A DNA stretch of 64,000 bases from Dehalococcoidia bacterium (lineage in GTDB: Bacteria; Chloroflexota; Dehalococcoidia; Lucifugimonadales; QGNO01), in contig CBDHCW010000010.1 of assembly GCA_965261445.1 (NCBI GenBank), forward strand, positions 183,995 to 247,994. Direction: 5' to 3'. Positions within the stretch are counted from its first letter, which is position 1. Each line of letters begins with the position of its first letter. This document shows positions 1 through 64,000 of this stretch, piece after piece. The notes beneath the pieces are model-generated. The model worked only from the letters and a program-made list of their open reading frames with translations. It made no database searches and was not told the origin of the DNA. The translations under genes were made by a program, and so were the position numbers.

Positions 1-22
1 TGCCGCCAAGTTCGATACCCTA

Positions 23-391
23 GTGAAAGTCACGTTCACTAGGGGTGGGAGCAGCCGCAAGATTGCTATCCAGTCCCGATTCGGCATCGGCGATTTAGGC
101 CCGGAGCTCGAGGTCACATTGAACCTGCCGGAAGGAGAGTACCAACTGCTGGGCAGCGCCTCAGAGATCGAGGGAGATATCATCGCGGCCGTCGGGGCGG
201 GCGCACACACCACCGCTGAGATAAGGGACAGCTTGGCTTCAGATGCAGACGGAGGCGAACCGGTGTCAAGGCAGCGAGTTACCCGCCGGCTGAGCAATTT
301 GGTGGCCGACAATCGGCTTTTGCGTACAGGGGATGGCAAAGCCACGCGGTACGATCTACCCCCAGGAGGAATCGAATCAATCGCCCTATAG
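23..391 (+). CDS. hypothetical protein, winged-helix-like C-terminal half
   Basis: The 122-codon ORF opens right after stops at 20-25. The segment TTAEIRDSL..VSRQRVTRRLSNLVADNRLLRTGDGKATRYDL reads like a wHTH recognition helix plus wing. Its last codons overlap the first CGATTGATT-type repeat. Confidence 0.35.
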   Translation: MKVTFTRGGSSRKIAIQSRFGIGDLGPELEVTLNLPEGEYQLLGSASEIEGDIIAAVGAGAHTTAEIRDSLASDADGGEPVSRQRVTRRLSNLVADNRLLRTGDGKATRYDLPPGGIESIAL

Positions 392-510
392 GGAATACCA
401 CCGATCGATTGATTCATTTCTGTGATTTATGTGACCATGCAAGCCATATCCCAGGCTTGGTCACCAATCAATCAATCGCATCAATACTCTATAGGCGATC
501 GATTGAATCG
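369..510. repeat. cluster of CGAT(C)GATTGA-type motifs in both orientations (iteron/operator-like)
   Basis: CGATCGATTGA occurs as a direct repeat at 402-412 and 496-506. The complement of CGATTGATT occurs at 373-383 and 466-478. The outer copies end in CTATAG and form an imperfect ~21-bp inverted repeat (371-391 vs 489-510). Confidence 0.4.
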
Positions 511-694
511 CTAGGCACGAAAACGTTGAAAGGTAGACCATGAATTACGAGGACATAGTTGACAGCGTGACGGGCGCGGTTGAGCGGTACAACGAGCACC
601 GCTCCAAGCGGAAGCACCACCAGGCCGAAGAGGTCAAGGCGGCGCTGGCGCTAGGGTGATTAACCTTTATCCGCCTCTGGGCTACGCATGGGCA

Positions 695-710
695 GGTTAC
701 ATTTGTAACC
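695..710. promoter_or_regulatory. perfect palindrome GGTTACA-TT-TGTAACC upstream of the methyltransferase
   Basis: A 7+2+7 perfect inverted repeat lies 14 nt upstream of the ATG at 724. The downstream MTase has an N-terminal HTH, so this is a candidate auto-operator. Confidence 0.4.
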
Positions 711-723
711 TGTATTGGGGAAT

Positions 724-1620
724 ATGAGCAAGCAACGAGGTTACAACAGAACTTATAAAGGTCTCTCGAATAGTGATTTCTTGCTCATTGCGAAGGACGA
801 CAGGCCCCAACGAGAGATCGCTACAGCATGGGGTATCAGCCGACCGAGGGTTAATCAGATCAAGAGGGACTGGACATTCAAGCAGGATTCTTTCATCGTC
901 GGGGACGCAGAAAAGGTACTTGCCAGGATGGTCAGAGCGAGAGTGCGGGTGGATTGTGTGATTACTAGCCCGCCGTATAATCTCGGCCTGAAACCCCGGA
1001 ATGGCGGCACCAACTGGAATGCCAACAAATTGGCCGAGGAAGGATACGGTCAACACCAAGACAACATGCCGCGGACGGCTTACGTGAAATGGCAGCGCAG
1101 CATCCTGGGGAAATGCTTAGAGTTGGTCGGTAGCGCAGGGGTGGTGTTCTGGAACCTCAAACCGATCTTGCGCGACGGCATCAGCAACCTACACGCGGAC
1201 ATTCTCCAGGACATGCCTGTGCGCCAGGAAATCATCTGGGACAGAGGGTCAAGCAATAATCACGACGGGTCCGTTGTGCCTCCAACCCATGAAAAGGTCT
1301 TTATGCTCTGCCCCTCAAAGCGATGGAAGTTGCCCGATGAGCTCTATCAAACATCCCGTACATGGGGATCTGTGTGGCGCATTCCACCCGCAGTCAACAA
1401 TCCTCATCCCGCGCCCTTCCCGTTGGAACTGGCCCGCCGGATGGCTCTTGCATCCAGGTCCGCTATCCTAGACCCCTTTGCAGGGGGTGGAACTGTGGGC
1501 ATAGCAGCGCGTGAGTTGGGGCTACCTTTCTACTTGATTGACAACGACCCAGCCTGTAAGGAGATGTGGAAGGAACGCGCAGCGCCGAGCTGGACGGTGA
1601 AAAGCGCCGTCCTTGGCTGA
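724..1620 (+). CDS. DNA methyltransferase (beta-class N4-C/N6-A type) with N-terminal HTH; no cognate endonuclease seen
   Basis: Motif IV is VITSPPYNLG, followed later by motif I DPFAGGGTVGIAA (the beta-class order). An N-terminal HTH-like segment reads REIATAWGISRPRVNQIKRD. The ORF track starts at TTG 715; the ATG is at 724. Confidence 0.85.
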   Translation: MSKQRGYNRTYKGLSNSDFLLIAKDDRPQREIATAWGISRPRVNQIKRDWTFKQDSFIVGDAEKVLARMVRARVRVDCVITSPPYNLGLKPRNGGTNWNANKLAEEGYGQHQDNMPRTAYVKWQRSILGKCLELVGSAGVVFWNLKPILRDGISNLHADILQDMPVRQEIIWDRGSSNNHDGSVVPPTHEKVFMLCPSKRWKLPDELYQTSRTWGSVWRIPPAVNNPHPAPFPLELARRMALASRSAILDPFAGGGTVGIAARELGLPFYLIDNDPACKEMWKERAAPSWTVKSAVLG

Positions 1621-1766
1621 TTCGTGCCTGAGAGCTGAACCCGCCCCGGCCCGCGGCGGTTGCAGGATCGCCGTAGCAGCGTTTTACAGGGCTCGCAGGT
1701 AGTTGGCGATGGTCAAGGGACTCTAATGCGGTGTGGCGTAGCGGGCGACGTGGACGGCGGCATGGT

Positions 1767-2063
1767 CTAGGGCTTTCCGACACCCCCCGTAGAAATGGCA
1801 AGGGCGGCCGTGCCGTTATCCTCCTCCATTTCGTACATTTCATTCAGTCGTCGATAGATATCGGCCGATGAATAGCCGTAGCCACGTCTCAAGGCCACTC
1901 CAAAGAGCTGGCCTATAATCGTGCCGACGAATGACATCGACTCAGAGGCCGCGTAGGCGAGCTCGGCGGTGGTGAAGTACGCCGGGGGGCGTCCTTCGTG
2001 CTTTAGCAGATAATCCAGGATTTTCTTAATTGCGGCCGCTCGACGTTCTCTAGGCTTGGTCAT
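1767..2063 (-). CDS. hypothetical protein
   Basis: The ORF starts at the internal ATG (MTKPRERRAAAIKK...). It overlaps the end of the upstream zinc-ribbon gene by 14 nt. I recognised no motif. Confidence 0.4.
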   Translation of the reverse strand: MTKPRERRAAAIKKILDYLLKHEGRPPAYFTTAELAYAASESMSFVGTIIGQLFGVALRRGYGYSSADIYRRLNEMYEMEEDNGTAALAISTGGVGKP

Positions 2064-2640
2064 GGTTCTCCTTTTGCCGTTCACGCTGCCTTCGCTTGGC
2101 CAACTTGACTAGCTCTTTCTGGTGCTGACGGGTGCAGTCCGAGCTGCAGGTGACGACGTGTGGCCACTGGACGCGGCGCTCGGCTGGGATCGGACGGCTA
2201 CAGGCTGAGCAGTTGGCCACGTCCACCAGGGCGGCGGCGCGGTCCTGTGCTCGGCGCCGTGAAAGGCGGCGCTTGTGGCGCTTGCTGGCCTGCCGTTTGG
2301 ACTGGACGCGCAGCTCCGAGCTGCAAGCGTCCGAGCAGGAACGGGCGTTGTGGTGCCGGCGTAGTCGGTCGGCGGTGATCCGTGTGTCGCAGACGTGGCA
2401 GAAGCGCAGCAGGCCGGCGGCGGCCTGGGCGACGTGGGCGCGGTGTAGGCGTTGTCGACGGCGCTCGTACCGTAGGGCGCACCGGATCGAACAGAAGGAC
2501 CGCTCTTCCATGCTGGGCTTGCGGCCGGCGGCGTACCGGTTCCAGGACGGGATCTCGCGGTCGCAGGTGGTGTGCTTGCAGCGGCCGAGTCCCTGGGCGG
2601 CGGCGGCGCGTTGGTATTTGCCGGTCAGTCTGTTGGTCAT
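2050..2640 (-). CDS. basic protein with three tandem TRASH/FCS-like zinc-ribbon repeats
   Basis: There are three repeats of C-x2/4-C ... x17-23 ... C-x3-C: CKHTTC..FCSIRC, CHVC..SCSDAC and CSAC..TCSSDC. Each is followed by an Arg/Lys-rich helix. Confidence 0.55.
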   Translation of the reverse strand: MTNRLTGKYQRAAAAQGLGRCKHTTCDREIPSWNRYAAGRKPSMEERSFCSIRCALRYERRRQRLHRAHVAQAAAGLLRFCHVCDTRITADRLRRHHNARSCSDACSSELRVQSKRQASKRHKRRLSRRRAQDRAAALVDVANCSACSRPIPAERRVQWPHVVTCSSDCTRQHQKELVKLAKRRQRERQKENHDQA

Positions 2641-2670
2641 GTCTCCCAGGATAGCAAGCGCATGTCATAG

Positions 2671-2691
2671 TGTCTATTCACGGGATAGACA
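2671..2691. promoter_or_regulatory. inverted repeat TGTCTAT-N7-ATAGACA in a divergent promoter region
   Basis: This was read directly. The 10-mer GGATAGACAG recurs at 2683-2692 and 2753-2762. The same TAGACA half-site forms the palindrome at 4295-4309. Confidence 0.3.
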
Positions 2692-2951
2692 GAACTACAG
2701 TCTATGGCTAGTGTGCTCAGCTGCTCTAGGTATGGACGGCATATCGGGAAACGGATAGACAGCCATTCGACTTGATAGGCACAGGCCACAACGAACCAGG
2801 CAGGGTTGCCAAACGTTCTCAGGCGTGGGCGGTCATGGCCATAGGGTCGGTTGCATCGTATACAACCGATCAAAAAGCAGGGGTCTATATGCATATCGTA
2901 AGAGAACTATTCTCACTGACTTTAACGACGTGCTGTGCTACCCTTGGGGTC

Positions 2952-3140
2952 ATGTCCCGATCGATTCGCCGCCGTCACTACCACGTCTACCAGGACGGGC
3001 GCTCTGTCGCCATCATCCAGGATAGGCAACAGGCTTGGCGACGTGTCTCACAGCTAGCGGCCGCTGCACCTGAGACTACAGGCTGGAACGTCCTGGCCTG
3101 TCAGGGTCAGCCATGCCGTCCGTACCTACAGGGTATCTAG
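2952..3140 (+). CDS. small HxH...CxnC protein (family member P1)
   Basis: This is the 62-aa internal-ATG version of ORF 2772-3140. It has an N-terminal HYHVY and a C-terminal VLACQGQPC, resembling the ORFs at 3983-4225 and 19578-19748. Confidence 0.3.
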   Translation: MSRSIRRRHYHVYQDGRSVAIIQDRQQAWRRVSQLAAAAPETTGWNVLACQGQPCRPYLQGI

Positions 3141-3346
3141 CTCTCGGCATTCCGTGCCAGCATCTTCCAGGCGTACGCACCTAGCGCCACGTTCATCAGC
3201 ATCACGGCCGCGGCGAAGGGCTCACCGAATCCCAGCAGCACCGGTCCCCAGTTGGCCCATCAGCAGAACCAGGACGCCACCTAGTGGGCCACGTGCTCTC
3301 AGGCATGGTGATAGGATAGGAAGACAGATCACAGAAAGGAGTAGCA

Positions 3347-3937
3347 ATGTTAACGCCAGAGGACTTCGAGGAATTGAAGCCCACATTTGAAGAGATCCGC
3401 CGGCTCTTGAGCGCTGCCCGTATTGCTGGCCAACGCTATGGGAAACTTGAGGAGGCCTATGGCTACTATATCGTGGCCTTAGGCCACATGGAGAACCTTG
3501 TGGACGAGGTAGAGAAAAAGCAGGGCCACAAGGTGATGGATGTATTGAAGCGGGTGGGGAACGTCGCCAATTCTCCCGAAGGAGCGGGGACCATTGGCGC
3601 AGTTGCCGCAGGAGCATCAGTCCCAACTCTCGTCACAGGTCTTGGGGGATTCGGAATAGCGGCCGGCGGAACTGCCTTTGGAGTCGCTGGGATAGCCGGT
3701 GCGGCGATGGCAACAGGGGGAGCTGCACTTGCCGGTGCAGCTGCCGCTTATCTGGTCTACAAAGGTGGTGCTGCAACACTGGAGACCGAGTTGGGGCAGA
3801 AGGCCAAGGATCGAGTCGTCACGACAGGTAGAGAATCTTTGGAGCAGGCGAAGTACGTGGGGCGAGGTGTACGTCAGAGTCTCGGCAAGGTTCGAGACAG
3901 GTTCTCCAAATCGACGGAGAACGATTTGCCAGAGTAG
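3347..3937 (+). CDS. hypothetical membrane protein with Gly/Ala-zipper core
   Basis: The SD AAAGGAG lies 6 nt upstream of the ATG. The central ~70 residues are Gly/Ala-rich and hydrophobic (GGFGIAAGGTAFGVAGIAGAAMATGGAALAGAAAAYLV), flanked by charged helices. Confidence 0.55.
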   Translation: MLTPEDFEELKPTFEEIRRLLSAARIAGQRYGKLEEAYGYYIVALGHMENLVDEVEKKQGHKVMDVLKRVGNVANSPEGAGTIGAVAAGASVPTLVTGLGGFGIAAGGTAFGVAGIAGAAMATGGAALAGAAAAYLVYKGGAATLETELGQKAKDRVVTTGRESLEQAKYVGRGVRQSLGKVRDRFSKSTENDLPE

Positions 3938-3982
3938 TAGGCGCATGTGTCACAGTTGCGACTAACTGTTACTATCGGGCTT

Positions 3983-4225
3983 ATGAAGCAGCACTGGCAC
4001 TACTGGACAAGCGGACCGGCTCTCGGCTTGCAAGAAATCCAGCCAGGCGACCCAACCGACGCTGAGCTGGTCTCGGCTCAAAGCCGCCAGTCCGTCCGGC
4101 GCGTGCCTACAGTTGCACTGGTGCGCGATCCTGTAGCCTACGACTACAGGAAGAAAGCCGAGCGGGCTGGCCAGAAGACGGGCCTACGCTTTCGAGTTTT
4201 CCTCTGTACCGAAAGTGCGTGTTAG
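3983..4225 (+). CDS. small HxH...CxnC protein (family member P4)
   Basis: This 80-aa ORF starts at the internal ATG: MKQHWHYW...RVPTVALVRDPVAYDYRKKAERAGQ..RFRVFLCTESAC. It aligns by eye to the 56-aa ORF at 19578-19748. Confidence 0.4.
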   Translation: MKQHWHYWTSGPALGLQEIQPGDPTDAELVSAQSRQSVRRVPTVALVRDPVAYDYRKKAERAGQKTGLRFRVFLCTESAC

Positions 4226-4294
4226 GAGGCGGAGTGCACCTTCCCCAGTTCTGATGCCTATTGCAGTCATACTTGCCCAATTGCGATAATCGAA

Positions 4295-4309
4295 GTAGAC
4301 AGTGTCTAC
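4295..4309. promoter_or_regulatory. perfect palindrome GTAGACA-G-TGTCTAC upstream of the XRE gene / Type I R-M operon
   Basis: A 15-bp perfect palindrome lies 47 nt upstream of ATG 4356. It shares the TAGACA half-site with 2671-2691. Confidence 0.45.
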
Positions 4310-4355
4310 TGGCGGTAATCACCAGACGGGCATATGCACTACGAAGGAGAAGCTA

Positions 4356-4709
4356 ATGGCCAAGACAGCGAGGTTCGACGGCGGTGCCTTCTTCGCCGCT
4401 CTAGACGCAGAGAGGCAAGCCCGCCATTGCACCTGGAAGCAAGTGGCGGCGGAGTGCGGCATCAGCGCCTCCACCTTGACCCGAATGTCTCAAGGCAGGC
4501 ACCCTGACGTGAATGGTCTCGCGGCGCTGGCTGCGTGGTCAGGGCTGGACATGGACCAGTTCGTCAGGAGCGCCGCCACCAAGGAAGAGCCAGAGCCCTT
4601 GGCCGTGATCTCGTCCTGTCTCCACTCGGACCCGCGCCTCAATGAGGAAGCGGCCATTGCCCTTGACCAGATGGTGAAAGCAGCATACAGGAGCATGACG
4701 AGCCAATGA
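4356..4709 (+). CDS. XRE-family HTH protein (possible controller of the R-M operon)
   Basis: The SD GAAGGAG precedes the ATG at 4356. The HTH reads TWKQVAAECGISASTLTRMSQGRHPDVNGL. Its stop overlaps the hsdM start (ATGA). Confidence 0.75.
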   Translation: MAKTARFDGGAFFAALDAERQARHCTWKQVAAECGISASTLTRMSQGRHPDVNGLAALAAWSGLDMDQFVRSAATKEEPEPLAVISSCLHSDPRLNEEAAIALDQMVKAAYRSMTSQ

Positions 4710-6658
4710 CTAGCCTCAACATCAGCAGTTTCATATGGGGTATCGCGGACGATGTGCTGCGGGATGTATACGTCCGGGGCAAATACCGCGACGTCATCCT
4801 GCCCATGACGGTCATCCGACGCCTTGACGCCGTGCTGGAACCGACCACGGACGCCGTGCTCCACATGAAGGAGCAACTGGACGCCGTCGGCATCACCAAC
4901 CAGGACCAAGCCTTGCGCCAGGCTTCGGGCGAGGCCTTCTACAATGCGTCGCCCTTCCGGCTGCGTGACCTCACCTCCATCGGCCAGCAGCAGAAGCTTC
5001 GAGCCGACTTTGAGGCCTACCTGGACGGCTTCTCGCCAAATGTTCAAGAGGTACTGGACAAGTTCAAGTTCCGCAACCAGATTCCAACGCTGGTGGAGGC
5101 GGACGCGCTGGGGTTCCTGATAGAGAAATTCCTTGATAGCTCAATCAACCTCAGCCCCAAGCCTGTCCCGAACGGGGACGGCTCGGTGCGGCTGGAGGGA
5201 CTGGATAACCATAGCATGGGTACGGTCTTCGAGGAGTTAATCCGACGCTTCAACGAAGAGAACAACGAGGAAGCCGGGGAGCACTTTACACCGAGGGACG
5301 TGGTGCAGCTCATGGCGCGCCTCATCTTCCTGCCCGTCGCTGATGAGATCAGGTCCGGCACTTACTTGGTCTACGACGGCGCTTGCGGCACCGGCGGGAT
5401 GCTGACGGTTGCCGAGGAGACTTTGGCGCGGCTGGCTGATGAACATGATAAGGAAGTGTCTGTCCACCTGTACGGCCAAGAGGTCAATCCAGAGACCTAC
5501 GCCATCAGCAAGGCCGACCTGATCCTCAAGGGAGAAGGGAGCGAGGCCGACAACATCAACTATGGCTCCACTCTCTCTTCTGACGCCTTCCCCGCCAGCG
5601 AGTTCGACTTCATGCTCTCCAACCCGCCCTACGGCAAGAGCTGGAAGACCGACCTTGAGCGCATGGGAGGCAAGTCCGGCATCAAGGACCCCCGCTTCGT
5701 CGTGGAGCACAACGGCAACCCTGACTACTCCCTCATCACTCGCTCCAGCGACGGCCAGCTGATGTTCCTGGCCAACATGCTAAGCAAGATGAAGCACGAC
5801 ACGCCGATGGGCAGCCGCATCACCGAGGTACACAACGGCAGTTCTCTCTTCACTGGCGACGCTGGGCAGGGCGAGAGCAACATACGCCGCTGGATCATTG
5901 AGAACGACTGGTTGGAAGCCATCGTCGCCCTGCCACTGAACATGTTCTACAACACCGGCATCGCCACCTACATCTGGGTGCTCAGCAACCGCAAGGCGGT
6001 GCACCGCCAGGGCAAAGTGCAACTTATCGACGCCACCCAGTGGTACAGACCCCTGCGCAAGAACCTGGGCAGCAAGAACTGCGAGCTTTCTGATGAGGAC
6101 ATACACCGCATCTGCGACGCCTTCCTTGCCTTCGAGGAGACGGAGCAGTCGAAGATATTCCCCAACGAGGCCTTCGGCTACTGGAAGGTCACCGTGGAGC
6201 GGCCCCTGCGCATTGAGGGCATCGACCAGGAGCGCTCCTACACCGCCAAGGAAATCAAGGTGCTGAGGGACGAAGGCAAACGCACGGAGGCTGCGCCACC
6301 GGTCGTCAAGAAGGTCCACAAGGGAGTGGAAGCCGACCCGCTGCGCGGCCTGTTCCCCGGCACATGCAAGGGCGAGCCCGCCGTAGTGGAGTACGAGCCG
6401 GACACCGACCTCCGGGACACCGAGCAGGTGCCGCTTCTGGAAGAAGGTGGCATTGAGGCCTTCCTGCGCCGCGAGGTGATTCCCTACGCCCCGGACGCCT
6501 GGTACGTCCCCGACAGCGTCAAGGTGGGCTACGAGATCAGCTTCACCCGCCACTTCTACAAGCCGCAGCCGTTGCGCCCCTTGGAGGAGATACGGGCTGA
6601 CATACTGGCACTGGAGCGGGATACGGAGGGGTTAATGGCGGAGATTGTGGGAGGATGA
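4706..6658 (+). CDS. hsdM: Type I restriction-modification system, methyltransferase subunit
   Basis: The N-terminal HsdM domain reads FIWGIADDVLRDVY..DVILPMTVIRRLD. The SAM motif is VYDGACGTGGML and the catalytic motif is LSNPPYGKSW. Confidence 0.95.
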   Translation: MTSLNISSFIWGIADDVLRDVYVRGKYRDVILPMTVIRRLDAVLEPTTDAVLHMKEQLDAVGITNQDQALRQASGEAFYNASPFRLRDLTSIGQQQKLRADFEAYLDGFSPNVQEVLDKFKFRNQIPTLVEADALGFLIEKFLDSSINLSPKPVPNGDGSVRLEGLDNHSMGTVFEELIRRFNEENNEEAGEHFTPRDVVQLMARLIFLPVADEIRSGTYLVYDGACGTGGMLTVAEETLARLADEHDKEVSVHLYGQEVNPETYAISKADLILKGEGSEADNINYGSTLSSDAFPASEFDFMLSNPPYGKSWKTDLERMGGKSGIKDPRFVVEHNGNPDYSLITRSSDGQLMFLANMLSKMKHDTPMGSRITEVHNGSSLFTGDAGQGESNIRRWIIENDWLEAIVALPLNMFYNTGIATYIWVLSNRKAVHRQGKVQLIDATQWYRPLRKNLGSKNCELSDEDIHRICDAFLAFEETEQSKIFPNEAFGYWKVTVERPLRIEGIDQERSYTAKEIKVLRDEGKRTEAAPPVVKKVHKGVEADPLRGLFPGTCKGEPAVVEYEPDTDLRDTEQVPLLEEGGIEAFLRREVIPYAPDAWYVPDSVKVGYEISFTRHFYKPQPLRPLEEIRADILALERDTEGLMAEIVGG

Positions 6659-6664
6659 CTCACG

Positions 6665-8113
6665 ATGGTTAGACAACCGAATACACCACTAGACGCGCAG
6701 AAGTCGATCACACTCAAGCTCAGCGAGCCAGTGATTAACTCGGAAAATCCATGGGCCGACGACCTCCTTGCCAGACAGCAGATTGCCACACGGCTCACGA
6801 ACCTTGTTGCCACCCAAGAGCCGCCGCTGACCATCAGCCTCCATGGGCAATGGGGAACAGGCAAGACCTTCATGCTCAAGCGCTGGCAGAAAGACTTGGA
6901 AGGTACGGGCTTCAAGGCTATCTACTTCAACGCGTGGGAAGACGATTTTTGTGACGACCCTCTCCTTGCGATACTCGGTCAGATGACAGAGACTTTCAAG
7001 GAAGGCAGCCTCAAAACACTAACTCAAAAGATAGTTACAACTGCAGTGACGCTATTCAAGAGGAATGCACTGAGCGTTTTGTCCAATAAGATCGGGATAA
7101 CGCTTGATACTGAGCAAAATGAGAGAGATCTCTTAAAGGAGTACTTCAACGAAAGAGCGACAAAGGATGAATTGAAAGAACACCTAGCGAAATTGTCAGC
7201 AGCAGTAAGCCATGAAACCAAACATCCCCTAGTCTTCATTATCGACGAGCTAGACAGATGCCGCCCAAGTTTTGCGATTGAGCTTCTGGAAAGGGTCAAG
7301 CACATATTCGATGTTCCGCACATGGTGTTCGTCTTTGGTCTCAACCGAGATGAACTTTCCAAGTCATTGTCTTCAGTCTATGGTGATATCAACACGGACG
7401 TTTACCTTCGACGCTTCTTCGACTTTGAGCTCAATCTCCCGGAGGCGGACTCTCGTGGCTTTGCCACACAGTTGATCGATAGGTTTCAAATTGCTGACGT
7501 CTTCCAACAACTTGCTGAGGCTGCCCGTGACCGAGCGCCCCTTCACGACTACGATAACTACAGAACAGTCTTCCCGAAGCTATGGGCCGCCTTGGGGCTT
7601 TCTCTTCGGGACATTGATTACGGCATCCGATTGCTTGCTCTTCTAGCAAAGAATGTCCCCGTCGGGGCCTTCACCCATCCGTTCTTACTCGCTGTTCTCA
7701 TAGCAATGAAGTTCAAGAAGCCTGAATTCTATCGTTCGTTGATATCAGGAAACTTTCGGACGAGCGAGATTATGGACTATATCGATGACGAAGCATCAAG
7801 GCGAACTTCGACCGATGAAGCTCTCTCTCGTCACTTGGATAGGATTGAGGGCTTCCTCTACTGCGCTGATATAACAAACCGTGACGACCAAAGGCGCGGC
7901 GAGAATGCCCGTACGGAGCTCTTGAGATTGTCGCAGGGCGATGTGGAATTTGGGTTTCAAATTGTCTCTCGCCGGGCGCAGAGTGCGGATCCAGAACATT
8001 ATTCACGGATTATTCAGGCGATTGAAGTTGGCGATGGACTAGGGATTACCGGCGATACATTCGGTGATTTGGCGACACTCATTGATGCATACCAGATGCA
8101 ATTGAGACGTTAG
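6665..8113 (+). CDS. KAP-family P-loop NTPase
   Basis: Walker A is LHGQWGTGKTFML and the KAP-type Walker B is LVFIIDELDRCRP. The gene starts 7 nt after hsdM and ends 10 nt before hsdS. It is visibly more A/T-rich than its neighbours. Confidence 0.85.
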   Translation: MVRQPNTPLDAQKSITLKLSEPVINSENPWADDLLARQQIATRLTNLVATQEPPLTISLHGQWGTGKTFMLKRWQKDLEGTGFKAIYFNAWEDDFCDDPLLAILGQMTETFKEGSLKTLTQKIVTTAVTLFKRNALSVLSNKIGITLDTEQNERDLLKEYFNERATKDELKEHLAKLSAAVSHETKHPLVFIIDELDRCRPSFAIELLERVKHIFDVPHMVFVFGLNRDELSKSLSSVYGDINTDVYLRRFFDFELNLPEADSRGFATQLIDRFQIADVFQQLAEAARDRAPLHDYDNYRTVFPKLWAALGLSLRDIDYGIRLLALLAKNVPVGAFTHPFLLAVLIAMKFKKPEFYRSLISGNFRTSEIMDYIDDEASRRTSTDEALSRHLDRIEGFLYCADITNRDDQRRGENARTELLRLSQGDVEFGFQIVSRRAQSADPEHYSRIIQAIEVGDGLGITGDTFGDLATLIDAYQMQLRR

Positions 8114-8122
8114 GAGTCAACC

Positions 8123-9433
8123 TTGAGCACCACGCCCCAATCCTATCCCGCCTACAAGCCCTCCGGCGTCCCCTGGCTCGGCGACGTGCCGGCCCACTGG
8201 GAAGTACGACGACTTAGGTCGGTTGCCGATGTGATCAACGGTGCCACGCCTTCCACCAACGTCCCTAACTATTGGGACGGCCACATCCTGTGGGTCACCC
8301 CAGATGACCTGGGTAGACTAAGGAGTCGTTACGTCACTGACAGCGCACGTCAAATAACGGAAGAAGGCTATAGATCGTGTGGCACTAGCATGGCACCAGC
8401 CAACAGCCTAGCAGTCTCGACGCGCGCGCCTATTGGCCACTTGGGAATCTTGCAGTCAGAGGGCTGTGTAAATCAGGGTTGTCGGCTACTGATACCGGGT
8501 GCTTCCATTCAGGTTGAGTACCTGCACTATACTCTCAGCACCGGCCGCTCTGACCTCGCGTCTCTGGGACGGGGCAGTACCTTTACAGAGTTGTCGCGTA
8601 CGCAGTTGAGTGCATTCCGATTCCCTCTCCCACCGCTCCCCGAACAGCGCGCCATCGTGCGGTACCTGGACTACGTGGACCGACGCATCCGGCGGTACGT
8701 CGCCGCCAAGCGGAAGCTCATGGCACTGCTGGAGGAGGAGAAGCAGGCCATCGTCAACCAGGCCGTAACCCGCGGTCTGGACCCCAACGTCCGCCTCAAG
8801 CCCTCCGGAGTCGAATGGCTCGGCGACGTGCCGGAGCATTGGGAAGTGCGACGGTTACGGTCACTCGCAAGTATTGGAACAGGTGGACGGGATACGATCA
8901 ACCGGGAGGATGACGGTCAGTATCCTTTCTTCGTGCGATCTCAATCCGTCGAGAGGATAAACACGTGGTCTTTTGATGGTGAGGCGGTGTTGACGGCTGG
9001 AGATGGAGTGGGTGTGGGCAAGGTGTTCCATTACGTCAACGGGATGTTCGACTACCACCAGCGTGTTTACAAGTTCAGCAACTTTAGACACATTGCAGGG
9101 AAGTACTTCTTCCACTACTTCAGGTCTACGCTACGCAATGAGGTCTTTCAAGGAACAGCGAAATCCACCGTAGACTCTTTGCGGCTTCCCATGTTGCAGA
9201 ACTTTCCAGTCGCTTTTCCACCCCTTCTGGAACAACATGCCATCGTCGAGAACCTTGAAGATACAACCGCCAGCGTAGACCCCGCCATCACCCGCGCCCG
9301 ACGCCAGATTGAGTTGATCGAGGAATACCGCACCCGGCTCATCGCGGACGTGGTGACGGGCAAGCTGGACGTGCGAGAGCAGGCGGCGCCTCCAGAGAGT
9401 CCCGCTGAGTGCAACGAGGGGAACTTACAGTGA
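8123..9433 (+). CDS. hsdS: Type I restriction-modification system, specificity subunit
   Basis: The start is TTG. There are two variable TRDs, each preceded by KPSGV(P/E)WLGDVP(A/E)HWEVRRLRS and followed by conserved helices (LPPLPEQRAIVRYLD and FPPLLEQHAIVENLE). Confidence 0.9.
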   Translation: MSTTPQSYPAYKPSGVPWLGDVPAHWEVRRLRSVADVINGATPSTNVPNYWDGHILWVTPDDLGRLRSRYVTDSARQITEEGYRSCGTSMAPANSLAVSTRAPIGHLGILQSEGCVNQGCRLLIPGASIQVEYLHYTLSTGRSDLASLGRGSTFTELSRTQLSAFRFPLPPLPEQRAIVRYLDYVDRRIRRYVAAKRKLMALLEEEKQAIVNQAVTRGLDPNVRLKPSGVEWLGDVPEHWEVRRLRSLASIGTGGRDTINREDDGQYPFFVRSQSVERINTWSFDGEAVLTAGDGVGVGKVFHYVNGMFDYHQRVYKFSNFRHIAGKYFFHYFRSTLRNEVFQGTAKSTVDSLRLPMLQNFPVAFPPLLEQHAIVENLEDTTASVDPAITRARRQIELIEEYRTRLIADVVTGKLDVREQAAPPESPAECNEGNLQ

Positions 9434-10110
9434 TAGACATAGATTCTGTTGATGAGCGCAGACGAAACGGAACGTTGCGGCCTGAAGTGGCTCACATCTT
9501 AGAGTTGGTTGAGCTCCCCCGACACATTCCTGACATATGTAGGATCGCAGAACGCCTTGCTTTAGGTGACAAGTCTGTCATCGACGATCTAACCGTTATT
9601 GACAGAACAATTCCCGGACTGGGCTTCGTAGACATCAACGAGCGAACTCCTAGTGGTTCCTATACTGGTGTGTATCAAATTTCAGACAGACCGATCTTCA
9701 GAGGAATCCAATACGTGGGGATGCATTTGGGCATGAACAACATTGAGTGGCTTTGTCGAACCATAGTTGAGGATTCTTGTTACCACCTTGAAAACAGTCT
9801 AAAGCGCCGATTGAGTATTCGTGAGGACCAGCATTGGTCCGTAGGTGTAATCTTGAACACTCCGCAGGGCAAGCGGCTAAATGGATCGTTGCGAAAGCCA
9901 TTAATCGTATTGAACCGAGCGGTGTATAACAGGGCGAAGCATACCATTGAGATGATTGATCTCAACTCGCATATGTTCTCAGCCGCGGACGCGATCGCCA
10001 TCTATTTGTGCTGTCGTGCGATGGGTGCGAAACTAATCGGTAAGTTGGGCCTCAAAACGAACTATGGAATCCCAATATTCCCAGAGATGGAACCTGATGC
10101 GGAGACGTAG
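9430..10110 (+). CDS. hypothetical protein with possible HEPN/DUF4145-like R-x3-N-x3-H motif
   Basis: The GTG start overlaps the hsdS stop (GTGA); an alternative GTG is at 9409. The motif is LNRAVYNRAKHTIE. The gene is A/T-rich relative to hsdS and hsdR. Confidence 0.5.
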   Translation: MIDIDSVDERRRNGTLRPEVAHILELVELPRHIPDICRIAERLALGDKSVIDDLTVIDRTIPGLGFVDINERTPSGSYTGVYQISDRPIFRGIQYVGMHLGMNNIEWLCRTIVEDSCYHLENSLKRRLSIREDQHWSVGVILNTPQGKRLNGSLRKPLIVLNRAVYNRAKHTIEMIDLNSHMFSAADAIAIYLCCRAMGAKLIGKLGLKTNYGIPIFPEMEPDAET

Positions 10111-10140
10111 GACGTCAGCAACCGAAAGAGAGGTGACCGT

Positions 10141-10389
10141 ATGACGGACTGGAGCAAGTGCCCGGCGGTTGAGAGCGTGCCCGGCAAGGTAAGCGGGGCC
10201 TGGGTGTTCAAGGACACGCGGTTGCCGGTGTCTGCCCTTTTCGGCAACCTTGCGGAGGGCGCAACTGTCCACGACTTCATCGAGTGGTTCGGCGGCGTGG
10301 ACGAAGCGCAGGTGCGGGCGGTCTTGGAGTTCGTAGTGCAAGACCTTGACGCCAAGGTCGCTAAGGTCTCGCATGCGACTTCTGTTTGA
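10141..10389 (+). CDS. DUF433-family protein (antitoxin-like)
   Basis: PGKVSGAWVFKDTRLPVSALFGNLAEGATVHDFIEWF matches the DUF433 pattern (GxP...GTRxPV...L..G.s...i). It is paired with the downstream PIN-like gene. Confidence 0.8.
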   Translation: MTDWSKCPAVESVPGKVSGAWVFKDTRLPVSALFGNLAEGATVHDFIEWFGGVDEAQVRAVLEFVVQDLDAKVAKVSHATSV

Positions 10390-10708
10390 CCACAATGCGC
10401 CCCGGCAGCTTCGCCCTCACCTCGTCGGTCACGATGTTGACGTGGCGGAAGAGCGCGGGTGGGCGACGCTTGTCAATGGTGAATTGCTGGACCGGGCGGA
10501 AGAAGCAGGGTATGAAGTCGTGATTACTGCGGACAGGAACATGCCATATCAGCAGAACATCGGGAGCCGAAGCCTCGCGCTGATCGTTCTCGGGGCGAAC
10601 CGGTGGCCGCTCATCGAGCCAAGGATCGAGGATATTCGCGCCGCCCTGGATGAGATCCAGCCCGGAGAAGTGCGGGAAGTCCACATCCCGATGAGAGGCG
10701 AGACATAG
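10373..10708 (+). CDS. DUF5615-family (PIN/Mut7-C-like) protein (toxin-like)
   Basis: MRLLFDHNAPRQL...VVITADRNMPYQQN is typical of the DUF5615 partners of DUF433. The ATG at 10373 overlaps the DUF433 gene by 17 nt. Confidence 0.75.
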   Translation: MRLLFDHNAPRQLRPHLVGHDVDVAEERGWATLVNGELLDRAEEAGYEVVITADRNMPYQQNIGSRSLALIVLGANRWPLIEPRIEDIRAALDEIQPGEVREVHIPMRGET

Positions 10709-10709
10709 C

Positions 10710-13700
10710 GTGACCACCGACACCAGCGAGAAAGGGCTTGAGCGCCTCATCTGCGAAGCGCTAACAGGCGCTGCCTGCGATCCGCCGCAGGCTGGTGCGG
10801 TCTATGAGCGGCCGGCAGAGTACGGCGTGGGCTGGATATGCGGAGACCCTCAGGACTACCACCGGGAGTACTGCGTAGACCTGACGCAGCTATCCGCCTT
10901 CTTGCGAGCCACCCAGCCCGTAGCCGCTGAATCGCTTGGCCTAGACGAGGACGGCCCGACCCGGCGCAGATTCCTGGCTCGGCTGCAAGGTGAGATAACC
11001 AAGCGCGGCACTATAGAAGTGCTTCGCAAGGGGATCAAGCACGGGCCACACCAGATCGACCTGATGTACGGCACTCCGTCGCCGGGCAACGAGAAGGCTA
11101 GGGTTCTATACGGGCAGAACCGCTTCAGTGTGACCCGTCAGCTCCGCTACAGCAACGACAACGCGCAGCTTGCCCTGGACCTGTGCCTGTTCATCAACGG
11201 CCTGCCCGTCGCCACCTTCGAGTTGAAGAACAGCCTGACTAAGCAAACGGTGGATGACGCCGTAGAGCAGTATAAGCGGGACCGCAACCCCAGGGAGAAA
11301 CTCTTCGAGCTTGGCCGCTGCCTCGCCCATTTCGCCGTGGACGACCACGAGGTGCAGTTCTGCACGCATCTCAAGGGCAAGGCGTCATGGTTCCTGCCCT
11401 TCAACAAGGGATGGGACGACGGCGCGGGCAACCCGCCTAACCCCAATGGCCTCAAGACCGACTACCTGTGGAAGCAGGTGCTCACCCGCGACGGTCTCAC
11501 CAACATCATCGAGAACTATGCCCAGATCGTGGATACGAGGGACGACAAGACCGGACGCAAGAGGCGAGAGCAGATATGGCCCCGCCACCACCAACTGGAC
11601 GTGGTGCGCAGGCTGCTGGCCGATGCTTCCGGTAAGGGAGTCGGCTCCAGGTACCTGATTCAGCACTCGGCGGGAAGCGGCAAGTCCAACTCCATCGCCT
11701 GGCTGGCCCATCAGCTGATAGGACTGAAGCGGGACGATGCGACTATCTTCGACACCGTGATCGTGGTCACGGACCGCAGGGTGCTGGACAGGCAGATACG
11801 GGACACCATCAGGCAGGTCGCCCAGGTCGGCTCTGTCGTGGGTTACGCCGAGACCTCCGGCCACCTGCGTCGGCTGCTCCAGGAGGGCAAGCGTATAGTC
11901 ATCACCACGGTGCAGAAGTTCCCCTTCATCCTGGACGCCATCGGCAACGAGCACCGGGTCCGCAGGTTCGCCGTCGTCATAGACGAGGCCCATTCGAGCC
12001 AGGGCGGGCGGACGTCGGCGTCGGTGTCCATGGCTCTGGGAGAAGCGGGCGCTGAGGAAGAGGACGAGACCACCGAGGACAAGGTCAACCGGCTTATGGA
12101 GTCCAGGAAGCTACTGTCCAATGCCAGCTACTTCGCCTTCACCGCCACGCCTAAGAACAAGACCTTGGAGATATTCGGCACACCCGTTCCTGAAGGCGAG
12201 AATACGAAACACGTGCCCTTCCACTCCTACACCATGAAGCAGGCCATCCAGGAGCGGTTCATTGTCGACGTTCTGAAAGACTACACACCGGCGAACAGCT
12301 ACTACCGGTTGGTGAAGACGGTTGAGGGAGACCCGGAGTTCGACATGAAACGGGCAGGGAAGAAGCTGCGCCGCTACGTGGAGGACCACGACCACGCCAT
12401 CCGGCTGAAGGCGGAGATCATGGTCGACCACTTCCACGAGCAGGTGGCCGGCCTGCAGAAGATAGGCGGGCAGGCGCGGGCCATGGTAGTGACGAGCAGC
12501 ATCCGACGGGCCATCAGCTACTACTACGCCATTCGGGACTACCTGACGGAGCGCAAGAGCCCATATCAGGCCATCGCTGCCTTCTCCGGCGAGCACGAGT
12601 ACGATGGGACTAAAGTCACGGAGGCGTCCCTCAATGGCTTCTCGTCCAACCTGATCACCGACAGGATCCAGGAGAATCCGTACCGCTTCCTGGTCTGCGC
12701 CGACAAGTTCCAGACCGGCTACGACGAGCCGTTGCTGCACACGATGTACGTGGACAAGCCGTTGTCGGGAGTGAAGGCGGTGCAGACGCTCTCCCGTCTC
12801 AACCGGGCACACCCCAAGAAGCATGACGCCTTCGTGCTGGACTTCGCCAACGACACCGACACAATCCAGACCGCTTTCTACCCATACTACCGAACCACCA
12901 TTCTCTCGGAGGAGACCGACCCTGACAGGCTGCACGACCTAACAGCGGCTCTGGACGGCTATCAAATCTATGACCCGACCCAGATTTACGAACTCGTAGA
13001 GCGTTATCTTTCGGGATACGACCGCGACCGGCTCGACCCAATATTGGACGCCTGTGTCTCGGTCTACCGTGACCAATTGGACGAGGACGGCCAGGTCGAC
13101 TTCAAGGGCAAGGCGAAGGCATTCCTCCGGGCCTACGGGTTCCTAGCCACTATCTTGCCCTACACTGTTGCTGAGTGGGAGAAGCTCTCCATTTTCTTGA
13201 CCTTCCTCGTTCCCAAACTTCCCGCTCCCGTCGAGGACGACCTGTCGAAGGGGATTCTCGAAGCTATCGATATGGACAGCTACCGGGTGGAGAAGCAGGC
13301 TGTGCAGGACATCCAGCTTCCCGACGAAGATGCGGCGATAGGGCCGGTTCCCACCGATGGCGGAGGACAGAAAGCGGAACCAGAGATGGACCGACTCTCC
13401 AATATCATCAGGGACTTCAACGACCGGTTTGGCAACATCGAGTGGAAGGACCAAGACAAGATCGAGAAGGTGATTGCCGAGGAACTGCCCGCGAAGGTGG
13501 CTGGAGACAGGGCCTACCAGAACGCAATGGCGAACTCCGACCCGCAGAACGCCCGGATCGAGCACGACAAGGCCTTGGAACGGGCCATGGCAGACTATGT
13601 GGCCGACCCCATCGAGCTATTCAAGCAGTTCAGCGACAACGAGTCTTTCCGCCGGTGGCTTTCCGAGAGGGTCTTCGCCGCCACGTACTTGACACCTGCC

Positions 13701-13721
13701 ACACCTACGGTTGGCCAATAG
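10710..13721 (+). CDS. hsdR: Type I restriction-modification system, restriction (helicase-nuclease) subunit
   Basis: The GTG start is 1 nt after the upstream stop. The N-terminal nuclease core is DLCLFINGLPVATFELKN. The SF2 motifs are HSAGSGKSN, VIDEAHSSQ, FTATP and QTLSRLNR. Confidence 0.95.
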   Translation: MTTDTSEKGLERLICEALTGAACDPPQAGAVYERPAEYGVGWICGDPQDYHREYCVDLTQLSAFLRATQPVAAESLGLDEDGPTRRRFLARLQGEITKRGTIEVLRKGIKHGPHQIDLMYGTPSPGNEKARVLYGQNRFSVTRQLRYSNDNAQLALDLCLFINGLPVATFELKNSLTKQTVDDAVEQYKRDRNPREKLFELGRCLAHFAVDDHEVQFCTHLKGKASWFLPFNKGWDDGAGNPPNPNGLKTDYLWKQVLTRDGLTNIIENYAQIVDTRDDKTGRKRREQIWPRHHQLDVVRRLLADASGKGVGSRYLIQHSAGSGKSNSIAWLAHQLIGLKRDDATIFDTVIVVTDRRVLDRQIRDTIRQVAQVGSVVGYAETSGHLRRLLQEGKRIVITTVQKFPFILDAIGNEHRVRRFAVVIDEAHSSQGGRTSASVSMALGEAGAEEEDETTEDKVNRLMESRKLLSNASYFAFTATPKNKTLEIFGTPVPEGENTKHVPFHSYTMKQAIQERFIVDVLKDYTPANSYYRLVKTVEGDPEFDMKRAGKKLRRYVEDHDHAIRLKAEIMVDHFHEQVAGLQKIGGQARAMVVTSSIRRAISYYYAIRDYLTERKSPYQAIAAFSGEHEYDGTKVTEASLNGFSSNLITDRIQENPYRFLVCADKFQTGYDEPLLHTMYVDKPLSGVKAVQTLSRLNRAHPKKHDAFVLDFANDTDTIQTAFYPYYRTTILSEETDPDRLHDLTAALDGYQIYDPTQIYELVERYLSGYDRDRLDPILDACVSVYRDQLDEDGQVDFKGKAKAFLRAYGFLATILPYTVAEWEKLSIFLTFLVPKLPAPVEDDLSKGILEAIDMDSYRVEKQAVQDIQLPDEDAAIGPVPTDGGGQKAEPEMDRLSNIIRDFNDRFGNIEWKDQDKIEKVIAEELPAKVAGDRAYQNAMANSDPQNARIEHDKALERAMADYVADPIELFKQFSDNESFRRWLSERVFAATYLTPATPTVGQ

Positions 13722-13785
13722 ATAAGAGACATGGCCACCCCTTGCGGATGAACGGGGCTTCGGGTGGAGCGGGGAGTACGGCCGA

Positions 13786-13944
13786 TTACACCGCCAGAGC
13801 GAACCTCAACACCAGGGTTCTTGATTTTGTCAAGTTAGGTGGACAGCGGCGCAGACCCTGCAATTGAGGGTTGGCGGTGAGACTGCATGCGACAATACCG
13901 GCGGAAACGACTACCAGGGCGGCTGTCTGCCGGCGGTGTCTCAT
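13786..13944 (-). CDS. possible 52-aa signal/lipoprotein-like peptide
   Basis: Its ATG overlaps the TGA of the Cys-rich ORF (ATGA). MRHRRQTAALVVVSAGIVAC resembles a lipobox signal. The equivalent frame after the second Cys-rich copy is not conserved beyond ~13 aa. Confidence 0.2.
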   Translation of the reverse strand: MRHRRQTAALVVVSAGIVACSLTANPQLQGLRRCPPNLTKSRTLVLRFALAV

Positions 13945-14167
13945 ACGCTGCATCCACAGGCGCAGGGCGGTAGGGCCCTGACTCGCAGGCGGCGTTCGCG
14001 CAGCTGGTCGCAGCTGAGACAGGCACAAGAATCCTGTTTGTGCTGGGCGGACTCTGCCAGCTCATCGAGTGCCAGGAAGTAGCCTTGAGCGGCGCGTTCG
14101 CACGGCTCGCACTCGTCAACACCACAGGGGAAATCATGCTTGTTGGCCATAGGTCACTCTCCTGGCT
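13912..14167. repeat. copy A of a ~255-bp direct repeat (carries Cys-rich ORF A plus its RBS)
   Basis: It aligns base-for-base with 19111-19366 at an offset of 5199 bp. I counted 16 substitutions inside the 210-nt coding part. Confidence 0.85.
13941..14150 (-). CDS. Cys-rich small protein (C-x4-C-x2-C ... C-x-C-x2-C ... C-x-C-x-C), paralog A
   Basis: The protein is 69 aa with 9 Cys, and the SD AGGAGAG lies upstream. Compared with paralog B, 10 codons differ synonymously and 5 non-synonymously, and every Cys is conserved. Confidence 0.6.
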   Translation of the reverse strand: MANKHDFPCGVDECEPCERAAQGYFLALDELAESAQHKQDSCACLSCDQLRERRLRVRALPPCACGCSV

Positions 14168-14314
14168 GCCATCATGGTGATACAATTCAACTGTTCATGG
14201 CCCACCACCCCTCGCCCATGAAGTACTGGACTGAGGATTCGACCGTCTGTTGCGACCTGAGCGGCGTTTGCTCTCCTTGCGTCTGATGTCTCCTCGCTAC
14301 AAGTTGAGATCCCT

Positions 14315-15214
14315 CTATCTGGCGCTCCTCATCAGTCCGCCGTCCCTGAGCTGCCCCGTTAAGACAATCCAAAGGCAGAGAACTCCCAACGGGACCCATC
14401 CGAGGATGCCAACATAGCTCACAAAGAGCCAGTTTGGCCCACCCCAAAAGAGCAACAGCGTCAGGCTCGCGCCTGTGGTGTTCGTGGCTGAATGTCCCAG
14501 ACTTGCGGCCCAGATGCTTCCCGTCCTCACGCGGAGCCATCCAAAGATGATGGACAGCATGATCGCGCTGACTGCGAAGACCAGCATGCCAAGCATGGGC
14601 TGGTCAGGGAAGTTGTAGCCTCGTAGGTAAATTGGAAGGTGCCACAGTGCCCATATGATGCCTGTCACAACGGCGGCCCACAGCGGTCGATCACCCATTA
14701 AACGGACTTGGAGGTAACCACGCCAGCCGAATTCTTCACCCCACAGGATGGGGGTGACCACCAACGCTGCGATCATCATCTGTAACGGCAGAATGGCGAA
14801 GAGACCTGGAGGAAGAGAGGGGATCGTAACCCCCTCTGGTGCCAGTTCCGTCAGAGCACGGTCCAGGGTAAGATCTGGCTCGCTTACCCCCAGAGCTGCG
14901 GCTAGAAGTACAATCACCAATACTGCCGCGAGGGGCAAGCACCACCCGGCAAGGTAGTAGCGCCATCGCTCTATGTTCAACCCCAGTCCTGCATCCGCAA
15001 ACCCCTCCTGAGTCACCCACTTTCTCACGACAACAGCAGCAAGGGCTGGCGAAAGGGCTCCAGGTAGAATGGCGAGTTGAAACAGAGGACTATCGGGCGA
15101 CGGGCCCACCAGCAGGGCAATCTCCCAGAGCACCCAGGCCAGTCCGAAGGCGATCAGAAGGTATACGGCCACGCCCCTCTTGTTGGTATCCAACACCAAA
15201 GCCCCTACTGACAT
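14315..15214 (-). CDS. CPBP-family (CAAX/Abi) intramembrane glutamic protease
   Basis: It is a multi-TM protein with the motifs EEFGWRGYL, ALWHLP and HSATN. Its ATG overlaps the ATPase stop (TGATG); the ORF-track TTG start is at 15217. Confidence 0.85.
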   Translation of the reverse strand: MSVGALVLDTNKRGVAVYLLIAFGLAWVLWEIALLVGPSPDSPLFQLAILPGALSPALAAVVVRKWVTQEGFADAGLGLNIERWRYYLAGWCLPLAAVLVIVLLAAALGVSEPDLTLDRALTELAPEGVTIPSLPPGLFAILPLQMMIAALVVTPILWGEEFGWRGYLQVRLMGDRPLWAAVVTGIIWALWHLPIYLRGYNFPDQPMLGMLVFAVSAIMLSIIFGWLRVRTGSIWAASLGHSATNTTGASLTLLLFWGGPNWLFVSYVGILGWVPLGVLCLWIVLTGQLRDGGLMRSAR

Positions 15215-16911
15215 CAATCGTGCTGTTGTGCCAAGTAGCAGTCTTCTAACGGGGCCGCTGGTTGGACACCAAGGGCAATGGATAGCGGCCCAACACGTTG
15301 CCTCAGCTTTTCGGCGAGTTCCGCATCGGACTGGATCCGGGCAATGAGCGTCTGCTCATATAGGTTTCTTTTCTTAAAATCCAGTGCATGCGCGACTTCA
15401 GCAAGGACGCCACTCTCTCTGAGTGGATAACGGGCCAGCAGTTGGTCTAGGTCCCCGGCTTCCACTAGCTCTCTGAATGTCGCCAACTCTTCCTGGAAGG
15501 GAGATGTGACGGAGATTTTGATGTCTGTCTGGCCATCGTCCTTGATTGTCTCCCAGTTGGGAGCCTGCGAGACGATCCAATTCCTCACCACCTGCTCGCA
15601 GCGCCTGGCAGCCATCCTTTCGGCCAGTCCATCCTCTGCCAGGGCAGCGAAGGCCGCGTCTAGTGCTGGCTGCATCATGGAGCCTAACTCTCGTCCTAGC
15701 GACTCTTCCTGACGGCGGGCCACGGCATCCAGTGATTCGGAACAGTAGTAGAGCGACTCAACAGAGAAAGCATCGAGCACGAATACGCCACGATTGCGGA
15801 GGGTGTCCACTGCTTCTTGGTCTCGACCATCACCGTCAATCAATCCAAATGCCTCTACGTGGTGGAGGTGATATGAGCCTTGAATACCTTCAACGGCTCT
15901 CTGGACATCGGTGCTTCCGCCACTAGCCACGACGGAGACATCCGGAAACAGGGAGTTGTAGATCGGTGAGTCCAAGCTCGTCGCAGTCCCTTCAAGAAAG
16001 AGGACTTTGCGCCGCGAGCCCAAAATCGCCTGGCGTAACTCCTCTGGCATCTGGTCATTGGATTCGAGTAGGTCGATGTCCCAGGTGCTGGCCCTGTTGT
16101 TCTGCCATTCGCATGACCGAACCATTACGACTCCTGCAGCAGGGTTTGAGGCGGGTAGGGCCAGCTCATGCGTGGAAATGACGAACGTGCAGTCCGCGCG
16201 CCTGGCAAACACGGCCGCTAGGAAAGGGACGATTATGGATCGATGGAGGTGTCTCTCCGGTTCGTCAATCAGCAGTACGGTGCCGGGTTCGACGGTGAGC
16301 ACGGTCGCCCCAATTATTGCGGCGTTCCGTTCTCCATCTGACATCTGGGCGATACTGTAGGAAGCGTTCGCGTTTCGATGCTTCGCAATGATCTCCTCAT
16401 CGTTTGAGTTCTCCAGGGCAATTAAGAGTGTTCCCAAGGCCAGCAGGTCATTGAGTTCTGTGAATGCTGATACGGACTCTGCGGCGCGGTGTGCAGCCCC
16501 TTCCAAGTCCTTGCTGTCCACGAAACCCGTGATCGAACGTGCACGCGTGTTGTCCTTGGCTACTAGGTCGAAGAGTACCGCCGATTGCTTCCTCTCAGCG
16601 TTGTATTCTTGCCATAGAGACTCGTAGTTCCTCTCAGTGTCTGTATCCTCTTCCCCGAACTCTTTACGGCCTAGCGGAGTGAGGTCGAGGCTGCCAGAGC
16701 CTAGCCATGTTTGTCTGTGGGCTGAAATGCGCCGAATGTTCCGACCCTGGTGCGACGAAATGAGGTGTTGAATCAGGGCTGACTTTCCAGAACCATTAGG
16801 ACCCACTACAAAGAGGCATTCACCCCGGTTGAGGGATACGTGCAAGGGTTCCTGAGCAGTGCGAGGGATACCCCACTCCAAGCTTGGACCCAGATTGGCG
16901 GTTGTATCCAT
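15214..16911 (-). CDS. fused ABC-type ATPase / DUF4435 Toprim protein (OLD-family, PARIS AriA-AriB-like)
   Basis: The start is ATG 16911, with the SD GGGGGAGGA. The ATPase motifs are Walker A GPNGSGKS, signature-like MSDGERN, Walker B LLIDEPERHLH and ISTHE. The C-terminal half carries KVLFLEGTATSLD, VVASGGSTDV and FGLIDGDGRD (Toprim E...DxD). The ORF-track start at 17088 adds a non-protein-like N-terminus. Confidence 0.85.
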   Translation of the reverse strand: MDTTANLGPSLEWGIPRTAQEPLHVSLNRGECLFVVGPNGSGKSALIQHLISSHQGRNIRRISAHRQTWLGSGSLDLTPLGRKEFGEEDTDTERNYESLWQEYNAERKQSAVLFDLVAKDNTRARSITGFVDSKDLEGAAHRAAESVSAFTELNDLLALGTLLIALENSNDEEIIAKHRNANASYSIAQMSDGERNAAIIGATVLTVEPGTVLLIDEPERHLHRSIIVPFLAAVFARRADCTFVISTHELALPASNPAAGVVMVRSCEWQNNRASTWDIDLLESNDQMPEELRQAILGSRRKVLFLEGTATSLDSPIYNSLFPDVSVVASGGSTDVQRAVEGIQGSYHLHHVEAFGLIDGDGRDQEAVDTLRNRGVFVLDAFSVESLYYCSESLDAVARRQEESLGRELGSMMQPALDAAFAALAEDGLAERMAARRCEQVVRNWIVSQAPNWETIKDDGQTDIKISVTSPFQEELATFRELVEAGDLDQLLARYPLRESGVLAEVAHALDFKKRNLYEQTLIARIQSDAELAEKLRQRVGPLSIALGVQPAAPLEDCYLAQQHD

Positions 16912-17465
16912 AAGTCCTCCCCCTGCGTTGGAATGAGCCACTCTGCACCCGCCTTCGGCGAGGCCATTTCCGGGTGCCCTTGCATCATGTGTCCGAGCTG
17001 CTCGTCGGTGAGCCTGACCTCGTTTCCATGCGCGTCGGTGAAACGGCGCACGTCGGCCCCCATCACCAGATACCGTACCGTAAAGCATACCACGCTAGGG
17101 CATAGCAGCAGCTCGGCGGCGCTCTACAGCTTCCGATTCTGGGCTATCCTGGGAGTTGGGATTCAGGGGCATCTGGGGGAGAGTGTGTGTCAGCCGCCTG
17201 TCTGATTCTGGGCTCTCCAGGTGTATCAGCGCCGGCTCCAAGATTTGTCGGACACTGTCGCACAGTGGTCGGACAGATCTCCGAGCTAGAAGGCGATTTC
17301 AGGGTTTCAGGCACGAATGGGGTGAACTTGGCTCAGAAAAGACGCGCCAGGATTCCGATTCTACGGCGTTTTCGGGGGCCCCAGGCGCTCAGCACCAGCA
17401 GGGCAGCTCCACCGATGACGCGCCACAGTGAGGTGGCATAGATGAATAGGGCACTTCCTAGTGCC

Positions 17466-17756
17466 TCAGGGTGTCTCGGATGGCTCGTCCAAGAGGTTCT
17501 TGCTACGAAGAATCTCTATGTACGAGTTCCGATTTAACCTACAACTGATCGCTTCTTGCAATTGGTTGGCGTTCAACTTCAACTGTTGTCGGATGCTGTG
17601 AAACATCGGAAGGTCACCATTAGATTTGTAGGAGCGCCGTGTCCGGACGACCACCTTATCGTTAATAACGAGCCATGCAAGGAGGTCTTTGCTATTCCTA
17701 GTCTCGAAACCGAACTTGCTGACCAGACTGTCAAACTCATGCGCGGTTAGCGGCAT
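17466..17756 (-). CDS. YcfA/HicA-like small protein (toxin-like; catalytic His not evident)
   Basis: The ORF starts at the internal ATG (MPLTAHEFDSLVSKFGFETR...VVVRTRRSYKSNGDLP..IRQQLKL), which follows the HicA-like pattern. It overlaps the upstream gene by 20 nt. Confidence 0.4.
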   Translation of the reverse strand: MPLTAHEFDSLVSKFGFETRNSKDLLAWLVINDKVVVRTRRSYKSNGDLPMFHSIRQQLKLNANQLQEAISCRLNRNSYIEILRSKNLLDEPSETP

Positions 17757-18165
17757 AAGTTTTGCGGACCTTTCGAGAGAGTGTGCTCCAAACCTTTGCC
17801 AAGTCTGGCCCAAGCCGCTTCTGTTCAGATTCCAAGGTTCGATAGAGTTCTACAATAGCCGCTTGTAGATCCTTGATAGCCCCTGAGGGGTCGCTACCGA
17901 ATCCGAACTCGTTTAGTTCTGTTGCCTCGACTACGTATTGATTACCCTCTGTCATCTGTTTGACCTCAATGGCCTCAATGACTCGAAGACGCCTATCACG
18001 CAGATTACCCAGGGTAAATCTCTCCGGAACTACAGGTGCTTCTTTCACTGCGGCACCGACTTCTACTAGCGAGCCAACGAGTTCCTCCAATGGGAGAGGG
18101 TTCTTCAAAATAACGTCGCTCGACCTCTGCTCACCTAGTTGCTCTATTTTTGTCTCGGCTACCAT
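17737..18165 (-). CDS. hypothetical protein (antitoxin-like partner)
   Basis: The ATG at 18165 is preceded by the SD AAGGAGG. The C-terminal part (NQYVVEATELNEFGFGSDPSGAIKDLQAAIVELY) resembles HicB-type N-domains. Confidence 0.35.
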   Translation of the reverse strand: MVAETKIEQLGEQRSSDVILKNPLPLEELVGSLVEVGAAVKEAPVVPERFTLGNLRDRRLRVIEAIEVKQMTEGNQYVVEATELNEFGFGSDPSGAIKDLQAAIVELYRTLESEQKRLGPDLAKVWSTLSRKVRKTYAANRA

Positions 18166-18167
18166 CT

Positions 18168-18641
18168 TTAGCCTCCTTGCTGTTGAACTACCCTTATGGA
18201 TGTCGAGCCCAGAAACATAGAGTTTGCCCATATCTGGAACTCGTACATACCCTGAACAGGTATTGGTAAAGGCGGAAATGGAAGGTGTATTTCGAATGAA
18301 CCGTGGTTCCTTGCTGTCAATTCGCCTTCAGCATTTGCAAGAACTTGACCTGTAGCGACTTGGACATAACGAACGTCGAATCTGTAGTAACCTTCTGCAT
18401 CCACCATCTTAAGGTATAAAGAGATTGGCTGCTCTGCGGGGAACTTCCGTGCGTGCATCGTATCGAAGATACCAATGAGGCTATTCTTGCCCGTACTTCG
18501 ATCTGAGACGGCAGCATCACATACTAGAGCCGCCACCAAGAGCGGCACTACCTCACTGAGTGGTTGATCCTTAGCTTGCGACAAGACTACCCTCTTTTCA
18601 CCCAACCGACGACATCTTACTAACATTGTCGCAAATTTCAA
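18168..18641 (-). CDS. hypothetical protein
   Basis: The ORF is 157 codons and the start is uncertain. I recognised no motif. It is the first large gene of the three-gene module ending with the HicA-like ORF. Confidence 0.45.
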   Translation of the reverse strand: MKFATMLVRCRRLGEKRVVLSQAKDQPLSEVVPLLVAALVCDAAVSDRSTGKNSLIGIFDTMHARKFPAEQPISLYLKMVDAEGYYRFDVRYVQVATGQVLANAEGELTARNHGSFEIHLPFPPLPIPVQGMYEFQIWANSMFLGSTSIRVVQQQGG

Positions 18642-18722
18642 GCAGGTATTCGATCTACGACGGCCTTTATGCGGTCACCAGGCATAAGACGCTCTTGTTC
18701 TGACACTCCTGCTAGTCAACCC

Positions 18723-18890
18723 TCAAGACGGTGGACGGTTCAAGTGTGCTTGTGTGATTACTCCCCCATCGTCGTCTTCAAGCCTGCTTAGAATCTCCTG
18801 GATTCCGTTCTCCAGGTTAACCAAATGCCGGTCCACACTATCCAGCCGCTCATTTATTTGCTGGAATCGCTCATCCATTTCACGACTCAT
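18723..18890 (-). CDS. possible 55-aa coiled-coil protein
   Basis: It is below the ORF-track cutoff. The SD AGGAGG lies 5 nt before the ATG. The heptad-like sequence is MSREMDERFQQINERLDSVDRHLVNLENGIQEILSRLEDDD. Confidence 0.3.
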   Translation of the reverse strand: MSREMDERFQQINERLDSVDRHLVNLENGIQEILSRLEDDDGGVITQAHLNRPPS

Positions 18891-19110
18891 ATTTACCTCC
18901 TATGCCGCCGTATCTTCTTCTCTGTCCTGACCTCCGCCTGAATCGCTGATTCATGGAAGACCGCAGCCTTGATCCGTCGTCCTCACTGTTCATCACCAGT
19001 AAATTGTAGCAGAAGGGACGATTCTCTGATCCTGCTGGGGACCCTGTGAATTCGCCGCCTGCATCTTCACCATTGCGGCCACCATGCTCGCCGTCTTGGC
19101 GGCTGGCCAC

Positions 19111-19366
19111 AACCAGGGCGGCGGTGCTGAGGCGGCGTCTCATACGCTGCATCCACAGGCGCAAGGCGGTAGGGCCCTGACTCTCAGGCGGCGTTCGCGC
19201 AGCTCATCGCAGCTCCGGCAGCCACAAGAATCCTGCTTGTGCTGTGCAGACTTGGCCAGCTCATCGAGTGCCAGGAAGTATCCTTGAGCGGCGCGTTCGC
19301 ACGGCTCGCACTCGTCAACACCACAGGGAAATTCATGCTTGTTGGCCATAGGTCACTCTCCTGGCT
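19111..19366. repeat. copy B of the ~255-bp direct repeat (carries Cys-rich ORF B plus its RBS)
   Basis: See 13912-14167. Confidence 0.85.
19140..19349 (-). CDS. Cys-rich small protein, paralog B
   Basis: It is 69 aa and 64/69 identical to paralog A, with all 9 Cys conserved. Confidence 0.6.
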   Translation of the reverse strand: MANKHEFPCGVDECEPCERAAQGYFLALDELAKSAQHKQDSCGCRSCDELRERRLRVRALPPCACGCSV

Positions 19367-19571
19367 AGTATTGCTTGAGTATCGAACGAACGGCGGCGCG
19401 GACTGCTGCGCATGGACTGCATCCACAAGGCTGGGCGTGTCCATTGCCAACAACGGCTCGGACCTCACTGTAGGCTTTCTCCTTGCCTGTAGCGTAGCCG
19501 TCCCCGTAGTCGAAACAGCGCTGGCAACTCGCATCCTGGCAGCTGGCAAAGTCGTGGCTCTCATTCGTCAT
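19365..19571 (-). CDS. Cys-rich small protein, paralog C (lacks the C-terminal CxCxC tail)
   Basis: It is 68 aa. It shares HDF..C-x4-C-x2-C and C-x-C-x2-C with paralogs A and B. It sits 15 nt upstream of paralog B. Confidence 0.55.
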   Translation of the reverse strand: MTNESHDFASCQDASCQRCFDYGDGYATGKEKAYSEVRAVVGNGHAQPCGCSPCAAVRAAVRSILKQY

Positions 19572-19577
19572 GATTCG

Positions 19578-19748
19578 TCACCCACTGCATTGATCTCTGC
19601 ACACGAACACGCGGGCGGGCTGTCCCTCCTGGCGCAAGCGCCGGACGGCGATATAAGCGCCGGTCCGATAGGTGAAGACCTGCGGCATGCGTTTCAGGGT
19701 GTCCCCGTCTCGATACTCCCAGACGTGCCAGTGCATGCTGGGGATCAT
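19578..19748 (-). CDS. small HxH...CxnC protein (family member P2)
   Basis: It is 56 aa, below the ORF-track cutoff: MIPSMHWHVWEYRDGDTLKRMPQVFTYRTGAYIAVRRLRQEGQPARVFVCRDQCSG. It ends 6 nt before paralog C. Confidence 0.4.
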   Translation of the reverse strand: MIPSMHWHVWEYRDGDTLKRMPQVFTYRTGAYIAVRRLRQEGQPARVFVCRDQCSG

Positions 19749-19764
19749 AACGCTCCGGCCGAAC

Positions 19765-19796
19765 CTAGCGCAATTGTACTATAGCGCAGTTGTACT
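19765..19796. promoter_or_regulatory. 16-bp tandem direct repeat (C/A)TAGCGCA(A/G)TTGTACT x2 upstream of the small-ORF operon
   Basis: This was read directly; 14/16 positions are identical. It lies 17-48 nt upstream of the ATG at 19748 on the minus strand. Confidence 0.35.
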
Positions 19797-19839
19797 ACTG
19801 TTTTCTCTCATCACCCCTTGGCTCCAGCTCACTCCCAGG

Positions 19840-20097
19840 CTATGATCCTGCCAACCGATCTCCCCCAGAGAAAGGCCAGCCAGGGCGCTCGTTGACTTGT
19901 CCGAGCACCCTGGCGCTCATAAGAGCGATTGAAGCGCCCTCAACCAGGGCGCTCATCCTCGCCATCCTCATCCTCGCCATCAGTAGCGGCTGCTCAAAGT
20001 CCAGGAACTCGGCGGCAACTTTGCCGGATTTAGTAAATTTACTAATTTCGGCAAAGTCCTTCTCCCAATCCGTGATTGTTTGTCTCGCCACCCCCAC
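19840..20097 (-). pseudogene. HTH gene remnant
   Basis: The in-frame sequence AFHTQEQIAEDVGVARQTITDWEKDF is an HTH. The frame is closed by a TGA just upstream with no ATG. The tail is low-complexity and encoded by short tandem repeats (19954-19981). Confidence 0.3.
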
Positions 20098-20275
20098 ATC
20101 CTCGGCGATCTGCTCCTGCGTATGGAATGCCAGCCAAAGTCACCGTTCCTATGCCTTTAGTGTCATTTCCATGGAACTCGGCGGTCTACTCCACGCCTGA
20201 GCTCGCAGGCTGGGATGGTGAAAGCGTCACTGTTCTACTCAAACAGTGGCAGCCCTGTCGTTGCCTGTCAGCCCT

Positions 20276-20974
20276 CTAGAGTGCATAGAATAGAATGCTC
20301 TCGAGGTCTCTGTCGTCGTTGTCGTCCCCAGCGATTTCGGCACGTGTCCAGGTTTCCCCGTAGCGCGCCCACACCTTTCGGTCGGGGTCGGGGGGAGGCA
20401 GTGGGAGAAGACCATCGTAATCGTTCCACACCCTCTCAATGCTCTTGTAACCGAGATCCACCACCTTAGCGACCGCATCACAAGCAGAATATTCTGGTTC
20501 AGTCGCACTGTTACGAGTTGGATTTATGCCTACCTTAGCACGAAGGAAACCCACCATTGCGCCCAACAAAGAGTCCCTCCAGGCAGTGGAGTGGCCCTTT
20601 GCCGGATTGCCTTCTATCTGATCGGCCACCAACCACTGCGCTAGAAAGTCCGGGACTTTCCCTTCCCGTCGCAGATAGCGGGCGATCGCCCACAATACAT
20701 CCCTCACTCTCTTATTGTTCTCAGACTCGGCAATCTTCCGGTCCAGCCATGCGTGGCCAAACCTCAGCTTATCCCAGACATTCTTGTATTCCTCCGGCCA
20801 GTCTTCCCCATTCAACAGCCATGGGGAGGCTGAGCGCTTGTAATCATTCAGGAGAATATCAACATGATTGTCGATCCACCCAACGCCGAATGCAGAATCG
20901 AGTATCCGTTTCAACTCTTTAGCGAGGCGCTCGGCCTCTTCGTATTGTTCCTCCCTATTCAACATTGCCCCCAC
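20276..20974 (-). CDS. hypothetical protein
   Basis: The ORF is 232 codons and overlaps the integrase stop by 20 nt. I recognised no motif. Confidence 0.55.
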   Translation of the reverse strand: MGAMLNREEQYEEAERLAKELKRILDSAFGVGWIDNHVDILLNDYKRSASPWLLNGEDWPEEYKNVWDKLRFGHAWLDRKIAESENNKRVRDVLWAIARYLRREGKVPDFLAQWLVADQIEGNPAKGHSTAWRDSLLGAMVGFLRAKVGINPTRNSATEPEYSACDAVAKVVDLGYKSIERVWNDYDGLLPLPPPDPDRKVWARYGETWTRAEIAGDDNDDRDLESILFYAL

Positions 20975-22142
20975 AAAATGTTGCCCACTCTTGCATGAGG
21001 CCCCGCCGCCGCTCGAAGAGGTCGGTGCGCGCGTAGGCCGACTCCAGGTTGTTGCCCAGGTTGTGTGCTAGCGCCGCCTCGCTGACCGCCCAGGGGTAGG
21101 ACGTCTCGGATAGCGTCCAGTCCTTGAATGAAGACCGGAAACCATGAGGTACAGCGGGAATCTCCAACCGCTTTAGCATTCTGGTAAATGCCATGTCAGA
21201 AAGCGGTCTTCCCGTCCGGGGACTAGGGAAAACAAGGTTGCCCTCTTTGCGGAGGGATTTGGCCTGCTTCAATATGGCAACCGCTCGATCCGACAGGGGG
21301 ACCCGGTGCTCGCGTCGCTTCTTCATACGCTCGGCGGGTACAGTCCAGGTATCCCCCCATACCTCATCCCAGATCATGTCGCGAGCCTCACCCGACCGCG
21401 CAGCTGTCAGCACCAGGAATTCAAAAGCCAGGCGGGTGAACTTGTCGGCGGTGGAATTGCGTACTAGGTTCAAGACAGCTGGTACCTCGCTATAGTCGTC
21501 AACGGCGGGGTGATGACGCTTCAATCGAGGCCGGCGAGGCAATGCCTTTGCAACGGCGGATACAGGATTGTCCTGCCTCATGTTGGAGGCTATCGCGTAG
21601 TCAAACACCACTTCCGCCCTTTGCTTGACCCTGGTAGCCGTCTCCGGTATTTCGTTCCATATGGGCGATAGCATGCCTAGAATGTCGCCACTCGAAATGC
21701 GCTCGATCTGCATAGCTCCGATAGCGGGGAATGCGTGGTTGGTAAGGGATTCCGTCCATTGTGTAGCATGGCGCTCACTCGACCACGTAGGCCTGCGCAA
21801 CTCGATGACCCGCTCGGCTACCTCTCGGAAGGTAGGCTTGCTGGCGTAGGCTTGCTGGGCAGCTCTCTTAGCAGTTGCTCTTTCCTTTGATCCCGTCGGT
21901 TTATACCCTTCCTCGATCTCCGCCCTGCATTCAGCGGCCTTTGCCCTTGCCTCCTTCACCCCCACCGACGGATAGCTCCCCAGCCCAACATTGGCAGGCT
22001 TGCCGTTGAACATGTACCGGAGCACCCAGCTACGGCGTCCGCCCTTGCCTACCCTGAGGGTTAGGCCGTTGCCGTCATTGTGGGTTCCAGGCCCGGCATG
22101 GCGAATCGCTCGATCTGTCAGCAATTTATCCTGGACCGGCAT
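20955..22142 (-). CDS. int: tyrosine recombinase / integrase with N-terminal arm-binding (DUF4102-like) domain
   Basis: The N-terminus reads LTDRAIRHAGPG..GLTLRVGKGGRRSWVLRY. The catalytic residues are in LTAARSGEAR, HGFRSSFKDW and LAHNLGNNLESAYAR. The likely start is MPVQDKL at 22142; the ORF-track start is 22217. Confidence 0.9.
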   Translation of the reverse strand: MPVQDKLLTDRAIRHAGPGTHNDGNGLTLRVGKGGRRSWVLRYMFNGKPANVGLGSYPSVGVKEARAKAAECRAEIEEGYKPTGSKERATAKRAAQQAYASKPTFREVAERVIELRRPTWSSERHATQWTESLTNHAFPAIGAMQIERISSGDILGMLSPIWNEIPETATRVKQRAEVVFDYAIASNMRQDNPVSAVAKALPRRPRLKRHHPAVDDYSEVPAVLNLVRNSTADKFTRLAFEFLVLTAARSGEARDMIWDEVWGDTWTVPAERMKKRREHRVPLSDRAVAILKQAKSLRKEGNLVFPSPRTGRPLSDMAFTRMLKRLEIPAVPHGFRSSFKDWTLSETSYPWAVSEAALAHNLGNNLESAYARTDLFERRRGLMQEWATFCGGNVE

Positions 22143-22154
22143 CTGCGAACCCCC

Positions 22155-22186
22155 ATTTTGTACATTTATTTTGTACATTTTGTACA
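22155..22186. promoter_or_regulatory. three direct ATTTTGTACA repeats upstream of int
   Basis: The copies are at 22155-22164, 22168-22177 and 22177-22186. Each contains the palindromic hexamer TGTACA. They lie 13-44 nt upstream of the int ATG. Confidence 0.35.
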
Positions 22187-22300
22187 AGATTATGGGAGTA
22201 TCGAGCGGAATTGTCAAGACGTCAGAAGCCTCTATTCTGTGTCTACGTTAGCCTTGCACGTGTCCAATTCTGAGGAATGCAAGGCCATATAATTGCGGGA

Positions 22301-22421
22301 GTCTTTCTCCCTAGAACAGTGTGATGAAGGCGGAGACTATGATAGCCCTGTAAGGAGCTGTAGTCGAGGGAGAGGGTTCATCCGTGCTGCTAAAGAGAGG
22401 TGAGGTCGCTATGCAGCTACA
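22301..22421. repeat. 121-bp direct repeat, copy 1 (candidate att site next to int)
   Basis: It aligns with 26499-26618, differing by 4 substitutions and 1 indel. Confidence 0.85.
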
Positions 22422-22664
22422 GCAAGGAACAGCATAGCCAACAGGAGGGCAAACTTAATTTGCTGAGTGATCATGGTCGACCTCCTCATCGTGACTGAAT
22501 CGTGACTGATAGAGCGCCATGACGGCGGCGACGGCGTACGCCTGCGGCTCGCAGTAGCTACTCGGGTCATCATAGCTCATGACCGAGTGCGTTGTGTTGA
22601 TCGGCTGTTTGATTGAACGAGAGCCTCAACCAGTGTCCGTCTCATTGCGCTCGCAAATGCACAA

Positions 22665-22871
22665 TTAGTCCCGGGGACCGCCCAGGCGGTTGGAAAAAAA
22701 CTGTGCCAGGAATACGTTAACCACTCGCATTTCGCCCGCGGCATACTTGCCGATTAGCCAGCCTACGGCGGTGAGAAGCAGAACGATGAAGGCTTCCAGG
22801 GGGCCAAAGGCCACGACTATCACCCCGACCAGCAGCCCGCCTATTGTGAAGATTAACTTGGTGTTGAACAT
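22665..22871 (-). CDS. small integral membrane protein (DUF2273-like)
   Basis: It is a 68-aa two-TM protein (GGLLVGVIVVAFGPLEAFIVLLLTAVGWLIGKY). It sits in an asp23-type operon. Confidence 0.6.
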   Translation of the reverse strand: MFNTKLIFTIGGLLVGVIVVAFGPLEAFIVLLLTAVGWLIGKYAAGEMRVVNVFLAQFFSNRLGGPRD

Positions 22872-22898
22872 ATAACAGACCTGCTCCTTCAGGTAAGC

Positions 22899-23492
22899 CT
22901 ATTCAATCAGGCGGTGGTCCGGGAGGCGTTCATATCGCACCCGGGTGATGTGAACCCGGTCGACTTCCAGGCCGGTCAGCCGCTCCATCACTTCCTTGAC
23001 TCTGCTTTGAATGTCGTCCCGGACTTCGCGCAGGTCCGCCCCCATTTCCAAGCGGGGCTGGCAGGAAATAGTGATGTGGTCGGGCCCCCCCGGCGGCGTC
23101 TTCCGCCGGACGCTGAGCCGGCACCGCAGGTCAACAACGCTCCGGTTGGTCATGCCGGTGTGCTCCACCAGAGTGCGGATGCTTGCCGGGTCAACACTGA
23201 GGCGGCCCAAGTCAGTGGAACTGACAAGGAGGGGTGTCTCCCTTCGCCGGCCTCCGCCCCTGACCTGGAAGGTCAGCAACAACAGCATCAGGCCGATACC
23301 AGCCAAAGCCGCGGCGACGCTTATCGCCTTCCACGGCTGTCCGAGCAGGGCCAGCTCGCGCAACTCCGACTCAAACCAAGCGTTGTATGTCTCTGGCTCG
23401 ATGCCGCCGGTGACGGCAAGAATGGCGACGACAAACAGAGCGATGACCACGATTGCGGCTAATGAGACGAGGAGTCTGTTTATACTGTCCAT
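22899..23492 (-). CDS. alkaline shock response membrane anchor protein AmaP-like
   Basis: Two N-terminal TM segments are followed by an Asp23-like soluble domain. It lies immediately downstream of asp23. Confidence 0.6.
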   Translation of the reverse strand: MDSINRLLVSLAAIVVIALFVVAILAVTGGIEPETYNAWFESELRELALLGQPWKAISVAAALAGIGLMLLLLTFQVRGGGRRRETPLLVSSTDLGRLSVDPASIRTLVEHTGMTNRSVVDLRCRLSVRRKTPPGGPDHITISCQPRLEMGADLREVRDDIQSRVKEVMERLTGLEVDRVHITRVRYERLPDHRLIE

Positions 23493-23537
23493 GTCTGCTT
23501 ATTCCGCGAATTACGGTCTGGCTGCCGTGACCTACTT

Positions 23538-24074
23538 TCACTCAGCCGCGGTCGTGATTTGCCCCACCCGGGCGAACGGGCTGGGGTGGCTGTGAGCGAA
23601 TTCGACAGCGGTGACCGTGATGTTGATTTCCTTGGTTACCAGGCCGCATATATCCAGCACCCGGAGAGACACGCTCTCGCGCATCTGCTGGGCTATGGCT
23701 GGAATCGAGAAGCCGTAGGCCACCTTTATTTCGATGTCAACAATGGCCTCTCGCTGGCCGGACATCACTCCGACGCCCCGGGCCCGCCGCTGCTGGGCGC
23801 CACCCAGCCGTTCAGCGATGAGGCGCCGCACTGAATTGGATCCCAGGTTGGTCACGCCTTCAATCTCCAGAGCGGCGGTCCCTGCGACCGCCTCAACCAC
23901 CTGATCGTCAATAATGGTCTGACCGGCGATTCCCGGCTGAAGAACGATGCTGGCTTCGACCTTACCCACATCCGATGCCACTTCGACGGTTTTCGACGGT
24001 TTGTCGGTTTCTGGTTGCGAAACGATGCCTGTCTCAGCCAAATCGGACTCCGCCATATTTGATTCCAAGCCCAT
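23538..24074 (-). CDS. Asp23/Gls24-family envelope stress protein
   Basis: The sequence GQTIIDDQVVEAVAGTAALEIEGV...REAIVDIEIKVAYGFSIPAIAQQMRESV...VTKEINITVTAV is typical of Asp23. Confidence 0.85.
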   Translation of the reverse strand: MGLESNMAESDLAETGIVSQPETDKPSKTVEVASDVGKVEASIVLQPGIAGQTIIDDQVVEAVAGTAALEIEGVTNLGSNSVRRLIAERLGGAQQRRARGVGVMSGQREAIVDIEIKVAYGFSIPAIAQQMRESVSLRVLDICGLVTKEINITVTAVEFAHSHPSPFARVGQITTAAE

Positions 24075-24077
24075 GAG

Positions 24078-24160
24078 CTACTCCACCCGTCCGAACCGGC
24101 TGGGATCCCCGTGGGCGAAATCAATGCCGCTGACGGCGACGTTGATTTCCTTAGTTGTAA
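24078..24160 (-). pseudogene. Asp23-family gene, C-terminal fragment (split by the IS)
   Basis: It encodes ..TKEINVAVSGIDFAHGDPSRFGRVE*. It joins in frame to 25881-26203 once the IS and one TSD copy are removed. Confidence 0.7.
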
Positions 24161-25880
24161 GCCCGAATCCACCGAAGGAGGGCGTCGGGTTAGCGTCCTG
24201 AAGCGGCAAGAAGGTGCTCCTGTGCTTCTGGGATAATGGTTTTGTAGCAAAAAACCGACCCCGGAAAAGGAGCACCCAATAGATGCTGCCACGCAACCAC
24301 CCCGACCGGATCCAAATCACCTTCGACGACCGCCGCTTGGTGGCCAATGCCGGGCTGCTCCTTCCGGCCACCCTGGCGCGGCACCTCGGCCTGCCCGAAC
24401 TCGTCCGGCAGCGCCTCGACCTGGGCGATGCCCCGGGGCGGGCGAACACGAGCGACAAGATGATGACGCTGGTGGCGTCTGCGCTGGCTGGGGGCGACTG
24501 CATTGACGACGCCGATGTGTTGCGCACCGGGGGGACGGCCTGCACCCTGGGCGGCACGGTCAAGGCGCCATCCACCCTGGGCACCTTCCTGCGCAGCTTC
24601 CGGTGGGGCCACGTCCGTCAACTCGACCGGGTGAGCCGCGAGTTGCTGGCCCGGGCTTGGCAGGCCGGGGCGGGACCCGGCGACGGGCCCCTGACCATTG
24701 ACCTGGACTCCACCATCTGCGAGACCTACGGACTGGCCAAGGAGGGCGCACGCCACCACGGCTATACCGGCAAGCGGGGCTATCACCCGCTGTTGGCCGT
24801 CGCCGCCGGCACCGGCGACGTGCTGATGTCCCGGCTGCGTGAGGGCCGGGCCAACACCGCCCGGGGCGCCGCCCACTTTCTGCGGGAGACGGTGGGGCGG
24901 GTACGCTACGCCGGGGCCAACGGACGACTCACGCTACGGGCCGACAGCGGGTTCTACACTCATGGCGTGGTATCCGTCTGCCGCAAGATGGATGTCCGCT
25001 TCTCCATCACCATCCGCCAGCACAAGAGCCTGCGCAATCTCATCGAGGCGATACCCGAGGATGCCTGGACTCCCATTCCCTACTGGATGGACGGCGCCGC
25101 CGATGTGGCCGAGACCACCTGCACTCCCTTCCAGAGTGAACCTGACGCCGCGCCGGTGCGGCTCATCGTCCGGCGTGTGAAGCCCACGCCCGGTTCCCAG
25201 TTGGCCCTCTTCGCCAAATACAGCTATCACGGCTTCATCACCGACCGGGACGGGGAGTTGCTCGAACTGGAGGCTGACCATCGCCGCCACGCCGAGATCG
25301 AGAATGCCATACGCGACCTCAAGTACGGCGTCGGGCTGAACCATCTCCCCTCGGGCCGCTTCGCCGCCAACGGCGCCTGGCTGGCGGTACAGGTGATGGC
25401 CCACAACCTGGCCCGCTGGACGGCGCGGATCGGTCTGGGAGAGCGGATCGCCACCACCAAGACCCTCCGGCGGCGGTTCTTCTCCCTGGCCGGACGGCTC
25501 ACCCGCTCGGCACGCCGGTTGACCCTGCATCTTCCGGATCGCTGGCCTTGGGCTGAGAAGTTCAGCCGCGCCTTGGCCCGGCTGCGAGCCATTCCACTCC
25601 CGGCCTGACGGCACCGTCGGCGACCGACCCACCCACCGGACAACCGAAGATCCCCGCAGACTCGCGCCAGCCCGGTCCGAGAGAGTTCCCTGCTGCGTAT
25701 TCTCTCGCCATCCCGCGCATCGCAGCTCCTGCAGACGGCCATAGGGGCCCCTGTGCGGCGATGAAGACCGTCCGCCGACCTCCCTACCCCAAATGGAACC
25801 CAGGCTATTTCCCCTGTAGCTCCCTCATCCCCCTTCCGCTTTCCTCACGCCGTCCATCGGTGTCCTTCGGTGGATTCGGG
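24161..25880 (+). mobile_element. IS1380-family insertion sequence
   Basis: Perfect 18-bp terminal inverted repeats (CCCGAATCCACCGAAGGA) lie at 24161-24178 and 25863-25880. The 5-bp target duplication GTAAG is at 24156-24160 and 25881-25885. It contains a single transposase ORF. Confidence 0.85.
24283..25608 (+). CDS. IS1380-family DDE transposase
   Basis: It is 441 aa. The N-terminus FDDRRLVANAGLLLPATLARHLGL and the overall pattern match my recollection of IS1380-type transposases. Confidence 0.85.
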   Translation: MLPRNHPDRIQITFDDRRLVANAGLLLPATLARHLGLPELVRQRLDLGDAPGRANTSDKMMTLVASALAGGDCIDDADVLRTGGTACTLGGTVKAPSTLGTFLRSFRWGHVRQLDRVSRELLARAWQAGAGPGDGPLTIDLDSTICETYGLAKEGARHHGYTGKRGYHPLLAVAAGTGDVLMSRLREGRANTARGAAHFLRETVGRVRYAGANGRLTLRADSGFYTHGVVSVCRKMDVRFSITIRQHKSLRNLIEAIPEDAWTPIPYWMDGAADVAETTCTPFQSEPDAAPVRLIVRRVKPTPGSQLALFAKYSYHGFITDRDGELLELEADHRRHAEIENAIRDLKYGVGLNHLPSGRFAANGAWLAVQVMAHNLARWTARIGLGERIATTKTLRRRFFSLAGRLTRSARRLTLHLPDRWPWAEKFSRALARLRAIPLPA

Positions 25881-26203
25881 GTAAGGCCGCACATATCCGA
25901 GATACGCAAGGACACGTTCTCGCGCACCTGACTCACGACGTCCGGGATGGAGTACCCGTAGAACACGTTCAACTCGATGTCGATGATGGCCTCTCGTCGA
26001 CCGGACACGACTCCTATGCCCCGTGCCCGCTGTCCAGAGCCGCCCAAGCGTTCGGAAAGGATGCGGCGTACTGAACCTGAGCCCAGGCTGGACACTCCCT
26101 CAACCTCTCGAGCAGCGGTGTTTGCGATAGCGCCAATCACCTGATCGTCAATAATGGTCTGACCGACAATTCCCACTTGCGGAGTAGTGTTTTTCGATGT
26201 CAT
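25881..26203 (-). pseudogene. Asp23-family gene, N-terminal fragment (split by the IS)
   Basis: The sequence GQTIIDDQVIGAIANTAAREVEGV...REAIIDIELNVFYGYSIPDVVSQVRENV is Asp23-like. The reading frame runs into the IS end (ORF track 25805-26203). Confidence 0.75.
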
Positions 26204-26498
26204 CTTTCCCTCTTCTCAAATAAACAGATTTGCATTTCCAACTTGTAAAGCTACGAATGATCCGTCACCTTTCTCAGACGCCCGAGGGGCGGCCGTACCG
26301 GTTGCGCCTACATCATTGTGCACAATACAAAGGGGAATACGGGAAGTTGTCTTTGGTATTACGTTCTCGTAATATATCGTAGATTACAGTATGAGACAAT
26401 AAGGGTCAACTATGGTGGGGTTGTTGTGCGTATGTCAGTCACAAAGGGAAGTACGCTAATGGTCGCCGAGAGACATCAGGAACACGTCTACTCGATGC

Positions 26499-26618
26499 GT
26501 CTTTCTCCCTAGAACAGTGTGATGAAGGTGGAGACTATGATAGCCCTGTAGGGAGCTGTAGTCGAGGGAGAGGGTTCATCCGTGCTGCTGAAGAGAGGTG
26601 GGGCGCTATGCAGCTACA
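26499..26618. repeat. direct repeat, copy 2, abutting the argS stop codon
   Basis: See 22301-22421. Its last 5 nt are the stop codon plus 2 nt of argS. Confidence 0.85.
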
Positions 26619-28288
26619 TCTGCTCCGGTGCGGACATTCCCATTATGGATAAGCAGCGGGCTAACACGATGCGGCAGGCCTCGACGAGCTTGAGCCTGGC
26701 GAGGGTGAGGGGCAGTTCCTCCGGCGCTTCCGAGACGACGCGGCACTGCTGGTAGAACCAGTGGAATGCCGTGGCCAGTTCCGTGGCGTAGCGTGGAAGG
26801 TGGTGCGGCTCCAGGCTTTCAGCCATGTGCTGCACCAGCTCAGGCAGGACCACCATCTTCTTGATCAACGCCGTCTCCGCCTCGTGGCTCAGCAGACTGA
26901 CGTCGCCTGAAGCGTGGTCAAGGTTTCGCTCTTTGGCCAGGGCCATTATACCGGCGATGCGGGCGTGGGCGTACTGCACGTAGTAGACCGGGTTGTCCGC
27001 AGACTCCTTCTTCGCCAGCTCCAAGTCGAAGTCCATCTGGCTTTCAGGGGTGCGTGAGAGAAAGAAGAAGCGGCAGGCGTCGGAGCCTGCTTCCTCTATG
27101 AGCTCGCGCAGGGTGACGATCTCGCCGGAGCGCTTGGAGGCGCGCACCGTTTCTTCGCCTCGCTTCAGCGTGACAAGCTGGCTGACTATGATGGTCAGCC
27201 GGGCAGGGTCGATGCCCAGAGCGGAAACCGCCGCCTTCATGCGCGAGATGTGGCCTTGATGGTCGGCGCCCCAAATATTTATGACGCGGTCGAAGCCGCG
27301 CTCGATGAACTTGTTCCTGTGGTAAGCAACGTCCAGTGCAAAGTATGTGGGCTCACCGGTGGAGCGGATGAGGACGTTGTCCTTCTCCTCGCCCAGGCTG
27401 GTAGAGGTGAACCAGGTGGCGCCCTCGCGGTCTGCCAGGTATCCGTTGCTTTCCAGGTCTTTCAGAGTGACGGCAGGTTCTCCCTTCTGGCGAAGCTCGC
27501 TATTTTCGCTGAACCAGACGTCAAAGGTTACCTGGACGTCCTCCAGGTCAGTGCGGATGATGGCCAGCATCTTCTCCAGGGCCAATCGTGCCTATCTCAG
27601 CCTCGGCCCTGTCAGCGGGCAAGTCCAGGAAGCGTTCCCCGTGTTCGGTGGCCACTTCCATGGCGAGGTCGTTCATGTATTCGCCCATGTAGCCGCTTTC
27701 GGGCATTTCGGCGTCCCTGCCCATCTGCTGCAGGTAGCGCACGAGGAGAGAGCGGTAGAAGGTGTCCATCTGCGTACCGGCGTCGTTGATGTAATACTCT
27801 GTGGAAACGTCGTAGCCGGCGGCGGCCAGGATGCTGGCCAGGCCGCTGCCGAGCACGGCGGTGCGGGCGTGCCCTACGTGCAGCGGTCCGGTGGGGTTGA
27901 CGCTGGCGAACTCCACCTGGATGCGCTCCCTGGTCCGGCGTTGCAGATTGCCGTAGGTCTCGCTGGCCTGGAGTATCTCCTCCACCTGTTGTTGCAGCCA
28001 GGCCTGCTTCACCACGAAGTTGATGAAGCCGGGAGCGGCGGCGCGCACCTCCTGGATGGAGTCGTCGGGGGGAGTGAGGGGAACCAGGCGCTCTGCGATG
28101 GCCATGGGGCTCATGCGTGCGGCGCGCGCCAAACGCAGGGGCAGGCTGATGGCAAAGTCGCCGTGCTCCGGGTTCTGGGGCCGCTCCACCTCTATCTCAG
28201 GAGTGGGCCCGGCGGGCAGAGCGCCGCTCTGCTGTGCGGCCTCCACCGCCTGCGCGGCAAGCTGGGCTATGCGGTCTTTGAGCAGCAT
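26614..28288 (-). pseudogene. argS: arginine--tRNA ligase, one frameshift as sequenced
   Basis: The two pieces (27548-28288 and 26614-27585) are in different frames. The junction ..AEAEIGTI|[16 protein letters not shown] is restored by removing one base in the GGG/CC run at 27579-27583. The class I motif is PTGPLHVGHARTAVLG. Confidence 0.9.
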
Positions 28289-28336
28289 TATGCTCTAAAT
28301 GATACCACGATAGGCCCAATGCGGTTGGTAAGCAAC
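28151..28336. repeat. argS 5' end plus 48 nt upstream (parent of a degenerate duplicate)
   Basis: It aligns to 28541-28656, apart from an internal ~70-nt segment that the copy lacks. Confidence 0.7.
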
Positions 28337-28540
28337 TGAGAGGTGGAAGAATTGTTTCAAACGTTATGTTTAGTACAGGCACGGGGAAACAGAAAATATG
28401 GGAAACAAATCCGACTTCCGTCAAAGTTGGCGCGCTTTTCGTCGCGAGGGCGAGAACGGGGGTTGTGGGTGGGCCGTGTTTCATGGGACCGATGATAGAG
28501 AGAAGGCGGCCAATGGGAAAGGGGGACGTGGCAGGCCCAC

Positions 28541-28656
28541 GGCGAAGTCGCGGTGCTCCGGGTTCTGGGGCCGTACGGCAAGCTGAGCTATGCGGTCTGA
28601 GCAGCGTGATGCTCTAAGTGATACCACGATGGAGGCTCAATAAGGTTGGTAAATCC
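28541..28656. repeat. degenerate partial duplicate of the argS 5' end and upstream region
   Basis: ggcgaagtcgcggtgctccgggttctggggccg, and then ..gctatgcggtctgagcagcgtgatgctctaagtgataccacgat.., match 28151-28183 and 28254-28336. Confidence 0.7.
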
Positions 28657-28725
28657 AGAATCAGGCGTTCTACTAGGATGACTTTGACGGGGACAGAAGG
28701 GAAGTGGCTTATGAGCGACTTCGTT

Positions 28726-28947
28726 TCATTTGGGAAGTTCTAGCCTAAGAATCTCAGTGTCGTCGTAATCTGGATGGCTCATATCGCTGCGGAGTTGACG
28801 CAGATACTTCTTAGCCGTTTTGTAATTCCAGAACAATTCTACACTGTCCAGTACACCGCTCTGTACATAGGCCACGGCATAGCAATATTGATGCCGCCTA
28901 GCAGGCTTCCCTACCGTTTTGTTGAGGCTGCCGTTTTCAGATACCAT
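28726..28947 (-). CDS. hypothetical small protein
   Basis: It is a 73-aa ORF immediately downstream of the nuclease-like gene. The segment ELFWNYKTAKKYLRQLR faintly resembles VFTYRTGAYIAVRRLRQ of the ORF at 19578-19748. Confidence 0.35.
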   Translation of the reverse strand: MVSENGSLNKTVGKPARRHQYCYAVAYVQSGVLDSVELFWNYKTAKKYLRQLRSDMSHPDYDDTEILRLELPK

Positions 28948-29827
28948 CTATACGCATCTCCGTACTCTAGGAATGTGCATAATTTATTCAGACCACTATA
29001 GCGAAACGTAGGTCGCGATACTTGTTTGCGAACAAGGGTCGTCTGGATTGATCTGCAACCGACTACGTACTGAGGTCGCAAAGTAGGGTTGTCCAAATAC
29101 ACGTCATTGAACCTTAACAGGGCTGAATAGATAGGAGTAGAATGCTCTACTTCATACAGTGCTTGAATCTGAGAAGCACCGTGTTGTATCCAAACCACAT
29201 CTACCTCTCTCAGAATGTCCTCTACCGAGAGGTAAGTGTCTGGCAATGAATTGCGAATGTAAGAAGTCGCAACTTTGGAGCTATCTAATCCTTCGCGGTC
29301 ATGCGGTGGAATCCACAAATCGTATCCTTTTAGTTGGCCAATGCCGGCTAGTATACTTTGTATCTGAGAATGGGATAAATCTGCGGGAACATCTCCTCCA
29401 ATTTGTCTATTTGCTCTGTGAGCCGCTCCCATCCTGTGTGTGCATTTACGCTAAATCGCCCAACTTTGGCAACATAGAGCTCTATTTGATCATTTCTGAA
29501 AAACAGCATGACTTTGTACTGACCGTCATTCGCAGGCTGGGTTGAACCAAAGAGTTCTTGATAGTCCTCATATGGTATCGATAAAGGCTCCTCCTGATCC
29601 TCCCACAAGAAGCATATCACCGAGTTGCGGCCATCAAGCAGCCTTAGGTCCTCCTGACGCAACCCGTAAAAGGCTTCTCCGCGTTCATGAATCCGTGAGT
29701 AGCGAACGTATATTCGTGCCCTACCTTCGCCCAAATCGTAAAGCGACTGAGTTCGCGGCAGCTTTTGAAGCCTGCCGAATCTCTGCTCCATTGTCTGGAG
29801 GAATTGAGTTTTTACGTTGTTTGGCAT
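28911..29827 (-). pseudogene. two-domain protein with PD-(D/E)xK-like C-terminal domain, one frameshift as sequenced
   Basis: The N-terminal piece (29348-29827, MPNNVKTQF...) and the C-terminal piece (28911-29432) overlap in different frames. The C-terminal domain has [25 protein letters not shown]...DVVWI...ALYEVEHS, resembling a restriction-endonuclease-like core. The region is A/T-rich. Confidence 0.45.
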
Positions 29828-29886
29828 TAGGCTTGATCTATACGCAATTGAATCTGACGGGATTGTACAACAGAAGACACGACCCC

Positions 29887-32357
29887 CTACCCTGCTTCTC
29901 CGCCACCGGCAAACGTCGATTGAGCCAGGGATTGCCTCAATTCGGGATGTGGGAAAGGGTGGGGTCGCGGTCAAGCAGGGTCTCCGCTTCCTGGCGGGCC
30001 AGCGACAGTAGGTCGGTGTCACCGAGGCGGCCATGCGCAGGTCGGGCAGGCCGCTCTGCCGCGTGCCGAAGTAGTCGCCCGGGCCCCGCAGCTCTAGGTC
30101 TTTCTCAGCCAGCTCGAAACCGTCGTCCATCTCTTCCATGGCGGCAAGACGCTCCTTGGCGTCTTCCGACGGCAATTCGGCGACAAGGACGCAGTAGCTG
30201 GCGTGCTCGCCGCGGCCCACGCGGCCGCGGAACTGGTGCAACTGGGCAAGCCCGAACCTGTCCGCGCCCTCTATGACCATGACGGTGGCATTGGGCACGT
30301 CTATGCCCACCTCCACTACCGGCGTGGGAGACGAGAATATCCAGGCTGCCATTACGAAAGGCGTCCATCACCTCTTTCTTCTCGCCGGTGGACATTCGGC
30401 CGTGAAGCAGACCCACTCGCAGGTCGGGGAAGACCTCTCTGTCAAGACGGTCGCGCTCCTTCACCGCGGCACGGGGCGTTGATAGCCTCCGATTCATCGA
30501 TCAGCGGGTAAATGAAGAAGACCTGCCTTCCTGAAGCAATCTCCTTTCGCACAAAATCGTAGACCGAGCTGCGGCGCTCCGGGCCGACGGCCTTGGTCTT
30601 TATGGGCTGCCTGCCCGGCGGCAGCTCGTCGATGGTAGAGAGGTCAAGGTCGCCGTACAGGGTGAGGGCAAGAGTGCGTGAATGGGAGTGGCCGACATGA
30701 CGAGCATGTGCGGCCTCTGTCCGCGCTCCCGCAGAGCGGCGCGCTGCATCACCCCGAAGCGGTGCTGCTCATCCACCACGGCGAGCGCCAGGTTTGGGAT
30801 CTCCACGTTCTCCTGGATGACGGCATGCGTTCCGATGACGACATCCAGTGCGCCTTCGGCAAGCATCCGGTGAATCTCGCGTTTGGCACTGGCCGGTGTG
30901 CTGCCCAGGAGCAGACCAACAGTGATGGGCCGGGGATAGGGATCAAGATACACCGAGAGCAGATGCCCGCTGATGGTAGGCGTGGCCAACCCCTCCAGCA
31001 AGCGGCCCACCGTGAGGAAGTGCTGCTCGGCAAGGACCTCGGTAGGGGCCATGATAGCGCCCTGGAAGCCGCAGGCAGCGGCGGTTAGCAAGGCAGCCAG
31101 GGCAATCACGGTCTTGCCGCTGCCCACCTCGCCCTGGAGGAGACGGCTCATGGGACGTTTGTCCCGCGCCATGTCGGTTATCACCTCGTTCAGCACGCGC
31201 TTCTGGGCGCCGGTAAGCGTGAAGGGCAGCGAGTCCAGGAAGATGTCCATGACCCCGTGAGGCGGAGATAGAGGTACCGCTACTTCCACCAAATCCGATT
31301 TCCTGCGGACGGAGAGGACGCCAAGCTGGAGCATGAACAGCTCCTCAAAGGCGATACGGCGGCGTGCCGCTTCATAAGAGCCGGAGTCATCCGGATAGTG
31401 GGCTTGCCACAAGGCGCTTTCCAGGCGAAGAAAGCCATTGCGTTCCCGGAGCTCGATGGGGAGGCTGTCCTTTACTGAAGAGGCTGCCCGGCCCATGGCT
31501 TCTCGCACTATCTTGCGCATGGACTGCTGTGTGATGCCTTCGCTCAGAGGGTAGACGGGAAGAGGCGTCCATGCTCGGTTAGCTTTTCCAGGCTTTCACC
31601 GGCATTCACCATCTCCAAATGTGGCGCGTTCATGCTGCGGCGTCCGTTGAAAACGGTCACCCTCCCGCTCAATATATATCTGGCGCCACTCTTTAGATTC
31701 TTTGCCATGTAAGGCTGATTGAACCAGACAACATGGATAGTGCCTGTTTCATCTACGAAGTCAGCTTCCACAATTTTGCGGGGATGCCCTCGGCGAGGTT
31801 GGGAAGGTGATGTCCACAGACTAGCCACCACCGACTGCTCCTCATTGATTTGAAGTTCGGCTATCTTCACGACGCGGTTGTGCCGTCTTGGAAACAGATG
31901 CAGGATGTCGCCAACCGTCTTCAAGCCAAGGCGCTTCAGAGGCGCGGATACCCGGGACGTAACGCTGCGCAGCACAGATGCCGGAAGGTCCACAGACAAT
32001 GACTTGGCGACGGGCTCAGGTCCCTTTGGTGCGGGGCTTGGCGGCAGGAGTTGCTTCCGCAGAGGCTTCAACACCCAAAGCCGAAAGAGAGGAGAGCACC
32101 CAGCGGGAACGCTCCTTCTGAGACATGGCGTCGTAGGAGACCGGGAACAGGTTTTCGGCGCGGAGAGGCTGGGCTTCGCTCTCCCCGTTGCCAGAGGCTT
32201 GCCACTGTTCAAGGAACCCATCCAAGCCGCCGTAAACGGACTTGTTGTCGTAGCCGCGCTGCTGTTCCAGCTTCAGCACCGCTATGAAGGCCTTAAGCCG
32301 GGCGCCGTTGCCTGATTTCCGGCTTCTAGTCTTAGAAGGCGTGGCAGGCTCCTTCAC
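29887..32357 (-). pseudogene. recG: ATP-dependent DNA helicase RecG, at least 7 frame changes as sequenced
   Basis: Consecutive RecG segments lie in different frames (ORFs 32016-32357, 31544-32221, 30600-31520, 30105-30497 and 29348-30352). The motifs are TGAQKRV, LLQGEVGSGKT, DEQHRFGV, MSATPI and [12 protein letters not shown]. The C-terminus [23 protein letters not shown] is readable only after further shifts. Confidence 0.85.
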
Positions 32358-32373
32358 GGGAACGTTTGTCTCC

Positions 32374-33225
32374 TCAGGACGCCTGGGGGGTCTTTTCCGA
32401 CTGCACCACTATGCCAATGACGCCAGGCCCTGCGTGCGTGCCAACTACGGGGCCAATACGGCCCTGTAATACCTGGCCATCCGCAACGAGAGGCCTGATC
32501 CGTTCAGCCAGCGCCTCAGCCTCTTCGTCGGTGCTGCTGTGCATCACCGCCGCCTGCTTGAGTGGCGCTCTCTCTTCCGCCAGGGTGACCATGTACTGGA
32601 TACCGTATGACCTGCTGCGCACGGAGGTTTCGGACTGAACGATGCCGTCCCGTACGGTGATAATGGGCCTCACTTTGAGGAGAGTGCCGATGAATCCCCG
32701 CACCATGCCGATGCGACCGCCCTTGCGGAGATACTCCAAGGTGTCCAGCAAGCCGAAAAGCTGCACCTCATCTACGGCGCGATTGGCTTCTTCCAAGACG
32801 GCTTCATACGAAGCGCCCTGTTGAACAGCTTTGGCCGCGGCCATGGCCACCAACCCAGTCCCGAGGGCGGCCTGCTTGGAATCAATGATCTCTATGTTTG
32901 CGCCTTCCATCTGCTCCTTGGCCTGCCTGGCGGAGTTCAACGTGCCGCTGAGCTTATCCGAGATGTGGATGGATACCACCTGGTGCCCGGCCTCCGCCAG
33001 AGAGCCGTAGACCTCCATGAACTTGCCAGGCGAGGGCTGAGAAGTGGTCGGCAGTTGTCGCGCGGCGGCAAGCCTTTGGAAGAACTCGTCAGGGAGGATG
33101 TCTACACCGTCCAGGAAGGTCTCCTCTCCAAAATGAACGTTGAGAGGGACCACGGTGATGCCCAGCTGCTCGGCTACTTCAGCCGGCAGGTCGGCGGTGC
33201 TGTCAGTGACTATTCTAATGGCCAT
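32374..33225 (-). CDS. DegV-family fatty-acid-binding protein
   Basis: IRIVTDSTADLP at the N-terminus and the overall DegV pattern support the call. Confidence 0.9.
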   Translation of the reverse strand: MAIRIVTDSTADLPAEVAEQLGITVVPLNVHFGEETFLDGVDILPDEFFQRLAAARQLPTTSQPSPGKFMEVYGSLAEAGHQVVSIHISDKLSGTLNSARQAKEQMEGANIEIIDSKQAALGTGLVAMAAAKAVQQGASYEAVLEEANRAVDEVQLFGLLDTLEYLRKGGRIGMVRGFIGTLLKVRPIITVRDGIVQSETSVRSRSYGIQYMVTLAEERAPLKQAAVMHSSTDEEAEALAERIRPLVADGQVLQGRIGPVVGTHAGPGVIGIVVQSEKTPQAS

Positions 33226-33241
33226 AATAAGTTACCGTTCC

Positions 33242-34876
33242 TTATTCAATAGATACCAGGTAATTGTAGTGGGGCTGTCCGCCGTAGACCAGATCAACCT
33301 CAACGCCCGGACACCATCCCCGCACCTTCTCCGCCACTTGCCGGGCTTGGCCTTCCTGGGTGGCATCGCCCCAATAGAGGGTGATGAGATTCCCCGGTGA
33401 AGGCGCAGCGCGGCGGCACATCTCTCGCAGCGCTTCTTCTATATCTTGTGAAGCGGCGACGAGCTGTCCGTCCAGAAGGGCTATGACCTCGCCTTGGCGC
33501 ACGCTTCTGCCGTCTATCGTGGTGGAGCGCACCGCCCTGGTCAGCTCTCCTGAATGCAGTGCGGACATGGCGTCCCGCATGTTGGCTAGATTGGACTCGG
33601 CGCCGGCTTCCGGGTCGAAGGCCAGCAAAGCGGATACACCCTGGGGAACGGACGTAGTGGGCAGAACGTGGACGGGTTTTTCTGATAGAGAGGCAGCTTG
33701 CCGTGCGGCGGGTACTATGTTGGAGTTGTTGGGAAGGAGTATGACCTCCGCGGCGGCGGAATGCGCTACGCTATCGGACAGATCCTTTGTGCTGGGATTC
33801 ATGGTCTGACCGCCCCGCACTACATCAACGGCGCCCAGGTCACTGAATATCTGCTCTATGCCGCTGCCTAAAGCCACTACGACCACACCCAGAGGCACAG
33901 CTTCCTGCTGGCCACGGCGGTGGTCCTCTAGGAAGCCACGGTGCTGCCTGTCCATATCGTCTATTTTCAACTGGGTTACGCTGCCCAGGCTCCGGACATA
34001 GTCAACTATGGCTTCTGGCTCCTCGGTATGAAAGTGAACTTTGATCACGTCTTCCATACCCACCACCACCGTGGAGCGCGCTTTCTCCTCCAGGTATCTC
34101 CTGATTTCCTCAACGTCCAGGTTGAAGTCTGAAAGAAGGAACTGGGTGCAGTAGCCGAACTCCTCTTGCTCCGTGGCGTCCAGATAGGCCGCGCTGGGGG
34201 CCACCTGCCCAACGTCTATATCAAGAATCTTGGGCTCCTCCCCGTTCAGATAGCAGATCATCCCATCTATGATGGCGACTATGCCCAGACCGCCGGCATC
34301 TACGACACCTGCCTCCTTGAGCTTGAGAAGCAGGTCCGGCGTCTCCAGCAATGCCTGGCATGCAGCTTCATAGGCGTAACTCAGCACCAGTACGGGGTTA
34401 TCTTCGCCAGAAGCCGTCCTTTTCCCCGCTTCCTCGGCAGCTCTTCTGATCACGGTGAGCATGGTGCCTTCCACGGGATTGCCTACGGCCTTGTAAGAGG
34501 CCTGCGAGGCTTGGTCAAAGGCGCGGGCAACGTCCTCTCCTGAGAAGGACTCTCTGTCCTTGAACCCCTCGGCAAGCCCGCGGAAAAACTGCGACATGAT
34601 GACGCCGCTGTTGCCGCGGGCGCCCATAAGCGTCTCGTAGGCCACGGCCTGGGCCACCTTGTCTCCCGTTGCATCCTTCAGTTCGTCAAGAGCGGGTTGA
34701 GCTGATTTCAGAGTGAGGTACATGTTGGTCCCGGTATCACCATCGGGAACTGGAAAAACATTCAAGGAGTTGGCAATTGGGGCGTTTAGTTCGAGAGACG
34801 CTGTAGCGGCAACCAGCATGCCCCGAAAATCGTCGCCGGTAAGGCCGGGGAAGGTGCTTTGCGCTCTGTGAGTCAT
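33242..34876 (-). CDS. DAK2 domain-containing protein (YloV-like)
   Basis: The DhaL-type motif is FPVPDGDTGTNM. The 544-aa two-domain layout, and the position next to degV and rpmB, match Firmicutes yloV. Confidence 0.9.
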   Translation of the reverse strand: MTHRAQSTFPGLTGDDFRGMLVAATASLELNAPIANSLNVFPVPDGDTGTNMYLTLKSAQPALDELKDATGDKVAQAVAYETLMGARGNSGVIMSQFFRGLAEGFKDRESFSGEDVARAFDQASQASYKAVGNPVEGTMLTVIRRAAEEAGKRTASGEDNPVLVLSYAYEAACQALLETPDLLLKLKEAGVVDAGGLGIVAIIDGMICYLNGEEPKILDIDVGQVAPSAAYLDATEQEEFGYCTQFLLSDFNLDVEEIRRYLEEKARSTVVVGMEDVIKVHFHTEEPEAIVDYVRSLGSVTQLKIDDMDRQHRGFLEDHRRGQQEAVPLGVVVVALGSGIEQIFSDLGAVDVVRGGQTMNPSTKDLSDSVAHSAAAEVILLPNNSNIVPAARQAASLSEKPVHVLPTTSVPQGVSALLAFDPEAGAESNLANMRDAMSALHSGELTRAVRSTTIDGRSVRQGEVIALLDGQLVAASQDIEEALREMCRRAAPSPGNLITLYWGDATQEGQARQVAEKVRGWCPGVEVDLVYGGQPHYNYLVSIE

Positions 34877-34965
34877 TACGGCATTCGCTTGAACTGTACT
34901 CGAACCTGTGCTACTTTAGGCGGAGTATATATCCAGCCCTGCGCTGGCGTCAAAGAGATTGAGTC

Positions 34966-35151
34966 ATGGCTAAGTGCAATGTTTGCGGAAAAACGGGCCA
35001 GTTCGGCCACAACGTAAGCCACTCCAAGAGGGCCACCAACACCAGGTGGCTCCCGAACGTTCACAAGACCAAGCTGCTGATAGATGGCCGGATGCAGCGC
35101 GTCCGTCTATGCACTCGCTGTCTGCGCACGCATCACCGGAAAATAGCGTAA
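34966..35151 (+). CDS. rpmB: 50S ribosomal protein L28
   Basis: The sequence MAKCNVCGKTGQFGHNVSHSKRATNTRWLPNVHK is L28. Confidence 0.95.
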   Translation: MAKCNVCGKTGQFGHNVSHSKRATNTRWLPNVHKTKLLIDGRMQRVRLCTRCLRTHHRKIA

Positions 35152-35157
35152 GCCAGG

Positions 35158-35836
35158 CTATCCGGAGGAGACCTCTTCCAGCTTCGCCCTCAGCCGCTCC
35201 AAGGCCTGCCGCACCGGTTCGCGCTCGTTGAAAACGGCGGAGCCCGCCACGATCACGGTTGCGCCGGCTTGAGCTGCCGAAGCGATGGTGTCCTGGTTCA
35301 CTCCCCCGTCCACTTCCAACTCGGCTTTGGCGCCTATGGCATCGAGACGTTGCCGCATGCGGCGCAGTTTCTCGACTGAACTGGGGATGAAAGACTGGCC
35401 GGGGAAGCCGGGGTTGACCGACATGACAAGGACTTGGTCAAGGTGGGGCAGCACCTCTTCGATAGCGGATATAGGGGTTGCCGGGTTGATGGCCACACCC
35501 GCTTTGGCGCCCGCTTCTTTGATCTGATGCACGACTCTGTGCAGATGCGTACAAGCCTCGGCGTGGACGGTGAGTATGTCTCCCCCGGCCCTGGCGAACT
35601 CTTCCACGTGCCGCTCCGGCTCAACGATCATGAGATGTACGTCCAAGGGAAGCATAGTACGAGCGCGCAGGGCCTGCACCATGGATGCGCCAAAGGTGAT
35701 GCCGGGCACGAAGCGCCCATCCATGACGTCCACGTGGATGTAGTCGGCACCGGCTTTTTTCAGCTTCGGATACGGCATCCCCCAAGCTGGCGAAGTCCGC
35801 AGAGAGTATAGACGGGGCTAGTTTGATGTTGCTCAT
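35158..35836 (-). pseudogene. rpe: ribulose-phosphate 3-epimerase, one frameshift as sequenced
   Basis: [22 protein letters not shown] (frame of ORF 35621-35836) continues as ..[18 protein letters not shown] (ORF 35158-35778). Removing one T from the T6 run at 35755-35760 restores the frame. Confidence 0.85.
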
Positions 35837-37206
35837 CAGCTAAGCCTCAACCCTCCAGCAGGGAGCGCGCCCTTTTCAGTGCCGCTCGTACCTGGTTGGG
35901 CGCTGTGCCGCCGGGCACGTCCCCGCGCTTGGATGGACGTCTCGGCGGTGACCTGGTAAACGTCCTCCTGAAACACTTCTGAGAAACGGTGGTACTCCTC
36001 CAGGCTGAGCTCTTTGAACCGCTTCTCCTGTTCTGAAGCGTACCTGGAGACCTGGATCATAACGCCGTGAGCCTCGCGGAACGGGACACCTTTGGCTACT
36101 AGGTAGTCGGCAAGGTCTGTGGCCAGGACCAGGCTGTCTTCGGAGGCTTGTCGCATGCGCTCCGTATTGAACTCAGCGGTGGACATCATGCCGGACATGA
36201 CTTCAAGGGTGGCTTGAAGCGTGTCCACCGTGTCGAAGAAGCCATGCTTGTCCTCTTGAAGGTCGCGGTTGTAGGTCATGGGCAGGCCCTTGATGACGGT
36301 TAGCAACGCGATGAGGTTGCCGTAGACACGCCCCGTTTTGCCGCGGGCAAGCTCGGCGAAGTCAGGGTTGCGCTTCTGCGGCATCATGCTGCTGCCGGTG
36401 ACGTACTCGTCGCCCAGGCGGATGAAGTCGAACTCCTGGGAGGACCAGTAGACGATCTCTTCCGCAAGCCGCGACAAGTGCGCCATGCAGAGGGCGGAGT
36501 TCGCCAGGTACTCGACTAGGTAGTCGCGGTCGGAAACAACATCCATGGAGTTCTCGCTTATACGGGCAAAGCCCAGCTCCCTGGCAAGGAACTCACGATC
36601 GTAATCATAGGGCACTCCGGCCAGAGCGCCACTGCCTAGGGGCAGCACGTCGGTGCGCTGAAGGCATTCCTGGAACCGCTCCGCATCGCGGTGCAGCATG
36701 TGGAAGTAGGCGAGCAAATGGTGGGACAGCAGCACGGGCTGAGCCCGCTGCATGTGGGTGTAGCCCGGCAGCGCCGTCTCCAGATTGGCCCCGGCCACGT
36801 CCAGGATTACTTGCTGGAAGCGGTGGATGAGGCGCACCGTATCCTGGATGGCCTGCTTGGCATAGAGGCGCATGTCCACCGCTACTTGGTCGTTGCGGGA
36901 ACGGGCTGTGTGCAGCTTGCCCGCTGCGTCACCTATCTTTTCATAGAGCCGCGATTCAATGTTCATGTGGATGTCTTCAAGCTGAGACTGCCAGGGAAAG
37001 GTTCCGTCCTCTATCTCCTTCTGGATCCCGGCAAGGCCGCTGACAATTGCCTCGACATCGTCTTTGGAGATGATGTTCTGCTTGGCGAGCATGCGGGCAT
37101 GCGCCATGGAAGCGGCTATGTCCTGCCTGTACAGCCGTCTATCGTAGTGCAGGGAGACGGTGTAGTCAGACGAAATCTTTGGCCTGGGAGTCTTGCTTTG
37201 CGTCAT
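35836..37206 (-). CDS. argH: argininosuccinate lyase (3'-terminal frameshift as sequenced)
   Basis: The motifs are TARSRNDQV and GSSMMPQKRNPD. The last ~30 codons are garbled. Removing one C from the C4 run at 35921-35924 gives ..ARDVPGGTAPNQVRAALKRARSLLEG*, with the stop at 35847-35849. Confidence 0.9.
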   Translation of the reverse strand: MTQSKTPRPKISSDYTVSLHYDRRLYRQDIAASMAHARMLAKQNIISKDDVEAIVSGLAGIQKEIEDGTFPWQSQLEDIHMNIESRLYEKIGDAAGKLHTARSRNDQVAVDMRLYAKQAIQDTVRLIHRFQQVILDVAGANLETALPGYTHMQRAQPVLLSHHLLAYFHMLHRDAERFQECLQRTDVLPLGSGALAGVPYDYDREFLARELGFARISENSMDVVSDRDYLVEYLANSALCMAHLSRLAEEIVYWSSQEFDFIRLGDEYVTGSSMMPQKRNPDFAELARGKTGRVYGNLIALLTVIKGLPMTYNRDLQEDKHGFFDTVDTLQATLEVMSGMMSTAEFNTERMRQASEDSLVLATDLADYLVAKGVPFREAHGVMIQVSRYASEQEKRFKELSLEEYHRFSEVFQEDVYQVTAETSIQARGRARRHSAQPGTSGTEKGALPAGGLRLS

Positions 37207-37559
37207 AGCTGGAGAGATTCGACTTTGATGAGGCGCTGGCTCACGGGGTCTACCTGGTAGCCCAGTGCCTCGAACGCGGTGACGCCGAGCACGAGGGCGT
37301 CGTCCGGCTCACCGAAGATAACGGAAGTTCCAATTATCGAGTCTTCATATGCCATCCGTACGATTCCTATTCGCCTTCTAATGGCTCCACCAAAGCCACG
37401 GAATACCCGTTCACTTACAGGCTCAATGTCAAGCTCTCTCAGGATTAGGGAAGGAACGACGGTGAGCAAGGCGCCGGTGTCCGCCAGAAATTGTATGCTG
37501 CGGCGCTTATCAGGCTCAGACACGCTGGCAACGTCTATTTCTACGTGTGTGAAGCCCAT
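37203..37559 (-). CDS. retropepsin-like (clan AA) aspartic protease domain protein
   Basis: It is about 118 aa with the active-site-like motif FLADTGALLTVVP. Its start overlaps the argG stop and its stop overlaps the argH start (ATGA). Confidence 0.6.
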   Translation of the reverse strand: MGFTHVEIDVASVSEPDKRRSIQFLADTGALLTVVPSLILRELDIEPVSERVFRGFGGAIRRRIGIVRMAYEDSIIGTSVIFGEPDDALVLGVTAFEALGYQVDPVSQRLIKVESLQL

Positions 37560-38797
37560 CAACCGGCGTCTCCCCGCGCTCGCAGGGCGCTGCTGCGCAG
37601 GCGATGGGCGTTGACTCTGATGAATCCCGTGGAATCCGGGGCCTCAAAGCCGCCTATCCTATCCATGCTCACCAGGTCCTCATTGTACAGCGTAACGGGT
37701 GAGCGCCGCTCTTTGGTGATGACGTTGCCCTTGTACAACCCCAGGGTCACTGTGCCGGTAACGTACTCCTGGCTCTTGTCCATTACCAGGCGCACCAGAT
37801 CCATCTCCGGGGAGAACCAGAACCCGTAATACACGAGCTCCGAAAAGCGGGGGATCAGCGAATCGCGGAGATGCATCACCTCTCTGTCCAGTGTGATGCC
37901 TTCCAGGTCGCGGTGCGCTTTGTGCAGGATTGTGCCGCCCGGAGTTTCGTAAACGCCGCGGGACTTGATGCCGACAAACCGGTTCTCCACCATGTCCTCA
38001 CGTCCGATGCCATTGATGCCGCCCAGGTGATTGAGGTAGGCGAACAGCTCCAGTGGCTGCGATTGTGTTGTGCCATCACTGAGGTTGCGCACCTCCACGG
38101 GGTTCCCTTCGCGGAACTCTATCTCAAGCTCCGTCTCTTTATTGGGAGCGCGTTTGGGCGAGCGCGTCATCTGGAACATGGAATTTCGCGGGCGGCGCGC
38201 CGGGTCTTCCAACTCGCCGGCCTCATAGCTGATGTGCATCAGGTTGGCATCGCTGCTCCAGGGTTTGCGCTTGGTCGCCGATACGGGGACGCCATTGCGC
38301 CTAGCATAGCTCAGCATGTCTGACCTGCCGGTGAACTTGCCCAGGAAGACGGGGTCGCGCCAGGGGACGTATATCTCCAGCTCTGGAGCCAGCGCGTGGA
38401 AGGTGAACTCGAAGCGCACTTGGTCGTTTCCTTTGCCGGTGGCGCCGTGGGAAAGGGTGGTGGCCTTCTCTCTGAGCGCCGTCTGCACCTGGCCTTTGGC
38501 CGTTACGGGACGCGCCAGCGACGTGCCGAGAAGATAACGTCCCTCGTAGATGGCGTTGGCCCTGATCGCGGGATAGATGAAGTCGGTAACGAACTCATGC
38601 CGCAGGTCTTCCACATAGGTGGCGGAAGCTCCAACCTGGCGGGCCTTGACCACGACCTCCTCCATATCCTCGTCCTGGCCCAGGTTGGCGGTGTAGGTGA
38701 CGACGTCGTGTCCCTGGCTGATGAGCCAGTGCAGGATGACAGAGGTATCCAGGCCTCCGCTGTAGGCAAGCACTATCTTCTTCTGGTTGTCCATCAC
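37559..38797 (-). CDS. argG: argininosuccinate synthase
   Basis: AYSGGLDTS, the ATP pyrophosphatase motif, and full-length similarity in pattern support the call. Confidence 0.95.
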
Positions 38798-39983
38798 TCC
38801 ATCACCGTTTCCAAGGCACTCTCCAGCCTCTCCACGGCCTGGTCTATCTCTTCCCTACTCACCGTCAGCGGCGGCATGAAGCGTATAGTGCCGGGTCGTA
38901 CCGCATTGAGCAAAAGTCCTTCTTCGTTGCAGGCAGCGAACTACCTTGGCCGAGACTTCATCATGGAAGGCGAGGCCAAGCAGGAGACCCATACCCCGCA
39001 CCTCGGCGATGTAGGGATAGCGCGACTTAAGCTCAACAAGGCGCTCTTTCAGATACTCTCCGGCTGCTCCGGCCTGGGACGGCACGTCGTTGTCAACTAT
39101 GTACTTGGAGGAGGCGTACGCCGCGGCACAGGTGAGGACGTTGCCGCCGAAGGTGGAGCCGTGGTCGCCGGGTTCAAGTACGGAGGCATGCTCCTTGGCA
39201 AGGAATGCCCCAATGGGCACACCGCCGCCCAGCCCCTTGGCCAGAGTCATTACGTCCGGCTCTACGCCAAACGATTGGTAGCCAAACAGAGTACCAAGGC
39301 GACCCATCCCCGTTTTGTATCTCATCGAAGATGAGGAGAAGCCCGTTCTGGTCGCACCAATCGCGGACGGCCTTGAGGTAGCCTTCTTCCGGCACGTTGA
39401 CCCCGCCTTCGCCCTGCAGCGGCTCAAGCATCACGGCACAAGTAGCATCGCTTGTGGCGTTCTTGATCGCCTCTAGGTCGTTGTACTCAACGTTGACGAA
39501 GCCGTCGGCCAGCGGCCTCCAAGCTTCTTGATAGTGGGGCTGACCCGTGGCGGCTATCATTCCCAGAGTGCGACCATGGAACGAATTGAGAGCGGTGATC
39601 ACCTCGTGCGCGCCGTCGCGGTGCAGCTTGCCGTATTTACGCGCCAGCTTCACCGCACCTTCATTGGCTTCAGCGCCGCTGTTGGAGAAGAAAACCCTAT
39701 CCAGGCAGCTGTTGTCTATGAGGACCTGGGCAAGCTGAAGCTGAGGCACCGTGTAGTAGGCGTTGGAGGTCTGCATTAGGGTGGCGGCCTGTTCCTGGAT
39801 AGCTTCCACAACTGCAGGGTGGCAATGCCCTATGTTGTTCACCGCCCAGCCGGCAGTGAAGTCCAGGTACTCCTTCCCCGTTTCGTCCCAGACCTTTGTC
39901 CCCTGGCCTTTGACTATGGTCACAGGCTGACGACGCACTACTTGCATGTAATATTCGCTCTCTATCTGTTGCCACGTGCTCAC
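38794..39983 (-). pseudogene. argD: acetylornithine aminotransferase, two frameshifts as sequenced
   Basis: The pieces are 39174-39983 and 38855-39427, plus a third frame to the stop at 38794. FDEIQ|TGMGRLG is restored by removing one T from the T4 run at 39313-39316. ..SAKVV|AACNEEGLLLNAVRPGTIRFMPPL is restored by removing one base near 38938. Confidence 0.85.
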
Positions 39984-42731
39984 AATGACTGCTCCTCTTG
40001 TACTAGGTCTGACAATTGGCTAACCGCCTCTTCCAAGGTAATTATGCCTTCCCTCAGGTCTTGCAAGGCTCTCTGGATGGCCTCCAGCTGTCTGGCCGCT
40101 TCCTCAGAGAGGGTGATAGGAGTACCTCCACCTCCACTGGGCGGACTTGGGCCTGCCACGGCCTGCCCTCCAAACAAGGCTCCCAGCGCCTCATCCAGCG
40201 AGGGCTCCATGACCACCTTGTTGGCGGAAGCCAGTATGACGCGTTTTAGCTCAGGCAAGGGCAACCCTTCCGCTCTGAGATATACGGGCTCCACGTAAAG
40301 GATGGAGTCGGCTATCGGAATGACTAGCAGGTTCCCTCTGATCACCACCGACCCGGACTGGTTCCACAATGTGAACTGCTGCGATATCTCGGTATCGTTG
40401 TCTATGCGTGCTTCTATCTGTACCGGGCCGTCTATTTGCACCCCTCTGGGGAATGTGTAGGCTATCAGCTTGCCATACTCAGGCCCGTCCATGCGCGCCG
40501 ACAGCCAGGCCACCATGTTGGGTTTTTCCGCTGGGGTAAAGGGAAGGATAAGGACGAACTCCACGTCTTCCTCGCCGGGCAGCTTCATAATCACGTAGTA
40601 AGGTTCAACCGCCTGCTGACTGCCAAAAGAAGACCTCCAATGGAACGCTCCACTGGTCCTCTTTGTTGAAGAAAACCGTTGGATCCGTCATGTGATACTG
40701 GAGGTAGGTCTCCGACTGGACGGAAAACAGGTCTTCCGGATACCTCAGATGGTCTCTGAGGAAAAGCGACATGTCATCCATGGGCTTGAACAGAGCAGGG
40801 AATATCTTGGCGTACGTCTGAATAAGAGGGTCTTGCGGATCGGCGATGTAGAACTGCATCTGACCGTTGTAAGCGTCGACCACCACCTTAACGCTGTTTC
40901 TGATGTAGTTGAACCGCTCATCGAACGGTCTTGAATACGGGTATTTGTCCGTCATGGTATAGGCGTCTTGCATCCAGACCAGCCTACCCTGTTCCACTAT
41001 CAAGTAAGGGTCTGCGTCAAGTTCCAGGAAGGGCGCCACGTGGCTGATTCGCTCCTGAATGTGGCGGTTGTAGAGGACTTTGCTCTGGGGCAGGATTTCA
41101 CCGCTGATTACTATGTTGATATCCCCGAACTGCCAGGCATATGCAATTCGCCTGAGCAATGAGCTAAGGTGGACACCGCCCGAACCCTGGTACTGAACGT
41201 ATACGGGCACGTCTTCCTCGGTTGGGTGATCGAATTCAGGGGTCTCGCTGTTGACTATGACGTAGCTGTTGGTGTTCTCGCCGTAGTAGACCTCCGGCCT
41301 GTTGATTTCAATGTCGCCGGTGGGAGGCACGTCCTGTACGAAGAAGAGGGGCCTGCCTTCATCGGTGAACTCGGTGACGGGGCTGGCGGCAGCGCCGTAG
41401 CCATGCGTGAACTGGAGCCGCTGGTTGACCCATCTCTGGGCCTCTTCCGGCAAGAACTCCGGATAGAGCTCGCGAGCCCCGATGAGCACCTGGCGATATT
41501 CACCATTTATTTCTTATCTGTCTACGTCCGTGTCCTGGAAGTTGTAGTAGAGCCGCAGGTGCTGGATCTGGTTGTAAATGTCTATCAAGGGGCGTGGATC
41601 CCATAGACGCACGTTGTTCACAGTCTCTTGGTTGGCCAGGATGTCACTTGAAGTAAGCTGAGCCGTCGCTTCATACGATCGCTCCTCTATCCGGTCCAGG
41701 CCAAAGGCGGCGCGGGTGAACTCGATGTTGCGGGCGATGAAGCCGCGCTCCCTCTGCAGCTCGTTGGGTTCAACGGTGAAACGCTGAATGAAAGAGGGGT
41801 AGAGGCTGCCCAGGCCAACCGCGGCCACCAGCCAGAGAACCACGCCGCCGATGATGAGACGGTTGCCCCTTGCGCCTCTCAGTGAAGGATGCAAGGTGGC
41901 CAGCAGCAAGACGCCGCTGGCCACGGCAATAGCCGCCATTACCAGTAACACCGGCAGACGCGCGTTTATATCGGCGTAGGTTGCGCCAAAGACTGCTCCG
42001 TCTCCGGAAAATAGTACCTGGTACCTGTCCAGGATATGCTTGAAGGCCAAATTGAAGAAGACCAGAGATCCCAGAACGGCCAGGTGCCCTCTCTGCCAGG
42101 GCGTGAGTTGAAAGGGTATGCCTCTCAGCGCAAAGTAAGCTATGTATACACCGGCGGTTGCCAGGAGGAGGACTATGAATGCCCCAAGGAGCCAGCTTTG
42201 CACCAGGTTCAGAATAGGGAGGGAGAACACGTAGAAGGAGACGTCGTTTTGAAAAACCGGATCTAAAATCCCAAAGGAGGAGCTGTTGATCAGCCTGAGC
42301 GTCAGTTCCCATTGGCCGCTGAGGCTGGAGCCAAACGCAAGTGAGGCGAGCGTTGCGCCAAGGACAATGGCCAGGATGGTTAACCTGTTCAACCAGTATA
42401 TGGTCTCGGCGGGGAGGGGAAGAACCGATTCGCCGCGAGCGCGGCGCTGGGCCAGCACAACGCTTACTGCGATCATTACGCCAAAGACCAGGGCCCCCGT
42501 GACAAAAAGCCCGGCACGAGTCCACAGTATGGTCCTGTACACGTCCAGGAAACCCAGCGAGTTGAACCAGAGCCAGTCGGTATAGACGCCTCGCAGGGTG
42601 TTGAACAACACCAGCAGGAAGACGACGCCTAAGAGGACCAGTCCCCACTTGATAAATGAGCCGGTATTGGGAGGAAAAGCAAGAGTGGGCTCCCAGTCTA
42701 AGGGGGGGACGTTGCCGCCGTTCTGTCTCAA
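39980..42731 (-). pseudogene. UPF0182-family large membrane protein, one in-frame stop and one frameshift as sequenced
   Basis: The N-terminal multi-TM part is 41514-42731. A TAA at 41514-41516 sits where Tyr is expected (DVDR*EINGEYRQVLIGAREL). A frameshift occurs in the A4 run at 40625-40628 (..EVFF|GSQQAVEPYYVIMKLPGE). Confidence 0.8.
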
Positions 42732-42754
42732 GTCACCTCACTCCTTCGGATTGC

Positions 42755-43543
42755 CTAAGCGGTTAACCAGGTACCTACATTATCATTGTTTACGGCTTTA
42801 AGCAGCGCCTGGGGGGACCTACCGTCTATTATCTGAGCTGCCGGAACTCGCTGCAGGGCTTTGATGCAGGCTTCCAGCTTTGGAATCATGCCGCCGTCAG
42901 CGGTACCGGATGTGAGCAGCCCCTGCACTTCCCTGGGCGTAAGCCTGGTGATGAGCCTTCGCGATGAGTCCAGAACGCCCCCCACGTCTGTAAGAAAGAT
43001 AAGCCGTTGAGCCGGCAATGCCCAGGCCAGGTGGCCGGCTGCGGTGTCGCCGTTGATGTTGAGCAAAGAGCCGTCTTCACCCGCGCCGTTGGTTGCGGCC
43101 ACCGCCACGGGAGCAATGAGCGGGATATAGCCGGCTTTCAAGACATCCATCACCGGCTGCGGGTCCACTTCAGTGACTTCACCTACAAATCCAAGCTCCG
43201 GGTTGTTGATTCGCGCTCGCAGCATGCCACCGTCAGCGCCGGAGAGCCCCACTACCTTGCCGTTGAGAGCAGAGATGGCGGCGACAAGCTGCTTGTTGAT
43301 AAGGCCGGCGAGCACTGCTACCACCACCTCCAGACTGGGGGCGTCGGTGACGCGCAGACCTCGTATGAAACGCGGCGGCAGCGACTGCCTCTTCATCCAG
43401 TGGGAAATGACCGGGCCGCCTCCATGCACTACTACCGGCGTACGCCCCGCCTTTTGCAGGGCAACGATATCGCGAAAAGAGGTATCGGCGCTTCCCAGGG
43501 TGCTTCCGCCTATTTTGACTACTATTGTATCTTTGGAGGTCAT
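42755..43543 (-). CDS. argB: acetylglutamate kinase
   Basis: The motifs are VVKIGGS, VVVHGGGP and INGDTAAG. Confidence 0.93.
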   Translation of the reverse strand: MTSKDTIVVKIGGSTLGSADTSFRDIVALQKAGRTPVVVHGGGPVISHWMKRQSLPPRFIRGLRVTDAPSLEVVVAVLAGLINKQLVAAISALNGKVVGLSGADGGMLRARINNPELGFVGEVTEVDPQPVMDVLKAGYIPLIAPVAVAATNGAGEDGSLLNINGDTAAGHLAWALPAQRLIFLTDVGGVLDSSRRLITRLTPREVQGLLTSGTADGGMIPKLEACIKALQRVPAAQIIDGRSPQALLKAVNNDNVGTWLTA

Positions 43544-43607
43544 ATCCTAGAGATCGATTTCAGGCCCACGCCTTCAACTCCAACCGGCAAACTGATCACT
43601 AACCGGC

Positions 43608-44837
43608 TCAGGTAGTATAGGCGCTGTTGAAGGTCACGTACGCCTCGCTGAGGTTGCAACCCCAGGCGCTGGTAGAGGCGCTGCCCAGGTTCAGGTTGAT
43701 GGTAAATTTGACCTCCGGGTTTTGCATCTGGAGGACAATGGCGTCCTTGAAGAACGGTATGGGAAGGCCGTTCTCCATGATGCATACGTCGTTGATGTAT
43801 AGCGACAGCCTATCCTCCCTGACCCGAGCGCCACTGCGGCCCAGGGCCACCACCAGACGGCCCCAGTTAGGGTCGTTGCCGTGAACGGCTGCCTTGACCA
43901 GGTTAGAGCTGGAAACGGCACGAGCCGCCAGGCGCGCCTCCTTATCGTTGCGCGCTCCCACCACCTCTACCTCGAACAGTTTGCTCACGCCCTCGCCGTC
44001 CAGGACAACCTGTTTGGCCAGGTGGATGCAAAGCCGCGTCACCGCCTCCTGGAACAGCCCTGCCTCGTCTGTCCCCTCAGAGATCGCCGGCCCTCCCGCG
44101 GCTCCGTTTGCCATGATCAACAGCGAATCGTTGGTACTGGTATCGCCGTCGATGGAGATCATGTTGAACGAACTGTTTCCCGCCTGAGCGATCACTTTCT
44201 GAAGGAAGGCGCCGTCCACCGGGGCGTCCGTTGCCAGAACACTGAGCAGTGTTGCCATGTTGGGATGGATCATTCCGGATCCCTTAGCCGCGCCCCCTAC
44301 CGTCACCGTCCGCCCGTTGTGCTGGTAGGAGACAGCCGCCTCTTTGGGATGGGTATCAGTGGTCATGATGGCCCTGGCAAAGGCGTTGCCGCCGTCGGGA
44401 GAGGTCTGAATCTTGGGTAAAGAGGCCCTGATCAAAGCCATGGGAAGCTCTACGCCGACCAGTCCTGTGCTAAGAAATCCCACCTCTTCTTGCATCAGGT
44501 CCAGGTAGGCCGCGGCTAGCCTGACAACCTCGGCGGCGTCCTTCACTCCCGGCTCACCGACAACCGCATTGGCGATGCCGCTATTGGCCACCACGGCGCG
44601 GACATTTCCCCGCCGAACGTGTTTTTCAGTGAGGACAATAGAGGGCGACCTCACTTGGTTGGCGGTGAAAATGCCGGCGCTGACGCAAAGCATCGAGGAG
44701 TGGATAATGCCCAAGTCCAGCTTGTCCTCCGAGTAGGTCTTCATTCCGGCGAACGTGGCGCCAGCCAGAAAACCGGGGACGCTGGTCAGTGTACCATTGA
44801 GAAGAACCTCTATATTTTCATTCATTCCCGGCTCCAT
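43608..44837 (-). CDS. argJ: bifunctional ornithine acetyltransferase / N-acetylglutamate synthase
   Basis: The self-cleavage site context is HPNMATLLSVLATDA and the N-terminus reads ..VPGFLAGATFAGMK. The start is taken at the internal MEPGMNEN. The ORF continues in frame upstream to 45128. Confidence 0.9.
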   Translation of the reverse strand: MEPGMNENIEVLLNGTLTSVPGFLAGATFAGMKTYSEDKLDLGIIHSSMLCVSAGIFTANQVRSPSIVLTEKHVRRGNVRAVVANSGIANAVVGEPGVKDAAEVVRLAAAYLDLMQEEVGFLSTGLVGVELPMALIRASLPKIQTSPDGGNAFARAIMTTDTHPKEAAVSYQHNGRTVTVGGAAKGSGMIHPNMATLLSVLATDAPVDGAFLQKVIAQAGNSSFNMISIDGDTSTNDSLLIMANGAAGGPAISEGTDEAGLFQEAVTRLCIHLAKQVVLDGEGVSKLFEVEVVGARNDKEARLAARAVSSSNLVKAAVHGNDPNWGRLVVALGRSGARVREDRLSLYINDVCIMENGLPIPFFKDAIVLQMQNPEVKFTINLNLGSASTSAWGCNLSEAYVTFNSAYTT

Positions 44838-45059
44838 TGCTTGTGAAGTATAGTTGACCTGGTACCGCCTGTCCTTCTTGGACCTGATTGTATAGCAAGC
44901 CATGACCGAGTGGCGGTCCAGGATCATCGGTTTGCCCTGGCCTTCCGCCTGCTGGAGCACTTTGACCCAACCGCGTTTTACCCAGTACCGGATGGTGCCT
45001 GGTTCAACCGATAGATCGCGGGCCGCCTCTCGCAAGCCGATGCCTGTTTCTACAGACAT
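44838..45059 (-). other. excisionase/MerR-type HTH segment in frame with argJ (fusion or lost stop)
   Basis: MSVETGIGLREAARDLSVEPGTIRYWVKRGWVKVL..MILDRHSV follows the HTH_17-like pattern. There is no stop codon between it and argJ. Confidence 0.4.
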
Positions 45060-45402
45060 AGGACTGTCTTGCCAAGTTTTACACACATTTGCGACGGTAT
45101 TGTAAGGAAACAACCAGGTAAATGTCAATAGTAGCGAGGTTTAACGCTCATTTAATTGGAATTATAAGGCATATAATGCGATTTACACACTCAAACGGTG
45201 CGAGGCTTGTATTCTTTGAGGCAAATGGACGTCATGGATGACTGCTCAATTCGACCTCCTCAAGGGTTAGAAGGCTCAGGACCCATTTGCCATCGCCAAT
45301 AAGGCCAATGTACAGAGATTCTAATGGACGTTGGTGGAAGTAGTCTCATATTGACCATGACACATCTGCCAAGTTAAAATGTATTCACCGATGGGGTGAA
45401 CA

Positions 45403-45702
45403 GTGGAAGTGTCCTTCAGAACGAACAAACTTCTGCGCAACTACGAGAAGTCAGCCGGAGCAATTCGGGAGTGGGGCCCAGATGTCGGACGCAAGTACGT
45501 CACACGCATAAACGAGCTCTATGCAGTCAAAGACTTCCAGGAAGCGTACAACATACGGTCGATGCGTTTGCATCCACTGAAAGGATCAAAGCGAGGAGAA
45601 TTATCCATCTATTTGACGGGCAAGTGGCGTCTCATTGTATCTAAGGGCGACACAGAGAGTCAGGTGATCATAAAGGAGGTGAGTAACCATTATGACGACT
45701 AG
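45403..45702 (+). CDS. higB: HigB-like (plasmid maintenance killer / RelE superfamily) toxin
   Basis: FRTNKLLRNYE..WGPDVGRKYVTRINEL...MRLHPLKGSKRGELSIYLTGKWRLI matches the killer-protein pattern. Confidence 0.8.
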   Translation: MEVSFRTNKLLRNYEKSAGAIREWGPDVGRKYVTRINELYAVKDFQEAYNIRSMRLHPLKGSKRGELSIYLTGKWRLIVSKGDTESQVIIKEVSNHYDD

Positions 45703-46795
45703 GAGCCCGCGCGCAGTGTCAGATATGCCGGTTCCTCCGGGAGAAGTTCTGGAAGAAGAGCTTGAAGCCCGCGGGATGACTCAGAAGGAGCTCGCGACAA
45801 GGCTAGGCAGGCCAGCGCAGGCGATCAACGAGATAATCAAGGCAAAGAAGGCCATCACGCCGGATACCGCAATCATGCTGGAGAAGGTTTTGGGAATCGA
45901 CGCGCAGTTTTGGGCCAACCTCGAGACCGACTATCGCATGACTTTAGCACGAAATCGTGACCGGGACACGCTCGCAGCTAATGTGCAATGGCTAAATGAC
46001 TACCCGATCAAACAGATGATCAATCGAGGCTGGCTGGAACCTGGACGGGATAAGCAGAGCAAATTGAAAGCCTTGCTTAGCTTTCTCGGTGTAGCTGTTG
46101 CTGAGCCACGAGTGTACCAAGAGGCTGTCGGCTTCCGAATTACGGAGGCTGCTCAACAGAGTGTGTCTATTGGTGCTCTGGCAGCTTGGCTACGCAAGGG
46201 AGAGCTTGATGCACAAGAGATAATCACTCCTGACTACGACGAAGAAGTCTTCAATCAAGCCCTAACCAAGATCAGGGGCATGACAGAGGATTCGCCTGAA
46301 GAGTTCATACCGGCGATGTCAGCTCTTTGTAGGGAAGCTGGTGTCGTGTTCTGCATAGTACAGGAGTTCCCGAAGAGCGGGGCTAACGGTGCTACGCGCT
46401 GGCTTACAGATAGGAAGGCATTGATTCAGATGAGCATTCGGCGAAAGTGGGCCGACATCTTCTGGTTCAGCTTCTTCCATGAGGCTTGCCATCTGTTCAA
46501 GCATCGAACGCAGCGCCGGATTGTAATTGATGGACTCGGTGCAGACCCGGACATCACCGAAATCGAAGCAGAAGCCGACCGGTTTGCAAGAGATTTTCTC
46601 ATCAAGCCGGAGGAGTGGACAGATTTCTGTAGCGTAGACATCTTCACACCGGACTCCGTTAAGGAATTCGCAGAATCAATCGGTATAGCTCCATTCATAG
46701 TGGTTGGAAGGCTCCAGAAGGAGAAACTAATTGGTTACAACCAGCTTACATCTCTCAAACCACGATACGAATGGACAAACGACTCAAATAGCTAG
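45692..46795 (+). CDS. HigA-type HTH antitoxin fused to an ImmA/IrrE (HExxH) metallopeptidase domain
   Basis: The N-terminus (PPGEVLEEELEARGMTQKELATRLGRPAQAINEIIKAKKAITPDTAIMLEKVLG) is HigA-like. The C-terminal domain has FFHEACHLFKH. It overlaps higB by 11 nt. Confidence 0.8.
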   Translation: MTTRSPRAVSDMPVPPGEVLEEELEARGMTQKELATRLGRPAQAINEIIKAKKAITPDTAIMLEKVLGIDAQFWANLETDYRMTLARNRDRDTLAANVQWLNDYPIKQMINRGWLEPGRDKQSKLKALLSFLGVAVAEPRVYQEAVGFRITEAAQQSVSIGALAAWLRKGELDAQEIITPDYDEEVFNQALTKIRGMTEDSPEEFIPAMSALCREAGVVFCIVQEFPKSGANGATRWLTDRKALIQMSIRRKWADIFWFSFFHEACHLFKHRTQRRIVIDGLGADPDITEIEAEADRFARDFLIKPEEWTDFCSVDIFTPDSVKEFAESIGIAPFIVVGRLQKEKLIGYNQLTSLKPRYEWTNDSNS

Positions 46796-46860
46796 CGGTT
46801 TAATAATACGAAGGATGCCTAATGGTTGCCGGCTCAAAGGATCAATGCAGCTTCTTTCCT

Positions 46861-48036
46861 TTACCGGACGCGTCTGCCCGCTTGGAACACGGCCCAGACG
46901 TTTCGCAGAGCGGCGGGGTCCGAGTACGGGTCGCCGTCTATTAGCACCATGTCGGCAACCTTGCCGGTTTCAAGCGTGCCTACCATATCGTCAATTCCCA
47001 GCAGAGATGCGGCGTCGCGGGTTGCGGCACTCATGGCGGCAGGCGGGGACATGCCGTTCTCCACCATCAGCTCCACTTCCCTGGCCAGCATCCCGTGTCG
47101 CACCGCCGAACCGCCGGCGTCCGAACCCGGCACCACTTTCACGCCGGCAGCCAGGGCGCGCTTGAAGCTGGCAATGGATTCAGCGGCGCGCTCCTCCGTG
47201 CGTGCCAGCACCTCCCTGTCTTCGCCGGCCATGTATCCCTGGCTGAGGCGGGAGTCCCAGGTGGACATGGTCGGCACAAGGTAGGTGCCCTTATCCGCCA
47301 TGAGGCGGGCCGTCTCCTCGTCTATGAAGAAGCCGTGCTCTATGGAAACCACACCCGCTTCGACCGCTTGATGAGTACCCTCGTATCCGACGCAGTGGGC
47401 AGCGACTTTAAGGCCGGCCTCGCTGGCAATACGAACCACCGCTTCCAGCACGTCCAGCCCAAGCGTGGGGACCTGCTCGCCTTCAGGTGTCATGCCGGTA
47501 GCGCCCACTTTGATCAGGGCGGCGCCCCTTTGCACCTGGTCTTTGGCGGCTAGGACCATCTCCTCAAGGTTGTGGAGCGTGCGCACAAAAGGCCCCCATG
47601 TACCCGGGAAAGCCAGCCAGTCGCCCGCGGCCAGGATACGCGGTCCGAACACATTGCCCGCAGCCACCGACTCAGCGAAGGGGACATTGATGCCGCCCTT
47701 GGAACCAACGTCTCTTGCCGAGGTGATGCCGGAAAGGAGGGCGCGACGGGCATTACCCACGGCTTTGAGGGTGGCCACTTCCGGCGGATCGGCGGCCAGG
47801 ATTTCGCCGTTGTCAGGCCCGCCGTCGCTGGTGAAGTGCTCGTGGCAGTCGATGATGCCGGGTATCAGCGTGAAGCCGCGTCCGTCCACCTCCTCGGTGT
47901 GCGAGTGGCGCGCCGGATGGGCGGCGTCTTCCCCGATCCAGGTTATACGGCCGTGCTCCGCCTCCACGGTTACAGACGGCACGGGCGCAGCGCCTGAACC
48001 GTCCACCAGCCTTACGTTGCGTATCAACAAGCTCAT
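46861..48036 (-). CDS. metal-dependent amidohydrolase
   Basis: The HxH motif is PGIIDCHEHF. Later His/Asp ligand positions (VAAHC, SIEHG, GSDAG) are present. Confidence 0.8.
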   Translation of the reverse strand: MSLLIRNVRLVDGSGAAPVPSVTVEAEHGRITWIGEDAAHPARHSHTEEVDGRGFTLIPGIIDCHEHFTSDGGPDNGEILAADPPEVATLKAVGNARRALLSGITSARDVGSKGGINVPFAESVAAGNVFGPRILAAGDWLAFPGTWGPFVRTLHNLEEMVLAAKDQVQRGAALIKVGATGMTPEGEQVPTLGLDVLEAVVRIASEAGLKVAAHCVGYEGTHQAVEAGVVSIEHGFFIDEETARLMADKGTYLVPTMSTWDSRLSQGYMAGEDREVLARTEERAAESIASFKRALAAGVKVVPGSDAGGSAVRHGMLAREVELMVENGMSPPAAMSAATRDAASLLGIDDMVGTLETGKVADMVLIDGDPYSDPAALRNVWAVFQAGRRVR

Positions 48037-48125
48037 TGCATCCTCCCTTTACCTTGCGGCGAGACTTTGACGAGGCGTGATTTCCGATGATTAGCCTCCC
48101 CTGTGCACCCTCCCTGATCAATCGG

Positions 48126-49481
48126 TCAGTCTGCGGACACTCTGATGGGGACGACGAGTGAGGCCGCAGCGGTAACCGCTACCATCGTGGCGGTGAAGTA
48201 AAAGATGCCGTCCATGCCGTACGACCCGCGCAGCCATCCCGCAATAACCGGCGACGCCGAGCCAAAGATGGCTCCCCCAGTGAACACAATGGCGGTCACG
48301 GAGCCTTCCGTGCCCCTCTTTGCAGCATCGATGGCTGCTGCCAGCATGACGGGGTTCACCGAGTATAGAAACAGACCGAGCAGGGCAAGCACCACGGCAA
48401 AGCCAATGCCGTCTCCAAAGAAAAGCAACGAGTAGATGAGAATCGATATGGCTGCCAGTCCCACGAATACCACGGGGCGTCGGCCTATTCTATCGGCGGT
48501 CCATCCCATAGCCGGAGCAAACCCAATACCGAACAGTGTGAGCAGAGCCACGTGGTAACCTATCTTGAACGAGGAGAACCCCAGGTCTTCGCTCATGTAG
48601 ATGACTATGAAGATGTTGAGAGCGTTGTGAGCCATAGCCCTTACCGTAGTGAGTGTGGTCATACTCAATACGGCACTGTTCTTGACCAACGGCCGCATGG
48701 ACTTCAGGTAGGCTTTGAGCGTCAGCCCCGCAGAGCTTCCGCCAGGTATATCGCGGTAGGCCAGCAAAATGGCTGCGGCGCTGATCAACGCGGGCAGCAC
48801 CATGAGCAAAGCCAGGGCTCTCCAGCCAAGGCCGGCCCACTCCAGGCCAAACAGTGTGAAGCCGCCCAGCAGAACGCCCACTACTACCGGAGATATGCTG
48901 TCGCCTATGGAGCCTCCCATCCTGTGTACAGCCAGTGCGGTGGCGCGCCGGCTGGGATAAACGGCGGCCAGCGTCCCAAAGGCGGGAGCATGCCAGAAAG
49001 AGGTACCGATCCCCGTGACAGCTACACCCAAGACGAGCAGCCAATAGCTCGGCGCCACACCTATGAGCAGATAGCCTATTGCCAGCGAACTGAGGCTGGA
49101 AGCCAGGATGAGCGCGACTTTGCTCCGCCACATATCGGCAACAACGCCAGCGGGGATGTTGACTCCAGCGCTGAAAATGGTCCTGGCGGAGCCAATAACG
49201 CCGATCTGCACGTCGCTAATACCCAAGGCGGCTTTGATGGGAGGCAGCAGGAGAAGAAACGCCTGTTGGTAGAAGTGCTTCACAGAATGGCCCGCCGCCA
49301 AGCCAAGCATGAAGCCTAGAGACGGCTCTTCAGCCCTGGCCCGTCCCCTTTTCTCAACCGTTGTTGCGGCCTGTGTCAGAGGTGAACTCCCTGATTCAAA
49401 ATGCAGTGCAATACTAAACCCGTTGATTAAGAAGCACCAGAGGGCGGGACATTGTCCTGTATAATCCACAGTGTCATGCAA
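48126..49481 (-). CDS. MFS transporter (start uncertain)
   Basis: It has about 12 hydrophobic segments. The first ~55 codons of the ORF overlap the divergent promoter/SDR start and are probably not translated. Confidence 0.8.
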   Translation of the reverse strand: MHDTVDYTGQCPALWCFLINGFSIALHFESGSSPLTQAATTVEKRGRARAEEPSLGFMLGLAAGHSVKHFYQQAFLLLLPPIKAALGISDVQIGVIGSARTIFSAGVNIPAGVVADMWRSKVALILASSLSSLAIGYLLIGVAPSYWLLVLGVAVTGIGTSFWHAPAFGTLAAVYPSRRATALAVHRMGGSIGDSISPVVVGVLLGGFTLFGLEWAGLGWRALALLMVLPALISAAAILLAYRDIPGGSSAGLTLKAYLKSMRPLVKNSAVLSMTTLTTVRAMAHNALNIFIVIYMSEDLGFSSFKIGYHVALLTLFGIGFAPAMGWTADRIGRRPVVFVGLAAISILIYSLLFFGDGIGFAVVLALLGLFLYSVNPVMLAAAIDAAKRGTEGSVTAIVFTGGAIFGSASPVIAGWLRGSYGMDGIFYFTATMVAVTAAASLVVPIRVSAD

Positions 49482-50258
49482 CGAGACACAAGCATCCGCT
49501 TCCAGGACAGAGCAGCAATAGTGGCCGGAGATGATTATGGCTTCTGCAGGGAAGCGGCGCTTCTCCTTGCCGCAGAAGGCGCTTCACTGGTGATCAACTC
49601 AACGGACGCAGGGGAGGCGGACAAGCTAGCCGCTGAAATCAGAGATGCCGGAGGCAAAGCCATACCGACTTCTTACAACGTGACTTCAGTGGAGGGTGGA
49701 GAGGCACTGGTAGAGTCTGCGGTAGACTCCTTTGGCAGAGTGGATATCCTGATTATCGTTGTAGGCGTACGACACCCCCGGCCTATTGCCCAGATGACAG
49801 AGCAGGATTGGGATTCGGCTATGGAGGGAACTTTGAAAAGCGCGTTTATGGTGACCAAACACGCCTGCGCCCAGATGCGTCAGCAACGTAACGGCCGCAT
49901 AGTCTACTTGCTCCAAGAGCCTGAATACGGCCAACCCCGTTCAGCGGCATACGACACCGCACTGGAAGCCATAGTAGGACTGAGCCGCACGGCGGCGCTG
50001 GACATGGAAAGATACGGCGTCAACTGCAACGTTGTAATTGCAAGCGAAGCCAAGAACGCCGCTCTCCTGGCCGCTTATCTCTGCACGGATGCAATGGCCC
50101 GGTTCAGCGGTCACGTGCTCGGCGCCGGCGCGGAAGAGCTCTACCTGTATTCCAAGCCAGCGGTGGCCCGCGCCCTCTACGGCGCCGAGGTGTTCTCGGT
50201 GGAAGAGATTGCCTCGCTGGCGCCCAGGCATCTTTTCCCCGGAGGAGGGTCGCGGTGA
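49476..50258 (+). CDS. SDR-fold protein with degenerate cofactor and catalytic motifs
   Basis: It has the Rossmann-like layout, but the Gly motif reads AIVAGDDYGFC and the YxxxK position reads YDTAL. Its stop overlaps the next SDR gene. Confidence 0.6.
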   Translation: MQRDTSIRFQDRAAIVAGDDYGFCREAALLLAAEGASLVINSTDAGEADKLAAEIRDAGGKAIPTSYNVTSVEGGEALVESAVDSFGRVDILIIVVGVRHPRPIAQMTEQDWDSAMEGTLKSAFMVTKHACAQMRQQRNGRIVYLLQEPEYGQPRSAAYDTALEAIVGLSRTAALDMERYGVNCNVVIASEAKNAALLAAYLCTDAMARFSGHVLGAGAEELYLYSKPAVARALYGAEVFSVEEIASLAPRHLFPGGGSR

Positions 50259-51163
50259 GCAACAGGCTAGAAGGCAGGGTCGCTGTGGTTACCGGAGGCG
50301 GGGGAGGCATTGGAGGAGCTGTCAGCAGGCGACTGGCCGGTGAAGGCTGCTCTGTGGTTGTCAACGACCCTGGGGGCTCGCTGAGCGGAGCAGGCGCTTC
50401 TGAAGCTCCGGCGAATGCCGTCGTTTCACGAATAAGAGTCGAAGGAGGCCATGCTATCCCCAGCTATGATTCCGTGGCCACGTTTGAAGGGGCGGAACGC
50501 ATAGTACAGGCGGCCCTGGATACCTACGGAAGACTGGACATCGTCTGCCATGCAGCAGGCATCCTTCGAGACAGAATGGTGTTCAACATGTCAGAGGAAG
50601 AGTGGGACGACGTCATCCGGGTCCACCTGTACGGAGCGTTCAATCTTGTACGCCAGGCCGTACCTCACATGATGCGGCAGCGTTACGGTCGCATTCTGCT
50701 CTTTTCGTCGGTGTCGGCGCTGGGCAACCTGGGTCAGGCCAACTACTCGGCGGCCAAAGCAGGGCAGATTGGCCTTGCCCTGTCCCTGGCAAAGGAGCTG
50801 GCCCCTTACAACATCACGGCCAACGCTGTCCTCCCCGGGGCCGACACCAGGATGACGGAGGGCATGCCGGAGACGGCCAGAGCCTACATAGAGCAATGGG
50901 GACGTTCCTCAGGCGCTCCCGTCATGGAAGGCGCTCGCTCAGCGGAGCGGAACGCTCCCAAGATAGCGTATCTGTGTACAGAGGCCGCCGCCAATATAAC
51001 GGGTCAGGTCATTGGCACCTTCGGGCTGCCAATGACCATCTATTCTCCAAGGCAAGTCGTGAGGACATTGCTCAAGAGCGGCGACTGGACGCTTGATGAT
51101 CTGGATCTCATCATGCCCAACTCTCTGACTAAAGACCTAGCAAGCGACAACAATGAGCAGTAA
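50255..51163 (+). CDS. SDR-family oxidoreductase
   Basis: The motifs are VTGGGGGIGGAV, NAAG-like HAAGI, and the catalytic YSAAK. Confidence 0.85.
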   Translation: MSNRLEGRVAVVTGGGGGIGGAVSRRLAGEGCSVVVNDPGGSLSGAGASEAPANAVVSRIRVEGGHAIPSYDSVATFEGAERIVQAALDTYGRLDIVCHAAGILRDRMVFNMSEEEWDDVIRVHLYGAFNLVRQAVPHMMRQRYGRILLFSSVSALGNLGQANYSAAKAGQIGLALSLAKELAPYNITANAVLPGADTRMTEGMPETARAYIEQWGRSSGAPVMEGARSAERNAPKIAYLCTEAAANITGQVIGTFGLPMTIYSPRQVVRTLLKSGDWTLDDLDLIMPNSLTKDLASDNNEQ

Positions 51164-51977
51164 GGAGCAGGGACTGGACAGGGTCAAGGCACTGGAGGCG
51201 GCGCTGGTAGCTGCCAGAGAGGCCGCGGAAACGCTGCGTCTGCGGTTCAGGCAGAAGAGGGGAGAGCCACCCTTGAACAGCTGGACCAAAGACGGAGGCG
51301 GCCTGGTAACAGAGGCGGACATAGCTTCAGACCAGGCCATAACCCAGGTGCTCAAAGTCCACAACGTGCCGGGCGCCATCCTGTCGGAGGAGAGCCACAC
51401 ACCCGCCGGCGACGACGGGCTGACCTGGCTGGTGGATCCGCTGTGCGGCACAGTCCCATTCAGCACCGGGCTGGCGCATTGGGGAGTGAGCATCGCGCTG
51501 CGTCAAGGTGGAAGCCTGGAGCTTGGCGTCCTCACTTTACCGACGCAGCAAGACCAGCTGACCGTGGTCAGGGGACACGGTGTATCAAGGAACGGGCGTA
51601 TCTGGACCTCCTCTTCGCCGGGCGCCAGGCTGTCGGAGGTTGCCGTTGCCCTGGAGATAGACGGCGGCGCGGAATGGAAGAGAGCGTTGGTGGGAAGCCT
51701 GGACTGGGTGGGCAGCGTGGGGCAAATCAACTCGTTCTCCTCCGCGGCTTTCCCCATTGCACAGATATGCCTGGGGCGACTCGCGGCGGCGGTGTTCTAC
51801 AAGATAACCCCGGTGCACCTGGCGGCGGGAGCACTCATCGCAACAGAGCTGGGGATCATGGCGACAGATGCCTCGGGAACCCCCCTCGATTGGAGCCAGG
51901 ACGGTGAATTTCCGGTGGTGGTCATAGGCTGGCCTGAAGTCCATGGCCAGATCATTGAGGCTATGTCAGGTAAATAG
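51153..51977 (+). CDS. inositol monophosphatase-family protein
   Basis: The motifs are ILSEESH and WLVDPLCGT (a variant of WxxDPxDGT), with a later AAAG-type region. Confidence 0.8.
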   Translation: MSSKEQGLDRVKALEAALVAAREAAETLRLRFRQKRGEPPLNSWTKDGGGLVTEADIASDQAITQVLKVHNVPGAILSEESHTPAGDDGLTWLVDPLCGTVPFSTGLAHWGVSIALRQGGSLELGVLTLPTQQDQLTVVRGHGVSRNGRIWTSSSPGARLSEVAVALEIDGGAEWKRALVGSLDWVGSVGQINSFSSAAFPIAQICLGRLAAAVFYKITPVHLAAGALIATELGIMATDASGTPLDWSQDGEFPVVVIGWPEVHGQIIEAMSGK

Positions 51978-52000
51978 CGCGGATTCGACCTCTCAGCCGC

Positions 52001-52945
52001 TCAAACCAGAGGATTGCGGCTACTGTAAGGAGAAGGTCTGTCTATGTTGAACACCTTGAAGGGCCGCCATATTGCAGCGGTGCGGTCGAATCTCATCAGA
52101 GCAACGAAACGACCGTCGCGGCTGTAGGCTCTCGCCTCCTGAAGATGGGACGCATAGTGAGTGCCGGGACTCAGGGGGACGGCCTGGCCGTTCATCACCT
52201 GGCTCGCTTCCCAGGAGTCCATTTGAACGGCGGGCAAGTGGAGCACAACGCAATCCGGGGGGAGGAACAACGGTTCCCAGGTATTGTTCCCCAAAGAGGT
52301 CGTCAGGGCCTCCAAGGGGGTGGTGTCATCAGCGCAGAAAGGGCCGGTACGCAGACGGCGCAGCTGGGAGAGGTGGGCTCCGCACCCCAGCGCCTGCCCC
52401 AAGTCATGGGCCAGAGAACGTACGTAGAATCCCCGGCTGCACTGCACGGAAAGCCTGGCTTGCGGCGGTTGCCATTCAACCAGCTCCAACTTGAGCACTT
52501 CAACCGTCCTTGGAGGGGCTTGCACGGCAACGCCATCCCGCGCCAGCGCATAGAGACGCCGGCCCTGCTTTTTCAGTGCACTGAAGGCGGGGGGCGTCTG
52601 CTCTACGACGCCTCTCAAAGGCGCCAGGGCTGCCTCTATCATCCCGGCGTTTACGTCTGAGACGTCTTGCCTGTGGATTATTTCGCCTACGCTGTCGTAA
52701 GTATCAGTGGATACGCCCAGATGGACGGTGGCCAGATACTCTTTTCGAGTGTTGACAATGAACTGCATGAGGCGGGTGGCCTGACCCAGGCAAACGGGCA
52801 AGACTCCCGTGGCCACCGGATCAAGCGTCCCGGCGTGACCTACGTGTCGTTGAGAAGAAAACCTCTTGATCTGCCGCACCACGTCCATAGAGGTGATGCC
52901 CGGCGGCTTGTCCACGTTGAAAATACCGTGGCTGGGCCGTTTCAA
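52001..52945 (-). CDS. truB: tRNA pseudouridine(55) synthase
   Basis: GHAGTLDPVATGVLPVCLG is the catalytic Asp motif. Confidence 0.93.
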   Translation of the reverse strand: MKRPSHGIFNVDKPPGITSMDVVRQIKRFSSQRHVGHAGTLDPVATGVLPVCLGQATRLMQFIVNTRKEYLATVHLGVSTDTYDSVGEIIHRQDVSDVNAGMIEAALAPLRGVVEQTPPAFSALKKQGRRLYALARDGVAVQAPPRTVEVLKLELVEWQPPQARLSVQCSRGFYVRSLAHDLGQALGCGAHLSQLRRLRTGPFCADDTTPLEALTTSLGNNTWEPLFLPPDCVVLHLPAVQMDSWEASQVMNGQAVPLSPGTHYASHLQEARAYSRDGRFVALMRFDRTAAIWRPFKVFNIDRPSPYSSRNPLV

Positions 52946-53298
52946 CTGGCCGACCTCTCCGATTGGACGTTATCCATGAATTGAAGCATCAACAAGCCCT
53001 TCTCTATGGACTCGTCCAGATGGAAAGACAGCACGGGAACATAGCGCAAAGCGACTCTGCTTTTAAGCTCTCTATGGAGAAACCCCGATGCTTTTTGAAG
53101 AAGCTTAACGGTGGAGTGCTTCTCCTCTTCATGGCTCATCACGCTCACGTAAACTTTGGCTTGGCGCAGGTCCGCAGAGACGTCAACATGAGTAACGCTG
53201 ACCAGTAGAGGCAGCCTGGGATCGTTCATTTCAGTTGCCAGCAGACTGCTCAGTTCTTTGCGAACCAGTTCGTTGACACGTTCAATTCGCCTGCTCAT
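52942..53298 (-). CDS. rbfA: ribosome-binding factor A
   Basis: RIERVNELVRKELSSLL...DPRL..VSVTHVDVSADLRQAKVYVS matches RbfA. Confidence 0.9.
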   Translation of the reverse strand: MSRRIERVNELVRKELSSLLATEMNDPRLPLLVSVTHVDVSADLRQAKVYVSVMSHEEEKHSTVKLLQKASGFLHRELKSRVALRYVPVLSFHLDESIEKGLLMLQFMDNVQSERSAS

Positions 53299-53364
53299 TG
53301 GAATGTCCTTGGAAAATAGGAATGGAGCTTCAAGCTGTAGAGGCCTGGAGACCGGAACCGCTTT

Positions 53365-55170
53365 TTAGGAGACCTGCTCCTGCCGGTGAAACTCCAGGGT
53401 GTCCCCTTCCTGGAAATCGTTGAAGCTGTTTAGCATCACGCCGCCTTCGTACCCCGTAGCCAGTTCGCGGACGTCGTCTTTGAAGTGGCGTAAGCTAGCT
53501 ATAGTTCCATTGAATATAACACTGCCGTTGCGCGCTACGCGGGCCGACGAGTTCCTTACGACACGTCCGTCTGTGACGTAGATTCCGGCTATCTTGGAGC
53601 TCCTGCCGCGGCTGAAGACGGCCCTGACCGTGACATGGCCGTCTATCACCTCCCTCATCGTGGGGGCGGCCATGCCCTTTATTGTGCTCTGTACGTCATC
53701 CAATAGCTGATAGATGATGCTATAGAACCTCACTTCCACGTTTTCGGCGTCGGCTACCTGGCGGGCGCTTTGCTGTATTGTGGTGTTGAAGCCAATGACA
53801 ATGGCCTCTGAGGCTAGGGCCAAGAACACGTCGCTCTCCGTTATGGAGCCGGAGGCGGCATGGATGATGCGGACCTGGGTCTCATTTGTGCTCAACTGAA
53901 GGATGCTGTCACGAATGGCTTCTATGCTTCCCTGTACATCAGCCTTGAACACCAGGTTTAGCTCCTTGGCTTCTCCGGTGCGGATGCGGCTCATTATATC
54001 TTCCAAGCTTACCTGACGCCTGGATTCTTGCTGCCGCTGTGCAAGCTCCGTCGCCGTTCTGGCTTCCCTTTCGTTCGGCGCTACCTTGAAAGTGTCGCCA
54101 GCGGCTGGGGGATCGTTTAGGCCAAGCACTTCGACAGGAGTGGATGGCCCGGCAGAACGTATTCGTTTGCCGGCGTAGTCTACTAGCGCTTTGATTCTAC
54201 CGGTGATTGAGCCTATGACTAGGATATCGCCCACGTTGAGGGTGCCGTTTTTAACCAACAGAGTAGCTACTGGACCGCGGCTCTTGTCCAGCTTGGCTTC
54301 CAGCACCACTCCCCTTGCGGAGCGGCTGGGGTTTGCCTTAAGGTCCGAAATTTCAGAGACGACGAGGACGTTTTCCAGCAGTTCGTCCACGCCTTCTCCT
54401 GTCACGGCCGACACCGGTACTGCTATAACGTCGCCTCCCCACTCTTCAATGAGAAGGTTGTTCTCTGAAAGCTGTCTCTTGACGCGGTCTATGTCCGCGC
54501 TGGGACGGTCTATCTTGTTTATAGCTACCACTATGGGGACGGCGGCCGCTTTGGCATGATCTATTGCCTCCACGGTTTGCGGCATAATTCCGTCGTCCGC
54601 GGCTACCACCAGAACGGCTATATCCGTAGCCTCTGCACCGCGGGCCCTCATGGTAGTGAAGGCCTCGTGCCCAGGGGTATCCAAGAAAGTAATGGTGCGG
54701 TTGTTGTACTCGGCCTGGTAAGCGCCGATGTGTTGAGTGATGCCTCCGGCCTCCCGCTCAACTACTCTGGTCTTGCGAATGTTATCCAACAGTGTTGTCT
54801 TGCCGTGGTCCACGTGGCCTAGGATAGTGACCACAGGAGACCTTTCCTCTAGCACAGAGGCGTCTTCTTCTGCCTCTTCTACAGTGGTGGACTTCCTTGC
54901 TTTTTCCTCCAAGGGCACTGCCTTGTAGCCGAAGAGCGGAGCCAGTGCCGCCGCCGTGTCAAAGTCGACGGCTTGGTTTATGTTGGCCATGATTCCCGCT
55001 CGCATGAGCTGCTTCATAAGGTCTATGGGACTGGCCTTGAGCACCTCGGCAAAGTTGGCCACGGTGATAGCTTCAGGTATCCTGACGATTCGGACGGTGG
55101 TCTTGGCGCGCTGTTTCTGCTCCGCCTGGGGCTTGTCTGTTGTCTGTGTGGCCTGAAGTTCTCTTTCCAT
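53365..55170 (-). CDS. infB: translation initiation factor IF-2 (short N-terminus)
   Basis: The G-domain motifs are [20 protein letters not shown] and NKID. The protein is 601 aa. Confidence 0.95.
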
Positions 55171-55182
55171 GGCAAATCCAAC

Positions 55183-55464
55183 CTATTCCTGGCTATCTAA
55201 AGTCTTGGCGAATTCTTGTAGCGTTTCCCTATCACCCGCGGCGAGCTTACCCTTGAGGGAGTATTCCAGCCTACCTTTGTTTAGTCCCAACTCCCAGCAT
55301 TCACGGGTTACGCACAGATAGGCGCCGCGTCCCTCGATCTTCCGCCTCCCCTGGTCAACCAGTATATCTCCAAGGGAAGTCCTGACAATCCGTACAAGCT
55401 CTTTTTGTACAGCTTGCCTGCCGCAGGCCACACAACGCCTCAGAGGTCTATGACGCTGCCGCAC
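55183..55464 (-). CDS. ylxR: YlxR/DUF448-family RNA-binding protein
   Basis: PLRRCVACGR...GRGAYLC is the family signature. The gene lies between nusA and infB. Confidence 0.85.
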   Translation of the reverse strand: MRQRHRPLRRCVACGRQAVQKELVRIVRTSLGDILVDQGRRKIEGRGAYLCVTRECWELGLNKGRLEYSLKGKLAAGDRETLQEFAKTLDSQE

Positions 55465-55492
55465 TGCCCTCCCTCACGAGCCTATTACCCAG

Positions 55493-56992
55493 CTATCCTG
55501 TTGCGGCGCCCTTGCGCCGTTTGCCTCGCCTGCCCCCTTTGCTGCGCCGTCCTTCACCGCCCCTAGGCACTATGATGTCCTCGGCAAATCTAATCTGGGA
55601 ACCTCCCCCTGTGGGAGTAAGCTGAGGTACTTGCCAAATATCGTCTGTAAGAGGAATCTCCTCCACTTCTTCTTCAACTTCCTCTTCTTCTACAGTGAAG
55701 TCCGACCAATCATCTTCGACAGCGGCCGGCGCCTCCGCCTCGACCTCTATCACAACGGGCTGTTCCTCTGCTGCCAGCTCTTCCATCTCAGCTTCAACCG
55801 GCTGCACTTCAGCCACAGGCACTGCTGCGTCTGCAGCCTCCGCCGGTTCCACCTCAACCTTTTCTTCCAGGACTTCTACCGGCTTGGCCGGGACCGGAGC
55901 CTCCGATACGGGTTCGGCAACTGCAGCAGCGGGAGCGGGCTTGCGCAGACGCTCCAACTCAACGTCCGCAGAGCTCAGGATATCTATCTTCCAGCCGGTT
56001 AGCTTGGCCGCCAACCTGGCGTTCTGACCCTCCCTGCCTATAGCCAGGGAAAGCTGCTTGTCCTGCACAACTACGGTGGCGTTGTTCTCCTCTTCATTCA
56101 AGGAGACGTAGAGCACCTGCGACGGGTTCAACGCATTGGAGATGAAGGCGGAAGGGTCGCGGTGCCACTGGACCACGTCTATCTTTTCGCCCTGAAGCTC
56201 GTTGACTATGTTCTGGATTCTTATGCCCCTCAGGCCAACACAGGAACCTACGGCATCGACGCCTTCCTGCTTAGCAACCACGGCCACCTTGCTCCTGGAA
56301 CCGGGCTCCCTGGCGATGGCCTTGATCTCCACTATGCCGTTGTATATCTCAGGGACTTCGATCTCAAAGAGGCGCTTGAGCAGGTTCCTATGGGACCTGG
56401 ATACTATGATCTCAGGCCCTTTGGCGGTCCTTGCCACCTCCTCTATGTAGAACTTCATTTTCTGCCCCTGGCGGTACCTTTCCGTGGACACCTGCTCGCG
56501 TTCAGGCAGCACAGCTTCGGTACGGCCAAGGTCAACAATAGTTTGCCTCGCCTCTATACGCTGGACCGTGCCTGTCACTACATCCTCCGAGCGGTCCGAG
56601 TACTCCTCAAAAACCAGTTCCCTTTCCGCCTCGCGGAGACGCTGCATGACCATCTGTTTGGCGGTCTGGGCAACAATGCGCCCGGAGAGATTGTGGGTGG
56701 ACTCTATCTCAATGACATCGCCTATTTCGGCATCCGGCTTCATCTTCTTAGCCTCGGCGCGGGTCATCTCTATCTTGTTGTCTTCAACGTCGACCACCAC
56801 ATTCTTGAGAACATAGACCCGGATGTCGCCCGTGCCTGGACTCAGCCTAACCGAAATATTCTGGCTGGCGGCTAGATTATCTCTCTTGTAGGCAGAGGCC
56901 AGTGCAGCTTCAATAGCACCGAGCACCATCTCCCTGGGCAGGCCCCTTTCTGCGGCAAGCTGGGTTAGTGCGATCAAAAAGTCGCTCTTCAT
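55493..56992 (-). CDS. nusA: transcription termination/antitermination factor NusA with acidic C-terminal extension
   Basis: The N-terminal domain is followed by S1 and two KH domains (GSRSKVAV..., SLAIGREGQNARLAAKLTGWKIDI), then a Glu/Ala/Val-rich tail. Confidence 0.95.
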   Translation of the reverse strand: MKSDFLIALTQLAAERGLPREMVLGAIEAALASAYKRDNLAASQNISVRLSPGTGDIRVYVLKNVVVDVEDNKIEMTRAEAKKMKPDAEIGDVIEIESTHNLSGRIVAQTAKQMVMQRLREAERELVFEEYSDRSEDVVTGTVQRIEARQTIVDLGRTEAVLPEREQVSTERYRQGQKMKFYIEEVARTAKGPEIIVSRSHRNLLKRLFEIEVPEIYNGIVEIKAIAREPGSRSKVAVVAKQEGVDAVGSCVGLRGIRIQNIVNELQGEKIDVVQWHRDPSAFISNALNPSQVLYVSLNEEENNATVVVQDKQLSLAIGREGQNARLAAKLTGWKIDILSSADVELERLRKPAPAAAVAEPVSEAPVPAKPVEVLEEKVEVEPAEAADAAVPVAEVQPVEAEMEELAAEEQPVVIEVEAEAPAAVEDDWSDFTVEEEEVEEEVEEIPLTDDIWQVPQLTPTGGGSQIRFAEDIIVPRGGEGRRSKGGRRGKRRKGAATG

Positions 56993-57041
56993 AGCCAGCC
57001 ACCTCCTCTATGCTCTGTTCAACAACCCCCTAACTGAACAA

Positions 57042-57065
57042 AAAAGTGGGACGAAACCCACTTTT
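57042..57065 (-). terminator. intrinsic terminator-like hairpin between the thrC-like gene and nusA
   Basis: AAAAGTGGG-ACGAAA-CCCACTTTT has a 9-bp stem. On the minus strand it is followed by extra T residues. It lies about 50 nt upstream of the nusA ATG. Confidence 0.6.
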
Positions 57066-57302
57066 CCAAGTAAACAATTGAGGTTGGAGAACCAATAACT
57101 GGCAAGATTATAGCACTGTCATTGAATACAAACAACCCAACGTTCAACCCAACGTTGCTTCACGTTTCACGTGGTGTACCAGTTGGGTCGAAAACAGTAA
57201 AACGGTTCAACTGCGCTCACCTAGCAGTACATTTACGCCTAAATTAGGATATCTCTGACCAGAGCAGAGATCATTGTTTTACCACTGGCTGGTTGAATAT
57301 AC

Positions 57303-58436
57303 CTAGGGCATAGGTTCCTTGAACCCGAATCCGGTTAACGGAAAAAGTACGCTTTCTGAAGACGTTATTGCTCCCTGGGCCCTCAATCTCTCCGCTGCGG
57401 CCAGTACCGTAGCTGATGTGGGTTCCACGAAGAGACCTTCCATACTGCTCAGCCGCCTCTGCCACTCAACTATCTCGCTATCCGGTACGGCCAGGCACTG
57501 GCCTCCGGTCTGTCGACAGGCTTCAACGAGCTCTTGCAGCCGGGGAGGCGAGGAAATCTTTATGCCTATTGCCACCGTCTCCGCCCCCGGTAAACCCGGA
57601 CTCCAATCATGTCCCTGGAAAGCAGAGGCAAGAGGTTGATATGCTTCCGACTGGACAGCGTGCAAGCGGGGAATCTTTTGCACCCGTCCGTCCTGGAGCA
57701 TCTCTTTGAAAGCCCACCACATACCCAGAAGCTGAGAGCCGTTCCCCACGGCTATAATTATATTGTCCGGCAACTGGTCCATCTGCTCGGCGATTTCATA
57801 GGCCATGGTCTTGTTGCCCTCTATGAAGTAAGCGTTGAGCTGGTAGGCCAGGTTCAACGTATCAGAGTCGGAGCAGAACGCATCCATCGCCGCCGCTGCC
57901 GCCCGGCGGTCGCCGTCTACCCAATGCATCTCTGCGCCGCTTTGCCTGATGGCCTGTACCTTGCGGTTGTCCTCTCCTTCAAACGCGAAGGCAACGAAGG
58001 TGATGCCGGCGCGGGCGCAGTAGGCGGCCAGCGAATGGCCTGTGTTGCCTCCTCCAATCTCAGCGGCCCTTTGCACCCCTGTCTCCTTCAGTACGGAGAC
58101 CTGCACAGCGTTGCCCCTGTCCTTGAAGGAGCCTGTGGGGTTCATGTACTCCAGCTTGGCGTACACGGCATCGATGTTCAGGGCCCGGCTGGTGCGGGTC
58201 AGGGGTACGACTGGCGTATCTCCTTCTCCCATGGTCACCAAGTTGGCCTGATCGCGCACTGGCAGCATGGGCAAATACCTAGCGATGCCCGTTGCTCCTG
58301 ATAGAATTCTTGCTTCTGCCGTTGCGGGGGTGTCGTAATCTACTCTGAGCAAGTTCCCGCATTCGTCGCAGGTGGTTCTGTACCTGGAAGCGTCATGATG
58401 GCGGCTGCATTCCACGCATACGAGTTCAAAGGACAT
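57303..58436 (-). CDS. threonine synthase-like PLP-dependent enzyme
   Basis: The N-terminal Cys4 ribbon is CVECSR..CDECG and the PLP-lysine motif is NPTGSFKDRG. The start is taken at MSFELV, preceded by the SD GGAGAGG; the ORF-track start is 58466. Confidence 0.8.
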   Translation of the reverse strand: MSFELVCVECSRHHDASRYRTTCDECGNLLRVDYDTPATAEARILSGATGIARYLPMLPVRDQANLVTMGEGDTPVVPLTRTSRALNIDAVYAKLEYMNPTGSFKDRGNAVQVSVLKETGVQRAAEIGGGNTGHSLAAYCARAGITFVAFAFEGEDNRKVQAIRQSGAEMHWVDGDRRAAAAAMDAFCSDSDTLNLAYQLNAYFIEGNKTMAYEIAEQMDQLPDNIIIAVGNGSQLLGMWWAFKEMLQDGRVQKIPRLHAVQSEAYQPLASAFQGHDWSPGLPGAETVAIGIKISSPPRLQELVEACRQTGGQCLAVPDSEIVEWQRRLSSMEGLFVEPTSATVLAAAERLRAQGAITSSESVLFPLTGFGFKEPMP

Positions 58437-58495
58437 GGCGGACCTCTCCGGTTGAGATGAGCGCATTATAGACGCACCGGCCTGGCGGTGAAAGA

Positions 58496-58524
58496 AACAG
58501 GCGCTCCAATATGGAGCGCCTGTT
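58496..58524 (-). terminator. intrinsic terminator after groEL
   Basis: AACAGGCGCTCC-AATAT-GGAGCGCCTGTT has a 12-bp perfect stem. It is followed on the minus strand by TCTTTC. Confidence 0.7.
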
Positions 58525-58547
58525 CAGGGTGTACCTGTTGCGCCGGC

Positions 58548-60167
<1,620 letters not shown>

Positions 60168-60196
60168 TTAAGTTGGACTGAATAAAAAGTTGCTTC

Positions 60197-60490
60197 TTAA
60201 CTGATTTTTGCCAGGATGTCAGACTCGCGGAGTATCAGGTACTCAACGTCATCTTCCTTTAGCTCGGTGCCTGCATACTTGGAGTAGACGATCTTGTCAT
60301 TGACCTTGACCTCCATGTCCAGGCGCTTGCCATCATCGCCGAGCCTGCCTGGGCCGACTGCGACGACCTCACCCTTTTGGGGTTTCTCTCTTGCGGTGTC
60401 TGGGAGAACCAGCCCTCCTTTAGTGACCTCTTCCTCTTCCAGGGGCTTGATTACTACGCGGTCTCCCAGCGGTTGGAAAGTTACTTCCAC
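60197..60490 (-). CDS. groES: co-chaperonin GroES
   Basis: The GTG start at 60490 is preceded by the SD AAGGAGG. The protein contains [10 protein letters not shown]. The ORF-track ATG at 60532 would abut the CIRCE. Confidence 0.92.
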
Positions 60491-60532
60491 ACTGCCCTCC
60501 TTAAAACTAGATATTGCCTGCCTATCGAACAT

Positions 60533-60559
60533 TTAGCACTCTACGACCCAGAGTGCTAA
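60533..60559 (-). promoter_or_regulatory. CIRCE operator (HrcA binding site)
   Basis: TTAGCACTC-N9-GAGTGCTAA is a perfect match to the consensus. It lies upstream of groES. Confidence 0.9.
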
Positions 60560-60652
60560 TCCAACTAGAGATAGTATTACCTACCGCGAGGGGTTGTCAA
60601 GTGGATAGCGTGGATAGCACCCTCTCACCAGCCCCATTGGCGCAAGCCGTCT

Positions 60653-61492
60653 CTAACTAACCGAAGGTGAAGGAAGGGGAGCGAAGCGGTTCTGGGACAA
60701 AAGAGATTCGAGGAGGAGGGCGAAGCCTTGCTCGGAAGCAGGGAGGGTTACCTGGTCGGCGGAGGCTTTGACCTTGTCGGGGGCGTTACCCATGGCTACG
60801 CCCAAGCCCGCCCATTGGATCATATCCACATCGTTGGGGCTGTCCCCTACGGCGACTACTTCCTCCCTCTTCACGCCCAGGGACTCGGCCAAGTGCTCAA
60901 GGGCCGCGCCTTTGGTCCCGTCGGGGTGGCCTATCTCGCATAAGTAGTCGTAGGTGCGCATGGCAGCGATGGTGCCGTGGAAGTGGGTATCTACCATCGT
61001 CGGAACGCCGCTTATAAGCTCAGTGTCCCCGGTGACAACGATCTTGGTGGGCGGTTCATGGATGTCGCGGATGAGACTAGTCACAAGCTCAGCCTTGATC
61101 TTGAGAAGCTGTTCCGACTGGCGCACAGCATCGGTCATTTCCTGCACGTAGCAATGGTCTCGCACATATACCTCGGGATTTAGGCCCCTCTCTTCAAGCA
61201 GACGGATCAGGCGGCGGGCGAGGGGCAGGGGTGCGGGGGTCTCTCGGACGATCTCGTGGGTGACGGGGTTGGACGTCAGAGAGCCCTGGTAACAGATTAT
61301 GGGCAGGGTAAGGCCGAGGTCTCGGCTGAACATGAGAGCGGATTTGTAGGTTCGCCCCGTGGCCAGGGTTACCCCCGCACCGGTCTCCATGACACGGGCG
61401 ACGGCCTGTTTGGTTCGCTTGGTGAGAGGAGTGTTGGTAATACGTTCGTATATTGTGCCGTCGATGTCGAAGGCGAGAAGTCTGTAGGTCAT
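60653..61492 (-). CDS. Cof-type HAD-IIB hydrolase
   Basis: The motifs are LLAFDIDGT, TLATGR and GDSPNDVDM. Confidence 0.85.
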   Translation of the reverse strand: MTYRLLAFDIDGTIYERITNTPLTKRTKQAVARVMETGAGVTLATGRTYKSALMFSRDLGLTLPIICYQGSLTSNPVTHEIVRETPAPLPLARRLIRLLEERGLNPEVYVRDHCYVQEMTDAVRQSEQLLKIKAELVTSLIRDIHEPPTKIVVTGDTELISGVPTMVDTHFHGTIAAMRTYDYLCEIGHPDGTKGAALEHLAESLGVKREEVVAVGDSPNDVDMIQWAGLGVAMGNAPDKVKASADQVTLPASEQGFALLLESLLSQNRFAPLPSPSVS

Positions 61493-62523
61493 TGGGGTGA
61501 AGATTCAGCAGATGATTGGAATGATATGAACCTAGCCAGCTCGTCGATGGGGAAGTCTGGCATTTCCCTCTCCCCCGTTGCAGTACACACCACGAATCCG
61601 CCCTCTGGCGGCGTCACCTCTCCGATTCGGGCGACTGGAATGCCTGCACCTTCCAACCCAGCGGTTACATCCGGGACATGCTCAGGTGAAAGTGTCACAA
61701 TGAGAGCACCGGAGGCGAGGAGGCCGAGAGGATCGAGGTCGAGATTCTGGCAGAAAACCCGGGTCTCAGGGAGGATCGGTACGGAGGCGAGGTCAAGCCT
61801 CACGCCCACGCCCGCGGCCCAGCCGATCTCCCGAAGGCCGGTGACAAGGCCGCCTTCCGTGGGGTCGTGCATGGAGTGAATGGCGCCCGAGGCTCGGGCG
61901 ATACGGGCATCCTTCAGGACACTGATGCCAGGGTTGTAAAGGAAGCCTTGGGCGGTCTGGATGGTGGAGTCAGGAACACCCTTGGCAGAGAGGGTGGAAG
62001 CCGACTCACGGCCGAGGACAGCGGTGCCCTCGATGGCGATGGCCTTGGTGAGGAGTACGGCGTCGCCAACCTGGGCAGCGGAGGTGGGCGTGAGGTCGTC
62101 CGGGTGAGCTTCACCGAGCATGGCGCCCATAACAATGGGCCTGTTTATGTCATAGGTGATCTCGGTGTGACCACCGATGAGGGAGACTCCGATGTCCTTG
62201 CAGGCGTCGTAGATCTGTCGGAAAGCGTTTTCGATTTGGGACTCGGGCGTGTTTTCGGGCACCAGGAGAGTGGCGAGGAACCAACGGGGCTCGGCCCCCG
62301 TGGCGGCGATGTCGTTGGCGTTGACGTGAACTGAGTACCAGCCGATTTCGTTGGAGGCGAAGGTGATGGGGTCGGTCTTGGCGACTAGGACGCGGTCGTC
62401 GGACATGGAGATGACGGCGGCGTCCTCGCCGATGCCGGGGCCGATGAGGACTCGGGGGTCGGTGGGGGGTGCGGAGGAGAGGAGTCGGTGCAGGAGGTCG
62501 GGGGGAAGTTTGCCTACTTGCAT
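61489..62523 (-). CDS. AIR synthase-related (PurM/HypE/ThiL-like) protein
   Basis: GEDAAVI..., VHVNANDIAATGAEP and the two-domain PurM-like layout support the call. Confidence 0.7.
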   Translation of the reverse strand: MQVGKLPPDLLHRLLSSAPPTDPRVLIGPGIGEDAAVISMSDDRVLVAKTDPITFASNEIGWYSVHVNANDIAATGAEPRWFLATLLVPENTPESQIENAFRQIYDACKDIGVSLIGGHTEITYDINRPIVMGAMLGEAHPDDLTPTSAAQVGDAVLLTKAIAIEGTAVLGRESASTLSAKGVPDSTIQTAQGFLYNPGISVLKDARIARASGAIHSMHDPTEGGLVTGLREIGWAAGVGVRLDLASVPILPETRVFCQNLDLDPLGLLASGALIVTLSPEHVPDVTAGLEGAGIPVARIGEVTPPEGGFVVCTATGEREMPDFPIDELARFISFQSSAESSPQ

Positions 62524-62669
62524 TGGAGGGATGATAACACGGGGGAGGCGCTCCAGGAAATTGAGGATTCAGCCCTCTTGCCGCGAAGTACCTGCAGGGT
62601 CTGTCCTCTCTCCATCCCGTGAAAGACACGTTGGGGATAGCCGCCCCCACTACCGCAACATTTAGAACC

Positions 62670-62891
62670 CTATCCCGTGTCACGCGGGATGGGTTTTAGT
62701 TTGATGCCTGTCAAGGCGGGTTGGCCCACTGGCAGCATGCGGAACCCCTTCACGTGGGGGCGCACCAGGACAAAGTCCTGCACGTGGAAGAGGGGGATGA
62801 TGCCCGCATCGTCCATCAGCAACTGCTCCGCCTCCCGATAAAGTGCCAAGCGGACCCTGCGGTCATCACGTGGAAAATCCGTGGAACAGCC
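62670..62891 (-). pseudogene. C-terminal remnant of a family-5 (peptide/nickel type) ABC substrate-binding protein
   Basis: The frame reads ..RVRLALYREAEQLLMDDAGIIPLFHVQDFVLVRPHVKGFRMLPVG..*. It is closed upstream by a TAG at 62892-62894 with no start codon. Confidence 0.5.
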
Positions 62892-62954
62892 CTATCCTGA
62901 CATGCGTACGGCATCTATCTGAACGAGATCAGCCACGCCCTTGAATCAGCTTAG

Positions 62955-63710
62955 CTATTGGAACGTAGAGGCGTCCTCGCCTATCCACTTGCGAATGATG
63001 GCGTTCAGGGTGCCGTCGGCTTTCATAGACGCCAGGGCCTCGTCGAGCTTGCCCTTCAGGTCGCTGCCCTCGCGGACGCCAATGCCGAGTCCCCGGTCCA
63101 GCAGCACGGTTGGCCCCACAATGGCCAGTTGACCCTCGTACTGAGCAAGCTTCTCCACCCCGTAACCGTGGTCCACGAGGACGGCATCCACTTCGTCGTT
63201 GAACACTGCTTCGGCCAAGTCTATCGAGCCTTCGAGCGATACGAAGGGCCTGCCCAGCTCGGTGAAGTAGTCGGAGTATATGGTGTTTACGGTTGCCCCA
63301 ATGGTGCCCTGGATAGCCGCATCGCCCTCGCCGGCCCTGGCCAGGTACACGGAAGGCGTAGGCGGGTAGTAGGCTTCCGTGAAGTCGATTGTCTCCTCCC
63401 GTTCTGCAGTGATGCTCATGCCGGCGAAGATCGCATCGAACTCTTCGTCCACGAGGTCGGGAATCATTTCTTCCCAATCATTTAGAACCCACTCACACTC
63501 CAAATCGGCGCGTCCGCACAACTCCTCCCCAAGCTCACGCTCAAGGCCATCTATTTCACCCTCACCGTTGATGAAGTTGAAGGGATGGTAGTTGCCGTCT
63601 GTGGCTATCACCGCCGTGTCCGCTCTCCCACATGCAGCCAGCAGCAGCACGAGAGCTGCCGCCAAGAGAAGCGCGCTAAGCGCGTGTATGAACCGGCCTT
63701 TCAAAGTCAA
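62955..63710 (-). CDS. family-3 (amino-acid type) ABC transporter substrate-binding lipoprotein
   Basis: The lipobox signal is LLLAAC. The body (ATDGNYHPFNF...DAIFAGMSITAEREETIDFTEAYY) is typical of polar amino-acid SBPs. Confidence 0.85.
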   Translation of the reverse strand: MTLKGRFIHALSALLLAAALVLLLAACGRADTAVIATDGNYHPFNFINGEGEIDGLERELGEELCGRADLECEWVLNDWEEMIPDLVDEEFDAIFAGMSITAEREETIDFTEAYYPPTPSVYLARAGEGDAAIQGTIGATVNTIYSDYFTELGRPFVSLEGSIDLAEAVFNDEVDAVLVDHGYGVEKLAQYEGQLAIVGPTVLLDRGLGIGVREGSDLKGKLDEALASMKADGTLNAIIRKWIGEDASTFQ

Positions 63711-63753
63711 CGCTCACCTCACTTGAGCTAGTGCACCTGGTGCGCAGGTCAGA

Positions 63754-64000
63754 TCACTGGCGGGACAATCTGGTAGTCTGGGCTGTTGATGCCCCTCTTG
63801 GGAAAAGATAATACGCGGCTGTGAGAAAGACAAGATAGAGTCCCCTATTCACCCCGGCTACTTTCGGATCAATTGGTTCGCCTTCAATGGGACTTATTGA
63901 GTTTGACGAGGCCCCAATAGCCAGCTTGAACCCCAGCGTGAAGGTTACACTCCCCCAGGCCAGGGTTTCCGCCACGGGGCTTCGACCGGGACGGGCAGAC
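63754..64000 (-). CDS. 3' end of an unidentified gene open to the window edge
   Basis: The frame stays open from base 64000 to the stop at 63754. I recognised no motif. Confidence 0.2.
   Translation of the reverse strand, partial: SARPGRSPVAETLAWGSVTFTLGFKLAIGASSNSISPIEGEPIDPKVAGVNRGLYLVFLTAAYYLFPRGASTAQTTRLSRQ

Follow-up and report, generated by a model that had tools for sequence, protein, structure and literature searches.

Why is a gene for a KAP-family P-loop NTPase placed between hsdM and hsdS of a type I restriction-modification (R-M) operon, and is its product tied to the R-M enzyme or does it act on its own? The question is raised by a locus in a stretch of 64,000 nucleotides from a Dehalococcoidia bacterium, here called the window. 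The operon is arranged in the order HTH-hsdM-KAP-hsdS-ORF226-DUF433-DUF5615-hsdR (Table 1). A preliminary description had located the KAP gene between hsdM and hsdS and had read two Walker motifs in its product; the open reading frame, the Pfam and PADLOC matches of HsdM and HsdS and the residue positions of both motifs bear this out. The window as a whole forms a defence island; it also encodes a type II methyltransferase at 715–1620 and a fused PARIS system (AriAB) at 15214–17088. No tRNA gene that might mark an integration site was found in the 64,000 nt.

Table 1 Features of the type I R-M operon with its embedded KAP gene; positions refer to the window
Feature	Position	Strand	Basis or remark
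Small HTH gene (Xre/HTH_31-like)	4302..4709	+	Pfam HTH_31 5e-05, HTH_3 2e-04
hsdM, type I R-M methyltransferase subunit, 650 aa	4706..6658	+	Pfam HsdM_N and N6_Mtase; PADLOC MTase_I 1.9e-243
Cargo slot hsdM|hsdS	6655..8140		blastn against KAP-less sister operons
KAP-family P-loop NTPase, candidate PADLOC PDC-S20, 482 aa, ATG start	6665..8113	+	Pfam KAP_NTPase, PDC-S20 HMM
Walker A GQWGTGKT, residues 61–68	6845..6868	+	read from the sequence
Variable helical hairpin, residues ~101–186, between Walker A and Walker B	6965..7222	+	AlphaFold2, conservation
KAP-type Walker B IIDELDRCRP, residues 192–201	7238..7267	+	read from the sequence
C-terminal all-alpha region, residues 265–482 (218 aa)	7457..8110	+	AlphaFold2, Foldseek, conservation profile
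hsdS, specificity subunit, 436 aa, TTG start	8123..9433	+	Pfam Methylase_S x2; PADLOC Specificity_I 7.6e-92
ORF226, second cargo gene, hsdS|hsdR slot	9430..10110	+	GTG start overlaps hsdS stop (GTGA)
DUF433 gene, 82 aa, conserved operon backbone	10141..10389	+	Pfam DUF433 1.1e-11
DUF5615 gene, 111 aa, DUF433 partner	10373..10708	+	Pfam DUF5615 2.9e-05; conserved in sister operons
hsdR, restriction/translocase subunit, 1003 aa	10710..13721	+	Pfam HSDR_N, SWI2_SNF2, ResIII, T1R_D3-like; PADLOC REase_I 2e-40

The HTH gene at the head of the operon probably encodes its controller. Its stop overlaps the hsdM start, and the same gene was found 5′ of hsdM in the loci L009, L082, L083, L089 and L093; because the relatives are 117 aa long, its true start may lie later. 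HsdM has more than 8000 homologues, the closest of which are 86–94% identical. Between the end of the hsdM stop at 6658 and the KAP start codon lie 6 nt, and the Shine-Dalgarno sequence GGAGGA shares nucleotides with the hsdM stop. The KAP stop and the hsdS start are separated by 9 nt containing an AGGAG, which stands 6 nt 5′ of the TTG. The spacings of 7 and 10 that had been given for these junctions are correct as coordinate differences. No promoter-like or terminator-like site was found on the + strand inside 4300–13100 and a terminator-like hairpin follows hsdR at 13801–13820, so a single transcript for the whole operon is consistent with the sequence. The KAP gene is probably transcribed together with the R-M genes and translationally coupled; of the stoichiometric co-expression expected earlier, the co-transcription with hsdM and hsdS is supported by the spacing and by the absence of internal promoter-like or terminator-like sites.

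Downstream of hsdS, the DUF433 gene occupies the same place in L082, L083 and L089–L093; judged by its family and its pairing, it is presumably a toxin-antitoxin-like antitoxin. DUF5615 proteins have a PIN-like character, and the DUF5615 gene of the operon ends 1 nt before hsdR.

The assignment of the embedded gene to the KAP family is firm. Its protein matches Pfam KAP_NTPase (PF07693) with an E value of 1.7e-33 and 116.6 bits at a cutoff of 20, with residues 37–266 covering positions 1–233 of the 293 in the model, which settles the profile check that the preliminary description had proposed. Both family hallmarks are present, a Walker A of the form GxxGxGKT and a Walker B of the form hhhhDELDR followed by C-R-P. 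Across 23 homologues no exchange was seen at G61, W63, G64, G66, K67 and T68 of Walker A, nor at I192 and D194 through P201 of Walker B; in a set of 72 homologues the six Walker A residues are still conserved to at least 93%. At least 1725 homologues of the protein exist, and at E ≤ 1e-30 its homologues form 2399 clusters at 50% identity. The third-position GC content (GC3) of the KAP gene is 0.555 versus 0.81–0.83 for hsdM and hsdR. It was considered whether the low GC proves a recent transfer into the window, and this was rejected: in 27 of 27 loci the GC3 of KAP is below that of HsdM, and it resembles that of HsdS. Because the low GC3 is a family-wide trait, it is useless for dating.

Many KAP members reportedly carry transmembrane helices within the P-loop domain, though not all of them do. 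Since soluble KAPs exist, the absence of such an insert does not bar membership. In the window protein, no Kyte-Doolittle peak was found between Walker A and Walker B; the top 19-residue mean of 1.6 lies at residues 330–348, outside the insert, and the hydrophobic core there is only ~10 residues long. The earlier impression that a transmembrane insert is missing was accordingly right. Where many KAPs have their membrane helices, the AlphaFold2 model places two long helices (residues 114–142 and 156–185) with a sequence rich in charged and polar residues. As predicted from these data, the protein is soluble and cytoplasmic, without transmembrane helices.

The full-length AlphaFold2 model is only moderately confident (pLDDT 74), the C-terminal domain reaching a pLDDT of 93.9 and a pTM of 0.91. 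Nowhere is the protein more variable than in this C-terminal region: the fraction of majority residues is 0.76–0.79 in the KAP core, 0.43 in the insert between Walker A and Walker B and 0.30–0.42 in the C-terminal region, which probably includes a lid with the conserved residues S313-L314-R315. A Foldseek search with the C-terminal domain returned nothing better than E 0.9 in the PDB and E 1.9 in BFVD. The best PDB matches of the full-length model were RdrA of RADAR (Foldseek E 2.9e-5, TM 0.38–0.44) and ORC/Cdc6; when the PDB was searched by sequence with the KAP family profile, no match fell below E 0.29. No enzymatic effector domain was recognisable by Pfam, PADLOC or Foldseek of the C-terminal domain, and Pfam detected no recombinase or replication domain.

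The limits of the slot become visible in the comparison with sister operons. In blastn alignments of the window with L089 and L090, homology breaks at 6654/6655 and resumes at 8141/8142; hence the DNA homology ends at the end of hsdM and restarts ~18 nt into hsdS. In L081, L082, L083 and L091 the homology is continuous through KAP. The operon of L089, with a 94% identical HsdM, is without KAP and its slot is filled by other cargo, with DNA identity to the window of 91% up to nt 6654 and of 95.8% over 10126 to 13930. A second homology gap at 9390–10125 marks the hsdS|hsdR slot, which holds ORF226. This gene is missing from the sister operons L082, L083 and L089–L093, and its GC3 is 0.54 versus 0.81–0.83 for hsdM and hsdR. 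The copy in the window has no Pfam, PADLOC or NCBIfam match, and none of its 126 homologues has a precomputed Pfam domain.

Operons with HsdM 88–94% identical were found to hold KAP in three of six instances and other cargo in the remaining three, namely an ABC-ATPase remnant, TIR with DUF6602, and TIR with Nmad2, MazG_C and UDG. Because unrelated cargo sits on backbones whose HsdM is 93–94% identical, it is the slot, not KAP, that defines the position between hsdM and hsdS. Judged by this comparison, the hsdM|hsdS slot is prone to recombination and accepts various defence-type cargo genes in exchange for one another, the KAP gene among them.

The distribution of the family was surveyed in 80 genomic loci of KAP homologues, mostly from Dehalococcoidia and other Chloroflexota MAGs. 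In 31 of the 80, hsdS follows KAP immediately on the 3′ side, in 29 of these 31 with a gap of -8 to +10 nt between the KAP stop and the hsdS start, and 30 loci have hsdM upstream together with hsdS downstream. The enrichment beside type I R-M genes on which the preliminary description had made its proposal depend is thus massive. However, in 37 of the 80 loci the KAP homologue is intact and type I R-M genes are absent from its neighbourhood, which consists of heterogeneous, mostly housekeeping genes. Embedded and solo copies are interleaved in a neighbour-joining tree. At L001 and L010, intact solo KAP genes (encoding proteins 73% and 56% identical) are flanked by pseudogenised hsdM-3′ and/or hsdS-5′ stubs, remnants from which we infer that the R-M genes were lost around an intact KAP. 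Both the solo intact homologues and this decay argue, as far as gene content can tell, against an obligate association with R-M, although solo copies might still work with R-M enzymes whose genes lie at other sites of the genome.

Co-inheritance with the R-M subunits is partial: pairwise distances of KAP correlate with those of HsdM and HsdR with rho 0.50–0.55 (Mantel p about 5e-4), the value for HsdM being 0.50 versus 0.88 for HsdM with HsdR. The HsdM/HsdR proteins that accompany KAP homologues fall into two subfamilies (E 0 and about 1e-136, respectively), and in distant clades KAP stands elsewhere within R-M loci (L064, L067, L078). KAP-bearing R-M operons also contain DarT and Macro, an M78 peptidase with DUF4411, Fic or PIN genes; TIR, SIR2-HerA and AHJR-HEPN genes recur as neighbours, and transposases and integrases are often near. 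All-against-all clustering of the neighbours in the 80 loci revealed no recurrent partner besides HsdM, HsdS and HsdR, for which reason KAP as half of a two-gene system was rejected.

We consider it reasonably probable that the KAP gene is an exchangeable PDC-S20 cargo gene encoding an autonomous, NTP-driven anti-phage layer that rides in the hsdM|hsdS slot of a conserved backbone. KAP would then act alone, as a second, R-M-independent layer expressed from the R-M promoter. Its variable helical regions may recognise a phage-derived trigger, and binding and hydrolysis of NTP could drive a conformational or oligomeric switch, for which an RdrA- or ORC-like ring would be the closest analogue in structure. 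Since an effector domain is not recognisable, any output is guesswork; as a speculation, it would be most plausible that the protein uses ATP to sequester or remodel a phage protein or nucleoprotein complex, or that it consumes NTP.

The preliminary description had instead considered a sensor or effector that monitors the R-M complex, by analogy with PrrC, which EcoprrI restrains. Such a guard would stay latent on the type I R-M complex and be unleashed when Ocr, ArdA or a Stp-like peptide disables the enzyme. The position-specific linkage to hsdS with its narrow gap, the partial co-inheritance with HsdM and HsdR and the co-transcription with hsdM and hsdS speak for it, as does the precedent of PrrC, the textbook guard embedded in an R-M system. 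PARIS senses the anti-restriction protein Ocr, and the fused PARIS system lies 1.5 kb 3′ of hsdR, which makes it plausible that guarding the R-M system is a theme of this locus. The guard is opposed, however, by the 37 intact homologues without adjacent R-M genes, by the R-M decay around KAP at L001 and L010, by the unrelated cargo in the same slot on nearly identical backbones and by the occurrence with two HsdM/HsdR subfamilies; moreover, the protein has neither a nuclease nor another toxic effector domain that could be released. A PrrC signature is likewise missing: PrrC models are absent from the PADLOC hits at E ≤ 0.01, and Pfam shows neither a nuclease nor a HEPN domain. The PrrC-like sensor is consequently unsupported and we regard it as unlikely. 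Very improbable in our judgement is an accessory subunit or regulator of the type I enzyme, one that assists assembly or loading in an NTP-dependent manner or shifts the balance between restriction and modification (restriction alleviation). Translational coupling to hsdS, the placement between both methyltransferase subunits, the lack of an effector domain and the AAA+/ORC-like fold, as proteins of this kind often load or remodel DNA-bound complexes, would suit this role. But most operons of the HsdM subfamily appear to be without a close KAP (by a rough indirect match covering the 120 closest HsdM relatives), other cargo fills the slot in three of six operons, solo copies are common and, to our knowledge, characterised type I enzymes need no such factor.

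Taken more broadly, the junction between KAP and hsdS is tighter than cargo status needs and could reflect functional coupling to HsdS. KAP might thus be wired to the type I enzyme by co-translational assembly with HsdS/HsdM, as a guard against anti-restriction or as a new fourth subunit; we give this only a small chance, but if true, PrrC would have a counterpart built on a KAP NTPase, whose all-alpha domain would be a new kind of output domain. Hardly probable is the view that KAP does not serve defence at all and has a selfish or maintenance function for a mobile cassette, or that it is a hitch-hiking NTPase with an unrelated cellular role. The cassette-like behaviour in the DNA comparison, the GC3 below that of HsdM in all 27 loci, the frequent transposases and integrases and the many solo copies among housekeeping genes would fit with it, but the co-cargo and neighbours are overwhelmingly of defence type (TIR, DarTG, Fic, PIN, SIR2-HerA, PARIS), no recombinase or replication domain is present, and related KAP NTPases give up to six-log phage protection (PMC13552941).

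With KAP as exchangeable anti-phage cargo, the type I R-M operon appears as a scaffold that accepts cargo in two slots, hsdM|hsdS and hsdS|hsdR, and the window as a clean natural example in which defence genes were swapped in both slots on an otherwise 91–96% identical backbone. The KAP occupant, ~480 aa long and free of transmembrane segments, represents a family for which the first evidence of an anti-phage role is recent. This subfamily offers natural operon pairs with and without KAP, solo copies and a compact, predicted soluble protein that lends itself to biochemical and structural study. By itself the KAP finding does not overturn anything; the family of the gene is already catalogued (PADLOC PDC-S20) and the logic of "guilt by embedding" is already published.

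Among the known systems, RdrA of RADAR (PDB 8fnu, 8hr8) is the best structural match of the window KAP, albeit a weak one, with the TM score normalised to the query. RdrA is a defence ATPase of about 800 aa that forms heptameric rings, whereas the window KAP has 482 aa, shares no detectable sequence similarity with it and is not accompanied by an RdrB deaminase in the operon. PifA, responsible for T7 exclusion by the F plasmid, and QatA share the KAP NTPase domain, and both are matched in PADLOC at 1e-17. The match to PifA covers only the NTPase part (profile positions 16–287 of 720) and full-length similarity was not found; PifA is membrane-associated. The match to the NCBIfam model of QatA (5e-19, 68.3 bits at a cutoff of 600) is likewise limited to the NTPase part, and the partners of the QatABCD system, QatB, QatC (QueC-like) and QatD (TatD), were not found beside the window KAP.

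Like the window KAP, the PrrC gene of PrrC/EcoprrI encodes a P-loop NTPase from within a type I R-M operon, whose transcript it shares. However, PrrC combines an ABC-type ATPase with a C-terminal anticodon nuclease and is encoded between hsdS and hsdR, whereas the window protein is of the KAP type, has no nuclease domain and is encoded between hsdM and hsdS. PrrC is almost exclusively embedded in type I R-M systems (bioRxiv 10.1101/2024.01.29.577857), and while it almost never occurs outside of them, the family of the window KAP is often solo.

Closer in kind are four KAP NTPases with uncharacterised C-terminal regions, EF_KAP and three metagenomic ones, which protect E. faecalis from phage by up to six logs (PLoS Biol 2026, PMC13552941). 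In these proteins the KAP P-loop domain is followed by ~200–320 aa without a known domain or structural relative, and mutational analysis, done for EF_KAP, showed its protection to depend on Walker B and on the C-terminal region (PMC13552941). By this description, the window KAP resembles them in its C-terminal domain, which is likewise without a structural relative. It differs in that transmembrane helices are predicted for EF_KAP, including one within its NTPase domain, and the genes of this group adjoin small serine recombinases (PMC13552941), while the window KAP has no such helices and lies inside an R-M operon.

The closest relationship is to PDC-S20, one of a set of candidates for which genes located inside BREX, DISARM and type I R-M loci served as the starting point (Payne, Hughes, Fineran & Jackson 2024, bioRxiv 10.1101/2024.01.29.577857). 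In the literature searched, PDC-S20 was not mentioned and no experimental test of it was found. It is a single-gene candidate, and the window KAP matches its model PDLC04959 with E 5.4e-100 and 334 bits over residues 17–411, the last ~70 residues lying outside the model; the three further PDC-S20 models, PDLC04956, 04958 and 04957, match at 1e-45 to 1e-35. Embedded and non-embedded occurrence are both seen in the KAP family, with hsdS directly downstream in 31 of 80 loci and no type I R-M gene in 37. By its profile matches, the KAP gene of the window belongs to the candidate anti-phage family PDC-S20.

The KAP-family P-loop NTPase gene is part of a single densely packed gene array on the + strand that extends from position ~4300 to 13721, with only 6 nt between hsdM and KAP and 9 nt between KAP and hsdS. 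Shine-Dalgarno-like sequences precede the starts of both KAP and hsdS. Within the array, the + strand showed no promoter-like or terminator-like sites; a terminator-like hairpin is located 3′ of hsdR. In the 482-aa translation, Walker A (GQWGTGKT) comprises residues 61–68 and the KAP-type motif IIDELDRCRP residues 192–201. A transmembrane segment is present in many KAP NTPases; a Kyte-Doolittle scan detected none at the usual KAP location here, the sole hydrophobic peak (1.6) being a short stretch in the C-terminal region (residues 330–348). Since the ORF, motifs, Pfam match, gaps and missing transmembrane segment all checked out, the preliminary description of a KAP NTPase without transmembrane insert, tightly spaced between hsdM and hsdS, was confirmed in all details.

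Features of the R-M operon and neighbouring defence genes in the window
Feature	Position	Strand	Match or remark
N6/N4 DNA methyltransferase (type II MTase)	715-1620	+	PADLOC MTase_II 8.7e-41; weak N-terminal HTH match
HTH regulator	4302-4709	+	
hsdM	4706-6658	+	
KAP NTPase	6665-8113	+	Pfam KAP_NTPase E 1.7e-33
hsdS	8123-9433	+	
ORF226	9430-10110	+	GTG start overlaps hsdS stop (GTGA)
DUF433, 82 aa	10141-10389	+	
DUF5615, 111 aa	10373-10708	+	
hsdR	10710-13721	+	
CAAX/Rce1-like protease gene, after AriAB	14315-15217	-	
Fused PARIS-type AriAB (AAA_21 + DUF4435)	15214-17088	-	PADLOC AriAB 1.3e-58

Six sister operons were examined among the closest HsdM relatives (88–94% identity). All six have the backbone HTH-hsdM-slot-hsdS-slot-hsdR, and KAP occupies the first slot in three of them (L091, L092, L093). 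The first slot contains an ABC-ATPase remnant in L089, a 146-aa ORF with a ThsB-type TIR and DUF6602 in L090, and a 158-aa ORF with TIR, Nmad2, MazG_C and UDG in L094. The cargo of L090 (9965–11930) and L094 (8963–12870) consists of multi-gene sets resembling nucleotide-centred defence modules. A DNA comparison of the window with L089 gives 91% identity as far as nt 6654, where hsdM ends. Beyond this point there is no similarity until 8141, ~18 nt into hsdS; a second break spans 9390–10125 (ORF226), after which identity runs at 95.8% through DUF433, DUF5615 and hsdR. Because similarity breaks at these places, KAP and ORF226 represent cargo that fills two slots of a backbone otherwise conserved, and the conserved hsdM 3′ and hsdS 5′ ends would be obvious homology arms for cargo exchange. 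DUF433 and DUF5615, a toxin-antitoxin-like pair with a 17-nt overlap that ends 1 nt ahead of hsdR, belong to the conserved backbone in all close sister operons but one: in L094, a 96-aa ORF and PIN take this place.

Solo copies, i.e. KAP genes without type I R-M genes nearby, can carry traces of such an operon. In L001 (KAP 73% identical), R-M remnants are located directly on both sides of KAP: a frameshifted remnant of the last ~45–60 codons of hsdM (7806–7990) and the first ~44 codons of hsdS (9483–9614). Likewise, L010 has kept the first ~32 codons of hsdS (9451–9546) directly after KAP. As these stubs adjoin an intact KAP gene, the R-M genes were deleted and KAP was left. The pseudogenised stubs correspond exactly to the slot-flanking segments, the 3′ end of hsdM and the 5′ end of hsdS. 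Their presence suggests homology arms or deletion scars.

The wider context was studied in 80 KAP loci drawn from a one-genome-per-species collection and queried with the R-M proteins of the window, mainly MAGs of Dehalococcoidia, other Chloroflexota, Caldilineaceae, Nitrospirales and Gammaproteobacteria. The proposed co-occurrence of KAP with R-M genes was borne out by strong enrichment: hsdS was directly downstream in 31 of the 80 loci, with a gap of −8 to +10 nt in 29 of these 31. This enrichment is enormous because only about one gene in a thousand is a type I hsdS. Both hsdM upstream and hsdS downstream were found in 30/80 loci, the exact order hsdM-KAP-hsdS in 14/80 and no type I R-M gene was seen in 37/80. 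Metagenomic homologues at 92%, 81% and 78% identity all showed hsdM-KAP-hsdS; ORF226 was absent beside the latter two, and the contig of the first stops within hsdS.

Enrichment aside, this context points to KAP as cargo rather than a dedicated R-M partner. Embedded and solo states were intermixed in a neighbour-joining tree, the clade of the window KAP including solo genes at 71–73% identity, and distances of KAP and HsdM correlated with rho 0.50 versus 0.88 for HsdM and HsdR. In distant clades KAP takes other positions within R-M loci: between hsdS and hsdR (L078), after hsdS (L064) or after hsdR (L067). Extra genes often sit between hsdM and KAP or hsdS and hsdR; within KAP-bearing operons they are of the defence or toxin type (DarT and Macro, M78 peptidase and DUF4411, Fic, PIN), and TIR, SIR2-HerA and AHJR-HEPN genes repeatedly adjoin KAP. 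Clustering of all neighbours in the 80 loci revealed no conserved partner beyond the R-M genes. The 37 solo genes have heterogeneous, mostly housekeeping neighbours, with a few SIR2-HerA genes, DNA methylases or a dGTPase among them. The preliminary description had drawn an analogy to PrrC, the anticodon nuclease held in check by EcoprrI. Such a role is improbable for KAP: its main support is the strikingly constant KAP-hsdS junction, but this constancy is a property of the slot and common to other cargo. KAP is exchangeable cargo in an R-M slot that, by gene layout, is co-expressed with the R-M genes, and the solo copies together with R-M decay around intact KAP suggest that it probably acts autonomously.

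GC3 of KAP was below that of HsdM in 27/27 related loci (mean difference −0.23) and resembled HsdS, while HsdM and HsdR exceeded the local background. By these contrasts the operon is mosaic in composition, with its M/R pair conserved and its KAP/S part variable. In L080 (6139–8795), KAP is split by a 414-aa ORF, probably an insertion element, into residues 9–164 and 161–430; KAP is frameshifted in L008, L016, L056 and L071, and the match is split in L072.

ORF226 (226 aa, GC3 0.54) had no Pfam, PADLOC or NCBIfam match and 126 homologues, and is a second uncharacterised cargo gene, arguably more novel than KAP. Only the window has it in the hsdS|hsdR slot, and the sister operons lack it; homologues adjoin transposases and a SIR2-STAND gene (L084) or a lone DUF433 gene (L085). 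The fused AriAB gene is located 1.5 kb downstream of hsdR. PARIS senses the anti-restriction protein Ocr, hence an R-M guard may already adjoin this type I system. For the upstream methyltransferase, no restriction partner was recognisable among the neighbouring ORFs tested.

In the homologue alignment, the majority-residue fraction was 0.76–0.79 in the NTPase core, 0.43 in a helical hairpin that forms an insert between the two Walker motifs (residues ~101–186) and 0.30–0.42 in the C-terminal region, lowest at the extreme C-terminus. Such a profile is typical of a conserved engine whose recognition or output parts diversify. The full-length AlphaFold2 model was moderate (pLDDT 74); its best PDB matches, RdrA of RADAR (E 2.9e-5, TM 0.38–0.44) and ORC/Cdc6-type AAA+ proteins, weakly suggest a ring-forming or switch-like NTPase. 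Modelled separately, the C-terminal 218 residues gave a very confident structure (pLDDT 93.9, pTM 0.91) for which neither PDB nor BFVD yielded a significant match, and the family profile found no solved relative among PDB sequences. By analogy to AAA+ architecture, the conserved S313-L314-R315 may provide a sensor-2-like arginine in a lid. Analogy and the conservation pattern lead us to propose that the variable helical parts would recognise a trigger, followed by an NTP-driven switch or oligomerisation.

More than 1725 KAP homologues were present in a 5.8-billion-protein set, and clusters at 50% identity numbered 2399 (E ≤ 1e-30); nearly all full-length homologues among the matches listed have ~450–520 aa. 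Distant relatives (27–28% identity) occur on plasmids of L. reuteri (L087, NZ_CP089963.1) and B. glumae (L088, NZ_CP100184.1). One has as neighbours a small "recombinase family protein" together with a pair made up of a methyltransferase and a DEAD/DEAH helicase; the recombinase recalls the association with serine recombinases in PMC13552941. At the other locus, two KAP NTPases lie in tandem (~1000 and ~450 aa).

In PADLOC-DB, KAP matched PDC-S20 (E 5.4e-100), whereas PifA and QatA (both 1e-17) matched through the common NTPase domain only, with NCBIfam QatA at 68 bits versus a cutoff of 600. PDC stands for "phage defence candidate"; 145 PDC systems, drawn from genes that lie within BREX, DISARM and type I R-M loci, were later added to PADLOC (bioRxiv 10.1101/2024.01.29.577857). 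No mention of PDC-S20 was found in the literature searched, which makes it a catalogued candidate family of only predicted function. In a 2026 study, phage protection of Enterococcus faecalis was shown for four KAP NTPases whose C-terminal regions are uncharacterised, and EF_KAP, the one tested by mutation, required Walker B and the C-terminal region (PMC13552941). From this precedent, PDC-S20 membership, gene company and the defence-island setting (type II MTase and fused AriAB) we infer a probable anti-phage function. The papers searched contained no description of a sharply defined two-slot R-M backbone, of R-M stubs around solo KAP copies or of a transmembrane-free KAP whose modelled C-terminal domain lacks a structural relative. 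The arrangement itself, with defence genes lying inside a type I R-M system, is already known in kind, and the window KAP belongs to the already catalogued candidate family PADLOC PDC-S20.

Follow-up and report, generated by a model that had tools for sequence, protein, structure and literature searches.

Two 69-amino-acid (69-aa) cysteine-rich genes, here called copies A and B, and a 68-aa paralog beside copy B (paralog C) encode members of an undescribed family of mobile-element proteins. They were found in a stretch of 64,000 nt from a Dehalococcoidia bacterium (the window), which is chromosomal, as GroEL, IF-2, ArgJ and YloV genes are present. The reading that we favour on balance, and hold as probable, is that the members of this family are likely two-zinc helical hairpins, and that the direct repeat in which copies A and B lie is the scar of a recombination at a cargo hotspot of an integrative element.

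Two copies of a cysteine-rich gene are retained in a direct repeat

A repeat search over positions 1-23000 of the window returned one 258-nt direct repeat, its copies spaced 5199 nt apart, and as the only other large repeat an internal duplication of HsdS. The two copies differ by 24 mismatches (90.7% identity), and their longest run without a mismatch is 47 nt. The repeat spans from the ribosome binding site of the 69-aa gene (AGGAGA), which the initial annotation had correctly placed inside the duplicated DNA, to approximately codon 12 of the downstream ORF that is coupled to this gene by an ATGA overlap; the upstream edge of repeat copy 2 falls within the stop codon of paralog C (Table 1). 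The 69-aa ORFs of copies A and B are both intact, lie on the minus strand and are 93% identical, with 9 of 9 cysteines and 2 of 2 histidines retained. Nei-Gojobori analysis of A versus B gave 11 synonymous (Sd) and 5 non-synonymous (Nd) differences (dS=0.28, dN=0.032, dN/dS=0.11), essentially the 10 synonymous and 5 non-synonymous codon changes first counted by eye. In the five known A/B-type sequences none of the 11 Cys/His columns varies, whereas 42 of the 69 columns overall are invariant (hypergeometric P=0.002). The earlier proposal that both ORFs are real, selected coding sequence with every cysteine kept is upheld by the low dN/dS and by the invariance of the 11 Cys/His positions in these five orthologs. 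A scan for promoters and terminators gave a site count not above that of shuffled sequence.

Mismatches between the repeat copies form a mosaic, with 3 in the first 112 nt and 11 of the 24 in the next 50 nt (repeat positions 112-161). Within this 50-nt patch, copy A agrees with the allele of a related locus (L002) instead of with copy B; away from the patch and from the downstream gene stub described below, the copies are approximately 97% identical. The B side of the repeat is also present in an independent assembly (L003), whose 69-aa gene differs from copy B by one residue, and which is 99.5% identical to window positions 18719-19955, over paralog C, copy B, the 12-codon stub and the 55-aa ORF, and is unrelated to the window beyond 18719.

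Table 1 Features of the element in the window, in order of position
Feature	Position	Strand	Basis or content
196-aa multi-zinc-finger backbone gene	2050-2640	-	82% identical to the 194-aa protein of L002; weak DUF2116 treble-clef match
3′ remnant of membrane-protein gene, last ~35 codons	3149-3250	-	tblastn; blastn matches to L001 and L002
Cargo block 2, type I restriction-modification (R-M)	3947-13721	+	HxW-type small ORF, XRE HTH, HsdM, KAP NTPase, HsdS, 233-aa ORF, HsdR
52-aa ATGA-coupled ORF, 5′ stub of disrupted membrane-protein gene	13786-13944	-	tblastn, junction alignment
Direct repeat copy 1	13910-14167	.	Repeat search, alignment
Copy A, 69-aa Cys-rich, A/B subtype	13941-14150	-	H5, C9, C14, C17; H37, C42, C44, C47; tail C63-x-C65-x-C67
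Cargo block 1, between the repeats	14315-18890	-	55-aa ORF, DUF6941, 164-aa ORF, 115-aa ORF, AriAB, CPBP
CPBP/Rce1-like protease gene (block 1)	14315-15217		Pfam
Fused PARIS-like AriAB ATPase/DUF4435, 624 aa (block 1)	15214-17088		Pfam, PADLOC
DUF6941 gene (block 1)	18168-18641		Pfam
ATGA-coupled ORF after copy B	18880-19143	-	Junction alignment
Direct repeat copy 2	19109-19366	.	Repeat search, alignment
Copy B, 69-aa Cys-rich, A/B subtype	19140-19349	-	ORF translation, comparison with copy A
Paralog C, 68-aa founding-type member	19365-19571	-	H6, C11, C16, C19; G25xxxG29-K30; H45, C49, C51, C54
56-aa 'HxW...VFVCRDxC' backbone gene	19578-19748	-	jackhmmer, locus comparison
P4-type tyrosine integrase of the element	20955-22217	-	Pfam Arm-DNA-bind_3, Phage_int_M, Phage_integrase

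Paralog C belongs to a family of unannotated small proteins

The assignment of the ORF upstream of copy B as a third paralog, made in the initial annotation, was borne out by profile-profile comparison and by HMM: the A/B group profile aligned to the C family profile with an hhalign probability of 90% (E=1.5e-6) and with the ligand columns matched, and an HMM built from C-type sequences alone also recovered the A/B genes. A phmmer search of 1.84 billion representative proteins (E<=1e-3) gave a C family of 220 clusters at 50% identity, and a profile search of a 90%-identity database returned 211 family matches, none of which is named or annotated by Pfam. Members are roughly 60-90 aa long, and among named genomes, close relatives of C come exclusively from Dehalococcoidia or SAR202 MAGs. 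The three window proteins and 103 family members had no match at threshold in Pfam, NCBIfam, PHROGs or PADLOC; sub-threshold matches in the 103 members were scattered over Whib, CSL zinc ribbon, Yae1_N and FliH, in one or two members each. The best match of the family profile to PDB sequences was at chance level (E=0.72), Foldseek with the model of C returned 0 matches in PDB and none below E=3 in BFVD, ten longer family members contained no Pfam domain fusion ('Rosetta stone'), and a literature search found no description of the family. The original remark that no known family could be recognised thus stands after searches of Pfam, NCBIfam, PHROGs, PADLOC, PDB sequences and, by structure, PDB.

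No relatives were found in phage and plasmid collections (tblastn) or in IMG/VR viral contigs, and a scan of JGI metagenomes gave the C type on 6 short contigs only and no A/B subtype. Four clusters of the A/B subtype are known, nearly all from a single metagenome (ERZ25071132), and at the loci examined the A/B gene always directly follows a C-type gene. Because it is rare and always holds this position, the A/B subtype is read as having arisen from the C type by tandem duplication within one lineage; its helix 1 is shorter, and it carries an additional C-x-C-x-C tail.

Predicted fold and metal ligands

AlphaFold, using the 103-sequence alignment, predicted paralog C as an N-terminal loop, a helix at residues 17-43, an 8-residue loop and a second helix at residues 52-67 (mean pLDDT 89); the same helical-hairpin topology was predicted for copy A, with helices at 15-36 and 45-59 (pLDDT 73). 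Positions that are invariant or at least 90% conserved in the C type are H45, C49, C51, C54, G25, G29, K30 and E36. One ligand motif precedes helix 1, as either H-x4-C-x4-C-x2-C or C-x-C-x3-C-x-C, with four ligands either way, and the other, H-x3-C-x-C-x2-C, precedes helix 2, making eight conserved Cys/His positions in two sets of four. A motif census of 257 members found the second motif, as H-x(2-5)-C-x-C-x2-C, in 239, with repetition of the motif in some of them, and the N-terminal motif, scored as H-x-C-x4-C-x2-C or C-x-C-x3-C-x-C, in about 189. The approximately 68 members that match neither N-terminal pattern include many with variant or longer N-termini; about 14 (for example P0063, P0087 and P0125) are clearly devoid of N-terminal ligands and retain the second motif, and for this reason the two sites look modular.

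Comparison of these positions suggests that the eight conserved His/Cys residues form two independent four-ligand knuckles, most simply two structural zinc sites, an assignment that is moderately supported. The initial annotation had offered zinc or Fe-S binding; zinc remains plausible in view of the eight ligands, whereas the family departs from Fe-S proteins of the WhiB type. WhiB-like (Wbl) proteins of actinobacteria and their phages and plasmids are likewise small (about 70-120 aa), mostly helical, Cys-rich and often borne on mobile elements, and one of the 103 members gave a weak match to Pfam Whib (E=0.0043), so that redox-sensing transcription factors with an Fe-S cluster were considered. 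That match is below threshold and of a strength expected by chance over 103 scans, PF02467 was not matched at its gathering threshold, and copies A and B and paralog C gave no match to it at E<=1. The family pattern has neither the four cysteines of Wbl proteins (C-Xn-C-X2-C-X5-C) nor their G[V/I]WGG turn (GVWGG), and its different Cys spacing, two conserved histidines, eight ligands and separable second motif fit two zinc sites better than a single 4Fe-4S cluster; a WhiB-like function is accordingly a poor prospect.

Two other groups of small zinc proteins share part of this pattern. ZAS anti-sigma factors (H-x3-C-x2-C) also place a His and then Cys residues where a helix begins and form a small helical protein-binding module, but the motif here contains an extra Cys (H-x3-C-x-C-x2-C) and the fold has only two helices; no Pfam match to zf-HC2 was found, and no sigma-factor gene is present among the neighbours. 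Ogr/Delta proteins of P2/P4 are Cys-rich zinc late-gene activators of about 70 aa that act by binding host RNA polymerase. They resemble the present proteins in size, cysteine content and in being encoded by integrative phage-like elements, but the family described here is a predicted helical hairpin with no similarity to them detected at the sequence level, the element has no late-gene module, and the PF04606 profile matched neither the three window proteins nor the 103 members. The family core is mildly acidic (median net charge -2) and one face of helix 1 carries a conserved GxxxG-K...E pattern. The acidic core speaks against classical DNA binding and makes contact with a protein partner, through this face of helix 1, the likelier activity; the domain would then be a small regulator or adaptor of the element.

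The family lies in the backbone of integrative elements

At every locus examined, family genes occur in a mobile-element setting, beside integrases, resolvases or replication genes. In L013 a tyrosine integrase gene starts within the family gene; in L016 the family gene lies upstream of a serine resolvase gene, in L012 it follows a D5-type primase as three to four tandem paralogs, and in L015 it occurs together with an AAA_25 gene and an R-M system. In L008-L011 it stands between an upstream HTH_36 replication-like gene and downstream cargo that varies from contig to contig, with a toxin-antitoxin pair in some and a TIR-domain protein in another. In L001, L002, L014 and the window the Cys-rich genes are immediately preceded by a gene for a 52-56-aa HxW protein, which in L012 lies about 45 nt upstream of the first tandem paralog. 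The backbone order in intact relatives (L001 and L002) is HxW gene, C, A/B and an ATGA-coupled membrane-protein gene of approximately 270 aa. In the window, comparison of the integrase-proximal end with the remainder gave no att repeat, no tRNA was found, and positions 1-30000 contained no Rfam match; the element probably extends past the left edge of the window.

A disrupted membrane-protein gene is the predicted cargo site

In L001, L002, L003 and L014 the 69-aa gene is followed by the membrane-protein gene or by its 5′ stub. The gene is intact in L001, where it encodes 271 aa with an N-terminal transmembrane (TM) anchor. In the window it is present as three pieces, namely two 5′ stubs, one behind each of copies A and B, and a single 3′ remnant located 10.6 kb away. 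The ORF behind copy A had been described as a signal-peptide-like protein of 52 aa; its ATGA coupling to copy A is present as described, but the ORF is the 5′ stub of the disrupted membrane-protein gene. Over codons 3-28 (13858-13935) it aligns with the N-terminal TM anchor of a 159-aa homolog in L001 (tblastn, 61.5% identity over 26 aa, E=0.001), and the remainder is read-through. In the ORF behind copy B homology to this gene is limited to approximately 12 codons at its start (MRRRLSTAALVV), and L003 has an identical junction. The stub is thus longer after A (about 21-26 codons) than after B (about 12). The 3′ remnant aligns with residues 234-268 of the 271-aa protein of L001 (tblastn, 69% identity, E=6.5e-9), and the 196-aa backbone gene adjoins it on the far side of the cargo region. 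The gene arrangement in L014 was considered as a third breakpoint and rejected; it is a diverged, probably frameshifted ortholog on a contig of 3x coverage and was not counted.

The pieces of the gene enclose two blocks of cargo. Block 1, between the repeats, includes a 624-aa protein with Pfam matches to AAA_21 (2.7e-14) and DUF4435 (1.7e-9) and a PADLOC match to fused AriAB over residues 237-598 (E=1.4e-58); it combines the predicted ABC-type ATPase (AAA_21/AAA_15) and DUF4435 TOPRIM-like domains that characterise PARIS. The stop codon of this gene overlaps the start of the CPBP gene (TTGATG), and on this overlap the CPBP gene is assigned to a predicted AriAB-like operon. A 'HicA-like' label given initially to 17466-17813 found no support in Pfam, PHROG or PADLOC. 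Block 2 is situated between the stub of copy A and the 3′ remnant. Its KAP NTPase matches PADLOC PDC-S20 (E=5e-100), its HsdM, HsdS and HsdR genes were recognised by Pfam, and its HxW-type ORF by jackhmmer. In L003, Eco57I-like cargo lies between the 5′ stub and that locus's own 3′ remnant, and no second A/B copy is present.

Close relatives therefore have conserved flanks and differing cargo at this site (the window versus L003, with the gene intact in L001), and the cargo consists of recognised defence systems: AriAB, the PDC-S20 KAP NTPase and type I R-M in the window, and the Eco57I-like gene in L003. Since L003 holds unrelated cargo between the pieces of the gene and L001 holds the gene intact, the membrane-protein gene is, as judged from these alignments, the cargo site of the element, with conserved flanks and variable defence content. 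No inverted repeats, such as the attC-like ones that would bound the cassettes of an integron-like or site-specific array, were found in 1-23000, where the only direct repeats are the coding repeat and the HsdS duplication.

The association of copy A with the CPBP gene had earlier suggested that the Cys-rich proteins might be precursor or immunity peptides, processed by the CPBP protease or protecting against it. Copy A does follow the CPBP gene in the same orientation, 164 nt away (given originally as 165 bp), but the coupling of that gene is to the AriAB-like gene, a distance of 4-5 kb separates it from copy B and paralog C, and no CPBP gene was found near the other A/B or C genes of L001-L016. 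The proteins are also conserved as a whole and predicted to fold over their full length (pLDDT 89 and 73), with no split into a leader and a variable or disordered core as in RiPP-type precursors. The proposal finds no support here and is hardly credible.

Origin of the repeat

An origin of the repeat in recombination between two related elements is fairly well supported by the arrangement of stubs, flanks and alleles. Two related elements with different cargo would have recombined at the membrane-gene site, which would leave two tandem cargo blocks, each with its own left flank (an A/B gene and stub), and a single right flank. A gene-conversion event, later or simultaneous, may have given copy A the 50-nt patch resembling the L002 allele. 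At least one illegitimate join, at 14167/14168, has to be assumed, because block 1 shows no homology at its right-hand breakpoint.

The element might alternatively have copied its own A/B gene and stub in situ, as a segmental duplication during cargo insertion, with later divergence by point mutation. Such a course would agree with the approximately 97% identity of the copies outside the 50-nt patch and the stub, and with their identical orientation in one element. Against it, the divergent patch of copy A is not random but matches the L002 allele, the exact junction of copy B exists in L003, which has no second copy, and the longer stub of A rules out its derivation from B. In-situ duplication is for these reasons unlikely, if still worth keeping in mind. 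A third explanation is a chimeric assembly, in which the elements of two strains were joined at a common 258-nt segment. The source appears to be a genome derived from a metagenome, several related strains coexist in sample ERZ25071132, and the A-side junction has no second supporting assembly. The 24 differing positions, however, mean that the copies are not collapsed, a chimeric join inside the repeat would leave one copy rather than two that have four different flanks between them, L003 confirms the B side, and both proteins are on record on one 258,525-bp contig. An assembly artefact is distinctly unlikely, the small remaining probability attaching to the A-side junction.

Once formed by recombination, the repeat would itself be a substrate: RecA-type recombination between its copies could remove block 1, with a single hybrid copy left behind. 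Of the excision or inversion of the 5-kb block that had been envisaged initially, inversion is impossible for direct repeats; excision is possible, and no relative lacking exactly this block between single copies was found. No site-specific recombination sites bounding block 1 were found in 1-23000.

Besides the illegitimate join, three points weigh against the favoured reading: a donor element carrying copy A with type I R-M was not found, the A-side junction (CPBP, copy A, stub, HsdR) was seen in one assembly, and the A/B subtype is represented by four clusters, nearly all of them from a single metagenome.

Comparison with known defence hotspots and islands

PARIS was reportedly discovered, in 2022, in defence-system hotspots of P2 phages and P4-like satellites. 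By analogy, the locus described here appears to resemble P4-like satellite defence hotspots most closely in how it works, as it has a P4-type integrase, conserved flanking backbone genes and variable anti-phage cargo that includes a PARIS homolog. It differs from P2/P4-like hotspots in that the host is apparently a member of the Chloroflexota rather than of the Enterobacteria and the flank genes are unrelated; in that the site is within a membrane-protein gene, which is destroyed; in that the left flank gene is duplicated, with two cargo blocks in tandem; and in that AriA and AriB form one fusion, with a CPBP gene behind it. The arrangement also recalls the tandem accretion of genomic islands and ICEs, where serial cargo modules separated by a repeated flank can be lost by homologous recombination. 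The repeated unit here, however, is an intact gene with a gene stub and not an att site, and a single integrase is present, with no att repeat found in the window.

Possible roles of the Cys-rich proteins

For the role of the proteins we put forward, as a weakly supported suggestion, that of a regulator or adaptor of the element. In a more specific form of it, which we regard as a long shot, C and A/B would represent a new class of micro-proteins, helical hairpins with two zinc sites, that serve Chloroflexota integrative elements as core factors and act directly at the cargo site. If true, the proteins might, for example, control expression of or recombination at the hotspot, or neutralise host defence during transfer, and the duplicated A/B gene would have been kept since each cargo block needs its own copy.

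The proteins could instead be directed at the host, as anti-defence or host-takeover factors that inhibit one of its immune or core proteins and do not regulate the element. Besides being small and acidic, they are products of mobile-element genes, their tandem paralog arrays (L001, L012 and the window) would fit an arms-race family, and their genes often lie at the border of backbone and cargo. However, none matched a PADLOC or PHROG family, none occurred in the phage, plasmid and viral collections searched, one helix face is highly conserved, unlike in fast-evolving anti-defence genes, and dN/dS values of 0.1-0.7 give no sign of diversifying selection. An anti-defence function is on this evidence improbable, though it deserves some weight.

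Whichever role applies, the family adds an unannotated and fairly widespread group of small proteins, for which no curated model exists, to the integrative-element backbone of poorly studied lineages, among them Dehalococcoidia and SAR202. The locus is likewise a clear defence-cargo hotspot outside the Proteobacteria with a readable recombination history, in the form of a destroyed membrane-protein gene, two stubs and one 3′ remnant. These findings overturn no current ideas; their value lies in annotation, in the generation of hypotheses and in the mining of defence cargo in Chloroflexota elements. The gene order HxW gene, C, A/B and stub could serve as bait for such cargo in Chloroflexota metagenomes, of which the fused AriAB with its CPBP gene is one candidate system.

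A second small-protein family accompanies the Cys-rich genes

A second unannotated family of small proteins (HxW family), sharing the motif H-x-W ... R-V-F-[VL]-C-x-[DNE]-x-x-C, is encoded upstream of the Cys-rich genes in the window and in related loci from other assemblies (L-numbered in the table). The HxW gene directly adjoins the Cys-rich gene, except in L012, where the two are ~45 nt apart. The minus-strand window copy had no match in Pfam, PHROG or NCBIfam. The second window copy, on the opposite strand, heads the type I restriction-modification (R-M) block.

Coordinates of features in the window and related loci
Feature	Locus	Position	Strand	Remarks
HxW gene	Window	19578-19748	-	
HxW gene	Window	3947-4225	+	
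HxW genes	L001	9615-9773; 11836-12090		
HxW gene	L002	171-335		
HxW gene	L012	4888-5277		
HxW gene	L014	5148-5306		
Tandem Cys-rich genes	L012	5321-6524		77, 71, 92, 82 aa
KAP-family P-loop NTPase	Window	6665-8113	+	PADLOC candidate system PDC-S20, E=5e-100
233-aa ORF	Window	9409-10110		Unannotated
AriA-AriB fusion and CPBP genes	Window	14315-17088	-	
115-aa and 164-aa ORFs	Window	17466-18231	-	77-nt mutual overlap as listed
DUF6941 protein	Window	18168-18641	-	Pfam E=7.7e-16
196-aa basic protein	Window	2050-2640	-	Weak DUF2116 treble-clef match
Conserved segment	Window	1583-1639		
Conserved segment	L001	16291-16348		
Conserved segment	L003	11345-11393		

Paralog arrays recur in the Cys-rich family, as L012 carries three to four paralogs in tandem with a D5-type primase upstream. 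Some proteins of the typical C-type (P0017, P0026, P0157, P0140, P0078) end in H-[IL]-x-D-C-x-G-x-G-C-G-x-x-C-x-C-W-C-H, which aligns with the C-x-C-x-C tail of the A and B proteins; this tail may form a third, optional metal site.

Gene content of the cargo blocks

Cargo block 1, between the 258-nt repeats, encodes a DUF6941 protein and two ORFs of 115 and 164 aa. The initial annotation had called these ORFs HicA-like, a label left unsupported because neither has a match in Pfam, PHROG or PADLOC. The same block contains a 624-aa ATPase/DUF4435 gene, a PARIS-like AriA-AriB fusion, whose stop codon shares bases, in the sequence TTGATG, with the start of the gene for a CPBP/Rce1-like membrane protease; the pair may represent a PARIS variant partnered by a membrane protease. 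Within the type I R-M operon of cargo block 2, the KAP-family NTPase gene lies between hsdM and hsdS, and the 233-aa ORF is flanked by hsdS and hsdR.

Other conserved features

The 196-aa basic protein, encoded beyond the cargo region as seen from the Cys-rich genes, contains several C-x2-C ... C-x3-C units and has an ortholog in L002 with 82% identity; its gene is probably another backbone gene. A segment of ~45-57 nt (CCGAGCTGGACGGTGAAAAGCGCCGTCC.TGCCTGATTCGTGCCTGA), ~90% conserved, is common to three elements that are divergent elsewhere. It coincides with the 3′ terminus of the N6_N4 methyltransferase gene or lies slightly beyond it, and could represent the end of a coding sequence or else a site of regulation or recombination.

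Follow-up and report, generated by a model that had tools for sequence, protein, structure and literature searches.

A probable single-polypeptide PARIS gene next to a Type I restriction-modification operon, and an apparently unrelated CPBP protease gene placed behind it by rearrangement

Our analysis of a 64,000-nucleotide stretch of Dehalococcoidia DNA (the window) suggests, on the strength of sequence comparison, that it very probably carries one stand-alone fused PARIS gene and, directly behind it, an unrelated CPBP gene that was put there by a rearrangement. The original prediction had taken the two for a two-gene defence module made of an ATPase-Toprim protein and a membrane protease. 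This proposal had to be abandoned, because synteny between the two genes was missing when surveyed from either side, their junction has the features of a breakpoint, and the CPBP protein matched none of the PADLOC defence models. The features discussed here are listed in Table 1.

Table 1. Positions of the features in the window, with strand and the properties or evidence that define them
Feature	Position	Strand	Properties or evidence
Type I R-M operon (context)	4706..13721	plus	convergent with CPBP/ariAB; Pfam, PADLOC
hsdM	4706-6658	plus	Pfam
KAP NTPase embedded in R-M operon	6665-8113	plus	PADLOC candidate PDC-S20
hsdS	8123-9433	plus	Pfam
DUF5615 gene in R-M operon	10346-10708	plus	Pfam
hsdR	10710-13721	plus	Pfam
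CPBP (Rce1-like) intramembrane glutamic endopeptidase, predicted	14315..15214	minus	299 aa (ATG 15214) or 292 aa (TTG 15193)
Rearrangement junction	15214..15234	minus	blastn end-points, alignment, C-termini compared
Fused ariAB (predicted single-polypeptide PARIS, AAA_21 + DUF4435 type)	15214..16911	minus	565 aa, intact ORF
DUF4435/Toprim nuclease core, predicted	15709..16005	minus	residues 303-401; E307, D359-x-D361
ABC/OLD-type ATPase domain, predicted	16159..16812	minus	residues 34-251; Walker A K43, MSDGERN, Walker B D216/E217, H-loop H248
Relic of two genes preceding ariAB in closest relatives	16926..17066	minus	blastn, pairwise alignment, translations, relatives' gene tables

Judging by its domains, the large gene encodes a typical fused AriA-AriB protein of PARIS, an anti-phage system already known. 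It starts with the ATG at 16911, preceded by the Shine-Dalgarno sequence GGGGGAGGA, and ends with the TGA at 15216-15214 of the minus strand; pairwise alignment with relatives shows that the Shine-Dalgarno sequence and the start codon are conserved. A 624-aa ORF opening at 17088 was considered and discarded, its N-terminal extension being the upstream relic read out of frame; relatives use the same ATG at 16911, and the 565-aa form is the one in the public collection (P0241). Within the ORF we found the motifs GPNGSGKS, MSDGERN, LLIDEPERHLH, ISTHE, FLEGTATSLD, ASGGSTDV and LIDGDGRD, and all motifs originally quoted for this gene and for the CPBP gene are indeed present in the translations. Pfam searches returned AAA_21 above its curated cut-off (54.9 bits, 1.9e-14, residues 34-251), ABC_tran (8.7e-9), and DUF4435 with 38.5 bits against a cut-off of 27 (1.5e-9, residues 303-401). 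The published domain thresholds for PARIS, which are at least 27 bits for AAA_21 (or at least 32 for AAA_15) and at least 27 bits for DUF4435 (PMC9122126), are thus passed within one polypeptide. The PADLOC profile for the fused protein, AriAB PDLC02982, matched at 8.9e-59 and 197.6 bits in two stretches, the better of which runs over profile positions 207-559 of 570 and protein residues 178-539; the AriB model PDLC02983 (6.6e-9) and the AriA model also matched, as did PHROG 25246 over its full length (3.6e-52). Homologues of similar length (about 560 aa) number more than 2900. Across 193 homologues, K43, D216, E217 and H248 vary little or not at all, E307, D359 and D361 are invariant, and the window copy has kept all of these residues. 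The proposed ATPase-Toprim/DUF4435 fusion of the PARIS/OLD kind was therefore borne out by Pfam, PADLOC and the fold search described below, and the profile searches that had been suggested placed AAA_21, DUF4435 and Rce1-like/CPBP all above the Pfam curated cut-offs, with the PADLOC AriAB, AriA and AriB models matching the large gene.

The original prediction also mentioned fused forms of PARIS, and the literature agrees (PMC9122126, PMC11464382). Fused AriA-AriB was described by Rousset et al. in 2022 (PMC9122126) and noted again by Burman et al. in 2024 (PMC11464382), and the window protein has the same domains in the same order, an AAA_21-type ATPase followed by DUF4435/Toprim, matches the fused profile over most of its length with the catalytic residues conserved, and is likewise encoded in a defence island beside a Type I R-M operon. 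It differs in belonging to an uncharacterised clade and in having lost the HTH_17 gene found upstream in its closest relatives. Because single-gene PARIS fusions have already been described, the window gene adds another example rather than a new type.

The region upstream of ariAB shows where this copy came from: it is the remnant of a mobile module composed of a PBECR2-like gene, a DUF2283+HTH_17 gene and ariAB. The relic joins 34 N-terminal codons of the PBECR2-like gene to 10 codons (KAGAEWLIPT) from the DUF2283+HTH_17 gene; compared with L081, a close relative, about 630 bp have been lost here. Both genes are conserved upstream of ariAB in 6/6 closest relatives, the DUF2283+HTH_17 gene lying 12 nt away, and these six are often found on conjugative-type elements, without R-M. 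The clade as a whole comes from uncultured Chloroflexota-type and other metagenome-assembled genomes, mostly sponge-associated.

With both of these genes deleted and the native stop codon gone, it is conceivable that ariAB in the window is a decaying remnant, non-functional or attenuated after the loss of its DUF2283+HTH_17 partner, which we regard as unlikely, if by no means negligible. The substitutions give this reading some weight, since the window lineage has accumulated 14 non-synonymous changes and 3 synonymous ones, a ratio that rejects an omega of 0.2 (P = 0.00025) and fits an omega of 1, even though such counts are too small to tell relaxation from positive selection. Three of the changes, L315S, R344Q and A378V, fall on columns conserved among the 193 homologues, and with such an excess of amino-acid changes the gene may no longer be fully functional. 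Against decay, however, the ORF is intact through 565 codons with every catalytic residue kept, the ribosome-binding site and start codon are conserved, and 13 of the 14 changes are clustered within residues 306-526 (P = 0.0006), unlike what uniform neutral decay would leave. The clustered changes could equally reflect adaptation of the nuclease or C-terminal half. It is a remote possibility that this burst is an adaptation to losing the DUF2283+HTH_17 gene, which in that case would serve this PARIS clade as its dedicated regulator.

A second alternative is that the large protein is an OLD-family or Gabija-type DNA nuclease and not a PARIS-type tRNA nuclease. An AlphaFold2 (AF2) model built from 71 sequences reached a pLDDT of 83, and its best fold matches in the PDB were the Thermus OLD nuclease 6P74 (E = 3.7e-8) and Gabija GajA, which likewise combine an ABC ATPase and a Toprim domain in a single chain, although TM-scores were low (about 0.3) for every match. 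This model replaced a first one made from 14 sequences, whose pLDDT of 56 made its fold search unreliable. The ranking of folds is, moreover, biased, since PDB structures have AriA and AriB on two different chains. We find an OLD or Gabija identity quite improbable, as Pfam assigns the C-terminal half to DUF4435, the family of AriB; PADLOC places AriAB far above other models, with AriA and AriB also matching and no GajA model among the 25 best matches; and no GajB-like UvrD-type helicase gene is adjacent to ariAB. PDB sequence searches with the whole protein, the 14-sequence profile and the C-terminal half returned generic ABC-ATPase matches, with AriB absent, and AriA 8UX9 reached at best E = 0.007, by profile, a value uninformative for PARIS membership.

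If the large gene does encode a fused PARIS, its mode of action can be sketched by analogy with the very distant two-gene system of E. coli B185, in which an AriA6:AriB3 complex releases AriB when triggered by Ocr, and tRNA-Lys is cleaved (PMC11464382). The two systems have in common an ATPase and a DUF4435 Toprim nuclease, the Walker A lysine, a Toprim glutamate equivalent to AriB E26, and an anti-anti-restriction logic in keeping with nearby R-M genes; they differ in that the E. coli system uses two polypeptides and the window protein one, with sequence similarity too low for phmmer to detect against the PDB chains. Following this analogy, ATP-dependent sensing of an anti-restriction protein from a phage, or of some comparable trigger, would fall to the ATPase half; the Toprim half, once activated, would cut host tRNA, leading to a stop in translation and abortive infection. 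With both halves covalently linked in one chain, activation would have to proceed by conformational change or oligomerisation, and not by release of AriB. To our knowledge, no fused PARIS has been studied mechanistically, and a cultivable or heterologously expressed representative could reveal how the nuclease is activated without dissociation. The remaining value of the locus is modest, and resides in its belonging to a large uncharacterised clade of single-polypeptide PARIS that spans many phyla, mostly in sponge-associated bacteria.

The location of the gene pair, placed by the original prediction about 600 bp from a Type I R-M operon, proved correct, as hsdR ends at 13721 and is convergent with the pair. 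An association with R-M also holds for the AriAB family in general: the homologue is found near R-M methylase or specificity genes in about 30 of 80 related genomes, and many of these R-M-associated homologues are found directly 3' of such a gene, on the same strand. A link between R-M and OLD-ABC/Toprim (PARIS-like) proteins has already been published (PMC12839542), and such proteins are among the 'guardian' systems covered in a review (PMC12707154). Compared with the R-M- and BREX-embedded OLD-ABC/Toprim modules (PMC12839542), the window gene stands convergent with hsdR and outside the operon.

At the other end of ariAB, its junction with the CPBP gene is a rearrangement breakpoint. The window is 96.5% identical to L081 from 16924 to 15234 by blastn, and the match stops within the ariAB stop codon of L081; on the other side, the match to a 93% relative of the CPBP gene spans 15214-14310 only, that is, from the CPBP start. 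Since homology to AriAB ends in the stop codon and homology to CPBP begins at the start of that gene, the breakpoint is about 20 nt wide, and we saw no homology running through both genes. The stop codon of the relatives, TAG, reads TTG in the window, adding 6 residues to the protein (…PLEDC|YLAQQHD*). The copy has been stripped of both upstream genes and of its original 3' flank, with its stop codon replaced at the breakpoint. We saw no direct or inverted repeats on either side of the CPBP gene, and hence no hint of an IS, MITE or integron cassette; homology to the CPBP relatives stops 5 nt past the stop codon, hence without a shared attC-like element, and no tRNA gene marking an integration site is present in the window. 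A search of JGI metagenomes for the junction sequence gave no match.

Translational coupling of the two genes, as originally proposed, comes with a caveat. The overlap itself is there, as the CPBP ATG at 15214 overlaps the ariAB TGA by 1 nt (TGATG), but this ATG is shared only with the one 93% relative and is not the usual start of the family, which by consensus is the TTG at 15193, 20 nt past the ariAB stop. The N-terminal family consensus MDxxxKG and the 292-aa collection copy P0121 both correspond to this TTG. A promoter and terminator scan of 13600-17600 gave no excess over shuffled sequences, with no terminator seen between the two genes and no promoter-like site 5' of CPBP on its strand. 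Following ariAB so closely, CPBP lacks the space for a separate promoter, and the two genes are therefore probably co-transcribed here, by accident.

The CPBP gene is a clear member of the CPBP/Rce1-like endopeptidases. PF02517 matched with 67.8 bits against a cut-off of 22.4 (1e-18), and the NCBIfam CPBP models matched too. The ORF carries EEFGWRGY, ALWHLP and HSATN, so that the EExxxR, FxxxH-type and HxxxN motif sets are all present, and residues E160, E161, R165, H192, H241 and N245 are invariant in an alignment of 21 family members. A dN/dS of 0.19-0.21 against relatives indicates purifying selection. The former label of PF02517, 'Abi', is as far as is known historical and not a sign of abortive infection. 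The CPBP protein matched no PADLOC defence model, a full-text literature search turned up no paper connecting CPBP with PARIS, and its relatives sit in unrelated genomic contexts with no conserved neighbour, which agrees with a stand-alone accessory gene outside the PARIS system. No close relative was found on viral contigs, and exact look-ups of P0121 and P0126 returned no match.

The synteny surveys address whether the two genes belong together. A CPBP gene was sought around AriAB loci with phmmer --max, a motif scan, a CPBP-family HMM and the gene tables, and one was present within about 6 kb in 0/86 loci, made up of 0/80 genome loci (37-76% identity) and 0/6 closest ones (76-94%), in surveys that reach at most 6 kb per side and include many short metagenome contigs. 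An 'EEPGWRA' ORF in L045 was examined as a possible CPBP and discarded as a non-membrane, spurious GC-rich ORF. Conversely, AriAB was found in 0/85 CPBP-family loci, where at least 1 kb of upstream DNA was available in 49 and at least 2 kb in 34. The conserved CPBP partner that the original prediction expected near homologues of the large gene is thus not syntenic with it.

In this one organism, the adjacency, common strand and gap of -1 to 20 nt do make co-expression and some functional interplay possible. An accidental unit might have been co-opted, CPBP expression depending on ariAB transcription and the protease either modulating the fused PARIS or taking a later step, be it that of a membrane effector or of self-immunity; if so, we would be looking at a two-gene defence operon just as it arises, which we hold to be very improbable. 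That AriAB and CPBP form a genuine module, the protease being a translationally coupled co-effector, regulator or immunity factor, is hardly tenable in spite of the common strand, the stop/start overlap, the lack of a terminator between the genes and of a promoter-like site before CPBP, the purifying selection on CPBP and the position of certain CPBP relatives near defence or mobile genes such as TIR, GmrSD, SIR2_2 and a prophage, given that synteny is missing both ways, that the breakpoint falls inside the ariAB stop codon of relatives, that the consensus CPBP start lies downstream of the overlap, that CPBP has no PADLOC match, that the full-text search gave no paper on CPBP with PARIS and that the junction sequence had no match in JGI metagenomes, and as a conserved system the combination is, going by these comparisons, already refuted. 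Recognising a fused PARIS gene with an unrelated CPBP gene behind it mainly averts a false lead, and illustrates that the closeness of two genes, even where they overlap, can be an artefact of recent rearrangement, a single neighbourhood being no evidence for a system.

The 565-residue AriAB protein carries all the ATPase and Toprim motifs named in the original prediction, and its domain interpretation was borne out by Pfam and PADLOC profiles. Matches above the Pfam curated cut-offs were to AAA_21 (54.9 bits, residues 34-251), DUF4435 (38.5 bits, residues 303-401) and also ABC_tran; the published thresholds for detecting PARIS domains are at least 27 bits for both AAA_21 and DUF4435 (Rousset et al. 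2022, PMC9122126). The PADLOC fused-PARIS profile 'AriAB' (PDLC02982) gave 8.9e-59 (197.6 bits), hits came from the stand-alone AriA and AriB models too, and none of the 25 best PADLOC matches was a GajA model. A phage protein family, phrog_25246, also covers residues 33-532 (3.6e-52), and over 2900 homologues of about 560 residues are present in the public protein collection. K43 (Walker A), D216/E217 (Walker B), H248, and the Toprim residues E307 and D359-x-D361 show no or almost no variation across 193 aligned homologues, and the window copy retains every one of them. The AlphaFold model (built from 71 sequences, pLDDT 83) has as its best solved matches 6P74, the OLD nuclease of Thermus, and GajA of the Gabija system, both of which combine ATPase and Toprim in a single chain; differing domain orientations keep the TM-scores low. 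Searching the PDB by sequence barely picked up AriA and missed AriB. AriAB is thus a new member of the fused PARIS proteins, a form already described (Rousset et al. 2022) and also noted by Burman et al. 2024 (PMC11464382).

Features of the ariAB region and the related loci, with coordinates
Feature	Coordinates	Strand	Remarks
ariAB	16911-15214	-	ATG at 16911 preceded by GGGGGAGGA; stop TGA at 15216-15214
CPBP gene	15214-14315	-	299 aa from ATG at 15214; alternative start TTG at 15193
Type I R-M operon	4706-13721		convergent with CPBP gene; contains a DUF5615 gene
KAP-family P-loop NTPase	6665-8113	+	between hsdM and hsdS; PADLOC candidate PDC-S20, 5.4e-100
hsdS-hsdR interval	9409-10708	+	233-aa ORF without family match, 82-aa ORF, DUF5615 gene
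Relic	16926-17066	-	34 codons of PBECR2-like gene joined to 10 codons (KAGAEWLIPT) of HTH_17 gene
Listed with relic for DUF2283+HTH_17/PBECR2-like observation	L081 4003-4724; L082 6680-7419
21-nt direct repeat	17132-17152; 17201-17221		86% identical, 69 nt apart, just upstream of PBECR2-like relic
DUF6941 protein gene	18168-18641	-	7.7e-16
Tyrosine integrase	20955-22217	-	Arm-DNA-bind_3/Phage_int_M/Phage_integrase; 4 kb upstream of ariAB
DDE_Tnp_1_4 transposase	24283-25608	+	84% DNA identity to L081 1551-3148
R-M-adjacent loci (examples among L003-L064)	L035 4748-6010/6001-7629; L053 4768-6000/6001-7620; L022 1943-5707/6001-7623

The gene directly behind ariAB also contains the CPBP motifs named in the original prediction, and its product, with a Rce1-like/CPBP match of 67.8 bits (above the Pfam curated cut-off) and a concurring NCBIfam assignment, is an intramembrane glutamic endopeptidase. 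Its ATG overlaps the ariAB stop by one base in a TGATG string, an overlap that only the window and L084, the locus of the 93% CPBP relative, possess among CPBP relatives; the consensus MDxxxKG at the N-terminus of the family points to the TTG as the start, as in the collection's 292-residue copy (P0121). Because neither start leaves room for a separate CPBP promoter, the two genes are likely co-transcribed in the window.

The proposal that the two genes form a defence module is refuted, on the criterion that the original prediction itself set, by the lack of synteny in relatives, examined both ways. Scanning one genome per species yielded 80 loci with ariAB homologues of 37-76% identity, most of them from MAGs (Dehalococcoidia, Poribacteria, Caldilineaceae, Latescibacterota, Binatia and others), and within flanks of 6 kb where the contig allowed, none of the 80 yielded a CPBP ORF, whether to phmmer in its most sensitive mode, to motif scanning or to an HMM of the CPBP family. 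At 83 ariAB loci, Pfam matches of the nearest same-strand ORF downstream did not include CPBP among the 25 commonest families; TPR families, from TIR-TPR proteins, were the commonest. Neither the gene tables of the five closest relatives (proteins P0001, P0002 and P0003, at 94%, 86% and 85% identity, with P0244 and P0243; loci L081-L083, L088 and L089) nor an ORF and phmmer scan that included L001 (76%) showed a CPBP gene. Reciprocally, a metagenome scan added 80 CPBP-family loci, 85 in total, with an AriAB homologue in none (upstream sequence of at least 1 kb in 49 and at least 2 kb in 34) and no conserved neighbour of the family. The closest CPBP relatives, at 93%, 85%, 82% and 81% identity, each stand alone in a different setting; among their neighbours are HicB and a prophage, TIR and GmrSD with a giant cadherin-like protein, metabolic genes, and SIR2_2 with transposases. 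The CPBP protein matched no PADLOC model, and a full-text literature search returned no paper tying CPBP to PARIS or any defence system.

At the DNA level, the CPBP gene is 83-94% identical to its relatives in L084-L087 and L090 over the ORF only, with both flanks different in every genome and several of them of mobile or defence character (prophage portal/terminase, TIR, GmrSD, SIR2_2, transposases). It appears to move, or to occupy highly variable regions, without recognisable repeats.

The junction itself can be placed closely. Window positions 16924-15234 align to L081 at 96.5% DNA identity, ending within the L081 stop codon, whose TAG is TTG in the window, making AriAB six residues longer; homology to L084 covers 15214-14310 only, that is, the ORF and five bases. 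The joint between the two genes is therefore a breakpoint of about 20 nt. Neither flank is common to the relatives, the CPBP gene has no repeats on either side, and the junction was not found elsewhere in JGI metagenomes. The arrangement is recent and unique.

On the other, upstream side of ariAB, each of the six closest relatives has a gene of 141-148 residues with DUF2283 and HTH_17 whose end is 12 nt from ariAB; it may be a dedicated regulator of its PARIS clade. This pair lies within a conjugative-type element in L082 and L083, both with a TrwB-like coupling protein, Replic_Relax, a PBECR2-like gene and an RHH gene, together with a serine recombinase in L082 and a TraC-like ATPase in L083. 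In the window only the relic precedes ariAB, and downstream of it the ariAB Shine-Dalgarno and start are both conserved. The window ariAB is what is left of a mobile module. The clade-specific DUF2283+HTH_17 partner remains of interest; the gene is also kept upstream of ariAB outside a conjugative-element context, in L088. The counterpart of the window's transposase gene lies on the contig of L081, the closest AriAB relative, and the window as a whole has no tRNA gene. The DUF6941 gene and several ORFs without family match, located between ariAB and the integrase, are probably cargo of the same island.

Polarised with L082, L083 and L001 as outgroups, amino-acid and synonymous changes numbered 14 and 3 in the window lineage, 4 and 2 in L081, and 1 and 1 in L088. 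An omega of 0.2, the value for the family as a whole, is rejected by the window counts (P = 0.00025), which are compatible with omega = 1, and 13 of the 14 replacements fall within residues 306-526, the Toprim/C-terminal half (P = 0.0006). L315S, R344Q and A378V are at conserved columns, and the catalytic residues are untouched. This excess may reflect relaxation, attenuation or adaptation.

While the architecture, intact catalytic residues, profile membership and rearrangement history of ariAB are direct observations, its mechanism would follow that of E. coli PARIS (PMC11464382). The ATPase half would sense a small acidic phage protein in an ATP-dependent manner and activate the Toprim nuclease, which would cleave host tRNA and arrest translation; because the nuclease cannot dissociate from the fusion, activation would be intramolecular or through oligomerisation. 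Nothing links the CPBP protein to these steps.

The anti-anti-restriction setting originally proposed does fit the fused-PARIS family. N6_Mtase/Methylase_S genes are near the ariAB homologue in 18 of the 80 loci, and in about 14 of those 18 a methylase or specificity gene ends at, or a few bases from, the ariAB start; 14 of the 80 form a cluster in which Eco57I-type methylases lie upstream, TIR-TPR proteins downstream, or both, and hsdR is nearby in seven, plus the window. Such a setting is already published for PARIS (PMC9122126; PMC12707154), as is recruitment of PARIS-like modules to BREX and R-M operons (PMC12839542), and what remains of interest is that symbiont genomes contain a large clade of fused PARIS proteins embedded among R-M genes. 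Within the window operon, the 82-aa ORF and DUF5615 gene may make up a small pair of toxin-antitoxin-like genes. In roughly 30 of the 80 genomes the family has R-M methylase or specificity genes in its neighbourhood: fused PARIS often comes immediately after a same-strand Type I hsdS/hsdM or Eco57I-type methylase gene, in some cases separates hsdS from hsdR, and in Poribacteria is followed by TIR-TPR proteins. Homologues of 45-76% identity (L001-L080) are spread across Dehalococcoidia, Poribacteria, Caldilineaceae, Latescibacterota, Binatia, Nitrospirales, Alphaproteobacteria and Acidobacteriota; the names of several isolates point to sponge-metagenome bins, and such a multi-phylum distribution would be consistent with horizontal transfer inside a single habitat.
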